From Bugula neritina (taxonomy: Eukaryota > Animalia > Bryozoa), in NCBI GenBank assembly GCA_964035545.1, contig OZ037768.1, forward strand, positions 13,897,675 to 13,961,674: DNA of 64,000 bases. The letters are read 5' to 3'. A program made the translations under genes and the position numbers. The notes beneath the pieces are model-generated. The model was not told the origin of the DNA. It did not search any database and was given only the letters and a program-made list of their open reading frames with translations. Positions 1-64,000 of this stretch are shown here, one piece after another. The first letter of the stretch is position 1. Every line of letters starts with the position of its first letter.

Positions 1-545
1 CTCGCTACAATGTTACAATTTTATTAGGCCAAGATTACCTTCAGTTCAATAAAGTTATCGCCATCTTAAATGCTATGCTTGCTTGTGTTCATCATCTAAC
101 AAAATATAAGCTACTGCATCCACAGTCATAATATTAGTTATTACATATAATGAGAATCTAAATTATTAAAAAAGTACTTCGTTAATAGAAGATGAGCCCA
201 AGATTGTACCGCACTGTAAACACATATTGATAAATATAGTTTATGGCACTTCAAGATAAAGCCATGTTAAAAAAATTTAAATATTTTCTTGGCCCTTTAA
301 ATTGTAAAAAGACTAAACTTTTTCATACACTATAAGTGGATTTTTCAAGCTGTCATGTGCATGTACAAAGTATGACAAAGTTGCTAAGACAGTTAAAGAA
401 TCCTCCAAAATTTAACATATATTTACGCAGTTTTAGGTTCTAGCTTGCTAACATCTAATTTTTTTTGTTTCACCAAAGTCACTGTTGCTGTAACTTTTAC
501 TCTGGTTTATAGATAAAAGGTTGCACTGTTGGAGTTTTGCTAATG

Positions 546-876
546 TGTAATAATTCTTCCAATTATTATTATTTAGAGTGGATTCTGTATGTGCAATGGT
601 GCCTTATTCGATTAACAGTTCAAAGCAATTACTCAGCTGCTAGCGTAATAAAAAAATTATATTTGTTAAATATACATAAAATAGAAAAGAGAGACACATC
701 CAGTATCTAAGTTACATTCACCGTCTAATTAAAACCTACTACATTCGTCAACATACTACTCCTAGCTAATTGCTCAGTTCTCCAGAAACATTCTGCTCCG
801 CAGGGGATAGTCACGTGCTTCAATATTATTGGCTATTCTACACGTGCACGATGTGTAGGCTTCGCTAGCCACTACA
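546..876 (-). repeat. Probable 3' LTR of copy A
   Basis: On - it begins TGTAGTGGCTAGCGAAGC, similar to TGTGGTGGCTCGTG in copies C, D and E, right after the family PPT context CTGCTGGAAGGGGCGG. The far end is inferred only from a TACA terminus and expected length. Confidence 0.6.
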
Positions 877-954
877 CCGCCCCTTCCAGCAGGGAGCCCA
901 CTTCCTGTTAAAACTCAAAGTGAGGAAAGAAGCGTACTACACAAAAAAATTCGA

Positions 955-1029
955 TATATATATATATATATACAAAAAAATGTACAGAGTATTCCTAATT
1001 CTAAAAATTATACAAAACACATCCCATAG

Positions 1030-1076
<47 letters not shown>
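955..1076. repeat. (TA)n microsatellites in the 3' UTR of copy A
   Basis: Runs of TA at ~955-972 and ~1035-1076. Confidence 0.9.
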
Positions 1077-1079
<3 letters not shown>

Positions 1080-1314
1080 ATGCAGGCAATTGTCCATATT
1101 TGCACCATATATACAACAGTTATACTCCTGTATAGCTTAATAGTCATCATGTTGTCTTTACAGAACGAGATAGGTTGTAGAGGAGGGGCGCTACTGACCT
1201 ACTGACGCTACTGACGCTACTGACGGAGAATGTCACACAGACGTCAAAGCGGAATAGAAAACGGGAGATCACACAGATCGGGAATGTTGCTTGGAACAGA
1301 GTAAAGGCACAGTC

Positions 1315-2443
1315 TTACTCCTGAGCAGCTCGTTTGAGATGAGCAATAGACTCCTTCAGAGACTGCAGCTCGCTCGCTGCAGTCGAGATTTTTGGGGCGA
1401 GCCGATGTACTTCGCGCTCTAACTCACTAGCCCGGAGCTCCACTTCACGCAAGTTACGGGCCAAAGAGAAATAACCGGGAGGAGAAGAGGAGTGCCACCG
1501 TCGCTTGTGGTCTGAAAAAGGGAGAGGGGAGGACGAGCGTTTCTGGGGTCTCGTCTCGATGCGTTGCAGTAGGACTCGGGGAAGAGACTTGGGAGGAGGT
1601 ATAGGTTCATCTGGATAGCGTTTCACACTTGGATTCCGGTATACGGGGGATTTAGTGATACGGCCAGGGGTGATGGGTCTGGAAGCGGGAAATCTCGGAG
1701 AGAGACGCTGGAGTCAAGCTGGATTGGAACTTGAGATAAGATGCCTCATCCACATCATATAAGTTCCAATGGGAACAACTCATCATCCTCTGATGACAGA
1801 GTATGTAGTCTCTGTGGTAGCTGAACTCTCCACAGGGACAAAAGGTGGTGACAAAGTGTTGCGGAAGATGTATCCGCAGCCTGCGGTGGGTTGTAAAGTG
1901 CTGCTGACAGAGTCGACATGTGGTGCTGTCTTCATCACCCCGGTGTTAAAGAATTTCTCTTTCTGTCTCCGGCGTCGTCCAGCACGTCTTGGATTCCAGT
2001 GCGTGTAGCAGTGTACAACTGGATTGAGTAGGTAGTTTGGACTCAGGAACACGCCATCTCTAAAGATGGCATCCCCGTAGGAGTGGGGGAACGAGTGTCG
2101 TCTAAAAGAGTAGAATTATTGTTAGATCAAGGCCGACCTTTACAACATAGTTCTAGTGACTATCGACTGTTACTAGTCTGAGGGTCAGAAATTCTTTTAT
2201 GAGGCACTCGAGAGACCGTGTTCGGACGTGTAGACTGACTAAGAATCATAGCGTCTAGCTCTAGATCTAAAAGATTGTTGGCCATTACTACGTCCTCGTC
2301 GTCATTCACATTAGACACGGTCTCCAGTAGTTCTGATTTCATCAGGTTGATTAACTAAGAATTAGCTGGTAGCAGACCCATTTCCATAGATAAGAATATT
2401 AGATCTAGACAGGCTTACCTTGGAACTCGGTATTTAGAGACAT
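1315..2443 (-). pseudogene. Decayed zinc-finger/coiled-coil accessory gene (ORF3) of copy A
   Basis: Manual translation gives CRLCQQHFTTHRRLRIHLPQHFVTTFCPCGEFSYHRDYIL (~1790-1920) and the C-terminal ORF 1315-1626 (PRVLL...RNLREVELRASELEREVHRLAP). Mini-exon 2419-2443, intron 2102-2418. Contains stops and frameshifts. Confidence 0.85.
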
Positions 2444-5400
2444 ACTCAACGTTCAAGTATCTGTGTATGAGATTGGAGAACACGTCTGCCTTTGGCGATG
2501 CCAGCATAGGAAAAGGCCGGGCAGCGCGTTTGCTGCACGTGACTAGGACTTTTTGCCTTGGGCCCATTAACTCCGCCCACTACTCCGCCCTCGTAAAAGT
2601 TGATTTTTACGTGGGGCTCACAACTCCCACAATTTACTGATAGTCTTTCCTTACGGCTGTTTGCTGGACTTTCATACTCGCCGCTTTGAACGCAGTCACA
2701 TACGAAGTCTTTCAAATATGCTGGGAGTTGTCTAGTACGCTGCCCTCGTTCCAGAGGAGTTGGTGCACTCACCAGTGGACTATCCAGTTCCACTGGCGGT
2801 GCTTCCGGCTCCCTAGGAACTGCTTTTTCTCTGATTTCTCCAGATGGAGCCTCGCCCTCCGTGGGGTTTATACTTCCGGATCCGACTCAGGTTCCGGGAG
2901 TGATGGTGTCAGGCCTGGTGCTGGAGGCGGCGGACGCACTTCTGCCGGTGGAAGCGGGCGCTCGTCTTTGGCCAGGTCCTCCTCCCGCAGCACGACCACC
3001 TCGTATTCGAGTTCATGTCATCATCGCCCGCGCGTTGTTGTCTGCCTTCATGGCTCCAACAACGGAAGAGCTTCTCTCACCGCGTACGGGCTAGCTCAAC
3101 ACGGCTTCAAGCGAGCCTCATTCTGGATAGACACCTGCCCGGAGCGCTCGATCTTGTAAGTATGGTTAGGCATCGCCTCGACTACTACGTAGGGTCCCAC
3201 GAACTTAGGCTGTAACGTAGCCGCCTGTCCGCGACGCCTACGGTAATTGACCATGCACACCCAGTCTCCTGTCTGATAGAGGGGTGGTTCATCGGCGTCT
3301 TCCTGCCGCACCTGCCACTGCCTTTCCCACAGCATTTTGTGTGCAATTCTCATCCGCTCTACCAGTTCACTGGCATACTCGTGAACTGAGTTGTCTTGCT
3401 CGGGGACATGGTAGGTAAGGTGGCCAAGAACTCGAGTCTCTCTCTCTGGAGCATCAGGAGGTTGGGAGTTTCACCAGTGCTGGTGTGTGGCGTCCTGCGG
3501 TAAGCGCGCATGACCTGCGGCAGTACCGAATCCCATTCCTCCTGACTACGTCCGAGGAGTAGACTCCGGAGTGCATCACCTTGTTGCGCTCCACCACCCC
3601 GTTATCTTATGGGTGGTAGGGAGTGGTCCTGCTTTGATTCACTCCCCAGATCGGCGGCAGAGGTCACTCATCAGTTGAGACTGGAACTGAGCACCTTGAC
3701 CAGAATGTATCTGTTTGGGAAGACCGAAGTAACAGAATACATGTTGATCCAGCACCCTGGCCACTGTTGGAGCCGACGCGTCTGGGATAGCCAAGGCGTC
3801 GGCCCACCTAGTAAAGTAGTCGGTTAATACGACGATCTAGCTGTTGCCTCTGGGGGTCAGGGGCATGGGTTTGACCAGGTTGACAGCTACCACTTGCCAT
3901 GGCCGTCCAGCATAAAACCCCCGTCGTCCCGCTTCACCAGAGAGACGGCCATGTTTGCTGGCCTGGCAGATCTCACACTGTCTTACTCTGAGTCGTACAT
4001 CACGCCCCATCTTGGGCCAGTACCACCGGAGTTGTAGTTTGGAAATCATCCTCTAGACCCCTGTGTGAGCCTGTTTGTGGGTGTCCCAAATTAACTCACG
4101 GCGTATGGCAGCCGAGCAGACCACCCTCCTCCTCTCGGAGTGTCTGCCGCTGGCAGCCAAAGTAATGGTCAGCAGACCATCTTGCCCGATTCGCAGCGAG
4201 TCCCAACGCTGGCAGAATAGCCGGAACTCGGGGCATCTCTGCCTCAGTTGTTTTTTGCTAGATCGTCGCCCTTCCTTTTTGGCCCGATACACGTCTGCCA
4301 CCACTCCGGGGAAGTTTTCCTGGAGCTTCCTCAGCTCTTGGACATTATCGGCCAAAACAGGGTTGGCGTGGAGGCTTTGCACCGCCTCTGAATACTTGTC
4401 AGCTATCGGCTTGAGTTGACTCTGGTCCCAGTCATACTCTGCTCCCTGGTGAGCCAGTGTCTCCAACTCGGATCCTGGGGGACTTCCATCTCTCTTCTCG
4501 ATGTTGAGACACTGCTTACAACTTCCGTCTGGCCGCCAACTCAGCCCATCCGCATTGCTGTGCTTCTTACCTGGTCGATGTTCAATCCGGTAAGAAAACT
4601 TGGCTAGGATCTCGAGCCACCAAGCGACCTGACTGGATGGTTCGGCTCTCTTGCACAACTAAATCAAGGAGGCATGGTCCGTACGCAGCCGAAACTTCCT
4701 GCCGTACAGATAAGGTCAGAAGTGCTTCACTGATTTGATTACTGCCAACAACTCCTTTCGGGTAGTGCAGTAATTTCGTTCAGTGGGTGAGAGAGACTTG
4801 CTGTAGTAAGCTACTACTACTTCTCAGCCTTCCTGCACTTGTGACAGCACAGTGCCAACGTTCTGGTCACTGGCGTTCGTGTCCAAGATATACTTCAGAG
4901 CGGGGTCTGGGTATGCTAAGACGGGTGCTGCCAGCAGACAACATTTGAGGCGATCGAACGCCTGTTGTTCGACTGGGGACCACTGCCACACCACCCCCTT
5001 TGCGGTTAGCCAGTTTAACGGCTGTGCTATCTCCGCAAAGTCTGGTGTGTACTGCCGATAATACCCTACCACACCCAGAAATGCCCGTAGTCCGGTCAAG
5101 TCCTGGGGGGGGGGGTGACCCAGTCTTCTATAGCCAGCACCTTTTCAGGATCCGTCGCCACGCCGTTTCAGCCAACGACGTGCCTCAGGTATTTAACCTC
5201 TGGCTGCAACAGAGCGCACTTGGAAGGTTTCAGCTTCAGACCGGCACCTCTGAGTCTTTCAAAAACCTCCCTCAGACGACTGACATGTGTCTTGAAGTCT
5301 GGGGAGATCACGATGATGTTATCGAGGTAGATCAGCAGTGTCTTTCAGTGAAGTACGCTAAGGACTTGTTCCATCAGCCTCTGGAAAGTGGCCGGAGCGG

Positions 5401-6824
5401 AGGTTAGCCCAAACGGCAGCCCCTTCCACTTCCATAGTTCGTCCCGTGTAATGAACGCCGCCTTCTTTTGAGCGTCGGGACTCAGAGGAACCTGCCAGTA
5501 CTCGCTCAACAAGTCTAACATACTGAAGTACTTGCTGCCGGCTAAGGCATTCAAGGATTCATCAATACGGGGTAGAGGGTAGGCGTCCTGTATGGTCACG
5601 CTATTGAGTTTGCAGTAATCCACACAGAACCGCCAACTTCCGTCTTTCTTCCGGACCAAGACGACCGGCGAGCTCCATGCGCTATGAGCTGGCTCTGTGA
5701 GGCCGCGGTCCAGAAGATCTCGGACTTGTCGGCTGACCTCCTTTTCCTTCTCCAGCCCCAACTTGCGCGTGGGTTGCCGAATAGAAACTGTCCCCGCAGC
5801 CAGCGATATCTCATGACGGATAGCTCGTGTCAGTCCCACGTCATGGTCTCCGCTGCTAAACACGTCGTTATACTCTGGTAGCAACTTCGCCATAGCCTGG
5901 TGTTCCTCGTTGCTCACTCAGTCGTCACAGGCTGTCTCATACAACTTATTGACGTGTGGCGGAACAGTCCCCTGCCCTTTGGGCGGGTGCTGTTGGGGAC
6001 CCTCTGTCGTATCTCCCAACAACGGTCCTACGTCCTCTTTCTGGACAAAGTGGAAACGACCCAGCATGGACTCTGCCGGTAGCTTTACCGACTCTGTGAA
6101 GGGGTTGACACACTGCACTAAAATCTCTCCTCGCGTAGTCAGCTGATTGAGACTGCTGGCAAGCTGGATTCTAGTGTTTAGACATTTGCATGGACCTGAT
6201 ATTTTTCTTATGTTAATTTCGGGCAACTGGATGTGATCCTTTTTTGTAATATTATTATAAATATACCTATCTTTCTCACGCTGAAGCTTGTGTAATTCCT
6301 CTCGGGTTACGTAACTCGACCAATACCATAATTGCATGCAGTAGAATCCAGCACAATGCAATAATTCTGGAAATTATTACACTTCAACAAGTGGTGGCTT
6401 ATTACAGTAAAGTTCTTTCGGCCCTTGAAAAGAACCACTGCCCTACCAAGAAAGAGCTCCTGGCAGTAGTTAAGACGGTTAAGCACTTCAGACCATATTT
6501 GTATGAGCGAACATTAAGACTGCAAACAGATCACGCATTCTTGATATGGTTGTGCAGACGAGCTGAACCTTCTAGTCAAGTGTTACATATGCAATGGATG
6601 CTGCTACAGCCCTGACTATGACAATAAATAACAGCCATATAGCCATGAAGTATCTATTATAATTTTGTATTATGACCGGCTATCACTAAAAAGCTATGTA
6701 ATATTTTGTATACAAACAGTGAATTTTCTCTGAGGTAATTGTATTTGTCTGGAATTCAAATATACGACATTGTATGATATCTACATAAATTATCCTTTCT
6801 ACCCAAGAATACAACAGGATAAAT

Positions 6825-6844
6825 TGGCGACGAGGATGGGATTC
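6825..6844 (+). promoter_or_regulatory. Primer-binding site, tRNA-Ser(GCU)
   Basis: TGGCGACGAGGATGGGATTC is complementary to the 3' end of eukaryotic tRNA-Ser(GCU) (GAAUCCCAUCCUCGUCGCCA). It lies 8 nt after the 5' LTR. Confidence 0.85.
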
Positions 6845-7018
6845 TTCTTTTGAGTGGACAAAGTTACCAGTGGAGTTCTACATCTACTTCAGAGTTTGAC
6901 AGATAGAACTACCTACAGCAGAGGAATCTCGGACTGTTCAGAACAATACCAGGCTAGGCAATATCTACACTCTAATCGCCTTGTGAGTGACACAAATTAA
7001 TTTTCAAAAATTTTCCTA

Positions 7019-8499
7019 ATGGCAGAAGTTGCGGAGTTAGTAGCCATGCTTAAACAAACACAGGAAGACAATAGAAAATTAATGCAAATGCTAATGGAAG
7101 GGAGAAATGAACCTAAAGCATTACCGACAGTTTCTATACCTAATTTTCCGGCATTTGATTCGACATTAGAATTGTGGACGAACTACTGGACTAGGTTTAA
7201 CACTTTTGTAGCTGCACACGCTATTCCAGAAGACCGCAACCCAAAGATCTTCCTAACCTCTCAGTCAGCTGCAACATATAAGATTCTAGGAAACTTATCA
7301 GCTCAGATGACACCACCAAAAGACATCAATGAACTTACAATGGCAGAAACAACAGAATTCATGAAGGACCAGTTCGACCCAAAGAAGTTCATCATAAGAG
7401 AGCGATTCAAATTTTAGAGTGAAATGCGACGTAAACCAAGCGAGACTGTTCAGGAATTAGCTGCACGGATTCGGTCAGGACGCCACAACTTGTGATTTTG
7501 CTTCCATCACCAATCCACTAGATGAAGCTATGCGGACAAAATTCATTTGTTCTGTTAGCAATGAAGCAGTTCTAAAAGCGTTATTCAAAATTAAAGTTGA
7601 TGAATTGACCTTCACCAGAGCTGTGGAAATTGCAATTGAAACTTAAGATGCAGCAAAAGTAGCCAAGGAAACTGCGCATGGAGTTAAGGCTACAGGTGTC
7701 AACAAAGTTTAGACTGACAAAAAATCAACAAACAATGCTAGCAGCGTTTCTTCAACAAAGAAAGAAGAGACTCAAGAAAAAACTAGCTGTTACAGATGTG
7801 GAAAAAGACATTCAATGCAATTTTTGCAAAAAACTAGGTCACATAGAATCAGCATGCCAACTTAAGAAGAAATCAACATCAACATCACAACCTGTCAAAG
7901 TTATCACTTCTACCGTAAGAAGGATTGAATCTCTATCACAGTTACAACAGAAGTTACAGATAGAGGGTGTGGAATTCACTATGGAATTGGATACCGGAGC
8001 ATGTGAAAATTTCATCACTGCCGACATTTGGGAGAAACTTGATCGACCGAATTTGGAGCCAACAGAAGCACAGTACGAGTCAGCATCTAAACATCCTATT
8101 AATGTAATGGGACAATTCCAACGAGTTGCCAACATTCCTGATAAAGACAGTGAACAGATGTTGAACTTCGTAGTCACAAAAATACCACAACTAAATCTTC
8201 TAGGACGTGACGCTATACAAAGGCTACAGATATCTATAGACGACAAGATGAAGATTCCATGTACATCATCACCTACAAGTAATCCAGTGAACACAATTTT
8301 CCAAGATCTTAAACCTGACTACTCATTACAGAAAGCTTGCGAACAAGTTTGTCAAGAATTTCCAGATCTTTTCAAACCAGAACTGGGTTGTCTCAAAGAT
8401 TTTGAGTTGGAGATTGAATTCAAACCTGACTCGAAACCAGTATTCGGCAAAGCCAGACCAGTTCCATTCGCTATGCAAGATGATCTTGTCCAAGAATAT
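7019..8499 (+). pseudogene. gag: gag-protease of the Mag-like element (frameshifted)
   Basis: ORF 7019-7417 is the Gag N-terminus. ORF 7678-8586 contains the knuckle CNFCKKLGHIESAC and the aspartic protease motif LDTGA, and is cut by the solo LTR at 8500. Confidence 0.85.
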
Positions 8500-8965
8500 T
8501 GTTGTAGTTTTGCGGGTTATGAGAATAGACTAAGTAGTCTGCATGCCAATTATTGTGATGAAATAAAGAGTCTTGTTAAACTGTAATTAATAGTATTTAT
8601 TGCTTTCTTCATCTGTCAACTCCAGTGCAGTACTGACTTTAGATTCGAAAACTCGCACTTATATATGGTGGAATTCCCGCCACTAATGGGGGTCCGGAAC
8701 TTGTACGAAGCTCGGAGTTCCGCCGACCGACATCGGAGAGGATCCTGTCCGATCTCAGACAGGCCCCTCTGACCTCGTGTCTTTGGCCTCCGACTTCACA
8801 CGAGCTTCGGCTCACATATAATTACTATTATTAAAAGAAAAACAAGTGGCGAGGGAACATAACTCTAAAAACTATTACAGTAACTTAAAAACAAACAATA
8901 AAAATAGGAAGGCAATTCACAATTATTACGCTATTCACTACGCTAAGAGCTTAGCTATAATTACA
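8500..8965 (-). mobile_element. Solo LTR of another family inserted in the Mag-like element
   Basis: 466-bp non-coding insert with TGT...ACA ends, flanked by ATAT (8496-8499 and 8966-8969). TATA-like and AATAAA signals lie on the - strand. Confidence 0.7.
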
Positions 8966-9062
8966 ATATTTGAGGCATTAGAAAGCTACGCATCTGACTA
9001 AAAAGAACGCTGTTTGGAAGTGGGGATCTGAAGAAGAGTCAAGCTTTCAGAAACTTAAAAAG

Positions 9063-10937
9063 ATGTTATGCTCGGACACAGTACTAGCTCATTTTGACCC
9101 TACCTTGGAAGTCGGGATTTCCTGTGATGCCTCATTAATGGGAATAGGAGCTGTTCTTTTTCATCAATACCCAGATGGATCAGAAAGACCAATCTTCAAC
9201 GTTTCAAAGACACTAACTGGAACTCAGAAGAAATACGGACAGATACACAAAGAGGCGCTAGCTATAGTGTTTGCACTAAAGAAGTTTCATCAATACCTCT
9301 ACGGCTGGCGGTTTATCTTGGTTACCGATCACCGACCATTATTGGCACTATTTGGACCTACAAAGAAGACGCCAGCTTTAGCAGCCAACAGACTAGCAAG
9401 ATGGGCACTGCAACTGAGTCAATACGATTATAGTATTGAGCATCGCACGACCAGCAAACATGGCAATGCAGATGCACTTAGTAGTCTGCCAGTTGGCCCA
9501 GACTTTAAGTTTGATGAGGAGGAAGATGGCGATGATATGGACACAATATGCACGATACGACTGATTTCTCAACAATTGAAGCCAACAGATCCAGGAGTAC
9601 TTCTAAAAGAAACCTTGAAACCTTGAAACCCTGTTCTGTCTACAGTAATTCGCTATACAAGAGAAGGAAGGCCTAAAACACTAGAAGAGACAAGCACAGA
9701 AGATGAGGACCAAACTCATAGTGCAGCTTACAACATACAGTGTTTCAAGAAGGTGTCTGGCTCACTCTCTATCTCAGATGGATGCTCGCTGTATGGTTCA
9801 AGAGTTGTAATACCGCTTACCCTTCAGCCACAAGTTCTGCAGATTCTTTATCTAGGACACTTTGGCATGCAGCGGATGAAACAACTCGCACGTTCTGCTG
9901 TTTATTGGCCAAGAATAGACGCAGACATCATGGATGCTTGTAAACAGTGCAGCTCTTGCGCTGAGCACCAGAATCAACCAGCCAAAGCTCCTCTCCGTCC
10001 TTGGATGATTCCAGAAAAGCCATGGAGTCGTACTCACATCGACCATGCAATCAACTTTCTGGGAAGCAACTGGCTAGTAATTATGGATGCATACTCAAAG
10101 TATCCCTGCATACATCCAACTACATCAACATCTTTGAAGAGAACTACAGAGCTTCTAGAACAAGACTTTGCACACTTTAAATATCCACACACAATTGTAT
10201 CCGACAATGCAAGCACATTCAAGTCTGAAGAGTTTCAAAGCTGGTGCCGGGATCGTGGAATAGTTCATCTATCTGGAGCCCCTTATCACTCTGTCACAAA
10301 TGGAGCAGCTGAAAGACTAGTGCAATCATTTAAACAGGCTCTAAGAAAATCTAATTTACCACCAAATCTAGCTTTGACTGAATTCCTGATGCACTATCGA
10401 CGCACACCCTTGATAGGAGGATACTTGCCCAGTGAACTGCTGAATGGGAGACAGATTCGTTGCAAAATTGATGTTCTGCCACCATCACCAGCACACCAAG
10501 CCCAAGGACGACAATCAAAAGAATTGGAAAAGTCTACAGACCAGAAATCCACTGTATCCAAAGTTCACACATATACAGTTGGAAGTCTTTGCTAAGCACT
10601 CTATTGTGGACCCCAAAGAAACAGAGAACCACGATGGGTCCCTGCTATTGTCACAAAAGTATTGGGACCAAGAAGTATAAATGTCAAAGTCACACCAAGA
10701 GGACCAATATGGAGACGTCATATTGAACAACTATTATCACGCTACGGAGTTGAGGAAGATTCTGAACCAGCAGACGATGTGAAATCTGAAGTTCAAATGG
10801 CTGATGTTTCAAATGACGATAGTACTGCTAACCAAACACCTCAACCATGGAGAAATCCCAGACTACCCACAGGCGGAGAGTATGGACCTGAAAATCTTAG
10901 AAGGTCAAAGAGATTGGCAGCTCGCCAAAATACATAG
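9063..10937 (+). pseudogene. pol: RNase H and integrase of the Mag-like element
   Basis: CDAS...KEALA...TDH RNase H motifs at 9063-9626. HHCC-like and DDE integrase at 9753-10595, tail 10662-10937. A short tandem duplication (aaaccttg, ~9609-9630) shifts the frame. Confidence 0.9.
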
Positions 10938-13207
10938 ATGCATCAAGGGCTAGTGGGGAGATGTTACATTCGCAACGGATGCTGCTACAGCCCTGACTAT
11001 GACAATAAATAACAGCCATATAGCCATGAAGCATCTATTATAATTTTGTATTATGACCGGCTATCACTAAAAAGCTATGTAATATTTTGTATATAAACAG
11101 TGAGTTTTCTCTGAGCTAATTGTATTTTTCTGGAATTCAAATATACGACATTGTATGATATCTACATAAATTATCCTTTTTACTCAAGAATACAACATCA
11201 AGTTGCGCGTTGGCTTGGGATCTTGGCAGAGTTTTAATACTGGATCGAGCACCGACCCGGAAAAAACACAGTGATGCTGATGAATTGAGCCGGCGACATG
11301 GGGAGGGGTGTAAGCAATGCCTAAACATTGAGGGCAGAGATGGTGGACCCCCTTGGAAGAGCAGTTAGGGAGGGCAGGTGTATACAGCTGGGAAGGAGGC
11401 TAACTCCGGTCTGACCCTCCTTTTGAAACTGTCAACACCCTTCATGCAAACCCTACACTGCTCTGAAATGTCGGAGAGCTTTGTAAGCTTTAAGCTACGC
11501 TACCGGGGGTAGTAGCCGACTTAGTTCAGGCCAAGAAGGAGAGACGACAGCCTTGTGAGGTTGAACAACGGGTCAAGTGTGCGGAGTTCAAGTATTTCTG
11601 TGACCGTTTGGGCTCCCTCAAGTTTAATAGTGATGGGCTGTTGATGATAACGTTAGGTCTGGTGGTATTGGCCCAGGATGATCCGGGATGTCTGACTCCG
11701 GGTGCAGAAGTGTAAGGTATGCCAAGCTAGCAAGCATGGCCGCTCCACCACAGGGAGGCGTCACCTCCATACCAGTCGTCCATGGCAAGTAGATCTGGTG
11801 GGCTCCATGCCTACATCTGAGGGAGGTAATAACTGGGTACTGGTGTTAACTGACTACTTTACGTGGTGGGCTGATGCTCTGGCTATTCTGAACGAGTCGG
11901 CCACAACGGTGGCCAGGGCCTTGGATCAGAACGTGCTCTGTTGTTACGACTTGCCGGAGCAAATACACACTGATCAGAGTGCCCAGTTTCAGTCGCAACT
12001 TATGAGTGATCTCTGTAAAACGTAGGGGGTCAACCAAAGCCAGACTACCCCATATCACCCACAAGGAAATGGGGTTTTTGAGCGGAACAACCATATGCTA
12101 GGCGACTCTCTGAGAAGCCTACTACTGGGTAGAAGTCAGGAAGAGTGGGACTTGGTGCTGCCGCAAATCATGCGAGCATACCGTAGTACCCCTCACTCCA
12201 GCATACTAAAGACCCCAAACTTTCTCATGCCCAGTAGAGAAAGAAGGGTTTCTGAGCATTCAACCTACTATGTTCCTGCTCTGGAGAGCAGCGTCTACGA
12301 GTACAGGGATGAGCTCATTACTCGCATGAGGACGGCTCACGAGATTTTGTGTGAGCAGCAATGGCGGTTGAGGAGTGAAGACTCTGGCGACCTCCCCCCC
12401 AATTTGTATAAGGAGAGAGACTGAGTCTGAATGATTAGTCACTACCGGCGGTGCAGACAGGCGGCTAAGTTACAGCTGAAGTTTGTGGGTCCTTATTGTG
12501 TAACCGAGGTGATGCCCAATCACACGTATAAGGTGGAACGTTCGAGTCAGGTATCGATCCAGAACGAGGCCTACCTGAAGCCAGATGGGGGGAGCCCTGA
12601 CGCACCAGGGCAGGCTCCTCCATTCTTGGAACCCACGTGTTGTCCGACCATGAGAGGACGGGCTAGGGCTCACAGGGAGTTAGAGGTTATAGTGCAGAGA
12701 CCGGAAGAGGCAGCCGAAGAGCCGACAGACTGGCCCCACCACCAGTGGAGCTGGCCGACGCACCTGCAGTTCCCAATGAGATGGAGACTCTCTTAATTAA
12801 TGAGGATAATAGAGCTGAGGAGGACCCCCCGCACCAGAGACCCCACTCGTAGCAGTGGACTCAATGGTGGCAGCAGCTCTCCCAGTACCGTTAGAACATA
12901 GTCAACGTACTAGGGCTCCTCCATCTTATCTTCAGGACTTCTTTTGTGACTTGGTCGACATGCATACTATATTGTAAGTCGTCAGTCAGTACAAAAGAAG
13001 TCTGGAGAGCAGCAATTGAGAGTTGTATCTTCTAGTGGCGTATGCATTAGGTCAGCTGGAGGGTCAGCAAAGGCGGAGCCAACTCACCGGCTGAGAGGGG
13101 TGTTATGTAACCACTCTTGTCGTGTAGAGTGCCCTTTTCAATTGTAACTGTCGAAGTAACAGCATGTCTTTGTGAGCATTGGCAGCTACAGGCCTTAAAC
13201 AGACAGT

Positions 13208-14380
13208 ATGACTGACACTGTGACTTCTTGTAGGGTAAGTCTAATAGTGAAATTCTGTTATTCAATTAGAATTTAGCCTAGTAGGCAACTACAGTCTCAC
13301 TTTATTATAATGATAAAGTTGGACTCCTGACGTCAGGTGATTTCACTGACGACTTGTAGTTGAGTAATCACCCAAATAGTTTATGGAACCAGAAGGTTGC
13401 TGATTATTCTACTCGGTCGCAGTGTCGTACTAACTAGGAGGAGTTTTCTACAAGGGAGTGGTGATTCAATAACTGCTACGGTTGAATCCATGTGTTCTGT
13501 TGCAGGTGAGGCTGCGCCTGGGTCTCCCGGGATGCAGGCTTTATTAGATGCCCCTACTTCTTAATGGGAGGATATATCTCACGCTGGCCTGCAACTGCTA
13601 TCCGACCTGCACTTTGGTACCCAGCCGGCCGAACAACCACCCATAGATGCTAGTACAATGCAGGTGACCACCAATGATGCTCTAGCCTTGCCACAGGCTC
13701 TCCTCAAAAAGGTGAAATAGACCACCAGGCAGACGAAGATGTTGGTACAAGCGATCATAGGCCTGGAGACCAACAGGAAATGTGATGAGTGCCGGCGCAC
13801 CTTTTCCACCATAAAGCGGCTCTGCGTACACGTGCCGCAGCACTTTACAGTGACACTCTGCCCCTGTGGTGTCCATCACTTTTATAGAGATGCTATCCTC
13901 CGTCATCAAAGGACAAAGCAATTTTATGCCTATCACATATTTGAGGTGGATCAAGATTTATACAGAGAGTTTCAAGACTTAATTCTCTCCCACGTATTCT
14001 CTCCATCACGACAGGAATCATTGCTGCAAGAGTTTCCCAGTACTCGGCCAACAGTGGAAAATGACTCGGACGCCACTGGTTCCAACTTCAACCCTGTAGT
14101 CCCCGTGTTGGCTAAAGTGATGGTGACTCGCGCTAGTCGGTCGGTAAAGGAGTCCATCCAGCCACTCCCCTCTCAGTCGTTACCCACTTCCATGTCACGT
14201 CGGAAGAGAAGAAAGAGGTCCAAGGCTACGACAACCCCTGACGACACTATAAAGGCTAAAATGTGTACAAACCTGGAGAAGCTACAACAGCGCTTCGCCA
14301 GACTATGTAAGGAGCAACAACGGATAGTCTCGAAGCTAGCTCGGTTACAGGAGCTCTTCAACAAGCAGACCTCTAACTAA
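13208..14380 (+). pseudogene. Decayed zinc-finger/coiled-coil ORF3 of copy B
   Basis: CDECRRTFSTIKRLCVHVPQHFTVTLCPCGVHHFYRDAILRHQR, a basic RRKRRKRSK patch and a terminal heptad repeat. Donor GTAAGT at 13235, acceptor TTGCAG ending at 13505. Confidence 0.8.
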
Positions 14381-14523
14381 ACGATATGTATCATGATGAT
14401 TATTATTCCCGGCGGTTGTTTCAGCTCGTGGGTGCGAGTTCCTTTGCTTACATTATTGTAAATAGTTGTAATCAGAGTATGGTCGTGGGACAGTGCATTA
14501 ACTGTAAATATATATTGTTATAT

Positions 14524-14829
14524 TGTTATGTTTTTCAGATTTAGGGTTGATGTGCCACCAAGAGAGTCTATTTATCACTAGAGAAACTTCACCGAGTTAA
14601 GTCGAGTAGATATCGTTATATTTTAATACAAGAATACATAATAAAATCTAATGTACAACAGTAATGATACGCACGTCTATTTAATTTACAGCACTATCCT
14701 CAACTGAGCTAGTAGCGCGAAGCGGCTACTATTACTTATAAAACAGCCTAGCTAATTGGCTAATACATTGTTCCGGGTCAATACGCAACCTTGCGTATTG
14801 TGTTGCTGGTAGCTCCACGAGCCACCACA
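14524..14829 (-). repeat. 3' LTR of copy C
   Basis: Direct repeat of 21671-21976 with TG...CA ends. Confidence 0.97.
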
Positions 14830-15097
14830 CTGCCCCCTCCAGCAGAAAGCCCACTTTCTGATAAAATAAAATTCACATAAAAAAACGTATACTTCGTTGT
14901 GGGGGGGTAAGAGAACAGTATAAAAGTATATACAAAAAAAACAACAACTGATAAAATATACAGGTATATATAACGTGCACAATAAGTAATAAGTAAGAGA
15001 AGGTCCTATCTACATGTAGAGTACGTGCCACCATTACGGTAAGGAATGCCACAGAGAGGTAGGGGAAGAGTAGTATGGAATTGTAGGTAGACTCAAG

Positions 15098-16171
15098 TTA
15101 ACTGCGGGCCGCACGCTTCATGCGTTTAATAGACTCCTGTAAATATTTGAGTTCACTGGATGCAGCCTGCACCCGTGGGGCCAGTCTGTACACTTCTTGC
15201 TCTAAGTCGTGTGCCCTAGCTTCTACTTCACGTAGGTTGCGGGCCCAGGGGGACGAGCGAGAGGAAGTCGGCTGTCTGTGTCTTTTCCGCTCTGAGGATG
15301 GAAGGGGAGGAGGGAGTGTATATGCATTTGTGTCTACCCTCTGTAGTACGACACGAGGAAAGGTATGCGGCATGCGTAGAGGACTGTGAGGTGGAGAGTT
15401 AGTAGACTGTGTAGGTTTATCTGCGGCTCCAGAGATGATGGGTCGCGGGGAAGGGAAGCCTTGCTCCAGGCGAGATAGCCGAGCTGAGTCAGTGATGAGT
15501 GGTTTGATGGCGTTGAGAAAGGCAGGATAGGATGATTCGTCTACTTCATAGACATGCCCTTGATAACACTGCATAGCACGTTGGTGCCGCAATAGGTAAT
15601 CACGATTGTAGCTATATTCTCCGCAAGGGCAGAAAGTGGTGATGTAGTGCTGCGGCAAGTGTACTTTTAGTCTGCGGTGGGTTGTGAATCGCTGCTGGCA
15701 GAGGTTGCATTCACGATTACTCTCACCTCCTTGATGGGTCCTGATTTCTCTCTCTGTGGCAGGGGTAATCCAGTTGGAGGTTGCTTCCAACTGGGGTGGC
15801 AGTTGCCTGGTTGTAGAAGTTGTTGGGGCCGGCTCTGGGTCCCACGCCATCTCTAGAGAAGGCATGCCCGGAGAGACGGGCGCGAGTGTGTCTACAAAAG
15901 TAGAATTATTGTTAGATCGCGGTGGATCTTTACAACATAATTCTAGTGACTGTCGACCGTTGCTAGCCTGAGAGTCACAGCTTTTGGAATGCACTCGAGG
16001 AACCGATGAATCATGTGTGGACTGGCCAAGAACAGTGTCTAGCTCCAGGTCTAACAGACCGTCGGCCATTACAGTGTCTTCATCGTCATTCACATGAAAC
16101 GTGGTTCCCAGTAATTCTGATTCAAGCTGCTGAATTAGTTCAGAATTTACTGGCATCGAGCCCGTTTCCAT
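15098..16171 (-). CDS. ORF3: tandem C2H2-type zinc finger plus coiled-coil accessory protein (357 aa unspliced; 272 aa if spliced from mini-exon 16203-16227)
   Basis: CNLCQQRFTTHRRLKVHLPQH (C-x2-C-x12-H-x3-H), then CPCGEYSYNRDYLLRHQRAMQC, PRVVL, RKRHR and a C-terminal heptad repeat. Homologous ORFs occur in copies A, B and E. Confidence 0.85.
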   Translation of the reverse strand: METGSMPVNSELIQQLESELLGTTFHVNDDEDTVMADGLLDLELDTVLGQSTHDSSVPRVHSKSCDSQASNGRQSLELCCKDPPRSNNNSTFVDTLAPVSPGMPSLEMAWDPEPAPTTSTTRQLPPQLEATSNWITPATEREIRTHQGGESNRECNLCQQRFTTHRRLKVHLPQHYITTFCPCGEYSYNRDYLLRHQRAMQCYQGHVYEVDESSYPAFLNAIKPLITDSARLSRLEQGFPSPRPIISGAADKPTQSTNSPPHSPLRMPHTFPRVVLQRVDTNAYTLPPPLPSSERKRHRQPTSSRSSPWARNLREVEARAHDLEQEVYRLAPRVQAASSELKYLQESIKRMKRAARS

Positions 16172-16188
16172 GAATAGGAATACAAGAC

Positions 16189-19100
16189 TTATACTGGCTT
16201 ACCTGGGAACTCGGTATTAATGTCCATACTCAACGTTCTTGGTAAGGTTGGAGCTGGTTGTGAGATACGTCTGCCTTTGGCGATGTCAGCATAAGAAAAG
16301 GCTGAGCATCGTTTCTGAGGCACGAGGTCGGAACTATTTGCTTTACGCGCATTAATTCCTCCCACTATTCCGCCCTCGCAAAAGTTGATATTTGCGTGGG
16401 GTTCACAACTCCAACATGTTATCGTACGGTTTTCCCCTAGACTTTCATGCGCGCCGCTTCTAACGCAGTCACATACGAAGTCTTTTAAATATGATGGGGG
16501 TTTCCTCGTACGCTGTCCCCTTTCTAGGGGGGGTGACACGCTTGCCGGTTCGTTAGTAGGGGCCTCTAATGGCGTCTCTACTTCACCGTTAGCGGTCACC
16601 TCTTCTTGTTCTCCGGATGGAGCCCCTCCCTCCGTGGGGGTTTGCACTTCCGGAACCGGCTCGGTTTCTGGAAGTGATGGAATTAGACTCGGCGGCGGCG
16701 GACACGCTTCTGTTGGCAAAAGCTGCCGCTCCTCTCTCACCAAGTTTTCTTCCCGCGGTATGACCACTTCGTATTCAGGTCCATGCCGCCGTCGCCCGCG
16801 CGTCGTTGTCTGCCTCCTGGGCTCTAACAACGGGGGGGCTTCTCCCACTCCGTCGGGGCTAGCCCAATACGGTTTCAAGCGAGACTCATTCTGGATAGAC
16901 ACCTGTCCTGAGCGCTCAATCTTGTACGTATGATTGGGCATAGCCTCGACGACCACGTAGGGGCCTACGAACTTAGGCTTCAGTTTGTCAGCCTGTCCGC
17001 GACGCCTACGGTAATTGACCATCCACACCTTATCTCCCGTTTGATAGAGAGGTGGTTCATCGGAATCTTCGTGCCGCACCTTCCACTGCTGTTGACGCAG
17101 TATATCGTGTGCGGCCTTCATCCGTTCCACTAGTTCACTGGCATACTCGTGAACCGAGTTGTCTTGCTCTGGAACGTGATAGGTGAGATGGTCAGGGACA
17201 CGAGTCTCTCTCCCGAGCATCAAGAGGTTTGGGGTCTCACCAGTACTGGTGTGTGGGGTGCTACGGTATGCACGCATGACTTGCGGCAATACCGTATCCC
17301 ATTCCTCTTGACCTCGTCCAAGGAGGAGACTCCGGAGTGCATCACCTAGCATCCGGTTGTTGCGCTCCACCACCCCGTTACCTTGAGGGTGGTAGGGGGT
17401 GGTCCTGCTCTGATTTACTCCCCAGAGGTGGCAAAGGTCGCTCATCAGTTGAGACTGGAATTGAGCGCCTTGATCAGAGTGTATCTGTTCGGGAAGCCCA
17501 AAATAACAGAATACATGTTGGTCTAGCGCCCTGGCCACTGTTGGGGCTGATGCATCTGGGATAGCCAGAGCATCCGCCCACCTAGTAAAGTGGTCGGTTA
17601 GTACTAGTATCCAATTATTGCCTCTGGGGGTCAGGGGCATGGGTCCGACCAGGTCTACAGCGACTACTTGCCAGGGCCTACCAGCATATAGCCTCCGCCG
17701 TCCTGCTTCACCAGGGGGGCGGCTATGCTTACTGGCCTGGCAGATCTCACACTGTTTGACTCTGAGCCGGACGTCACGCTCCATCTGCGGCCAATACCAC
17801 CGGAGTCGTAATTTGGATATCACTCTCTTGACCCCTGCGTGGGCCTGCTTGTGAGTATCCCAAATCAACTCACGGCGGACGGCCGTGGGGCAGACTACCC
17901 TCTTCCTTTCCGGGTGTCTGCCGCTGGCAGCTAGAGAGATGGTTAGCAACCCATCCTGCCCGATCCGCAGCGAGTCCCAACGCTGACAGTATAGCCGGAA
18001 CTCGGCGCATCCCTGTCGTATGCGTTCCTCGCTGGGTCGTCGCCCTTCCCTTTTGGCCCGGTATATGTCTGCCACGACTCCAGGCAGCTCTTCTTGGAGC
18101 TTCTTCAGCTCTCGAACATTACCGGCCAATACAGGGTTGGCGCGGAGGTTTTGTACATCCTCCGGGGACTCATCAACTCTTTGTCTGAGTTGACCTTGGT
18201 CCCAGTCAAACGGTGCTCCGTGATGAGCCAGCGTCTCCAACTCGCATCGCGGGGGACCTCCATCCCTCCTCTCGATGTTGAGACACTGTTTGCAACCTCC
18301 GTCAGGTCGGCGACTCAACCCATCCGCATTACTGTGTCTCTTGCCCGGTCGATGTTCGATCCGGTATGAGAATTCAGCTAGGATTTCGAGCCACCGGGCG
18401 ACCTGACTAGAGGGCTCTGCTCTCTTGCACAACCAGATCAGCGAGGCATGATCCGTACGCAGCCGGAACTTCCTGCCGTATAGGTATGGTCTGAAGTGCT
18501 TCACTGACTTGATTACTGCCAGCAGCTCCTTGCGGGTAGTGCAGTAATTTCGTTCAGCGGGTGAGAGAGACTTGCTGTAGTAGGCTACTACTACCTCTCG
18601 GCCTTCCTGCACTTGTGACAGCACAGCGCCAACATTTTGGTCACTGGCGTCCGTGTCGAGGATGTACTCCAGAGTGGGGTCTGGGTAGGCCAAGATGGGT
18701 GCCGTTAGTAGGCAGCCCTTGAGGCGGTCGAACGCTTCTTGTTCGACTGGGGTCCACTGCCACGCCACTCCCTTTGCGGTGAGCCGGTTTAACGGCTGGG
18801 CTATGCCCGCAAAGTCTGGTATGTATTGCCTGTAATACCCTACCAGCCCCAAGAAAGCCCGGAGTCCGGTCAAGTCTTGGGGGGTGACCCAGTCTTCTAC
18901 CGCCCGTACCTTTTCGGGATCCGTTGCCACGCCGTTTCGACCGACAACGTGCCCCAGGTACTTGACCTCCGGCTGCAATAGAGCGCACTTGGAAGGTTTG
19001 AGCTTGAGACCGGCACCTCGGAGTCTCTCGAAAACCTCCTGCAGACGACTGACATGTGTCTCGAAGTCTGGAGAGATTACGATGACATCATCGAGGTAGA

Positions 19101-20463
19101 CCAGCAGTGTCTTCCAATGGAGTCCGCTAAGGACTTGTTCCATCAGCCTCTGGAAGGTGGCTGGGGCGGAGGTTAACCCGAAGGGCAGCACCTTCCACTT
19201 CCACAAACCGTCCCGTGTGATAAACGCCGCTTTCTCTTGGGCGTCGGGACTCAGAGGAACCTGCCAATAGCCGCTTAGCAAGTCTAACGTACTGAAGTAC
19301 TTGCTGCCGGCTAGGGCGTCCAATGACTCGTCAATACGAGGTAGAGGGTAGGCGTCCTGTATGGTTACGCTATTGAGTTTGCGGTAGTCCACACAGAACC
19401 GCCAACTGCCGTCTTTCTTCCGGACCAGTACGACTGGCGAGCTCCACGCACTATGGGCGGGCTCTATCAGTCCCCGGTCCAAAAGATCCCGTACTTGTCG
19501 GCTGACCTCCTTCTCTTTCTCCGGCCCCAGCCTGCGCGTGGGTTGCCGGACAGGGACTGTCCCTGCAGTCAGCGGTATTTCGTGTCTGACAATTCCAGTC
19601 AGTCCCACGTCATGCTCTCCGCTGCTGAACACATCACCGTAGTCGCGTAGTAACTTAGCCATAGCTTGGCGTTCTCTGTTACTCGCGCAGCCGCCACTGG
19701 CTGTTTCGTATAACTCTCGGAGATGTGTTGGGACTGCCCCTCGTCCCTGAATAGGGTATCGAGGGGGTGCCTCCGTCGCGTCACCCAGCGACGGGCCCAC
19801 GTCCTCTTCCTGGACGGAGTGGAACCGGCCCAGCATTGACCCAGCTGGGAGCTCAATGGGCTCGGTAAAGGGGTTGACACACTGCACTAAGACCTCCCCT
19901 CGCTCAGTTAGTCGGTTTAAACTACTGGCGAGTTGGATCCTTTCGTGCGCGCCTTCAACGACCCCGAGCCTGGCTATCCGGTTGCTGTTCACTCGGCAGT
20001 GGATAGTAGCTCTGGAGCGTCCGGGTACGGTGCAGTTTCGAACTACCTGAACACCGCCCACCAGAGGACGCCCAAACTTATCCACACAGGCGAGTTCTCG
20101 CCCGCCCATCAGCACCACCGACTTACTAAAGTCTATTCGGCACTGGTGTTGCTTCAAGAAGGGCATTCCGAGGATAGCATCTTCCTCCAGTTGACCTATG
20201 ACAAAGGTCTCCTGTACAGCCTGATCTCGGACACGCCCAGGGAGCTCGATAATACCATAAAAGGGAATACATGACCCGTCTGCCAGGGTGCCATGTTCCC
20301 CCGTATACGGTCGTACTCTATCCCTGTCCCGGCGGGGCAGTGCCTCAAAGACTCTACGACTAAGAAGGTTGGTAGTACAACCGGAGTCGAGCAGGAAAGT
20401 GACGGCGTTGCCGGCCACCTTTCCGGGTAGGAAATAGCTCTCTCCATGTGGTTGTACTTTCAC
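16189..20463 (-). CDS. pol: Pol polyprotein (protease, RT, RNase H, integrase)
   Basis: 1424-aa ORF with LLDSG protease, YLDD RT, DTDAS/ELLA/TDH RNase H, and H-x3-H...C-x2-C plus DDE integrase, in gypsy order. Confidence 0.97.
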   Translation of the reverse strand: MKVQPHGESYFLPGKVAGNAVTFLLDSGCTTNLLSRRVFEALPRRDRDRVRPYTGEHGTLADGSCIPFYGIIELPGRVRDQAVQETFVIGQLEEDAILGMPFLKQHQCRIDFSKSVVLMGGRELACVDKFGRPLVGGVQVVRNCTVPGRSRATIHCRVNSNRIARLGVVEGAHERIQLASSLNRLTERGEVLVQCVNPFTEPIELPAGSMLGRFHSVQEEDVGPSLGDATEAPPRYPIQGRGAVPTHLRELYETASGGCASNRERQAMAKLLRDYGDVFSSGEHDVGLTGIVRHEIPLTAGTVPVRQPTRRLGPEKEKEVSRQVRDLLDRGLIEPAHSAWSSPVVLVRKKDGSWRFCVDYRKLNSVTIQDAYPLPRIDESLDALAGSKYFSTLDLLSGYWQVPLSPDAQEKAAFITRDGLWKWKVLPFGLTSAPATFQRLMEQVLSGLHWKTLLVYLDDVIVISPDFETHVSRLQEVFERLRGAGLKLKPSKCALLQPEVKYLGHVVGRNGVATDPEKVRAVEDWVTPQDLTGLRAFLGLVGYYRQYIPDFAGIAQPLNRLTAKGVAWQWTPVEQEAFDRLKGCLLTAPILAYPDPTLEYILDTDASDQNVGAVLSQVQEGREVVVAYYSKSLSPAERNYCTTRKELLAVIKSVKHFRPYLYGRKFRLRTDHASLIWLCKRAEPSSQVARWLEILAEFSYRIEHRPGKRHSNADGLSRRPDGGCKQCLNIERRDGGPPRCELETLAHHGAPFDWDQGQLRQRVDESPEDVQNLRANPVLAGNVRELKKLQEELPGVVADIYRAKREGRRPSEERIRQGCAEFRLYCQRWDSLRIGQDGLLTISLAASGRHPERKRVVCPTAVRRELIWDTHKQAHAGVKRVISKLRLRWYWPQMERDVRLRVKQCEICQASKHSRPPGEAGRRRLYAGRPWQVVAVDLVGPMPLTPRGNNWILVLTDHFTRWADALAIPDASAPTVARALDQHVFCYFGLPEQIHSDQGAQFQSQLMSDLCHLWGVNQSRTTPYHPQGNGVVERNNRMLGDALRSLLLGRGQEEWDTVLPQVMRAYRSTPHTSTGETPNLLMLGRETRVPDHLTYHVPEQDNSVHEYASELVERMKAAHDILRQQQWKVRHEDSDEPPLYQTGDKVWMVNYRRRRGQADKLKPKFVGPYVVVEAMPNHTYKIERSGQVSIQNESRLKPYWASPDGVGEAPPLLEPRRQTTTRGRRRHGPEYEVVIPREENLVREERQLLPTEACPPPPSLIPSLPETEPVPEVQTPTEGGAPSGEQEEVTANGEVETPLEAPTNEPASVSPPLERGQRTRKPPSYLKDFVCDCVRSGAHESLGENRTITCWSCEPHANINFCEGGIVGGINARKANSSDLVPQKRCSAFSYADIAKGRRISQPAPTLPRTLSMDINTEFPGKPV

Positions 20464-20770
20464 CCCCCCCCCCCCCCCGCATGTGCTGTCCTGGTTTGAC
20501 AGGACGGCGGGGATTTCACCCGTGGTTTACGGGGCTTCCGGCGGCGAGGTTGGTGCCGGCGGGGTTTGGGCCTCTCCACTGGGCCTTCTGGCTCCATTTC
20601 AGTGGCGGGCTCCTCTTCCCGAGGTAACCGGTGAAACCGGTTAGCGAGTGGCAGGGAGAAGGTACTTGGCCGTTGTGCGGGCCTACTAGTCCTGCGTGGT
20701 ACCTGCCACTCGGGTGGAGTGTTCCGTCGTGTCCGTACGGACAGACGACGGCGTGTTCCACCATACTCCT

Positions 20771-21637
20771 TCAGTTGCGGCCCGCGGGGAGGGAGAGTGT
20801 CCGCGGGCCGTGACAGTTTAACGCCCCCTGGTATTGGGGTCGTCTTTTCTGTCCCTGGTCCTGATCAGCGCTACTCCAGCCCTGCCCCACAGGCGTTGGA
20901 GGCACCCGCAGGGCCTGACCGGGGCCAGCACCGGCCAGAATGGTTACCAGTTGTCCCAGCATCTCTACCATACGGTCCACTTCGGCTTCCAGCGGGAGGG
21001 CTTCGGGACCTGTCGTAGCCCTGGCAGCGCTGACTCCAACTACTGGTGGGTTCCTTTGTGCTCGATGCATTTGGGTAGCCAACAGGTAAGCTTCTCCAGC
21101 CTTCAGGGCATCCTCTATTTTGGTTATCCTTTTAGCTCGTAGGTGATGGTCTAGGCCCAGGTCGTTTAGTGACTGGACAAAGGCGTCATAGGTGTAACGC
21201 TCTTGGTGTTGTGCTGGCAGATCGCTATATGCAATCTGCGCCAGCTTCTTCACCGTCGCGGCATGTTCTTGCAGCGAGGTCCGCGGGGTGCGGCACAATC
21301 TCTCTAGCTTGGTCCTAGCGTCTATTACGGAGATGCCAAAACGGGCCCGCAGCGCAGCCAGTATTCCGTCTACGTCCGTTCCCACTCCGTACGGCTTGGC
21401 TTGCTCCGTCACCGCTCTCCGCAATTGAATAAGGGCCACTCTATGCGGCCATTGAGCAACCTCCATTACCTCTCTAAATTCTTGTATAAATTGTTCGACA
21501 TCTTCCGACCCAGTAAAGGTGGGAGCTTTCAAGCAATGTCTATAAGCTTCTTCTCCCTCACGATTCACAGGATTAACAGCATTTCTACGCTCACCTTCTA
21601 CTGGGGGTGGTTGCATTCTAGTATTTTCAGTCTCCAT
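20771..21637 (-). CDS. gag: Gag (288 aa, no CCHC knuckle)
   Basis: Starts 14 nt after the PBS. KAPTFTG..DVEQFI..F capsid-like start. Nearly identical to 62729-63595. Confidence 0.9.
   Translation of the reverse strand: METENTRMQPPPVEGERRNAVNPVNREGEEAYRHCLKAPTFTGSEDVEQFIQEFREVMEVAQWPHRVALIQLRRAVTEQAKPYGVGTDVDGILAALRARFGISVIDARTKLERLCRTPRTSLQEHAATVKKLAQIAYSDLPAQHQERYTYDAFVQSLNDLGLDHHLRAKRITKIEDALKAGEAYLLATQMHRAQRNPPVVGVSAARATTGPEALPLEAEVDRMVEMLGQLVTILAGAGPGQALRVPPTPVGQGWSSADQDQGQKRRPQYQGALNCHGPRTLSLPAGRN
20778..20822 (-). promoter_or_regulatory. Putative -1 ribosomal frameshift signal (G_UUA_AAC plus stem-loop)
   Basis: Heptamer at 20816-20822 in the Gag frame, a 5-nt spacer, then a perfect 10-bp stem CGGCCCGCGG/CCGCGGGCCG. 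Equivalent sites are at 55112 and 63544. In copy D the -1 frame is open from this site into pol. Confidence 0.8.
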
Positions 21638-21651
21638 CTTTGATATACACT

Positions 21652-21669
21652 ATCCCACCGCTGCCACCA
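21652..21669 (-). promoter_or_regulatory. Primer-binding site, tRNA-Leu
   Basis: TGGTGGCAGCGGTGGGAT is complementary to the tRNA-Leu(AAG/UAG) 3' end. It is identical at 54183-54200 and 62697-62714. Confidence 0.9.
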
Positions 21670-21670
21670 C

Positions 21671-21976
21671 TGTTATGTTTTTCAGATTTAGGGTTGATGT
21701 GCCACCAAGAGAGTCTATTTATCACTAGAGAAACTTCACCGAGTTAAGTTGAGTAGATATCGTTATATTTTAATACAAGAATACATAATAAAATCTAATG
21801 TACAACAGTAATGATACGCACGTCTATTTAATTTACAGCACTATCCTCAACTGAGCTAGTAGCGCGAAGCGGCTACTATTACTTATAAAACAGCCTAGCT
21901 AATTGGCTAATACATTGTTCCGGGTCAATACGCAACCTTGCGTATTGTGTTGCTGGTAGCTCCACGAGCCACCACA
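21671..21976 (-). repeat. 5' LTR of copy C
   Basis: Direct repeat of 14524-14829, adjacent to the PBS. Confidence 0.97.
21849..21906 (-). promoter_or_regulatory. LTR core promoter (CCAAT, TATA, Inr)
   Basis: On -: CCAAT 21906-21902, TTTTATAA 21890-21883, TCAGTT 21854-21849. The same order of motifs is present in the otherwise divergent LTR of copy E (53946-54003). Confidence 0.6.
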
Positions 21977-23377
21977 ATATTAGTCTAGAAGTAACTTCCA
22001 ATTATCTTTCACTCATTACACTTCGAGGGGTGGCCACCCAATTCTTTTAGAAATAGAAAGTTTGAAGGGTCCTAATTAATCTGTGAAAACTCTAGACTGT
22101 TCTGTGCACCCAGGTAGCCACAAAAGCGCTTCAAACTTTTAAAATTATTCAGGAGTTGTTTTCTCTTAACGTTTTTGTGAATCGGCTAAATATTTTAGAA
22201 TTATTCAAGCTAATTTATTTTATATAAGCAAAATAAATTTGCTAATAATTATTGATAATTTTTTTACTTTTCTTTTATAAAAACTCTAAATTTTTCTGTT
22301 CACCCGGTTAGTCACAAAAACTCTTTTAAATGTTACAGGAGTTGTTTCCCCACAACTTTGTCCAAATCCATTAAATATTAACTTGAAATTATTGAAGCTA
22401 GTTTATTATATATACAAGCAAAAACTTTTGCAGATAATCATAGATGTGTTTTTCACTTCTCTGAGTTTATTTCTAGTGATTTTCTTGTGAAAAAATCTGA
22501 AAAAAGTGGATTATTTGGACAAAAACAAGCAAAGGAATGGGTTTATTAGTTATAAGGCAAACATTATTATTGATCGCAGCTATAAAAAAGGCGAATTATA
22601 AGTAAATATGTGTCTGATAATGATTTTCTTCACCATTTTTATTATATAATAACTACTTTTACAAAAAAGTAATGAGAAGCATGAGCTGGTTGATCTGGAC
22701 TCCGGAAGATAATATTTTAAATGTGTACAATTGAGCTTTGCTAATAAATTTAGGCTGAACTATATATATATACATAAGCAATTTGGTTTTTAAAACAATG
22801 CTATTGGTTAAAATGCATATTTTTATACTATCTTGATATAATGACTATAGAGCCAATTTATCTCAGTTATAGTTACAGAAGAATTACCCTAAAGCCTTCC
22901 TATAATGTTTAATATATATGGTTATATTTAGACCACCCATTAGAAAAATGATCTTGGGCTGCCTCATTCAAAGATCATAGGCATGTACTTTTTTCATGTG
23001 TGCCATTTGTTACAAAAATAATAATTTCTTATCAGCAAATAAAATAAGCTGAGTTTGAGACTGGTGCATTTTTATGTGAAACATGGAGTAAAAATATTTT
23101 AGAGAACAATATTGTTATTATAGTTGATGCATACCAAAAAACATTTCGTTCGCTACAATTTTACCAAACATGGTGGAATTCCTAAGAAAGCACAACTCAA
23201 ATGCTTACAATTAGATCATGAGAAAGCAGATACACAAACTTTGTTACATGCAAAATATTTTATGAACATCATAATCTCACGTGTAATAATCAAATCTCAA
23301 TCTTTCATCCTAAGTCTCGCTATTTGCAAAACATTACCTTCTTACCAATTATTTTTTTTCACTGGTGTGGTAATCAT

Positions 23378-23804
23378 GGTGTCATGCCAGATAGAGACTA
23401 AACTAAATTTCCTACTTAGACGCTAGTTATTTATTTTGGTAAAATGTATTTTCATGTGCAACTTATTTTAATATTATTGAAATATATGTATATTTAAATA
23501 AACTTGGATCAATTGCTTGTTATTTAGCACATAAATAAATTCTTTTGATTTGCATTAACTTATTAATTTTGTATATTATTTTATACATCTTGCCTGTTGT
23601 TTGAAAATATATTTTGCTAATAAGTATCCATTAAAGATAGTGTCTATTATTAATTGTATTACTATATTAGTATTAGTATTAGTATTAGTATATGTATTAG
23701 CTACATATAGCTATTAGCATATTAGCAATCAATTCATCAGTTATATAGGTAATATTAATATATATGGTAACAAAATAAAAACAGTGTCTCGCTGGGAGGA
23801 AACC
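23378..23804. mobile_element. MITE inserted in the Academ coding remnant
   Basis: GGTGTCATGCCAG...CTGGGAGGAAACC ends with flanks GTAATCAT/ATAATCAT. Internal similarity to 36304-36815. Confidence 0.65.
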
Positions 23805-24867
23805 ATAATCATATTAAGTATTTGGATGTCAACATTGCAGCAAATAAATCCAGACCGCAGTTGTGAGCAGCACTTACTAGATTTCATGCTTTAACAGGTT
23901 TTTATTCGACTATAGTGCTTTTTATGGAAAAGGATGGCGCACAGCCTACTCTTTTTTGAGAAAATATTCATAATGTATGGGAAACTTTGAACACCTTGCA
24001 TGGGAAGTATTTTAAGCTGTAAGCCATTACAGCGGCTGAAGTAGAACAATTTGTTTATAAGTTTTATGGAGCAGGAAATCCATATATAGATGATGTCTGA
24101 TACACTGTATTTCGTTCACCGTCTAAAATAACTTAATAGAGTTTGCCTCCAACAAAAGATAAATTAAATTTGCATGTAAAAAGAGCAAATTATCAGGCAG
24201 CCATTTGGAGAAGGGTGACAACAGCCTATATTGATGCACTACCCCCAGAACATTATGAAAATATTGTTGAGAATCATGGCAACATAAATATAAAGTGGAT
24301 GATTCAAGCTTCCGTACCTGAACATGTATATTGCAAAGTTTAAACTGCTCCTGTAAGACCAGCTGCAACATATCAAGATGTGGATGTCAGAAATCTCAAA
24401 TGCAGTGCATACACTGATGTTTGTCAATGTAAAGATTGTCTGAGAAGAAGCTCTATATTGGGGAAGAAGCTGATGAGACTGATGGCAGTGACAATGGTGA
24501 CGAGAATACTTTTTCATAATAAAGCACTATTTTTAGACATTTGTTATATATTTTGCTGCAACCAATTCGATTTTGATAATCTCTCATGCTTCTGTTCCTC
24601 TAAATAATTTTACAAAATCTTGTTGATTTTTGCAGACGTTTAACGGCTACCCACAGACTATATAGCAAATGGTTCACTTGGGCTGAGCTCAAAAGATTTC
24701 AATATATTTATTCATTTCAACATTTATTTTGTACTATAATTTTATAAATATAGTTTTTTCACACATCAGCATGACTTTGTTTTTATTTTTGTATAAATAG
24801 CTTGGTCATACATGATTATTCTGCATGCTTATGCCTCATGCAATATATGTCGATTCATAACAAACAC

Positions 24868-25590
24868 ATATGTTTATATAAACAACTTGGTTTTAATTTG
24901 AGATAGCGTCTTGCAGTCTTTATAAATTCAATATCAGCATAGAATTCTAAGTAAGAGGCAATTATTTTTGGTATTTTAGCAAATATTTTTTCTTCAAGAT
25001 AGCTTGATAAAATTGGATACTATTTTGCACAATCCACATTTCTTTTTATCACCCATCTAAAATGTCGATTTGTTTTTTGCAATAACTTGAGTTTGGGTAA
25101 AGATAGAGTTCTAAGGTTTGTAGATTCAGAATCAGCACAAAATTCTGATCTAAAAACAACTTTTTTTGAGTGGCTATTTAGTAAAGTGTAATAAGCCAAA
25201 TTTTTGAGCACTTTTTGGGAGGTTACTTCTAGACTAGGCTATATATTATGTTTATATAAACAACGTGGTTATAATTTGAGATAGCCTCTTGCAGCCTTTA
25301 AATTCAGTATCAGCATAGAATTCTAAGTAAGAGGCAATTATTTTTGGTATTTCAACAAATATTTTTTCTTCAAGATAGCTTGATAAAATTGGATACTATT
25401 TTGCACAATTCACAAATGCCGATTTGTTTTTTGCAATATCTTGAGTTTGGGTAGAGATAGAATTCTAGAGTTTATAGATTCAGAATCAGCACAAAATTTT
25501 GATCTAGAAACAACTTTTTTTGAGTGGCCACCTAGTAAAGTGTAATAAGCCAATTTTTTGAGCACTTTTTGGGAGGTTACTTCTAGACTA
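24868..25590 (+). repeat. Tandem duplication (~350-370 bp) of the Academ right end
   Basis: ~24868-25236 is repeated at ~25247-25590, and each unit ends in the TIR GGAGGTTACTTCTAGACTA. Confidence 0.9.
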
Positions 25591-27191
25591 TATCTTTCCG
25601 GTGGTAGTTTGTTAGCGACACAGTGTTATATGCTTACTCTTCTCTGTGTTTTTATAATTTCTTTCGTTCTAGCTAATGATCATACAATCATTAGCAACTT
25701 ACATCAACAGCTTGTGCAGTTGGATAGTAGCCTTGGATAGTTAGGTTTAGTAAGTTGTTTGCATAGATATTGTCAAGTGATGTAGCTTTTCTCACTCATG
25801 TTATGTTATTTACTCTTGTATTATTTGTACTAAATAAACTCTGTCTATACTCAATACTCTACGTCTGGGTTATCAGCATTCAGTTTTAAATACCCACATA
25901 ATTAGTGAATAGCACAAATTCCCAACAGTGTTATGTAGTGAAAAAAGTTCACATTTGTGAATGTGCTACTGTCATTTCATTAGATGAGATGACAAAGGAT
26001 CTTCTGCCACAGTCCGCTACACAAAATAAAAAACATCTTGATGGAAAGAACAGATCTGTGAAACAAAATTTGTACTGCATCAGCTATACAAATTATTACC
26101 TGCCTGTATATTTGAACACCAAATCAAATTAGTGATCCCTAAACAATAATCACATAAACATTAAATACTTGTATTTTTAGCAAATACATGCATCTCTCCT
26201 ATCTCTGTTCTAAACAATCTCATAGAGTTGATCACATTTTTTATACCCACATAATTCATGCCTACATCATACCCGGCATTCCATCCAAGTTGTTTTCATC
26301 TAGAGTTGTGTTCTCTCTGCATAGGTTTGAGGAATCACTGTTAACATAAATTTTTGGCTGGGTAGCATATCTGAAACTATTTTAATAAAAAAATTAACAA
26401 ACATAAGACATTGCTACTTCTAATAAACACAAGTTTCTATCGTGTAGTTTATTCAGTCTAATGTCATGTCAAGAAATAGTTTTTGCAAATAATTATGTTG
26501 AAAATTTAGATTATATTTAATATTTTATCTGTCCAGACAATTTTTCAAAATCACACTTATTTAGCCAACTAAAAGTCTGTTTTTATTCACTTCATCTTAT
26601 AACATTTTATTAGCTTCAAGCGTCTTTGTTGTGTGGTCTCTAGTGGTACCTATCTTAAAATTGGTGATTTGAAATTGCTGGGTTATTCGAAACTTTTAAC
26701 TTGTAATAAATAGTCAAAATATAATATCAGTATAAGTTTATTGAACATGTTAATGTTGTATTTCTATAAACCTTTGGAAATGTATAACATATGACCAAGT
26801 TATGATATTACACCATGATTTTGCTACCATATTTATACTTTAACAAATAATTTTTTTAATTCAACAGAAAGTTTTGTATGAAATGTTTTGTGTTTACAAG
26901 TAATAAAAATACTCTATAAATATTATAAGAAATATATCATTTACATTCAACTAGGTATACAATATAAACATTGTAATGTATTTAAATATATAACATAATC
27001 AAGCATTTTCCTGTCTAATGTAACAATTATTATGCTCGTAGTTTGTTATATGACAAATGCAATACAATAGTGGTATGCAATGGGCTGAAGGACAGAACGT
27101 TATAACGACAACATAGAACTCTTTAGTCATCACCAAATTTGCATTCCTTTCTGAAAAAAATCTGTCACAAGAGGTGGCTGGTTAACTGACT

Positions 27192-30100
27192 CTATCCATC
27201 TTCCTGGGGAGGTGTATACCAGCCTGCAACAAGCATTAGGCAAATCATGGACAGTGTAATCAGACCAATGATAGACTTTAAAATATACAAGTAGAGCGAG
27301 TAGACTTATTGCAACATCTAAAGGTAATGGCTGTTTAACGAGGGTGCAGTTGAATAGGTGTAGTATTTATACAAAACAATAATTCTACACTTAACAATGC
27401 TAACAAGTACCAAACCTTTCTTTTCATGTATTTGCACAAGATGCCGATGTGACTGCTGAGCTCTACTCAGACTGTATTGACCTCTAGGGGAGGAATTGAA
27501 AGCAATTCTTGCCTTTCCTTTTACAAGTGTTGCAGAAACTTGAAGGATAAGTGATTCCAGATTGTACGCACTACTCCAACCCTGTGAAAATTTATTATTT
27601 ACTTCAGCTTATCATTGCTCATCTTCTAACAGCTATTTTTAACAGCGCCTAGTAGTCTAGAAGTAACCTCCAATTATCTTTCACTCATCACACTCCAAGG
27701 GGTGGCCACACACTTTCTTTAGGAATGGGGAGTTTTAAGGGTCCTAATTAATCTGTGAAAACTCTAGACTGTTCCATGCACCCAGTTAGCCACAAAATCT
27801 CCTCAAATGTTTGAAATTAATTAGGGGTTGTCTTCTCCAAAATTTTGTCTAATTTAGATGAATATCTTAGAATTATTAAAACTAATTTAGTTTATATACA
27901 CGTAAAAAAAATTGCAGATGACCAAAACGATCAAATAACAAACACCACACAGTATCAAGTGTTTTAGGAAGAACAGAGCCAGAGTTGACCAACTAAGGTT
28001 CCCTCCAGACATATGCACATGTATGCACTACGCCCAGTCCTAGAGGACAATGCGTTTTACCTGAGTTGTAAGCAGCTCCATACAAATAGCACCACCTGTG
28101 AGCACATAGCCTCCTTGTATTATAGGAGCTATTACTCGCACAAATGGAGGCACAAATGGAAAATTGCTCTGCAATAATAAAATCAGTCCATGAGGTGAGT
28201 AAATATAATTAACAATAAATTGGAATGTCACAGAACAGAACATGCAGTATTCAAAAATAGACATGAATACATTTGAGTGTCAAACAGGCTCACATGCTTT
28301 TATGCAGAATTGAGTTTCTACAACTTTGCAGTACTAGCATTCTAGAGCAAGTCCATACAAGATTGCAGTTTATTGGAGTACAAAGAAACAATGGAACAAA
28401 TTATAATATGAATATCAGCTATTAAATCATGGTGTGTCAGATAGACCGGTTATAAAGTCTTCTTAAAAATCACCCAAACCTCATTATTGAATAAAAAGCA
28501 GTAACATAATTATGTCATATATGCATTGTTGACTTATACACTAATTTAACTAAACTAAATTAAACACAAATCACAACCCAACTGAAGTTTATAACACGTG
28601 AAGATCATCTCCAGATATACAAACTTTCAACTATTATTGATGACAAACAGCAATTTTTGGAGCAATTTTTTAAATTACACTATTCACAATAAACTGAACA
28701 TTTTGGATCAATATAAACACAGCGATTTGAAGTTTAATAACAAATTGAATAGCTTTTGAATAGCCATTCTTGATACCCAAACAATGACTAAATTTTGCAG
28801 GCTCTATGCAATATGCAAATATTGAAAATGGTTAATCGTTTTCCTACAGATTATGTCCCAGGAATCTGCTATCAGAGTAATCAAGATAAAAATGAGTAAA
28901 ATAAGAAATATGTACGTTAACACAGAATGATGACTTATTGCTGAATAATACACTACCTTATATGAAATATTGAGATATATAAAATCTTTTCCCTCTTTCT
29001 CTTTATAACTAACGAGATCATTCGCCAATTGACTGTCTGGGTCAACTCTAACAACAAAAATAAGTACAAATTAGGCAACACATAGGCAATAATAAAATAT
29101 GCATAAGCATTGTTTTTGATAGAACACTTTGCAAACGCAAAACAGTCAAAAAATCAGGCTAATCTAGAATTACTCTCATGATTTGTCAACAAAATCTTAT
29201 CTAACTTTGCTTGACTCAAAATTAGTTGTCCCACACTATTTTAAATCTGTAGCAAATGTAAATTATAGAATCTTGTCATTTAGTTTGAGTCATGAATTGT
29301 ACTCAGTTTGAGTGGGGAGGCATGGGCTCACAAAATATGCAATAATATTTGCTTGAGCACAGAACTCTATCACTGTTTTCAGTTGTATGAATGATATTTT
29401 GTATATTTAATAATACAAACATATAAATAAATAAGCCTTAATACAGCAAATGCCATTATAGTCAAAACACCTCAACTTAGTAGTTTAATATAATAAGATG
29501 TAACCTAAGTACTTAAGATGTGCTGCAAGTTTCAAGTATGTTTTATATGTAGAAAAACCAACTTCAAAATGAAGAAATGTACGCATTGTAGTTTTATGAC
29601 CTTATAGGGCTAGAATGTTTTCATTAGCAAAAGAAGAGAAACTTCTTACAAAAAAACATGACTTACTTGAAAAGCTTGACATTCCAATCGTATAGGCAAT
29701 CATTTACTAATTCCACATCGTAGATGCCTGTAAAAGAATTAAAGAGAAATAGCAACAAAAAGATCCCGCGAACCGGATTTGAACCGGTGACCTAAGGATT
29801 ACTAGCAGGAGTTACCTCCCGTACCACTACAGTCCTCCGCTCTACCAACTGAGCTATCGCGGGTTACCTATTATGCTGAAGGTTAAGGAATGACTTATAA
29901 GCATCGCCTCTAATCTACACGGCTGATAAAATCTATATATTTTTACTACAAATTGCAACATATTAATTTGAGGAAATGAAATCAGTGGGAGCAAAGTTGC
30001 AACAATGCCTGAAACTAATAATACCTACTCACAAATCAAAATGCATGAAAAAAGTATTCTTCAAGAATTTTTATTACAAATTAGAACATTGAATGTTCAG

Positions 30101-33100
30101 GAAAAATAAATTTTACATCTTACCCAATGAATTAAAATATAATTTGAGATAATGGGTTTCAAGAACGAAAATTGTTTTCAAGAGATTCATTAAATTAACA
30201 CAAGCTAGTAGGCAATCATATAATGACATTACACTATGTATTGTTTTTACTTTGATAATTGAGCTAACCGTTTTTATAACTCTCAGATCTGTAAATGTCT
30301 CGGAGCTCCTTCATTAATCTATCAGTTGCTTGCACAGAGCCAGTAGGCTGTCCTTTTAGGTAGTCTTGTCGCTGCATCTGCTTGAGCTTCTCCAACTCTT
30401 GAACATTTTTAGAGGCTGCAGAAAATATTGAATGCTTGCCAAAATTATCATACAACAAACAAAAACCATGGTTGCATCTCTGTAGTGGGAAATTGAAGGC
30501 ATATTAGCAGGTGAATATGCAGTAGTAGCAAGTGAATATGCAGTAGTAGCAAGTGAATATGCAGTAGTAACAGGTGAATATGCAGTAGTAACAGGTGAAT
30601 ATGCAGTAGTAGCAAGTGAATATTCAGTAGTAACAGGTGAATATGCAGTAGTAGCAGGTGAATATGCAGTAGTAACAGGTGAATATGCAGTAGTAACAGG
30701 TGAATATGCAGTAGTAGCAGGTGAATATACAGTAGTAACAGGTGAATATACAGTAGTAGCAGGTGAATATACAGTAGTAACAGGTGAATATGCAGTAGTA
30801 GCAGGTGAATATACAGTAGTAACAGGTGAATATACAGTAGTAGCAGGTGAATATACAGTAGTAACAGGTAAATATTCAGTAGTAGCAGGTGAATATACAG
30901 TAGTAACAGGTGAATATGCAGTAGTAGCAGGTGAATATACAGTAGTAACAGGTGAATATACAGTAGTAACAGGTGAATATACAGTAGTAACAAGTGAATA
31001 TAGCTGCCAAATGACATGTGTACTGAACAGGCCTATAATCTGTTCAATGATATTAACTAGTGACTTCCTGAATTCATTATAAACCTTTCAATTGGCCAAC
31101 TTTTATGTTTTCTAGCAGTCAGCTTTTTGATGGAAAACTAAGTCCAGTAAAAACAGTAGAGACCAGCCAGTACTAAACTCTGTTCAACAAATTACAACAT
31201 GCATTAGACAAGGAACTGCTGAGGTAGTGAATTGCACAACTCTCACTAGTGACTAGGACACCATTACTTGTGCTATCAAGGGGGATGGGGATTGCCAGTA
31301 AACACTGCCACAACATTATCAACAGCAGCAGTAGAATACAATAAGTTATTATCAAATGTTAAATTTATTTCCTTCTAAATCCTAACAGCCATGGTGCATT
31401 TATACCTTTGTTGAAAAAAAGCACAGTTTCAGTTAACAGCACTCCTCTGAGCACCCATTTGTAACTTTAGTGAAACTTGTGAAATCATATTGATAACTCA
31501 CTTTTTAATAGTAAAATATGACCTTCTTACTCGCTATTTGATGCTCTTTGAAAACATAATGAACTAGTTGAACTGACAGCATAAAAAACGATAATTGAAA
31601 ATAGCAGCAAATATAATTATAAACATGAATGCAGATATCTACAAGGAGTTATCATTCCCTTTGATTGTTAATTTGAAATGGGTTGTGTAATTTATCACAA
31701 ATCAAAAATTTTGACGAATGGCTTTTACAATGCAATGCAACTCGTGGCAAAATTTTCAACTCGCTCAAATTGCATTTCTGACAGAAAATCGGGAAGGTAT
31801 GAGTATAAACACAACTTCAGGATATTTTACCAGGCACACAACACATGAAAAAATGTCGCTAAAACATATGCTGAGAATAAGTTGCCCACTGCCGAGGTGT
31901 TAAAAAGCAGATATTATAGAGTGAGAAGATAATGTGTACGGTACAAAGTTACTAAATATAGTTGGTAACCAGCCACCTTACCAATTCCATTGTATTCTTT
32001 ATTCACCAGAGAAGAATCGCTAGAGTTTCCAGACACTGGATTAACTTCGTCTACAGGAACTTCATCCTCGTCACTTTCTTCAGACAAAAACTCCATCAGC
32101 TCATCTTCGTCACTACTATCAGCTATATCTGAACTTTCTTCATCTCTTTTCTGATATACAACATTCACCCATAACAATTTACTATTTCTCACCTTTCTCC
32201 GCCATTTCCGGATCAAGCAGCGGCCATAACAATTTACTATGTCCAATAATAAATTATCAGATCGGCAAATTTTTTAAATTGCATACATACATGGTCAGCT
32301 GACAGCTACATGAACGTCACTCTAAGATACACCACGTTATAAACTGCATTCACAAGCATAAACAATAAGATTGCCTTAACTACAACCTTAATAAATATGT
32401 TAAATCAACATTTGTCCTTCTCGAAATTGGAATCTTACATTTTCAGTTTACCCTAACCTGTGGATTTAAATAGCATAAACCATCATAGATTGTATAAAAA
32501 GAAAGTTGATTTATATTTCACTAAAACTTCAGAAAAACTTTTTCGCATGTATATCACTTACTATTGAAGGTAGTAGGAGACTTTCAACTCCAGGAGGAAC
32601 CAGTAAATTGTGTAGCTCACATAGTTTTTTCACTAAATTACCAGCTTGTGCTTTTATCTACAAAAATAATATTTGTAACCGATTCTATTAGAATTATAAT
32701 TATTTGAAACATTTTATCATTTTTGTATATGATATGGAATTGCACACAATGTGTTTGCTTACATTGCCACAAACAGCATTGTCTTGAATTTCTGATATTG
32801 CCACCTCAACAAGCATATTTTCCTTCTCACAAAACCATATGGGATTACTCTGTGGATCCTAAAAAATCGTAACTTAATACTGCATTGATATGCCAAATCG
32901 TATAGAACACATACATTATTTCAATATCAAAGTTACAACATACTACAACATACACATGGTTTATACAACCCCCAAAAAAACTTTAAACATAGGATCAAAA
33001 ATTTAAAACGAACACGAAAAGCCAAATTAGAACATCCTCAATTTTTGTGCAACTATTCATTCTTCATAATAGAAAATTGCAAACTTGTAAAAACAAATAC

Positions 33101-34659
33101 TGCACAATTTGCTTTGTATCATTTAGCCAATATGGATGGAAGCTTTATGCAAAGGTATTTTCTTAATTTAAGCGGCTAAAATACACAGTTAAATAATTAC
33201 AGCTGCTAAAAAGGTGGTTATTTGAGTTAGTATAAAAGTATAAAAACAATCTACTTCAAAACACTATCTGCCTAAGGATAAAAAAACTCTAGTAAAAATA
33301 GCTAAACGATAGAACTCTAACATGTTTTTCACTATAAAACACAAGTTTTTGAAAACAGTTACACAAAGGTAGTTGGGGAACAATTGAGAACCGTAGCTAT
33401 GAGTTTCAAGCTGGCAGACCTCTATGACTACCGTCTCAAATCTGGAATACTAGAATACAGAGTACTGAACACAGACAACTTTGCGGAATTGTCAACAGTC
33501 ATTAACTGTATATTCAGTCTTTGTAAACAATTCATGATATTAGAATTATAAACTCAAAACTAGTTGGCAACCTGTTATAACAATTTTTAAAGTGTAAAAG
33601 ATAAAGTTACCGCACAGATTTTTTCTTCTAGTATTTGTGAAAAAACGACATTTTAGAATGGTGTTTTAAATATTTACAACCAAATTTCATTTAAAGACTC
33701 ATCAAATTCTTATAATTTTAAATGGATAAAATATTTAGTCATATTGCTAACAATATAATTACAGCTGAGCTCTAGGAAGTCATTTTGCATTATACACATA
33801 ATATCAAATGATGCTGGGTGTTATTAACCAATTTATAATAACTCACTACCCTACTAAAGAACTTGTCCTCAAACAACAAAAGTACTCATCATAATGACAT
33901 TCCTTTCAATTCACTATTACTATAATAAACTAAAATTGTAAATATCGGCAGCACAAGTTCGTAGAGCAACACAATGGCTAGCATATAACATAAAGTATAA
34001 TTTGAATAAAAGTTAGAAAGAGTGACATATCTACAGTTTAGTTATCGTACCAGAAAATTCACTAGTTAGGCTGGCTGAGGAGCACATCAAGCCAGTAGAA
34101 TACAAATGGAATAAAATGAATATTAAGATGTAATAAAAATGTTGTGCCACACAAAAGCTGAAGTAGAAGCATTATAGAAGAACCACTAAACCAGTCACAA
34201 AAATTGATAATTAATAAATTAAATACCAGTTTCAACATAGAACCAAACATGAATAACCCATAAAAGTATTATTTTTATAATAGTTTTTTAAACATGGGTA
34301 TTCACTAATGATTTGGCAGGAAAAAAACTTTGTACATATCACCATTACACAATCACAAAAACGAAAAAGTATTACCTGAATAAGACAAAGTCAAAGTGTT
34401 GGTAATACTCATTGCCAGGCATACTAAAGTTTGAACATTACCTAGTTAGGTAGTAAAGCATATACTCATAGACTGTGACTACCACTATGCTACTTACTGT
34501 GATATTTGCATGGATTACAATTTTGTCATCAGGAGATGGAATAAATGTACATGTGAGATCATCAACAGTTGCAGAATTTATTTGAAAGACATCATGGTTT
34601 TGTGTGAACACATTTTCCAAACATTTCAGATCCTCTTTCAATTTCGCATAACAAGCCAT
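27192..34659 (-). CDS. UBE2Q: Ubiquitin-conjugating enzyme E2 Q-like (multi-exon host gene)
   Basis: GT-AG-bounded exons: ~34498-34659 ([11 protein letters not shown]...IHANIT), ~32763-32858, ~32561-32658, ~31980-32152 (acidic), ~30268-30416 ([19 protein letters not shown]), ~29667-29728 (LYDWNVKL), ~28960-29048 (VDPDS), ~28060-28150 ([10 protein letters not shown]...[10 protein letters not shown]), ~27416-27582 (GWSSAY) and ~27192-27223 (WYTPPQEDG*). A small exon may have been missed. Confidence 0.92.
27653..27920 (+). mobile_element. Left-end fragment of the same Academ-type family, in a UBE2Q intron
   Basis: TAGTCTAGAAGTAACCTCCAATTATCTTTCACTCAT... matches 21981 onward for ~270 bp. Confidence 0.8.
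29764..29863 (-). tRNA. tRNA-Tyr(GUA) with a 27-nt intron
   Basis: CCCGCGATAGCTCAGTTGGTAGAGCGGAGGACTGTAG [intron 29800-29826] ATCCTTAGGTCACCGGTTCAAATCCGGTTCGCGGGA. The acceptor stem pairs, A and B boxes are present, and an oligo-T terminator follows. Confidence 0.95.
30506..31001. repeat. 21-bp minisatellite (~23 units) in a UBE2Q intron
   Basis: Unit CAGGTGAATATRCAGTAGTAR in tandem. Confidence 0.95.
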
Positions 34660-35783
34660 TTTGATTCTGAGTTCTCTTACTCTCAGTTTCAACTTTCACT
34701 CTAAATCTAAGTCAAACTTCTAACCTCCGAATGTTCTAAGAGCTACTGCTTGTCCTACAAATACAAAAACTAGTCTTCATTTAACAATCAATATTAAAAA
34801 ATATCATTAGCATTACTATAAATATAAGACTAAATTTAACTTTAACTTCAACCTGTTTTGAAAGTTTTACTTTTAACTTCTAAATAATGATTAGCATTAG
34901 TGAACTAGTTTAAACGTTAATGTATTACTGTTAGTATTACTATGAGTATTAGCAACACTAATAGTAACACTATATAACAATACTAATATAGTGATAGCGA
35001 TAATAATCGTTACTAATAGTGGTAGTGATACTCAGCGATAGTAATATTGTAAGAGTAATACTATACTCATAGTTTAGACTGTATATAATACCATTATTAT
35101 GCTTAGTCGGATGTCTCATACAGCAATGCAGTATAATGAGTATACTAATGCTTATAAATTACTGTTAGCCATACTCAGTCTTAGAGTTTTACTTTTAGTC
35201 TGCTACTGTTACTGTTAAACTTCATGCTTATTATTACTATAAGTATACCTAACTATTACCATAACTATAAGTATAGTAATACCTACTAATAATCTTTGAG
35301 ACTTATTATAGTAATCAAATAATAATATGAAATAAGAATATCAATATAGACGCAGTGTTGCAGTTATGGTCCGATACTAATAGCATTAAGGTTAAGTAAA
35401 CATAACTATATGACTTAAAGTTATATTCATAATGATAATCATATAATAATTTTATAAAGGGATAGTATCACCATTAGTATTACTATTAGTATAACTATAA
35501 GTACAAACTATCCTATGACTATTGTACTATTCTAATAGTAATAGTAACTATAATAAATATAAATAAACATTATAATGAATATAATAGTAAAACTATAACC
35601 ATAAGTATAATTATTGGTCAATGCTGCACTTACTTACTATAACTTAGAATTAGAGTAAAGCTAAAAGTAGATGTAATAATGTATTATTTTAATCATAATG
35701 TAAAAATAAAAATCACCTTCAACTCCAATACTATTGTCTATTAGACTTACTCTAACACTATGTTACTGTTAGTAACTTAGTAT

Positions 35784-36833
35784 GGGTTACTTTCGTTTTG
35801 CACACAAGTCATTTCGTACACTGGTCATTTCATACACTGGTCATTTCGTACACAAACTGCTGTCCATTTCGTACACAAAATGAATAATAAATCAATTTAC
35901 TGGATAACCACTTGAATGATACTAGTTTACTTATTTATTGCATTTAATTCCTCTACTAATAGTCACTATTAGTATAAGTATGAGTGTTACGACTTAAAGT
36001 TTAATCTATATTAATCTTTAATGTTACGATTTTTAATTTTAGTATTAGTATAAGATCAAGTATAAGTATTAAACAACCGTTATGGTTATGATATTAACTG
36101 AGTTTAACCTAAACATTTTGATTTACTAAAAGTTATTTACTCATTACCTTTTAGTTTTGACTAAGAGTAAGTCTAACTGCCAAGTTGTAACAAATGTGTA
36201 TTTTAGTAAATTTATAGTGATGTGTACCATGTACAAAACAACCTATAAGATGTATACGAAACGACCTGAAAAGGTGGGTACGGAACAAGTTGAGTACGAC
36301 ATAGGTGTCATCCCAGATAAACGATTCCCAGTTAGACGATAGGCTAAATTTCCCACTTAGACGATTCTCACTTGGACGATTTCCAGTTAGACGTTATTTA
36401 TTTATATTGGTACAAAATATATTGTATGTGCAATTTATTTGAATATTATTTAAATATATATGTATATTTAAATAAAGCGCATGTATTCAGCACATAAATA
36501 AATCTCTTTGATCTGCATTAACATATTAATTTTACATAGTTTTTGCTTCTTGTTCAAACAGATATTTTGTTAATGAGTATTGATTAATTAAAAATAATGT
36601 TTATTATCAATATATTACTGTTTTTTGTCCTACACAAATCTATGAGAATTAGAATAGTATTCCAGATAATTCATGTTGGCTATTATAGCTACTAATTAGC
36701 ATTTTAGCTATTTAGCAATGAACGCAACAGTTATATAGGTATATTACTATAAAATTATATGGCACCAAAATAATAAGTATCGTCTAACTGGGAATCGTCC
36801 ATCTGGGATGAAACCACGACATGACCTGAACCT
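35784..36833. mobile_element. Non-autonomous TIR element with 8-bp TSD
   Basis: CTTAGTAT flanks both sides (35776-35783, 36834-36841). Subterminal GTCATTTCGTACAC repeats on the left have inverted counterparts on the right. Confidence 0.65.
36304..36815. mobile_element. MITE nested in the previous element
   Basis: 38-bp TIR GGTGTCATCCCAGATAAACGATTCCCAGTTAGACGATA with its inverse at 36778-36815. Flanks ACGACATA/ACGACATG. Confidence 0.85.
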
Positions 36834-37933
36834 CTTAGTATACTATAGTTATGACTATTAATATAATTTGATTTAATATTGTTGATATTCATTTTTAAAG
36901 TTATAGCAATTTTAAATTAAATGCTAAAGAGAAAGTTAAACTCAAACTGGAAGTGGGAAATTTACTATTACTATTAGTAGTTACTATTACTAATAGTAAT
37001 AGTAATAGTAATACTAATAGGTTAGCATTAGTATTACTATTAGTATTATATAACATTAACTGTATAACTATAAGTATAAACATTTTGTGAAAGTAAAATT
37101 GAAAATAAAATTGAAGCTGAAAGTAAAAGTAAAAGTTTTAGTTTTACTTTCATTTGGTTTCTACTTTTAGTAAACTCACCATGAACACAGAACATGATGA
37201 TGATCATCATGATTAGTACTGATGGTCACAAGACTTCTACTTATAGTATTACGATTACTATTAGTTATAGCAATATCGATATGCAACATGAACATGATAA
37301 CGATGATGAACAAGTACAAGTACGATCACAATGACAATGCATTTAATTTTAAATTTATGGGCATACATGTAGTTGTACATCACCCCATAATACAATTACA
37401 TTTGCTATCGTTTATTGGTATTTAATAATATACATGACGATGACAATATGAATAATTATAATATTAATTGATGATGATCATGGTCACTAGTGATCATGAT
37501 CATCATCATGATGATGATCATCATGATGATGATACAAGTTCAAGTTGAATTAGTCAATTACAACTACTACTAGTACTACCATATAACCATTACAAGTTGA
37601 AGTATAATACTGTAAGTACTAAGTACTAGTATAAGTATAAGTGCCTATAAGTATTACTACAATATTTAATAATACTAATACTAATAGGTAGTATAACTAT
37701 AACTTCAAGCCTAATAAGTTAAGTATATAAGTATAACTATTACTAACAAGTAATGCTAATAAGTAAATACCATACTGTGCAAGCACAAATTTGCGAAAAC
37801 TCTGTAAAAGAATATAATTTTCAGAGAGTTGAAAGGAAAGAGATCATTGGTTAGACCGAGCGCTAAGAACTGGCTGCTATATTCATCAAGAATTATAGTA
37901 ATCTTAGCAAATATCGAAATAGGTTATGAATGT

Positions 37934-38260
37934 GGCTAATATTGAAAATGCAACTTCTATTTTATTTAAAAAAAACCACGTGGTCACTCAGAACAACAAA
38001 CTCGATGTACATACTTGCATTATGCGTGTCGGTGTTCACTGTGATTTTCTATCAACGGAATAATTATATTTATTGTAATAAACATTGCGTTGTTGAAAAT
38101 AATTTACTCTTCCTGCACCAATAATTATTATAGAAAACTTTAGCGATGTAAATCAAATTTAAGATTTGAGTTTTTGATTAATGGTTACGTAAAAGTAAAA
38201 GTAAAGACAGCTCTAACTGTAGTACTCTAGTAGATCTATTACTATTAGTATTATATTACT
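37934..38260. repeat. Dispersed ~300-bp repeat, second copy at ~62031-62340
   Basis: GGCTAATATTGAAAATGCAACTTCTA...GACAGCTCTAACT is shared, and both copies run into (TATTAG)n. Confidence 0.85.
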
Positions 38261-39999
38261 ATTAGTATTAGTATTAGTATTAGTATTAGTATTACATTTA
38301 CTATTAGTATTATAATTAATAATTATGATTATAATGTTAATAATTAGTTGAAGTTGAACTATTACTATTAGTATTACAATTACTATTACTATTAGTATTA
38401 GCATTACTTTTAGATTTAGTATTACTATTAGTATTACTATTACTATTAGTATTACTATTAGTATTACTATTAGTGTGACTGTAGCTGTAATTCATTAGTG
38501 TATAACTAATATTTATATTCATATTGTGAGTTTAACATTATCATTATGATCAACTATTACTACTACTAGTATTATTACTAGTATTAAAATTATTAGCATT
38601 ACTATTAGTATTAGTCTTAGCTATGAGTATTACTATTAGTATTACTATTACTATTACTATTAGTAAAATAGCAGTTGTAGTATTACTATTGGTATTAGTG
38701 TTACTATTAGTATTAGTGTAAGTATAACTAGGCTACTAATTTAAAATAGAAAAAATAGAATAAGTCTATAGCTTAAGTATAACTATAGTTTCAGTTTGTA
38801 ACTTATAGTTATTAGTATAACCTTCACTGGTTACTCATTAGTAGCTATTAACTATTATACATAATTTTGAATGAAATAACATTTAGCAGTTTAAGAATAC
38901 AATAGCAATAGGCATAGCCGTCACAAATATAATTTGAGCATGCTCAGACTACCTTTGCCAGTTTGTCTTGATGAATGAGAAAAAAGCTATTTACATGAAG
39001 GTAAGCAGTCCAGGTCCAACAGTTCAGTTATCCAGTGAGATTTACCAAGCTTCATCAAATCACAAAAAGCTGAGTGAAAGATATCCAATCAACAAGATTA
39101 CAATGTTTTTTTTCGAGGGGAAGGCAATTTCTACAGATTGCCTTTTTTATATTGTTCTATGTTTTGCTGGTAGGTTGTATTGGGGTTTTGGTGGGGGCCT
39201 TTTCTCTTTGGTCCAGCAGAGGTGGCCCTCACATTTGATGAGTTAAATTTAATAGCCTATTTTAATAACTTGGTACTTAGACACAATTTCAAAGCTATAT
39301 ATAGAATTTGATTAATTAAAGTTGGTGGAAAGATACAATATAGGTGATACAGACAAACAACCCTTTGCTGAGGAAGCCATCAGTGCCGAGTCCAATATGA
39401 ACGATAGGACAGGTGCCAGCATGTCGGAACAAAGAACTAAGAGAGAAAGGAAGCTTCAAAAGCAAAAGAAAATAAAGTTACTGTGTGTTGAGTGGTGTCT
39501 GGCATTTGAGAGTTTTATCGATTCTGAGAAAGGTACACCTATAAAAAATCTACATTGCGGAGAGGCAAAAGAAGCAATTAGTGGATATTTTCGGTTGCGA
39601 ACAGGAAGCATTTAACACTCTTTATGAAGAATTCGGTAGAAACCAGTAAGTAGAAGGCTCATTTCAAGACAAACTCAAAAATATCAAAAAATAGCTAATG
39701 GAGACCAAGTTGCACTAAAACAGTATCTATGCTTTTAAGACAATGCCTAGCAGCACAAGAAGTAATCCCTGGCTTCAAGGTGTTGGAGGATAAAAGAGAA
39801 AATAAAGAAATCATCATCTTTCAGAATGGGTAGTAAACACATGGACAGACTATGTGACAAGTAAAATAGTGAAACAATAGGGTTTCCTAGTTTCTCACAA
39901 TATGCAAGACCTATATCAAATCAATCCAAAATCTCAGAAAACAACCTGCGCAGTTTTGATAAACATAAAATATATCAAATGCATCTGAATCATGCAACA

Positions 40000-40480
40000 A
40001 AGCTCTCATTGGCACAAAATTTCAAGTTTACAATCCTCAGGCAACCAGCAAGTAGCTCTCTGCCTGAGCAAAGCACTTTGGCTAAGTTGAACTCATTCCT
40101 GGCAGATGCCAGATAGATGCGTGTTGGTGTAAGAACCAATGAGTCGACACAGAAATGGTGGTCATGGTTGAATTTCATATTTTGCATGTAGCTGTGCTCT
40201 TTTTTTGCAGCAAAGTCTGAATCAGGTGTTGTTGGAGCTAGTGTAGATGGTAAAGTTGGTACTGTTGTTCAGAGGCGTCTTCCCATCAGTAGCTCAGCTG
40301 ATGAGTGTTCATTTCTTATGGGCGTCCTACGATATGACAATGCTTTGTAGGGGTCATCGCGCTTGTCCAGTAACATCTTTATAGTGCATACAATGCATTC
40401 ACCCTCACCTAGTAGAAGGCTCATAGAGACTATGCTGAACTAGTCGCGTATGGGAACTGGTAATCCTTTGAAACTTGTTG
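40000..40480 (-). pseudogene. Old gypsy integrase remnant
   Basis: Manual translation: TIKMLLDKRDDPYKALSYRRTPIRNEHSSAELLMGRRL*TTVP, typical of a Mag-clade integrase C-terminus. Confidence 0.7.
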
Positions 40481-40988
40481 AAAATTTTGTGCTGCACGCT
40501 GAGGTTTATGAGGAAGTTAGACACAACGCTGTGTGATGTGTACAATACCCTTATTTTCACACAAGCTGCTATTCAAGTGTTGTATTACAGCATTTTTTCT
40601 ATACAAGTTTTCAAAGAAAAAGCTATGAAAAGCAGAATGCATCATAAGTAAAAAAAATTGAAACACAATCTAGAGGTCAAGTCTTACAATAAAGGAGGAA
40701 GGGGGTTCATTCTGCACAGTGCTGGGGTTGTACCACATATTCGTTACTACTCAAATCAAGAGGTTTAGTTGTAATCACCTACTACTACTTTTGCTACTGC
40801 TACCACTACTGCCGCTGCTGCTGCTGCTCATACCACTATACTAACTAATACTATCACTGTTATTTTATTTGAAGGAGATTATTTGCAAATTGAATTGAAT
40901 TCAATTGGCACTTTTATTTATTTTGTAGGAAATCAAGCTGTTAAATGAGTCTACAGTTAACAGAATTAGTTAAGTCAATAACTGAATC

Positions 40989-43900
40989 ATGATCTTTTAC
41001 AACTTTATTGTTCGTCCATTTATCTATTTACTCAACAATGGATTTCGGCTATATTACACTCATGTCCGGAGAGTTAACCCTCGTTATATTTTGAAGTTAC
41101 TGAGTATTCCTGCAATATTCATATTCACCTTTCTAATATACAAACAATTTCCATCTCATTCACCAAAGTGGTAAGTGAGAAAATATTTAAACTTATTCGC
41201 TTTATTTGTACATTTTCTACTTATTGTATACAAGTAGATGGAGACAAAAATTTTTGCATTGAGTTTTGTTTTTCTACATGACATAAACTATCTGTGGTAA
41301 TTATCTTTTTTGTTAACATAGTTACATGTATATATAATATTTGTTTTTATTGTTTGAGCTTTGTTGTGTGTACAATAACATTAATTACAATATTTATAAA
41401 TTTTCAGGTATAAGCACATCAAAATGTCTTTGAAGGCTTATGATATGAATGTTGCAGTTGTCGAAGAACACCATGAAGGTTGGTTTATGTGATGTTAGTT
41501 TATCTTACCAGGTTTTGAGTTACTGGTTTTCATGTGGTGTGTGTTACTGGGGGCATTAGGTGATCATGTTTTGTATATTTGTTTTGAATAATACCATATG
41601 AGCGACTGCTCCTCTATACATACCTTAGCTGGTGCAGTGGTTGTATTTTGACGGGCATTGTAAAATCATTATTCGCTGTTTTTGTCTCACTTATGATAGC
41701 ATATTATTAGAAAATTCAAATTTGAAGAAGAGTGGACGGATTTTTCTTGTTTCCTATATCATGGCACGCTGTAAGTTTTCATTGCATCTCTTTGCTTCTA
41801 GTGCTCCAGTACTGGTTTACTGCAGCTCACAAGAACTTGCTTCCAGCCACTGGTAATGTGTTGGTATGTTTTATATTTTGAACTTCAAGCCAATTTGACA
41901 CTGCCTTTGTACACTTTCAATATTAAACAGTTAAAGCTGAGCAGGGGAGAGGCTGCATGCTGTTGGTTAAATGTTTCTATCAAAAATTGTGCTTTCTATG
42001 GCTTAGTTGTGTTCTGTGTATTATAGCCTTTGTTTGAATCAGCTCCATTTAGTATAGAAATAACAAGTATCAGGAATTCTAGATTCACATTGATGGCCAT
42101 GCTGACTCGGGGATTCCTGCATATGAGCCTGGCGTCTCTCTGTTTAAAACACCTGAAAATGCAGAGCATATACAGATGTTAATGCAGCGTAATGATGTAT
42201 TTATCATGGTAAGCAATCTATAGAATAGTTACGAAGTATCTCATTCAGTCTATTGTGTGGGAAAAATTAGAAAATGATGTGTGTTCTTATTATCTAGTGA
42301 GCTTTGTTAAGCTATTTGAGTTCAACTATTTATTGCACAATAAGTTATATTATTGAATGTAAAAATGTTTTGTGAACACTTGTAAAGTAAGAATTTCTTT
42401 ATCATCAAATGATCTTTTCGGGGGAAGGAGGAGGAAGAGGAGCAACCATGGTCTAGGGGTTGGTAGTGACTATAAACTTGCGTGAATTTTTATCAAGTGA
42501 TCGTTTCATTCTATATTTGCAGGCAGCTGCATATAAAGATTTTATAACAAGGTTTGTTTGGGTTTACCCAGACTGGACAGATGTGTCAGGTTTTACAGAA
42601 GACGAACTAAATGGTGCAGAATTCAAATTGGAAATAGGGTTTTATGATTTGTATTACAAAGATAAGCTTTATACAGGCACCTGTGGATGCTTTGTAAGTA
42701 TCATTTGCAACATAATGTGGCAACTTTTTCAACCTTAGTTTTTGTTATATAAAAAAATTGAATAAAACTCATAAATTTTTATAGTAAAGTCTATTGAATA
42801 TAATTTAATCTCTTTTTCTATCATTGTTTTTGTAGCAAATTGTATCTTTTTCAGTTTTTAGACAAATTTCCGTGAAAAAATATATTATAATTTAGTTTCA
42901 ATGTTGAGAAATTCCTACTTACGAAGTTATATTGTTTGCCTTCACTTATACAATCAAATAGCAATTAAAAAATAAGGGTTTTTAGTTTCTAGCTTTGGTA
43001 ATCATGTATTATTTTTTTCCTTACTACAATGTAATGAGTAATATGTATGCTATCAACTATCAAATCTGCTATTCTAATTTTTCAATAACCATATTTAAAT
43101 TGTTTTGAAACTTAATAAATTGTAAATCGTAATCACTATTATGAATAGTTATCACTTGAAAAATTCTATTTGTTGACAGCTCTAATGGAAACCACATCTT
43201 GTTACTGCTAGCACTACTATCAACTTTTTTGACCTTTGTCTCTTTGTTCATCATTTAAGCTTGCAAGATCGTATAACTACAAATATTTATACTTTTAGGT
43301 AGTTTATCAAAACACTGCTGAATGTGATTTTATTGATGAAAATGGTTCTCTCATCACAAATTTCACTGAAGGATGTAAAACGTATCGAACTGTGAGTCGT
43401 GATTAATTTTAATGATGTGTGGGGTATAAAAAGTATGATCTGTCAGTATATGTAGCTCCTAATTTATATTCGTGTATAGCTTATGCTATAAATATGTAAA
43501 TGTAACATAACGTGTGCCTTCAGCTTAGTATATGGCTAGACTGTCAACTCATGTCTCACTTTGCATAGCAGTGCTGGGCCACAGAATATTTTTGGTCCCA
43601 CCCATTATACTATGTATTTGATTGATAACTTTCCTTTCTGTTGGGTGTTTACAGCTACCTATGCATATGATTCAATCATCACAAGCACCTGTCGTTTTGC
43701 CAAGTATTTTGGCAAAGACAAAGGATGCTCCAATTATTCTTGATATAGATGAAGATTATTTTGGAGTTATGAAAGGCAGTGATCTGTTGGAAGGCATTAA
43801 TTTTGAACTAATTGAAAAGTTCAATGAACTATTAGCTGATGTCTTTACTATTAAAAATATTGAGGGTTAGTTGATTACTGATTTTAAATGTTATCAAACT

Positions 43901-45377
43901 TGTTATGATTAAATGAAAAGTTAAGTTCCTGGTTTTATGAGTAACACTGCATGTCAATATTGTCATATAATGCTGTTGTTATACTGCATGTACGTTGTAT
44001 GTGTACTGTATGTATACTGTGTGTCTGATGTATGTATACTGTGTGTAGGGTGTATGTATACTGAGTGTATGATGTATGTATACTGTGTGTCTAATGTATG
44101 TATACTGTGTGTATGATGTGCGTATACTGTGTGTATGATGTATGTATACTGTGTGTCTGATGTATGTACTGTGTGTATGGTGTATACACTGTGTGTATGA
44201 TGTATATACTGTGCGTATGATTTATCTTTTCACAATGTAATTTCTATCACAAATTGATGCGATTTGATGGTTATATATGCAATGGTTTGTTTTCAGATGA
44301 AGTTAATGCGCATAAACTTCTGCTCAATATCCTTCATTTGGTTAAAGTGACTTGCACCTCTACTCTATCCAACATGAGAGAGTGTAGCCGGGAGCATTTC
44401 AGACATATTCAACGGTTTTTAAGAGAATCTGGGCTGCAACACACACTCATTGGCAAAAGGTGATTCTTGGATCTACTGGTCTCATTTACGTTGTCTACAC
44501 ACTGCTTTAAAATACTGCATCCTAATGTACATGTTTAAGGTTTAGTGGCAAAAAATTACCTAATTTGTAATTATGTATATACTTCTTGAGATCTTAACTT
44601 TGAAATGAATATTTTCTAATCACAGTACAGGAGTCATTGTTGTGTTGTAGAAGCCTGCGCAGTGATGAACTCTTAAGCATTGTATCATATATTTCAAAGA
44701 ATTTCAATGCTCAGCAAATTGATCAAATCTCCCAAGTTGGATTCTGTCTGGTTATCAGTCCTCAAACTCGAAAACTAAATATTCCGAGAAATCTTCAAAT
44801 ACGACCGTGAGTTTGCCATTGTGCCACACTAGTATGAAGATGTCTATTAATTATAATGGCAGTAGAGTTTTTTAAAATGTGATCTCTCATGAGTTGCAAT
44901 CAATTAACAGTTTCTGTAATATCTCAATGTTTTTCATTTTCATACATTTTACTAAGATTATTGTACTATTTTAAGTCTTTCTAACCATCCTACTACATAC
45001 TTTATCATGTTATGTGATTTGCGAAATGCATATTATTACGTATTGCACGTTTTTATACTTTTTACGTTAGGTACGAGACCATTTCTGTATGCCATGGAAT
45101 AAACACACCGTTTTCTGAAAATCAAATCTATATTCCATCAGAAGAGGAACTGGATGCCAACATAAATGTTTATGAATCAATTTTAAAGCAAGTACCAAAT
45201 GACAAAGTAAAGCTGATAACAGTTGTTCGTTCTAATAGGGATGGTTTTACACCCCGTAGTCTGCAACCAGAAATTGAAGAGCATGTATTAAGATCTCTCA
45301 ATAATAAGTTTGGTAGAACAAATGTAATATATGACCCTAATCTGATGTTGCATATCGGACAGGGGATAACATTATGA
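40989..45377 (+). CDS. UPF0489 family (C5orf22-like) protein, multi-exon host gene
   Basis: Exons ~40989-41170, 41408-41478 (VAVVEEHHE), ~41802-41863 (VLQYWF), ~42083-42208 (IHIDGHAD), ~42523-42693, ~43299-43391, ~43654-43865 (ILDIDEDYFG), ~44297-44459, ~44651-44805 and ~45071-45377 (VVRSNRDGFTP). These are the EEHHE, HxDxHxD, LDIDxDYF and RSxxDGxxP family motifs. Confidence 0.85.
43990..44222. repeat. ~22-bp minisatellite (TGTATGTATACTGTGTGTATGA)
   Basis: Degenerate tandem units within an intron. Confidence 0.85.
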
Positions 45378-47289
45378 CACTTTTGCATTTCATTTACAAT
45401 TTGGCATTTCAATCTCTAACTATTATAGATGCAGTCTCAAACCATTTTTTGTCTAACAAAAGTTACTGCAATTATACAGCTTTTTAATCCGCTTTATAAA
45501 GACAATCTTATAAAGGCAAGCAGATATTAATTTTGTTTTCCAATTATTTTTATAATTCTTTTCTTTTCAGTTAAGTCTTATTTATTTATAACTTAAAAAT
45601 AAATTTATATAAATTTTTAAAATACTATTTTGTAAATAAAGCAGATAACTCGCAGTGTTCAATAATTTAATAAAAGGACAACTAAACAAAATTCATGAAG
45701 AAAACTGTCAACAGTAAAGTAACACTGGCCCTGATTTGATTGGCAATACATATGCCCCAGCCAATAGTAGGCACCTTATTGTGCTGGTACAAATGGTGTA
45801 ATGATTTTGTGCAGCAGCATATTGCCTATCAAGAAATTTTAAATTGAAGCAAAGCTTTCATTGGAAATACAAAACTACAGCTACACTTCAAACTATGGTA
45901 AGCAATAATGCTAACGATATGCATTAAGTCTTTAAAATTTGATTTATTGGTTAAGCTTTAAAAAAATAAAAGCAGTGTTTAAGAAAAATTGAAAAGTGAT
46001 TAAGTAAAGTGAGTTCCTTATAAAAGCTAATTTTTTTGCACATCAAATTAAGCATGACAACGGCACATGAACAGGAGTGGTTGCAACTATTATTCATTAT
46101 AGAATAAAATTCATCTAATATAAAATATTGAAAAAAGTTTAAATTTACAGCTTCACAAAGTTTAAGAAACGGAATGGAAAAATAGAAGTGAGATAATTTT
46201 CTAAAACCAACAGAATGATCTACACATCTCAGAATTCAAGTATATAATGAAATGCTCAGTAAAAACGAACAGGGTGGTATTAAGGTTTGGCTGATAGATT
46301 TACAAACTTAATTATGAGATCAGTTAAAACAACCTACAGTTGTACTAACACTTGAGATAAATTTAGTGCGGTCTAGATTCACTCCATTTACTTTAACATC
46401 ACCAATGCAACCATTAATGCCAGTCTTCAGTATATATGATGGCAAATTGATGTAACTTACAAAACTAAAATTGTGTCAAAAAGAAGACAAATCGTAATTG
46501 ATAAACCAAAGTAATGTATGTATATACATAAGCATACATATATAGACAAGCACATATAATATAAATATTTGCAAACTTGATAGCATTTGCTGCCAGGCGT
46601 CTGTGATTTGAATATCAATATCAATACACCCATAGAACAATTCATCAACAATCTGCGAATAAAAACAGCTGAATATAATAATCTAACAATTGTGTATTCT
46701 TTTCTTTGATATAAATTAAATAGAAAAATATGGGTCTGTAAACACACAGTTTTTCAAGCACTAAGAAAACCATATTGAATTATAGCTTACTTCTTCTGGA
46801 ATGCTTTTCTTCAAGTCATTTCTCACTCATCCTACATAAAGTTCTGTTGCTATATTCAAGTTCGACACATTTTTCAGTACTTTCTGGTTGTTTGAATAGT
46901 CTTGTCTATCATACACAACCTTCAATAGTCAACCAGCTAAATAGTAGAGAAACTTAATATAAGATAAATGTAATTTCATACAATTGAGTTAATATTTTAC
47001 ATCTTATCATCAAACAATTGACTTGCCAGAGCCATAAAGTTGTGATACCGAAGCAATGTAATTGACCACCATAAGCCATCAGCATATGCATAGTTGGTTT
47101 TGATAATATCTGAAAGCATGGTATCTGTTTGCACAACAAGATTTAGATGACCATCAAGCATGAACAGGGAGAGCCATCGTGAAGGAGAAGTTGCATCATT
47201 CGCTGCATATAACAACAATCCACTTGATGCCAAGGCACGAAATCTTAGTCATCACCACACTAAAATCAATACAAAATGGGTTTACTATA

Positions 47290-47505
47290 TAGTATATACT
47301 GTATGTAGTATGTGTATACCGTATGTAGTACGTGTATAATGTATGTAGTACGTGTATAATGTATGTAGTATGTGTATAATGTATGTAGTACGTGTATAAT
47401 GTATGTAGTATTTGTATACTGTATGTAAGATGTGTATACTGGATGTAGTAAGTGTATACTGTATTTAGTGTATACTGTATGTAGTAAGTGCATACTGTAT
47501 GTAAC
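47290..47505. repeat. 20-bp minisatellite (TGTATGTAGTACGTGTATAA)
   Basis: Tandem degenerate units. Confidence 0.85.
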
Positions 47506-47671
47506 GAAATCTCTGAGTACCATGTTTTAACAACTAAACACGACCAAAATTATACCTGAATGTAAATCTGCTGACAACATTTTCCAATTTGAAAGAAGCA
47601 TAGCTAATATCTTCATCACCAAATCGTCTTCCGTAGCTTTAGTGCCCAATAACTTCATCTGGTAGACAAGT

Positions 47672-50600
47672 TGTAATGTTATTCGTTATTATTATATCAT
47701 TTATACTTGAGTCGCTAAAACAAAAGGTTATAAAAACAGACCGGAAGCACGAGGACGTTGAAACATGCCTGAAAGTTAATTGTTAATGAATTTGGTATTT
47801 CTCTTTGTATCACTAAACATCCTTTTACTTAAATGTCCCACTTGGCTGGCCAGCCACTATAACTCCCTAGTTTAGGTCCGACATTTATTATAGAGCTACT
47901 GGAAACAGAATGACAGGTGATATATACTGAACACTAATAATACTAACATTGTATACTAATATTACATGGTACCACGGTTAATTGGACTCACTGCCCTTTC
48001 TTTGGATACTCTGGAGAGACTGTTTGTCAATTTTTATTTTTTTTATGATGGAGGGATTGAAACCTCCTGGTGAGTTATCCTTTGATGGCAATGTTGCGGA
48101 GAATTGGAGGAAATGGAAAAGGTCATTTCAAAATTATTTGCTAGCAGTAAATTTAATTGTGTTACCAAAGGCGGCGGATAGTTCTGACCCGCCCGAGAAT
48201 GTAGCCATTTCCAAAAGGCAAGTGGCTATAATGCTACATTGTGCTGGTGAAGAGGCATATGAGATCTTCAGCCAGTTTGAGTTTGCCACTGAGGAAAGTG
48301 CTGATAATTTGGAGGATGTTCTGGCCAAGTTTGAGACTCACTGCAACCCCAAGAAAAACATCCTGTATGAAACGTTTGTATTTTGGTCTTTAAGTCAATC
48401 TGATGGGGAGCCCATAGACCTTTTTGTGAAAAAGTTGAAGACCCAAGCAGCAAACTGTGAGTTTGGCCAGATGCAGGAGAGGATGCTGTTATGTCGCGTG
48501 ATAGTTGGCTTATCTGATATCAAGTTGAAAGAGAGATTGCTTCGTGATGGCAAGATTACACTTACAAATGCCATGGACGATATCAAAGCTGCAGAAACAA
48601 ACCAGACAGCAACTCTCAAAGATGGCAGAAGTTGACCAGTCAACGGCAGGTGTAGCTGCAGTTGGTGCTGAGAAGCATATTCCATCGAGAGATCAAATAA
48701 AAAATTGTAAGTTTTGCACATTCTCTCATTTAAAGGGCAAATGTCCTGCTTATGGCAAGAAGTGCCGGAGTTGTAGAGGTCTGAATCACTTTGAAAAGGC
48801 TTGCAATGAAGCTAAACACAAATCAATCAAGAACATCAATGCTAACGAAGAAAAGCAGATGGAGTCACTGTTTATTGGCATGATGGGCTCGCAAAAACCG
48901 TGCTCTAAATCATGGTATGAATCTTTAATTCTTCAAAGCAGTGTTAACCATACTACTGTGGCCTTTAAAATAGATACTGGAGCTCAAACTAATGCCGTGA
49001 CCAGTGATATCGTGAAAATGCTAAGAGCTCAAATAATGCCCAGCAATATCAAGCTAAAGGGTTACAATAATGCACTTATTGTGAACCACGGTTATGTTGA
49101 GCTAAAAGTTAGTCACGATGGAAATGAGAGCACTGAGAGATTTGAAGTTGTAGATACTGGTTTGTTTCCTATTTTAGGATTGGAAACATCTGAAGCTCTG
49201 GGAATAGTCAAACGTATCAAGGAAATCACCACATCTGATCGGCTGAGTAAATATAATGATGTATTTGAAGGTATCGACTGTTTGAGTGGAGAACATGAAA
49301 TATGTATTAACCCAGAAGTAAAACCAGTCATTCATGCCCCTAGGAGAGTACCTCTCAGCATGATGGATAAATTGAAAAGTGAACTTGACAGAATGGTAAG
49401 GTCCGGAGTTATAGCGAAGGTGGATAAACCTACCCCATGGGTTAGTAGTCTTGTATGTGTTGAGAAGAAAGACGGGCGTCTGCGTCTATGTCTTGATTCA
49501 AAGGATCTGAATAAGGCAGTCATGCGTGAGCACCATAAAATTCCAACCATGGAGGATATTGCTGTCAAATTCTCTGGCATGAAATACTTCAGTATTTTGG
49601 ATATGAAACATGGCTATTGGCATGTCCCGCTCTCAGAAAAAAGCAGCCTGTTGACCACTTTTAACACTCCTTTTGGCCGATACTGTTATCACCGTCTACC
49701 CTTTGGTTTGCACTCTTCAGCTGAAGTGTTTGAAAAGAGAGTTGAGCAGGTTTTTGATGGAATACAGGTGGCGATTTATTTTGATGATCTGATTGTGGCC
49801 GGCAGAACACAAAAGAAACATGATGACAATCTGAAAAAAAACTCTTACAGAGAGCCAGGCAGATGAATGTGAAGTTCAACAGAAACAAGATTCAACTGAA
49901 CAAGATGCAAGTAAAATATCTTGGTCATGTCGTGTCAGGTGATGGATTGAAACCTAATCCTGACAAGATAGAGGCAGTGGAAAAGATGCCAAATTCGACG
50001 GATGTTCAAGGCATACAACGAGTTCTTGGTACGCTCAACTTCTTACGAGCTTACATTCCAAACATGTCTGCTTTGACTGAGCCACTTAAGGAGGTGTTAA
50101 AAAGTGAAGATTGGTTTTGGGAAGAGTTTCAAGATAAAGCCATGGCCATGATCAAGCGATTACTCACCCGAGAGCCGGTTCTGAAGTATTTTGATGTGGA
50201 GGCTAATGTTCAGTTGCAAGTGGATGCATCACAAAGTGGTCTAGGAGCTGTGCTATTTCAGAATGGACAACCTGTAACCTATGCCTCCCGAGCACTAAGT
50301 GATGCTGAGTGCAATTGGCCTCAAATTGACAAGGAGTTGTTGGCTATAGTTTTTGGATGTGAAAGGTTCCACAGTTACGTGTATGGACGTCCTATTAGTG
50401 TTCAGACGGATCACAAACCTTTAGTAAGCATAGTGAAGAAGCCGTCGCAGCTTGCTTCGCCTTGGTTACAGCGTCTGCTGTTGAGATTGCAGAGATATCA
50501 GGTGTTCAATGTTACCCATGTCCCGGGGAGGTACCTATACATAGCTGACACTTTGTCAAGGGCATATCTGCAAAAAATAACAAGTGATCAGCAAGATTTA

Positions 50601-52348
50601 GAAGATGAAGTTGTCATGGTTCACTCACTTGAGATCTCTAGAGACTTTGAAGATAGGATGCTAAAAGCCTATCAGGGGAACACTGTGATGCAGCAGCTTT
50701 CTCAGGCCGTGTTTAGTGGGTAGAAATGGAATAACAGAAACCAAGCACCAACATCTCTACGACCCTACTGGAATGTGAGGGATGAACTTTATGAGCGTTG
50801 TGGACTACTATACTTAGGTGAAAGACTTGTCATTCCTCACCGAGAGCGTAGGTATTTCTTAAGGCTGATCCATTCTGGCCACCTTGGTATACAGAAGTGT
50901 CGTGAAAGAGAGCCAAACGATCTGTATATTGGCCTGGATTGTCCCATGACATTCAGGTAGAGGTTGCTAACTGTGTTATTTGTACTCGATTCAGCAATAA
51001 GCAACCGAAAGAGCCTTTGATCCCTCAAGACATCCCAGATCTACCATGGAATAAGGTTGCAATGGATATTTTGGAGTACCAATCCCACAACTATCTGGTT
51101 GTGGTTGATTGTTATTCACACTTTCCGGAGCTCAGGATTCTTAAGCAGAAAAAAGCTGAAGACGTTGTTATGGCGCTGAAGTCAATTTACTCTGTTCATG
51201 GAGTGCCGGTGACAATCATGGCTAATAACATGCCATTCAACAGCCAGCGCATGCGAGAATTCAGCAAAGAATGGGCCTTTGACATAGTCACTTCTAGCCC
51301 ACACTATCATCGAGCAAACGGTTTTGCTGAACATTACGTTCAGACTATAAAACAGTTCTTAAAAAATGTGATTCTTCGGGTGATGATGTTTACCGCAGTC
51401 TACTGGCGTACCGAGGGACCCCGGTAGCTGGTTGCCCCTATAGCCCCGCTGAGATGCTCTTTAATAGAAGTATAAGGAGTGGTCTTCCACTAACTACGGA
51501 AACCCTTAGGCCCAGTATCAAATCTGGACAAGAATCTTTAAGTGAGGCCAGGATGAAGCAAAAGGTCTATTATGACAGAGGCACTCGTCCTTTGCCTGAT
51601 CTTGGGTCAGGAGAGAAAGCCTATGTAAGGACTGGTGAGCAGCAAGAATGGCGTCTTTGTACCATAGTGGATCAACATACAGCACCAAGATCATACATAG
51701 TGGATAATGGCACTAGCGTTGTGAAGCGTACCGTAGTCATCTCAAACCTGTCGCACAGCCGGATGTAGAGCCGGGTATACCAGCTTCTGGACCGAGCACC
51801 ATGGAAAGTTCTGATTGTAATAATCAGTTCCCTGTCAACAAGTCTATCTCGCCGATCCTTGCTGTTCAATCCCCAAGGCCTTTACGTGTCACTCGTGGTG
51901 TATTGCCACAGAAATACAAAGACTATGAGATGAACTAAGTGGTTTATCTCCACAACAATTTGTACATACTGTAAATAGTTCTGTTGTTAATGGTCTAGTT
52001 GCACCTGTTTAATTTGTATACATATGTGTATACATCCAAATTTCACGAAAGGGAGGATGTAATGTTATTCGTTATTATTATATCATTTATACTTGAGTCG
52101 CTAAAACAAAAAGTTATAAAAACAGACCGGAAGCACGAGGACGTTGAAACATGCCTGAAAGTTAATTGTTAATGAATTTGGTATTTCTCTTTGTATCACT
52201 AAACATCCTTTTACTTAAATGTCCCACTTGGCTGGCCAGCCACTATAACTCCCTAGTTTAGGTCCGACATTTATTATAGAGCTACTGGAAACAGAATGAC
52301 AGGTAATACTGAACACTAATAATACTAACATTGTATACTAATATTACA
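47672..52348 (+). mobile_element. Full-length Mag-like Ty3/gypsy element (frameshifted)
   Basis: LTRs 47672-47966 and 52058-52348 (TGTAATG...ATTACA, few differences). 5-bp TSD CAAGT (47667-47671, 52349-52353). PPT GAAAGGGAGGA. PBS begins TGGTACCACGG (tRNA not assigned). Confidence 0.96.
48045..51940 (+). pseudogene. gag-pol: gag-pol of the element at 47672-52348
   Basis: Gag (NVAENWRKWK), double knuckle, IDTGA protease, YFDD RT, VDAS RNase H and integrase, split across ORFs starting at 47982, 48544, 49863, 50775, 50939 and 51454. Confidence 0.9.
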
Positions 52349-52567
52349 CAAGTAGGTGGGGGTATGGTGGGAAGTGGGGAAGTGGTAACCAAATTGGAGG
52401 GCCGGAGTGGTTCTGGAGAAGCTTTTATTCCACTCAGAGTGATCAAATTGATCTTCGTATATATAGTAGTAGTTAGCAGAGGTGGTGTCCTAAAAATACA
52501 GTACTTGTCAGCATACTACTGAGTAATAAGAATAAATACACTTTGTAGATGTTATCTATAGCTCTAA

Positions 52568-53822
52568 GTGTAGAGCCACAGAAAAAGTTTTACGCGAGCG
52601 TGACGTGCGTGACGTGCGAGAAATCTCATTAGAATACAACCTAGTGAACTGCCACACACAGTGCATGCGTTGCAAGTGCAAAAATTTATTAGCCAACGAT
52701 GTTAGCGTTAAACTTTACTGCTCACCTACAGACGTTTGTTTTTATGGGGCTGCCACACTACAGTCGAAACGCCATTTTGAACGCGTTTTTGAGGCTAAGC
52801 GATGATCTCTGTGTTGTCACAACTGTCTGATTTCTGAACGCAACTGTCAGTTTTTCGCGATGCGATGAAAGTTCGACATGTCGAACGCTGAACGCTGAAG
52901 TTGAGCGATCAGCCAATCACTGACTGGCCAGGTAAGCCCTGATTGGTTAAGTGCTTTTACTTATTCCACGTGCTACTAGCGAGCATTATTATTTGATTTG
53001 GTTCTTCAAAAATTATATTATTTTACTTGTAAAATAATTATGATGAAGTTATGTATGAAAGTCTCAATAAATTATAAAAATAGGTATTCATTAGATAAAT
53101 TTTGCTGAATTTTATCTACATATTTAGTTTTGCTAATTTGGTTGAATTTTATTAGCGCACTATTTAGTTCTTTAGGCTAGTGAATGAGCTTGAATAAAGC
53201 TAGGTGATCTCATTAAATAAAGCTAGCAGTTTTGAATAATTGAAGCTAGTAAATTAGAATAAAAATAACTAGTAAATCTTATTAAATTATGCTAGTAATT
53301 CTCAATAAATTGCGCTAAATTTGATTGTTGGTTACTGTGGATACTGCAGAAACTGAGTTATGGCATTTCTATTGGTTAAAAGTTTGCTGCGGGGCTAGAG
53401 ACATTTAGCTTTCATCGTTTGTAGTGAACTGTAGTGTGACCAAGAAAAAGTAGGACGTGACGTTGAGGGTATGCGCGAGCAGCTCCAAAATGGCCGCCAC
53501 AGTCGAGTTTCGACTGTAGTGTGTCATGGGCATTAAACTATGTCATCAGATTTGGATATTATAAAAGCGAAAATGCAAACTATATAAAACTGTTTTAATT
53601 CAGCTCGCTAGAAGTTAAATCGTAAATTAAAATAAAAAAATGTGCTCGCTAAATATAACATGGTAATAAGCCAATTAGATCAAACTGTGTCGCACAAGCG
53701 TGTCGCACTTCTCGCTCAGCATGTTCGACGCTTGAAAATCCGCACGCAATGTCCAATTGTTGGGCTGAATGGGATTTCTCGCACGTCACACTCGTTGTAA
53801 GACGCGTCATGTGGCCCTACAC
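52568..53822. mobile_element. PIF/Harbinger-like MITE with a second TIR element nested inside (~52744-53534)
   Basis: Outer TIR GTGTAGAGCCACA / TGTGGCCCTACAC flanked by TAA on both sides, with inverted GTGACGTGCGAGAAAT motifs. Inner TIR core CACACTACAGTCGAAAC / GTTTCGACTGTAGTGTG. Confidence 0.65.
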
Positions 53823-54218
53823 TAAGACTATTGGGGTGGCTCGTGAAGCTACCATCATAACAAAAACGGAGAAATGTTAATTCCCTTCTAAGTACAGCAC
53901 GGGAGTCACTAAGTATACTATAAAGATGGCCCGAGACAGCAATCCGCCAATAGGAATCATGAACTATAATTATTAGCTGTGACTTCCGGCGCAATAGTCA
54001 GTTAGGAATAGTCTGGCAAACTGCAAACACTGTGCTGAGTAGTTGTTGATGCATTTTGGATTGGATATCATTGTATAAAATATATTATTGTAACCTGAAC
54101 CTTACTTGCAGAGTTGATTTAGCTTACATGTTATGAAGTAACTTGATTGCACACTAACCCACAATACTGACAAAGATAACAGTGGTGGCAGCGGTGGGAT
54201 CAGCTGTGTATATCAACG

Positions 54219-55163
54219 ATGGAGACTGAGGATGCTGGAACACCCCCACAGCCAATAGAAAGTGAGCGTGGAAATAATGTTGTTCCTGTGAATCATGTAG
54301 TAGAAGAGCAAAGAGCTCCGGGTGAGCTGAATGAGGACCGGTACCGGTTAAAGGCACCCACTTTCACGGGTGAAGAGGAAGTGGAACAATTCATACAAGA
54401 GTTCAGTGACGTGATGGATGTCAGCTAATGGCCACCCAGGGTAGCCCTGCTGAAGCTTAGAATGTCGTTGATGGATTAGGCCAAGCCCTATGGGTTAGGA
54501 CCGGACATCGACGGCATCTATGCTTTTCTGCGGGCCCGTTTTGGCATCTCCGCCACAGACGCTCAGGCCTGATTACAAAGGCGACGGCGTGATCCTCACA
54601 CTCTGCTACAAGAACATGCAGCCATGGTGATGAAGCTGGCACAGATTGCACACAGCGATCTGCCTCAAGTTAACCGTGAGCGGTATACCTTTGACGCCTT
54701 TGTACAATCTGTCAATGACTTTGGACTCCATCATCAATTTCTAGCAAGGGGAGTTATCACAGTCGAAGGCGCTCTCGCAGAAGGGGAAGTCTATTTTCTG
54801 GCAAACCAGATTTATAGGAACCGCGGGCTTTCTCGCCAAGTGGAAGTAGAGTCAGCGGTCGCTTCAGCCGATCTAGAGGTGGACCCCTCCGTGACCGCTG
54901 CCGTGGGACAGTTAACCGCCGCATCGAAGGTCGCCAAACTGACCGACATGTTGGCTAAACTGGTGACAGCACTGACACACAAAATCCTAGTAGGTACCGC
55001 CTGCGAGCCTCCACGGCCACTGGCGCCACCACCAGAGGAAGCAGTCAGTTTTTGCTGGAAATGTGGAAACCAAAGACATTTCCGTAGATATTGCCCCCTT
55101 CTTGCTCCGGGGTTAAACTACCGCGGCCCGCAGATGTTCCCGCCTTCTGCGGGCCGGCGATGA
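54219..55163 (+). pseudogene. gag: gag of copy E with CCHC knuckle
   Basis: Homologous to Gag of C and D. Stops at ~54426 and ~54477. Contains CWKCGNQRHFRRYC. Confidence 0.85.
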
Positions 55164-58100
55164 ATCTTTCAGGGAAGAAGAAAAGTAGGTCACCCAGACG
55201 GGTACCGCGTGCTAACAATCAGGAGTGGCAGAAGCCACGACGAACAGGTAAGGCGCACCGCCCCCCTGTTACCTTCTCTATGCCACTCCACAATAGATTT
55301 GACGGGCTACTGACCCAAGAATTGGAGTGGAGACCAGTACAGGCGTCAGGAGACCTGTCTCCCCTCTCTCCGAGGTCACCCTACAACCGTCCCAAATGAC
55401 TACCTCCCCGACCCACAGCGAGAGAGGTGCTCCCTGCAAGAGTACGGCACAAAGAGAGAGTACGGGTGCAGTCTCATGGGAACAGCTGTTTCTTACCCGG
55501 CAAGATAGCAGTGAAGCTGTTACCTTCCTGCTCGATTCGGGCTGCACCACGAACCTCATAAGTCGCCAACTCTTCGACACCCTCAGCGCTAGGGTCCGGA
55601 GCGAGATGGAACCATATGATGGGAATATGGCACCCTGGCTGACGGGTCGTGCATTCCCTTCTATAGTATAATTGAGCTGACGGAACGCGTCCGAGATCAA
55701 GCTATCCAGGAGACGTTTATCGTCATTCAGCTCAAATATGATGCTATCCTCGGGATGCGTTTCTAAAACGGCACGGATGTCACATTGACTTCAGTAAGTC
55801 TGCAATGGTGATGTCCGGGCGAGAACTAGCCTGTGTCGACAAGTTCGGCCGACCTCTAGTGGGAGGCGTGCAGGTAGTACGGAACTGTGCAATACCAGGC
55901 CGCTCCCGGGCTACTATTCACTGCAGGGTGAACAATAGCCAGATCTCTGGACTGGGGGTGGTGGAAGGTGCGCAAGATTGAATCCAACTCGCCAGCAACC
56001 TAAATCAGCTGACTGCGCGAGGAGAGATCTTGGTGCAGTGCGTAAACTCCTTCACAGAATCGGTAAAGCTACCAGCAGGATTCATGCTAGGCTGTTCCCA
56101 TTCTGTCCAGGAAGAGGACGTGGGACCGTCGTTGGGAGATGCGAAAGAAGGCCCTTCACAGCGCCCACCCAAACGGCGGGGGAACGTTCCACCGCACATC
56201 AAGGAGTTGTATGAGACAGCCTGTGGTGGCTGTGCGAGCAACGAGGAATGCCAGGCTATGGCGGAGTTGCTACGCGACTATGGTGATGTGTTCAGCAGCG
56301 GAGATCATGACGTGGGACTGACCGGAGCTGTCAGACACGAGATATCACTGACTGCAGGGACAGTCCCTATTCGGCAACCCACGCGCAGGTTGGGGCCGGA
56401 GAAGGAGGTCAGCTGACAGGTCCGGGATCTTCTAGACGGACCGCGGCTTCATAGAGGCAGCCCATAGCGCATGGAGCTCGCCGGTTGTTTTGGTCCGGAA
56501 GAAAGACGGAAGTTGGACTACCGCAAGCTCAATAGCGTGACCATACAGGACGCCTACCCTCTACCTCGTATTGATGAATCCTTGGACGCCCTAGCCGGTA
56601 GCGAGTACTTCAGTACGTTATACTTGTTGAGCGGTTACTGGCAGGTTTCTCTGTGTCCCGACGCCCAGGAGAAGGCAGCGTTCATCACACCGGACGAACT
56701 GTGGAAGTGGAAGGTGCTGCCGTTTGGGCTGCCTCCGCCCCGGCCACTTTCCAGAGGCTGATGGAACAAATCCTCAGTGGACTTCACTAAAAAACACTGC
56801 TGATCTACCTCGATGACATCATCGTGATCTCCCCAGACTTCGAGACACACGTCAGTCGTCTGAGGGAGGTTTTCAAAAGACTCAGAGGTGCTGGTCTGAA
56901 GCTGAAACCTTTCAAATGCGCTCTGTTGCAGCCGAAGCAACGGATCCCGAGAAGGTACAGGCTATAGCAGACTGGGTCACCCCCCAGGATTTGACCAGAC
57001 TCTGGGCTTTCCTGGGTCTGGTGGGGTATTACAGACAATACATACCAGACTTTGCGGAGATAGCACAGCCGTTAAACCGGCTCACCGCAAAGGGGGTGAC
57101 GTGGCAGTAGACCCCAGTCGAACAACAGGCATTCGACCGCCTCAAGGGTTGCCTACTGATGGCACCCATCTTGGCCTACCCAGATCCCACTCTGGAGTAC
57201 ATCCTCGACACAGACGCCAGTGACCAGAATGTTGGCGCTGTGCTGTCGCAAGTGCAAGAAGGCCGGGAAGTAGTAGTAGCTTACTACAGCAAGTCTCTCT
57301 CACCCACTGAACAAAATTACTGCATTACACGCAAGGAGTTGCTGGCAGTAATCAAGTCAGTGAAGCACTTCTGACCCTATCTGTATGGCAGGAAGTTCCG
57401 ACTGCGTACGGATCATGCCTCCTTGATTTGGCTGTGCAAGTGAGCGGAACCATCCAGTCAGGTCGCCCGGTGGCTCAAACTCCTAGCCGAGTTTTCTTAC
57501 CGAAGCGAACATCGATCGCGTAAGAGGCACAGCAAAGCGGATGGCTTGAGCCAGCAGCCTGATGAAGGTTGTAAGCAGTGTCTCAACATCGAGAAGAGGG
57601 ATGGAGGTCCCACACGATCTGAGTTGGAAACACTGGCTCACCACGGAGCACAGTTTGACTGGGACCAGGGTCAACTCAAATAGACAGTTGACGAACACTC
57701 GGAGGCTGTACAAAACCTCCGCGCCAACCCTGTTCTGGCCGATAACGTCCGGGAGTTGAGGAAGCTTCAGGAAAACCTGCCCAGAGTGGTGGCAGATGTA
57801 TATCGGGCCAAAAAGAAAGGGCGACGACCCAGCGAGGAACAACTGAGGCAGGGATGCGCCAAATTCTGGCTGTTCTGCCAACGTTGGGACTCGCTGAAGA
57901 TCGGGCAGAATGGTTTATGACCATGACTCTAGCCGCCAACGGCAGACACCCTGAGAGGAAGAGGGTGGTCTGTCCCATTGCCATACGCCGTCAATTAATT
58001 TGGGACATTCACAAACAGGCTCACGCAGGAGTCCAGAGAGTGATCTCCAAACTACAACTTCGGTGGTATTGGCCCAAGATGTGGGCGTGATGTCCGACTC

Positions 58101-59631
58101 AGAGTGAAGCAGTGTGAGATCTGCCAGGCCAGTAAGTATGGTCGTCTCCCTGGTGAAGCGGGACGGCGAAGGTTATATGCTGGACAGCCGTGGCAAGTAG
58201 TAGCTGTCGATCTGGTTGGACCCAAGCCCCTGACCCCCAGAAGCAACAGCTGGATCCTAGTATTAACCGACCACTTCACTAGGTGGGCCGACGCCCTGGC
58301 AATCCCAGATGCGTCTGCTCCGACAGTGGCCAGGGTACTGGATCAACATGTATTCTTCTACTTCGGTCTCCCCGAACAGATACATTCTGACCAAGGCGCT
58401 CAGTTTTAGTCTCAACTGATGAGCGACCTCTGCCGCCTCTGGGGAGTTAACCAGAGCAGGACCACCCCCTACCACCCTCAAGGTAACGGGGTGGTGGGGC
58501 GCAATAACAGGATGCTAGGTGATGCGCTCCGGAGTCTACTCCTCGGACGTAGTCAAGAGGAATGGGATATGGTATTGCCGCAGGTAATGCGCGCACACCG
58601 CAGCACATCACACACCAGCACTGGTGAGACCCCCAAACTTCCTGATGCTTGGGAGAAAAACTCGAGTCCCTAACCACCTTACCTACCAGGTTTCCGAGCA
58701 GGATAGCTCAGTTCATGAGTATGCCAGTGAACTGGTAGAGCGGATGAGGGTCGCACACGAAATGCTGCGAGGAAAGCAGTGGCAGGTGCGGCGTGAGGAC
58801 TCCGAGGAACTACCCCTCTATCAGATAAGAGATTAGGTGCGGATGGTCAATTACTGTAGGCGTCGCAGGCAGGCGGCTAAATTACAGCCTAAGTTCGTGG
58901 GACCCTACGTGGTAGTCGAGGCTATGCCCAACCATACCTACAATATCGAGCGCTCAGGACAGGTGTCTATCCAAATTGAGGCTCGCTTGAAGCCGTATTG
59001 AGCTAGCCCAAACGCAGTGGGAGAAGCCCCCCTGTTGTTGGAGCCCAGGAGGCAGACGGCAACGCGTGGGCGGCGGCGGCATGGACTCGAGCATGAGGTG
59101 GTCATCCCGCGGGAAGAAGACTTAGTAAGAGACGAGCGGCTACTTCCACCAACAGAAGTGCGTCCGCCGCCTCCAACGCTAGGTCTGACACCATCACTTC
59201 CGGAACTCGAGCCGGATCCGGAAGTGCAAACCCCCACGGAGGGAGGAGCTCCATCCGGAGAGAATGGAGAAGGAACGGTTACTAGGGGACCAGGAGCACC
59301 GCTTGCGGAACTGGATAGTCCACCGGTGAGTGCGCCACCTCCCCAAGAACGAGGACAGCGTGCGACACAACCCCCAGCCTATTTGAAAGATTTTGTATGT
59401 GACTGCGTTCAAAGCGGCACGTATAAAAGTCTAGAGGGGAACCGTACGAGAAAACTATCGGGCAATTGTGGGAGTTGTAAGCCCCACGGAAATATCAACT
59501 TTTACATGTGCGGAACTAGAAATAAAATTCATCCGCCGGGTGTGCAAAGTCATAGTCACGCACCCCAACCACGTTGCTCGATCTTTTCTTACACTGATCC
59601 AGTCAAGAGCAGACGTGCCACTAGTCATTAG
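55112..59631 (+). pseudogene. pol: pol of copy E
   Basis: Fragmented protease (LLDSG), RT, RNase H and integrase ORFs collinear with Pol of C. Confidence 0.9.
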
Positions 59632-59656
59632 TACAAACTATTCTCAGATATTCAGT

Positions 59657-60705
59657 ATGTCATACAATACTGGATCATGGGGTGAGTTAACTATGTTCTT
59701 TTGGTATGGAAAATAGATTGCATCACCCAGCTCCGACTCGACTGAGTTAATTGAGTTGGAGATAGGCTAGTGAAATGCAGTGGTAGGAACACAGATTGAC
59801 TTAAAGATTTAACAATCTCCCACTGCAGTGTGTGTTCCCCTCTAACCATTCACTAACATACATCTCTTCCGAGTGCGTAACTGAATGAGAAGCTGTCAGG
59901 CTGTCTAATGCCGGCAACACTTCAGTGTATTCTACTAACACTGTTGAACTCTTTCAGGTTACACTCGACCCGCTACTACCAGGGTAAGGGGTCGACCACT
60001 TTCCACCTCACCCGTAGAGGAAGAAGCAAATGGCGGACTACCAGGACCACTACGTCGCCGTTGGCAATGGGTGACACCGGCGACGGAGAGGAAGATAAAG
60101 GCTGCGTGGGGACCGAAGGGGAGTACCCAATGCCAAATCTGCTACGAAGACAAGCCATCTCACCGCTCCCTAAGACTGCATGTGGATGCACACTTTCTAT
60201 TGACATTCTGCCTATGCGGGCATCACGATGTTACCCATATCCGATCATTAAACATAAAGCTGCTGGATACTTCCCTGGGGAGAACTATGTCGTAGATGCC
60301 GACATGTATCCAGAGTTCCTAGCGCTCATTCGGCCCCTAGTGAAGAAATCAATGGTACTAGCCGTCTTGACCTCGAGGTTTCATCATGTACTAAAGTATG
60401 CCCGGCAGCAGTCTTCCATGGTATCAGACAAACCCGAAATCCCATACACTCCTGAAGAACCAACCTCCACGGAGATGGCAGGAGAGTCAGAATTCCCCCA
60501 TCAGAAGGCCACGACTCCACCACCGGACCGTACCACCCGTCTAGCCACCGTAGAGGAGCGACTCCTTCTGTTACAGGCCGACTTCACGCAATTAGCCCCA
60601 GACTTGTTAAACACAACAACTGGACTATACCAGCTTAAGGGCTCGGTGGGTAGAATAAAACGGAGGCTACGTGCCCGTCAGGCTAAACATCGGCTCTCTA
60701 AATAA
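59657..60705 (+). pseudogene. Spliced zinc-finger ORF3 of copy E
   Basis: Mini-exon 59657-59681, intron 59682-59957 (GTGAGT...TACTAAC...CTTTCAG), then in frame WVTPATERKIK...CQICYEDKPSHRSLRLHVDAHFLLTFCLCG. One frameshift at ~60230 leads into the C-terminal coiled coil. Confidence 0.85.
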
Positions 60706-62728
60706 TGACAATAATCCTCATCCATGGAACATATCTGTGAATCTCGTCCTTCCTGGGAATTCCCGATGTACAACGTTAGGATCACGTGAATGCCTGTTAC
60801 CTCATCTTCCTTGGCTACCACTATAGCTAGCACTACTTCTCTCTCTATAGCTGATCAATTGTGTGTGCCTTGTTCTTGTTGTAATGATTATGTTTTGTCG
60901 TCATTTATGTATATATGCCCTATATTATGTCACCGTTTTATAATATTCTGTATCTCACGAGAGAGTGTATTTTTTTATCAGAAAGGAGGCTTTCTGCTGG
61001 TTGGAGCGGTGTGGGAGCTGGTGAAGCTACCATCATAACGAAAACGGAGAAATGTTAATTCCCTTCTAAGTACAGCACAGGGTCACTAAGTATACTATGA
61101 AGATGACCCGAGACAGCAATCCGCCAATAGGAATCATGAACTATAATTAGTAGCTGTGACTTTTTGCGTAATAGTCAGTTAGGAATAGTCTGGCAAACTG
61201 TAAACACTGTGCTGAGTAGTTGTTGATGTATTTTGATAAATGTAGTTTTTGGATTGGATATCATTGTATAAAATATATTATTGTAACCTGAACCTTACTT
61301 GCGGAGTTGATTTAGCTTACATGTTATGAAGTAACTTGATTGCACACTAACCCACAATACTGAAAAAGATAACACTATGTACACAACAACAGAAAACTGT
61401 TGAGTCTATGAAACGTATCATAAGTCAATTATTTTGTGTTCAATCAATAAACAGCCACCCAGTAATTACAGTTCACACACCATTTCCGTAAGGCACATAC
61501 CATTCATTCAGGGTTAGCTGTGTTACACCACCAACAGGTCCTTGGTTTAATGGAACTCTTTTATCTTCATAATCACCAAGTTGTAAAGACCACATTGCAT
61601 GCTCTCCGCAGAAATCTGTGCTGTTGAAGTCAACTTGATAGTTTGAGTTTTTGCCACCATTGATTACAAAATCAAAGCTGAAATATTTACCAGAAAAACA
61701 TTCAGTATTCAAGGAGCTAGAATTTTACACTAGAAAAATTATAGTTATTTAACGCTCAGTCATTAAACTCACAAGTAGTTTCAAACATAACTTTAAGAAG
61801 TGTGGTTATCAGAAAGAGTGCAAAGTTAGAATAAAAGCTAGCTAGGGGATTACCATGTTTCTAAAAAGTTCGAAATGTACACAAGAGCAAGCATTAACCT
61901 TGTCTCATTGACATACACAGAGAAGACATGAAGTTGTCTCTTCGCCAGCACGTCACTAAAAAGAAAGCTCTGACCGCCAGCGTCAAATGTGTATATAAAA
62001 GTCAGGCGAGCCTGAACAAGACCAATCTTCGGCTAATATTGAAAATGCAACTTCTACTTTATTTAAAAAAACCACGTGGTCACTCAGAACAACAAACTCG
62101 ATGTACATACTTGCATTATGCGTGTCGGTGTACACTGTGATTTTATATCATCGGAATAATTATTGTAATAAACATTGCGTTGTTGAAAATAATTTACTGT
62201 TCCAGCACCAATACTTATTATAGAAAACTTTAGCGATGTAAATCAAATTTAAGATTTGAGTTTTTGATTAATGGTTACGTAAAAGTAAAAGTAAAGACAG
62301 CTCTAACTTTAGTAGATCTATTAGTATTAGTATTACATTTACTATTAGTATTACTGTATTACTATTAGTATTAGTATTAGTATTAGTATTGTGGTGGCTC
62401 GTGGAGCTACCAGCAACACAATACGCAAGGTTGCGTATTGACCCGGAACAATGTATTAGCCAATTAGCTAGGCTGTTTTATGAGTAATAGTAGCAGCTTC
62501 GCGCTACTAGCTCAGTTGAGGATAGTGCTGTAAATTAAATAGACGTGCGTATCATTACTGTTGTACATTAGATTTTATTATGTATTCTTGTATTAAAATA
62601 TAACAATATCTACTCGACTTAACCCGGTGAAGTTTCTCTAGTGATAAATAGACTCTCTTGGTGGCACATCGACCATAAAACTGAAAATTACAACAGTGGT
62701 GGCAGCGGTGGGATAGTGTACATCAAAG

Positions 62729-63595
62729 ATGGAGACTGAAAATGCTAGAATGCAACCACCCCCAGTAGAAGGTGAGCGTAGAAATGCTATTAATCCTGTG
62801 AATCGTGAGGGAGAAGAAGCTTATAGATATTGCTTGAAAGCTCCCACCTTTACTGGGTCGGAAGATGTCGAACAATTTATACAAGAATTTAGAGAGGTAA
62901 TGGAGATTGCTCAATGGCCGCACAGAGTGGCCCTTATCCAACTGCGGAGAGCGGTGACGGAACAAGCCAAGCCATACGGAGTGGGAACGGACGTAAACGG
63001 GATACTAGCTGCGCTGCGGGCCCGTTTTGGCATCTCCGCAATAGACGCTAGGACCAAGTTAGAAAGATTGTGCCGCACCCCGCGGACCCCGCTGCAAGAA
63101 CATGCCGCGACGGTGAAGAAGCTGGCGCAGATTGCGTATAGCGATCTGCCAACACAACACCAAGAGTGTTACACCTATGACGCCTTTGTCCAGTCACTAA
63201 ACGACCTGGGCCTACAACATCAACTACGAGCTAAAGGGATAACCAGAATAGAGGATGCCCTGAAGGCTGGAGAAGCTTACCTGTTGGCTACCCAAATGCA
63301 TCGAGCACAACGGAACCCACCAGTAGTTGGAGTCAGCGCTGCCAGGGCTACGACAGGTCCCGAAGCCCTCCCGCTGGAAGCCGAAGTGGACCGTATGGTA
63401 GAGATGCTGGGACAACTGGTAACCATTCTGGCCGGTGCTGGCCCCGGTCAGGCCCTGCGGGTGCCCCCAACGCCTGTGGGGCAGGGCTGGAGTGGCGCTG
63501 GTCAGGACCAGGGACAGAAAGGACGACCCCAATACCAGGGGGCGTTAAACTGTCACGGGCCGCAGACACTCTCCCTCCCCGCGGGCCGCAACTGA
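62729..63595 (+). CDS. gag: Gag (288 aa)
   Basis: Near-identical to 20771-21637. Confidence 0.92.
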   Translation: METENARMQPPPVEGERRNAINPVNREGEEAYRYCLKAPTFTGSEDVEQFIQEFREVMEIAQWPHRVALIQLRRAVTEQAKPYGVGTDVNGILAALRARFGISAIDARTKLERLCRTPRTPLQEHAATVKKLAQIAYSDLPTQHQECYTYDAFVQSLNDLGLQHQLRAKGITRIEDALKAGEAYLLATQMHRAQRNPPVVGVSAARATTGPEALPLEAEVDRMVEMLGQLVTILAGAGPGQALRVPPTPVGQGWSGAGQDQGQKGRPQYQGALNCHGPQTLSLPAGRN

Positions 63596-64000
63596 AGGAG
63601 TATGGTGGGACACGCCGTCGTCTGTCCGTACGGACACGACGGAACACTCCACCTGAGTGGCAGGTACCACGCAGGACTAGTAGGCCCGCACAACGGCCGA
63701 GTACCTTCTCCCTGCCACTCGCTAACCGGTTCCACCGGTTACCTCGGGAAGAGGAGCCCGCCACTGAAATGGAGCCAAAAGGCCCAGTGGAGAGTCCCAA
63801 ACCCCGCCGGCACCAACCTCGCCGCCGGAAACCCCGTAAACCACGGGTGAAACCCCCGCCGTCCTGTCAATCCAGGACAGCACATGCGGGGGGGGTGAAA
63901 GTACAACCACATGGAGAGAGCTATTTCCTACCCGGAAAGGTGGCCGGCAACGCCGTCACTTTCCTGCTCGACTCCGGTTGTACTACCAACCTTCTCAGTC
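63550..64000 (+). CDS. pol: Transframe region and start of Pol (protease), -1 frame
   Basis: Open from the slippery site (LSRAADTLPPRG...RKPRKPRVK...AHAGGVKVQPHGESYF...LLDSG) to the window end. Confidence 0.85.
   Translation, partial: MSRAADTLPPRGPQLKEYGGTRRRLSVRTRRNTPPEWQVPRRTSRPAQRPSTFSLPLANRFHRLPREEEPATEMEPKGPVESPKPRRHQPRRRKPRKPRVKPPPSCQSRTAHAGGVKVQPHGESYFLPGKVAGNAVTFLLDSGCTTNLLS

Follow-up and report, generated by a model that had tools for sequence, protein, structure and literature searches.

Introduction

In animal gypsy elements, the third open reading frame (ORF) position is normally held by an envelope gene. Complex retroviruses characteristically encode regulators of their own, examples being Tax/Rex of HTLV and Tat/Rev of HIV. 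In the literature found, one case of self-regulation has been worked out among animal Gypsy elements: Cer1 (Gypsy/Ty3) of C. elegans encodes CERV, a spliced, nuclear Cys-finger/leucine-zipper protein in the env position that is needed for export (PMC10309623). CERV consists of 517 aa and shares exons with gag; besides an M and a G domain it has a possible C4 finger, and it is restricted to Caenorhabditis (PMC10309623). LTR elements of bdelloid rotifers carry non-Env ORF3s, including a DEDDy exonuclease, a GDSL esterase, and TM/CC ORFs (PMC5408684), and the plant and fungal LTR elements Grande, RIRE2, Retand, and Boty have an additional conserved ORF lying after pol and before the 3' LTR (PMC7264820). 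Other Gypsy elements carry chromodomains at the integrase C terminus (PMC13524379).

Here, we describe ORF3 of a Gypsy family in the window, the whole 64,000-nucleotide stretch of Bugula neritina DNA that was analyzed. An earlier note on this DNA knew of no described example of such a gene, which overstated its novelty, as non-Env ORFs in the env position have been published for animals (PMC10309623, PMC5408684). The kind of gene is already known, but its domain seems to be undescribed: a literature search, with Repbase, Dfam, and GyDB outside its scope, returned no description of the double zinc-finger domain. ORF3 differs from CERV in its C2H2 plus CxC…H…C domain, its terminal coiled coil, an ATG of its own where pol ends, and the existence of a form fused to Pol in a sister family; CERV was absent from the named matches of the ORF3 and domain searches. 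As a self-regulator, ORF3 would be the second case after CERV, and apparently an unrelated one. The rotifer ORF3s are similar in being family-specific accessory ORFs that take the place of env in Ty3/gypsy elements of animals but differ in being enzymes or membrane proteins, and the word "zinc" does not occur in the main text of the rotifer study (PMC5408684). The plant and fungal extra ORFs are mostly antisense or env-like with membrane segments, whereas ORF3 is a sense, animal gene with C2H2-type fingers.

Element C and the four copies of ORF3

The element of copy C lies on the minus strand and is 7.45 kb long, with LTRs that are 99.7% identical and an ATAT target duplication. Its 5' LTR and primer binding site (PBS) span 21653-21976 (LTR, 21671-21976), followed by gag (20771-21637), pol (16189-20526), and the 3' LTR (14524-14829), directly before which lies the polypurine tract (PPT; 14830-14840). 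The PBS, presumably matching tRNA-Leu, is identical in copies D and E and in element L001, and gag is similar to that of D and E. Pol follows the order PR-RT-RNase H-IN, with RT, RH, and IN scoring above the curated cutoff and PR under it, and ends in an SH3-like C-terminal domain. Both C and D (53832-61374, CTAT target duplication) have the structure of a Ty3/Gypsy LTR retrotransposon, with TG…CA LTR ends, target duplication, PBS, and PPT; the target-site flank of E is GTAT. In an integrase tree built on rows projected on copy C columns, without named reference elements and with L028 and two other window elements dropped, the six domain-bearing rows group together (support, 100/97). All six clade members examined carry the domain. 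This Gypsy clade carries a non-Env accessory gene of its own.

In copy C, ORF3 lies between the pol stop and the PPT as an open frame of 357 aa (15098..16171, minus strand; ATG at 16171, stop at 15098), and it has 48 relatives at an E value of ≤0.001. A tblastn search with this copy finds a same-strand gene after pol in A (1315..2443, minus strand), B (13208..14380, plus strand), and D (59657..60705, plus strand), with E values of 8e-67, 2e-30, and 4e-18, respectively, in agreement with the earlier note. Only in copy C is the ORF intact. The gene is broken by stops and frameshifts in A, by a stop at the conserved W in B, and by a frameshift in finger 2 in D. The C-x2-C-x12-H-x3-H and C-x-C-G…H units are present in all four copies, as is the preceding WxT apart from its W in B, and a terminal heptad helix ends the protein in each. 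Two earlier statements need correction. Downstream of the ORF, a PPT and LTR are present in A, C, and D, but none was seen in B, which is cut by the insertion of C; and the 5' coordinates given before (2443, 13208, 16227, and 59657) mark a conserved upstream ATG rather than the start of the 357-aa frame (16171). The gene is element-borne and common to subfamilies with unrelated LTRs. It also diverges faster than Pol, as had been proposed: relative to C, the domain is 53/42/37% identical in A/B/D, compared to 90/77/84% for RT.

Architecture of the ORF3 protein

The long form begins with an acidic N-terminal region (15992..16171, minus strand; 13 D/E and 1 K/R in 60 aa). The part upstream of the domain is more acidic than the part downstream in 13 of 14 distant relatives, and an acidic-hydrophobic motif, chosen after looking, occurs in 11 of 31 compared to 1.3 expected. 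Residues 125 to 245 (15437..15799) make up a domain of a WxT helix, two fingers, a V-D strand, and helices, for which AlphaFold predicts a compact fold of about 120 aa (pLDDT, 94.3; pTM, 0.85). Finger 1 (15647..15709; C155, C158, H171, H175) follows the classical C2H2 pattern (PF00096), including the F and L core, although its best Pfam match, zf-C2H2, scores 18.8, under the cutoff of 25.2. Finger 2 (15566..15631; C181, C183, H196, C202) reads C-x-C-G-x11-H-x5-C. Of 84 distant rows, which were picked with an anchor that included the two finger 2 Cys, 98% keep H196 and 60% keep C202. Compared to a classical C2H2 array, the pair departs in its CxC…H…C finger 2 and its 5-residue linker, which is not TGEKP-like.

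No Pfam family spans the whole domain, and no solved structure matched all of it; its profile matches solved C2H2 fingers over the finger 1 part only. Structural comparison gave a best, weak alignment to Kaiso (Z, 3.6 over 57 residues; rmsd, 2.8). Model residues about 26 to 77 align with the finger pairs of Kaiso, ZBTB38, SALL4, and CTCF (Z, 3.4-3.6), with which finger 1 shares the canonical spacing; unlike in these tandem C2H2 proteins, the pair has flanking helices and a strand packed against it. Foldseek returned no match to the domain at an E value of ≤0.001, the two-domain model, used as a fold query, matched nothing but coiled coils, the ESM Atlas returned unnamed clusters and generic C2H2 families, and the viral structure library gave no sequence or fold match. 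ORF3 defines a zinc-finger domain that lacks a Pfam family and has more than a hundred relatives. The 211 domain matches, from which the domain HMM itself was built, include nonmembers such as P0265, a multi-finger host protein.

Downstream lie a basic cluster (15275..15289, residues 295 to 299) that recurs in 14 of 17 full-tailed close proteins and is a candidate nuclear localization signal, and a predicted terminal coiled-coil helix of 49 aa (15104..15250; pLDDT about 93-97) with a third-position excess between C and A. The predicted structure suggests the build of a nucleic acid-binding dimer, as the earlier note had proposed. Its view that ORF3 is not Env is borne out by hydropathy, Pfam, and the model, which show no signal peptide, fusion ectodomain, or membrane anchor; the highest 19-residue Kyte-Doolittle mean is 0.58 in C and does not exceed 1.18 in any of 49/49 close proteins.

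Selection on ORF3

Between C and A, codons 94 to 357 have a dN/dS of 0.21 (0.11-0.32), indicating purifying selection and supporting the retention under selection proposed earlier. Codons 1 to 93 have a dN/dS of 0.52 (0.30-0.90) and lack a third-position excess, and in no block does dN/dS exceed 1. The last 200 codons of L001 and L002 differ by 10 synonymous and 4 nonsynonymous changes. Synonymous divergence (pS) is low, at 0.34-0.35, between late pol and codon 93 of ORF3, compared to 0.39-0.54 for the remainder of pol and 0.79 for the fingers; this saturation in the fingers against pol suggests block exchange between lineages.

Conserved splice signals and RNA

At the pol end, a conserved ATG, with 25 nt from its start to a splice donor, delimits a putative first mini-exon (16203..16227, minus strand). 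The ATG-to-donor spacing is 25, 27, 25, and 25 nt in A, B, C, and D, and the signals align in all four copies. In C, the predicted optional intron (15892..16202, minus strand; GT..AG, 311 nt) has a branch-point-like CTAAC and a pyrimidine tract and contains the long-form ATG and the acidic region; the donors and acceptors lie at 2418 and 2102 in A, 13235 and 13505 in B, and 59682 and 59957 in D. A donor with an in-phase acceptor occurs at one place in 4/4 copies, compared to 0.04-0.08 expected per element, with a search pattern drawn from the same four copies. GC content is 0.39-0.44 in the predicted intron region versus 0.50-0.54 downstream across the four copies. Splicing at these signals would give a short form of about 272 aa, starting at ATG 16227 and lacking the acidic region. 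A 3'-end gene with a probably spliced mRNA and a small first coding exon resembles the regulators of complex retroviruses (e.g., foamy virus Tas), here in an element without env.

In a minimal-lesion count, which is rough in that its intervals were slightly offset and any frame was allowed as start, the donor-acceptor interval of D, B, and A does not exceed shuffled sequences in openness, so the long form is possibly confined to the C/A subfamily. For that subfamily, a purely intronic reading of codons 1 to 93 was not upheld, with 40 of 48 relatives reading through at least part, a count biased by the length filter.

In run X1, ORF3 depth (22.6-38.4 thousand) is close to that of gag (35-54 thousand). 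RNA run X2 gave 21 contigs over the element at a depth of 0-10, of which one falls on ORF3 (15171-15446; depth, 2.55; 17 differences) and could be DNA carry-over; the absence of coverage at 15942-16198 is no evidence of splicing. No splice junction occurs among the joints listed (15 of 89).

Pol-fused form and distribution of the domain

In the sister family L001/L002, domain and coiled coil are fused in frame to the end of Pol (1,744 and 1,760 aa), followed by PPT and LTR. This in-frame position with integrase was found in L001/L002 and not in the window's family. The module shares its Pol-end position with chromodomains and PHD fingers, such as the PHD finger ending Pol in the distant L003/L004, but is a different domain, with a long acidic linker and a coiled coil, and stands as a separate ORF in the window's family. 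Free and integrase-fused forms offer a natural comparison for the origin of accessory genes and for tethering versus transcription versus RNA export. A Pol-ORF3 fusion by splicing was considered for the window's family and rejected as general, being in frame only in C. Of 22 close Pol relatives extending to the end of pol, none allows an in-frame join to the domain: in 11 the stop precedes the mini-exon ATG, in 10 it falls at the donor in another frame, and 1 is cut.

Two of 115 proteins, P0275 and P0289, have the pol-tail motif in frame before the domain, compared to 0.005 expected. By eye, P0287 resembles both.

Neither metagenome nor viral contigs contained a locus matching the ORF3 patterns. 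Scanning for the integrase yielded 28 loci in metagenomes, 2 viral ones, and no locus in prokaryote genomes; the domain is absent from 28 of these 30 loci, 9 of 14 flank-measured loci having at least 2.2 kb after the integrase match and lacking the domain, and the remaining domain-negative loci being short or unmeasured.

Possible functions of ORF3

Our best reading, which we hold tentatively, is that ORF3 is the element's own transcription regulator. The protein would likely enter the nucleus, dimerize, and bind the element's own DNA, setting its transcription; the long form with the acidic region would activate, the short form could repress or compete, and the Pol-fused form would be carried along by the particle and act on copies that have just integrated. 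The order of acidic region, fingers, basic patch, and coiled coil resembles that of transcription factors, and the fingers align best, if weakly, with tandem DNA-binding C2H2 pairs. The purifying selection in C versus A, the synonymous excess in L001/L002, the splice signals kept in 4/4 copies, and the functional nuclear regulator in the env position of Cer1 agree with this. However, finger 1 retains basic residues across families with unrelated LTRs, which fits backbone, RNA, or protein binding as much as base reading; an integrase fusion is unusual for a transactivator; the long form may be limited to C/A; CERV, the closest precedent, is dispensable for transcription; and RNA support is a single low-depth contig. 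The wider picture is possible but somewhat doubtful: an env-less animal Gypsy lineage organized like a complex retrovirus, with its own regulator on an undescribed zinc-finger domain, a splice switch of an acidic activation region, and a module that shuttled between integrase tail and separate gene and was given to bryozoan hosts more than once.

The Pol-fused sister form, the in-frame pol-tail motif of P0275/P0289, and a position that elsewhere holds chromodomains or the PHD finger of L003/L004 would also suit an integration tether, in which the module would bind chromatin or AT-rich DNA and guide integrase, in cis if fused and in trans if separate. The ATAT, CTAT, and GTAT flanks of C, D, and E point the same way but are three anecdotal sites in an AT-rich genome. 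We consider the tether rather doubtful: in-frame joins number 0/22 among the close Pol relatives, with C as the exception, and the acidic region is left without explanation. The absence of a fused protein among 7,981 long candidates also argues against it, weakly, as L001 shows that fused forms exist. An unlikely role is that of a Rev- or CERV-like factor, made from spliced mRNA, that would bind unspliced element RNA for nuclear exit or a splicing block. Genomic RNA would contain a strong donor-acceptor pair and must be inherited unspliced, the low synonymous divergence up to ORF3 codon 93 is as expected for an RNA signal, and CERV, spliced, nuclear, and env-positioned with a leucine zipper and Cys finger, is required for export. 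Against this, the likeness to CERV is by description, its finger being described as C4-type, the splicing is predicted from sequence signals, and a Pol-fused form could be produced only after export. The rapid change outside the core and the saturated synonymous sites of the fingers might be expected under host conflict, as for an anti-silencing factor that binds a host silencing protein through fingers or coiled coil with little dependence on element sequence; with core residues kept over very long distances, no partner indicated, and dN/dS nowhere above 1, this is quite improbable. That ORF3 is a recently captured host zinc-finger passenger without a role, or an Env-like membrane protein, is very improbable and already largely refuted by the purifying selection, the domain in 6/6 clade members, the gag-like depth in X1, and the lack of a membrane segment in 49/49 close proteins, although a hydrophobic stretch reaching at least 1.6 occurs in 4 of 110 distant relatives. 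The named relatives of the domain are bryozoan gene models, among them KAF6037488.1, KAF6040922.1/23.1, XP_067940963.1, and XP_067944745.1, which would fit capture and also make a transposon-to-host supply of zinc-finger genes possible. Against capture, a tree test rejects the seven bryozoan rows as a single clade (AU p 1.4e-8), and one of them is placed within element-type proteins.

Structure and distribution of ORF3 in the window

The minus strand carries copy C, a Ty3/Gypsy element of 7.45 kb that has an ATAT duplication, a PBS, gag, pol (PR-RT-RH-IN) and a PPT and is bounded by 306-bp LTRs that are 99.7% identical. Its third gene, ORF3, is an open frame of 357 aa (16171 to 15098, minus strand) that lies ahead of the PPT and beyond the stop of pol at 16189. 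ORF3 was also found in copies A, B and D, broken in all three, in agreement with the earlier description of the gene in these four copies. Its placement between pol and the PPT holds for A, C and D; in B, no PPT was seen. No match was found among the LTRs of the three copies A, C and D, which bears out that the gene is common to subfamilies with different LTRs. All 49 close ORF3 proteins are without a membrane segment, supporting the claim that the product is not Env. Among the members examined, ORF3 is a real, selected and clade-wide gene.

Protein family and predicted fold

At E ≤ 0.001, 48 of 2,558 candidates were relatives of ORF3, and a wider search gave 211 representatives at the same threshold, 150 of them listed. 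The finger domain (residues 125 to 245) was assigned to 110 of 143 new representatives by an HMM built from the same sequences, which makes this count circular. Fourteen columns are conserved in 84 distant rows (W134, T139, C155, C158, H171, H175, C181, C183, G184, S187, R190, H196, V210 and D211), four of which belonged to the anchor. By a simple score, 27/54 long-tailed relatives have a terminal heptad helix. The AlphaFold check proposed in the earlier note returned a compact 121-residue domain (pLDDT, 94.3; pTM, 0.85) and a terminal helix of 49 residues.

No Pfam family passes the cut-off for ORF3. Fold searches matched the finger pair alone, and weakly (Kaiso: Z, 3.6; rmsd, 2.8; 57 residues), while sequence matches to solved proteins covered finger 1 only. 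When 30 proteins were looked up, those named by organism were gene models of the bryozoans Bugula neritina or Watersipora subatra, plus one unrelated fish finger protein; the host is accordingly likely to be a bryozoan or a related animal. In a quick domain tree with long branches, a single clade of the seven bryozoan rows was rejected (AU p, 1.4e-8) and KAF6037488.1 adjoins a B-type protein.

A literature search covering mainly the main texts of open papers found no description of ORF3 or its domain; "zinc" had no match in passages of PMC13524379, PMC8556966, PMC6338049 and PMC13326412. The domain is thus apparently undescribed. The broader kind is already known: published non-Env genes in the env slot include CERV of Cer1 (PMC10309623) and the DEDDy and GDSL ORF3s of rotifer elements (PMC5408684). 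What seems to be new is the domain and its occurrence in fused and free forms. Additional ORFs of plant and fungal elements are reviewed in PMC7264820, PMC11952523 describes MDG1 sORF2 as a membrane protein, and Tas is named in PMC7828637.

Free and Pol-fused arrangements

An integrase scan yielded 28 loci. Two elements outside the window, L001 and L002, have the same PBS as C and are 60 to 64% identical to it in IN and 73% in RT-RH. Their Pol is a single frame (1,744 and 1,760 aa) whose tail consists of an acidic stretch, the finger domain (E, 4e-19 and 2e-18) and a coiled coil, with the PPT and LTR after it. As near-identical alleles, they count as one family. The domain is absent from the other 28 of 30 loci, nine of which have at least 2.2 kb of flank. 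In a 33-row tree projected on C, the six domain-bearing rows form one side of a branch (support, 100/97). A pol-tail motif also reads on into the finger domain in the protein relatives P0275 and P0289. Joining of Pol and ORF3 was rejected as a general feature of the window's own family. Of 103 relatives, 22 extend to the end of pol; an earlier stop ends 11 of these, a stop at the donor in another frame ends 10, and 1 is cut.

L001, whose PBS is that of the window elements, has a leader of ~560 nt ahead of gag (260 to 850) with donor-like and acceptor-like sites, and its Pol tail contains a phase-1 acceptor-like site upstream of the acidic motif. Two distant Gypsy elements, L003 (6346 to 9588) and L004 (4000 to 7284), are about 34 to 37% identical in IN. 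Their Pol terminates in a PHD finger, and their third ORF, some 1,080 aa long, has a TatD DNase domain at its end (E, 4e-37 and 3e-30); a literature search for "TatD" found no paper with the term.

Predicted splicing of ORF3

In an unguided alignment, three signals line up in all four copies: AGTATG, a donor of the form GGT[A/G]AG, and a YAG acceptor rich in pyrimidines. ATG and donor are 25 nt apart, except in the decayed B, where the distance is 27 nt; the donor-acceptor intervals (271 to 317 nt) are lower in GC than the rest. Relative to the finger frame, the predicted acceptor is placed between the first and second bases of a codon. The ATG-donor pattern, present at that site in 4/4 copies with one extra occurrence elsewhere in D, was found 0.04 to 0.08 times per shuffled element, although it was derived from the same four copies. 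Read at the protein level only, 46/46 proteins with the motif ahead of the acceptor have L, S, V or I at the residue spanning it, and the next codon is G-initial in 45/46, the pattern that a YAG would impose. In each of the ten Pol relatives that extend as far as the donor, E-Y-[E/D] is conserved across the ATG and R-stop across the donor site.

Two observations speak against a pure intron: in C, the interval is open once a single stop has been passed, and 40/48 close relatives read through part of it. The interval contains four stops in A, three in B and nine in D. It is thus plausible that long and short ORF3 forms would occur in the C/A subfamily, and that B and D would make the short form alone. 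Among the joints listed (15 of 89), no RNA matched the predicted junction.

Selection and copy number

Retention under selection, as proposed in the earlier note, is borne out by a C-versus-A dN/dS of 0.21 (0.11 to 0.32) over codons 94 to 357, well short of 1, with dS near saturation. The RT value is 0.07. Differences by codon position are 0.31/0.25/0.64 for the finger domain; for the coiled coil they are 0.36/0.18/0.62. For dN/dS, the linker reaches 0.66 (0.35 to 1.19) and codons 1 to 93 reach 0.52 (0.30 to 0.90), the latter lacking a third-position excess. C and D give 0.32 over 50 codons, and C and B give a pN of 0.35 and a pS of 0.84 over 67 codons. Between C and A, pS is 0.79 in the fingers and 0.87 in the coiled coil (15104 to 15799 versus 1320 to 2050), compared to 0.39 to 0.47 in RT, RH and IN; this much higher pS suggests that lineages have exchanged the 3' block. 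In sequencing run X1, summed contig depth, a rough measure, was 22.6 to 38.4 thousand for ORF3, near that of gag (35 to 54 thousand), and ORF3 therefore travels with the family.

Possible functions of ORF3

Complex retroviruses encode regulators such as Tax/Rex and Tat/Rev. The acidic region, fingers, basic patch and coiled coil of ORF3 favor a nuclear dimeric DNA-binding regulator of element transcription, a reading we prefer tentatively. The protein would enter the nucleus, bind DNA as a dimer and, once bound, regulate transcription of its own element. The Pol-fused form points instead to an integrase tether, which we consider somewhat unlikely as the role of the module. An export factor, a little less probable again, is favored by the need to keep a spliceable RNA unspliced, by low synonymous divergence around the pol end and by the precedent of CERV. 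CERV is a spliced, nuclear env-position protein with a leucine zipper and a Cys finger, required for export of unspliced RNA and dispensable for transcription (PMC10309623). An anti-silencing factor appears improbable, and a passenger or Env-like gene highly improbable.

Other features of the window elements

Copy B is split by a 4.6-kb LTR element (6581 to 11197) and is also cut by C (window positions 6250 to 14523). Copies A and B lie head to head near 6200, with the 5' parts missing from both. A further LTR element (47672 to 52348; LTRs 98% identical) belongs to another Gypsy lineage and is without the finger domain. The PBS of the window elements is presumably a tRNA-Leu match. The gag genes of the young copies C (20771 to 21637) and E (62717 to 63595) have no CCHC knuckle; gag of D and L001 has one at the matching position. 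Ahead of the protease, a G run at about 20460 interrupts the reading frame of copy C, by mutation or assembly slip; the frame of E is open there. Flanks at 14520 to 14523, 53828 to 53831 and 62386 to 62389 read ATAT, CTAT and GTAT, three sites hinting at an xTAT target preference. The segments 37934 to 38305 and 62031 to 62390 are duplicates (91% identical) ending at the LTR of E in a TATTAG-type repeat, and possibly represent an empty-site paralogue. An array of a 21-base unit occupies 30397 to 31107, with several frames open.
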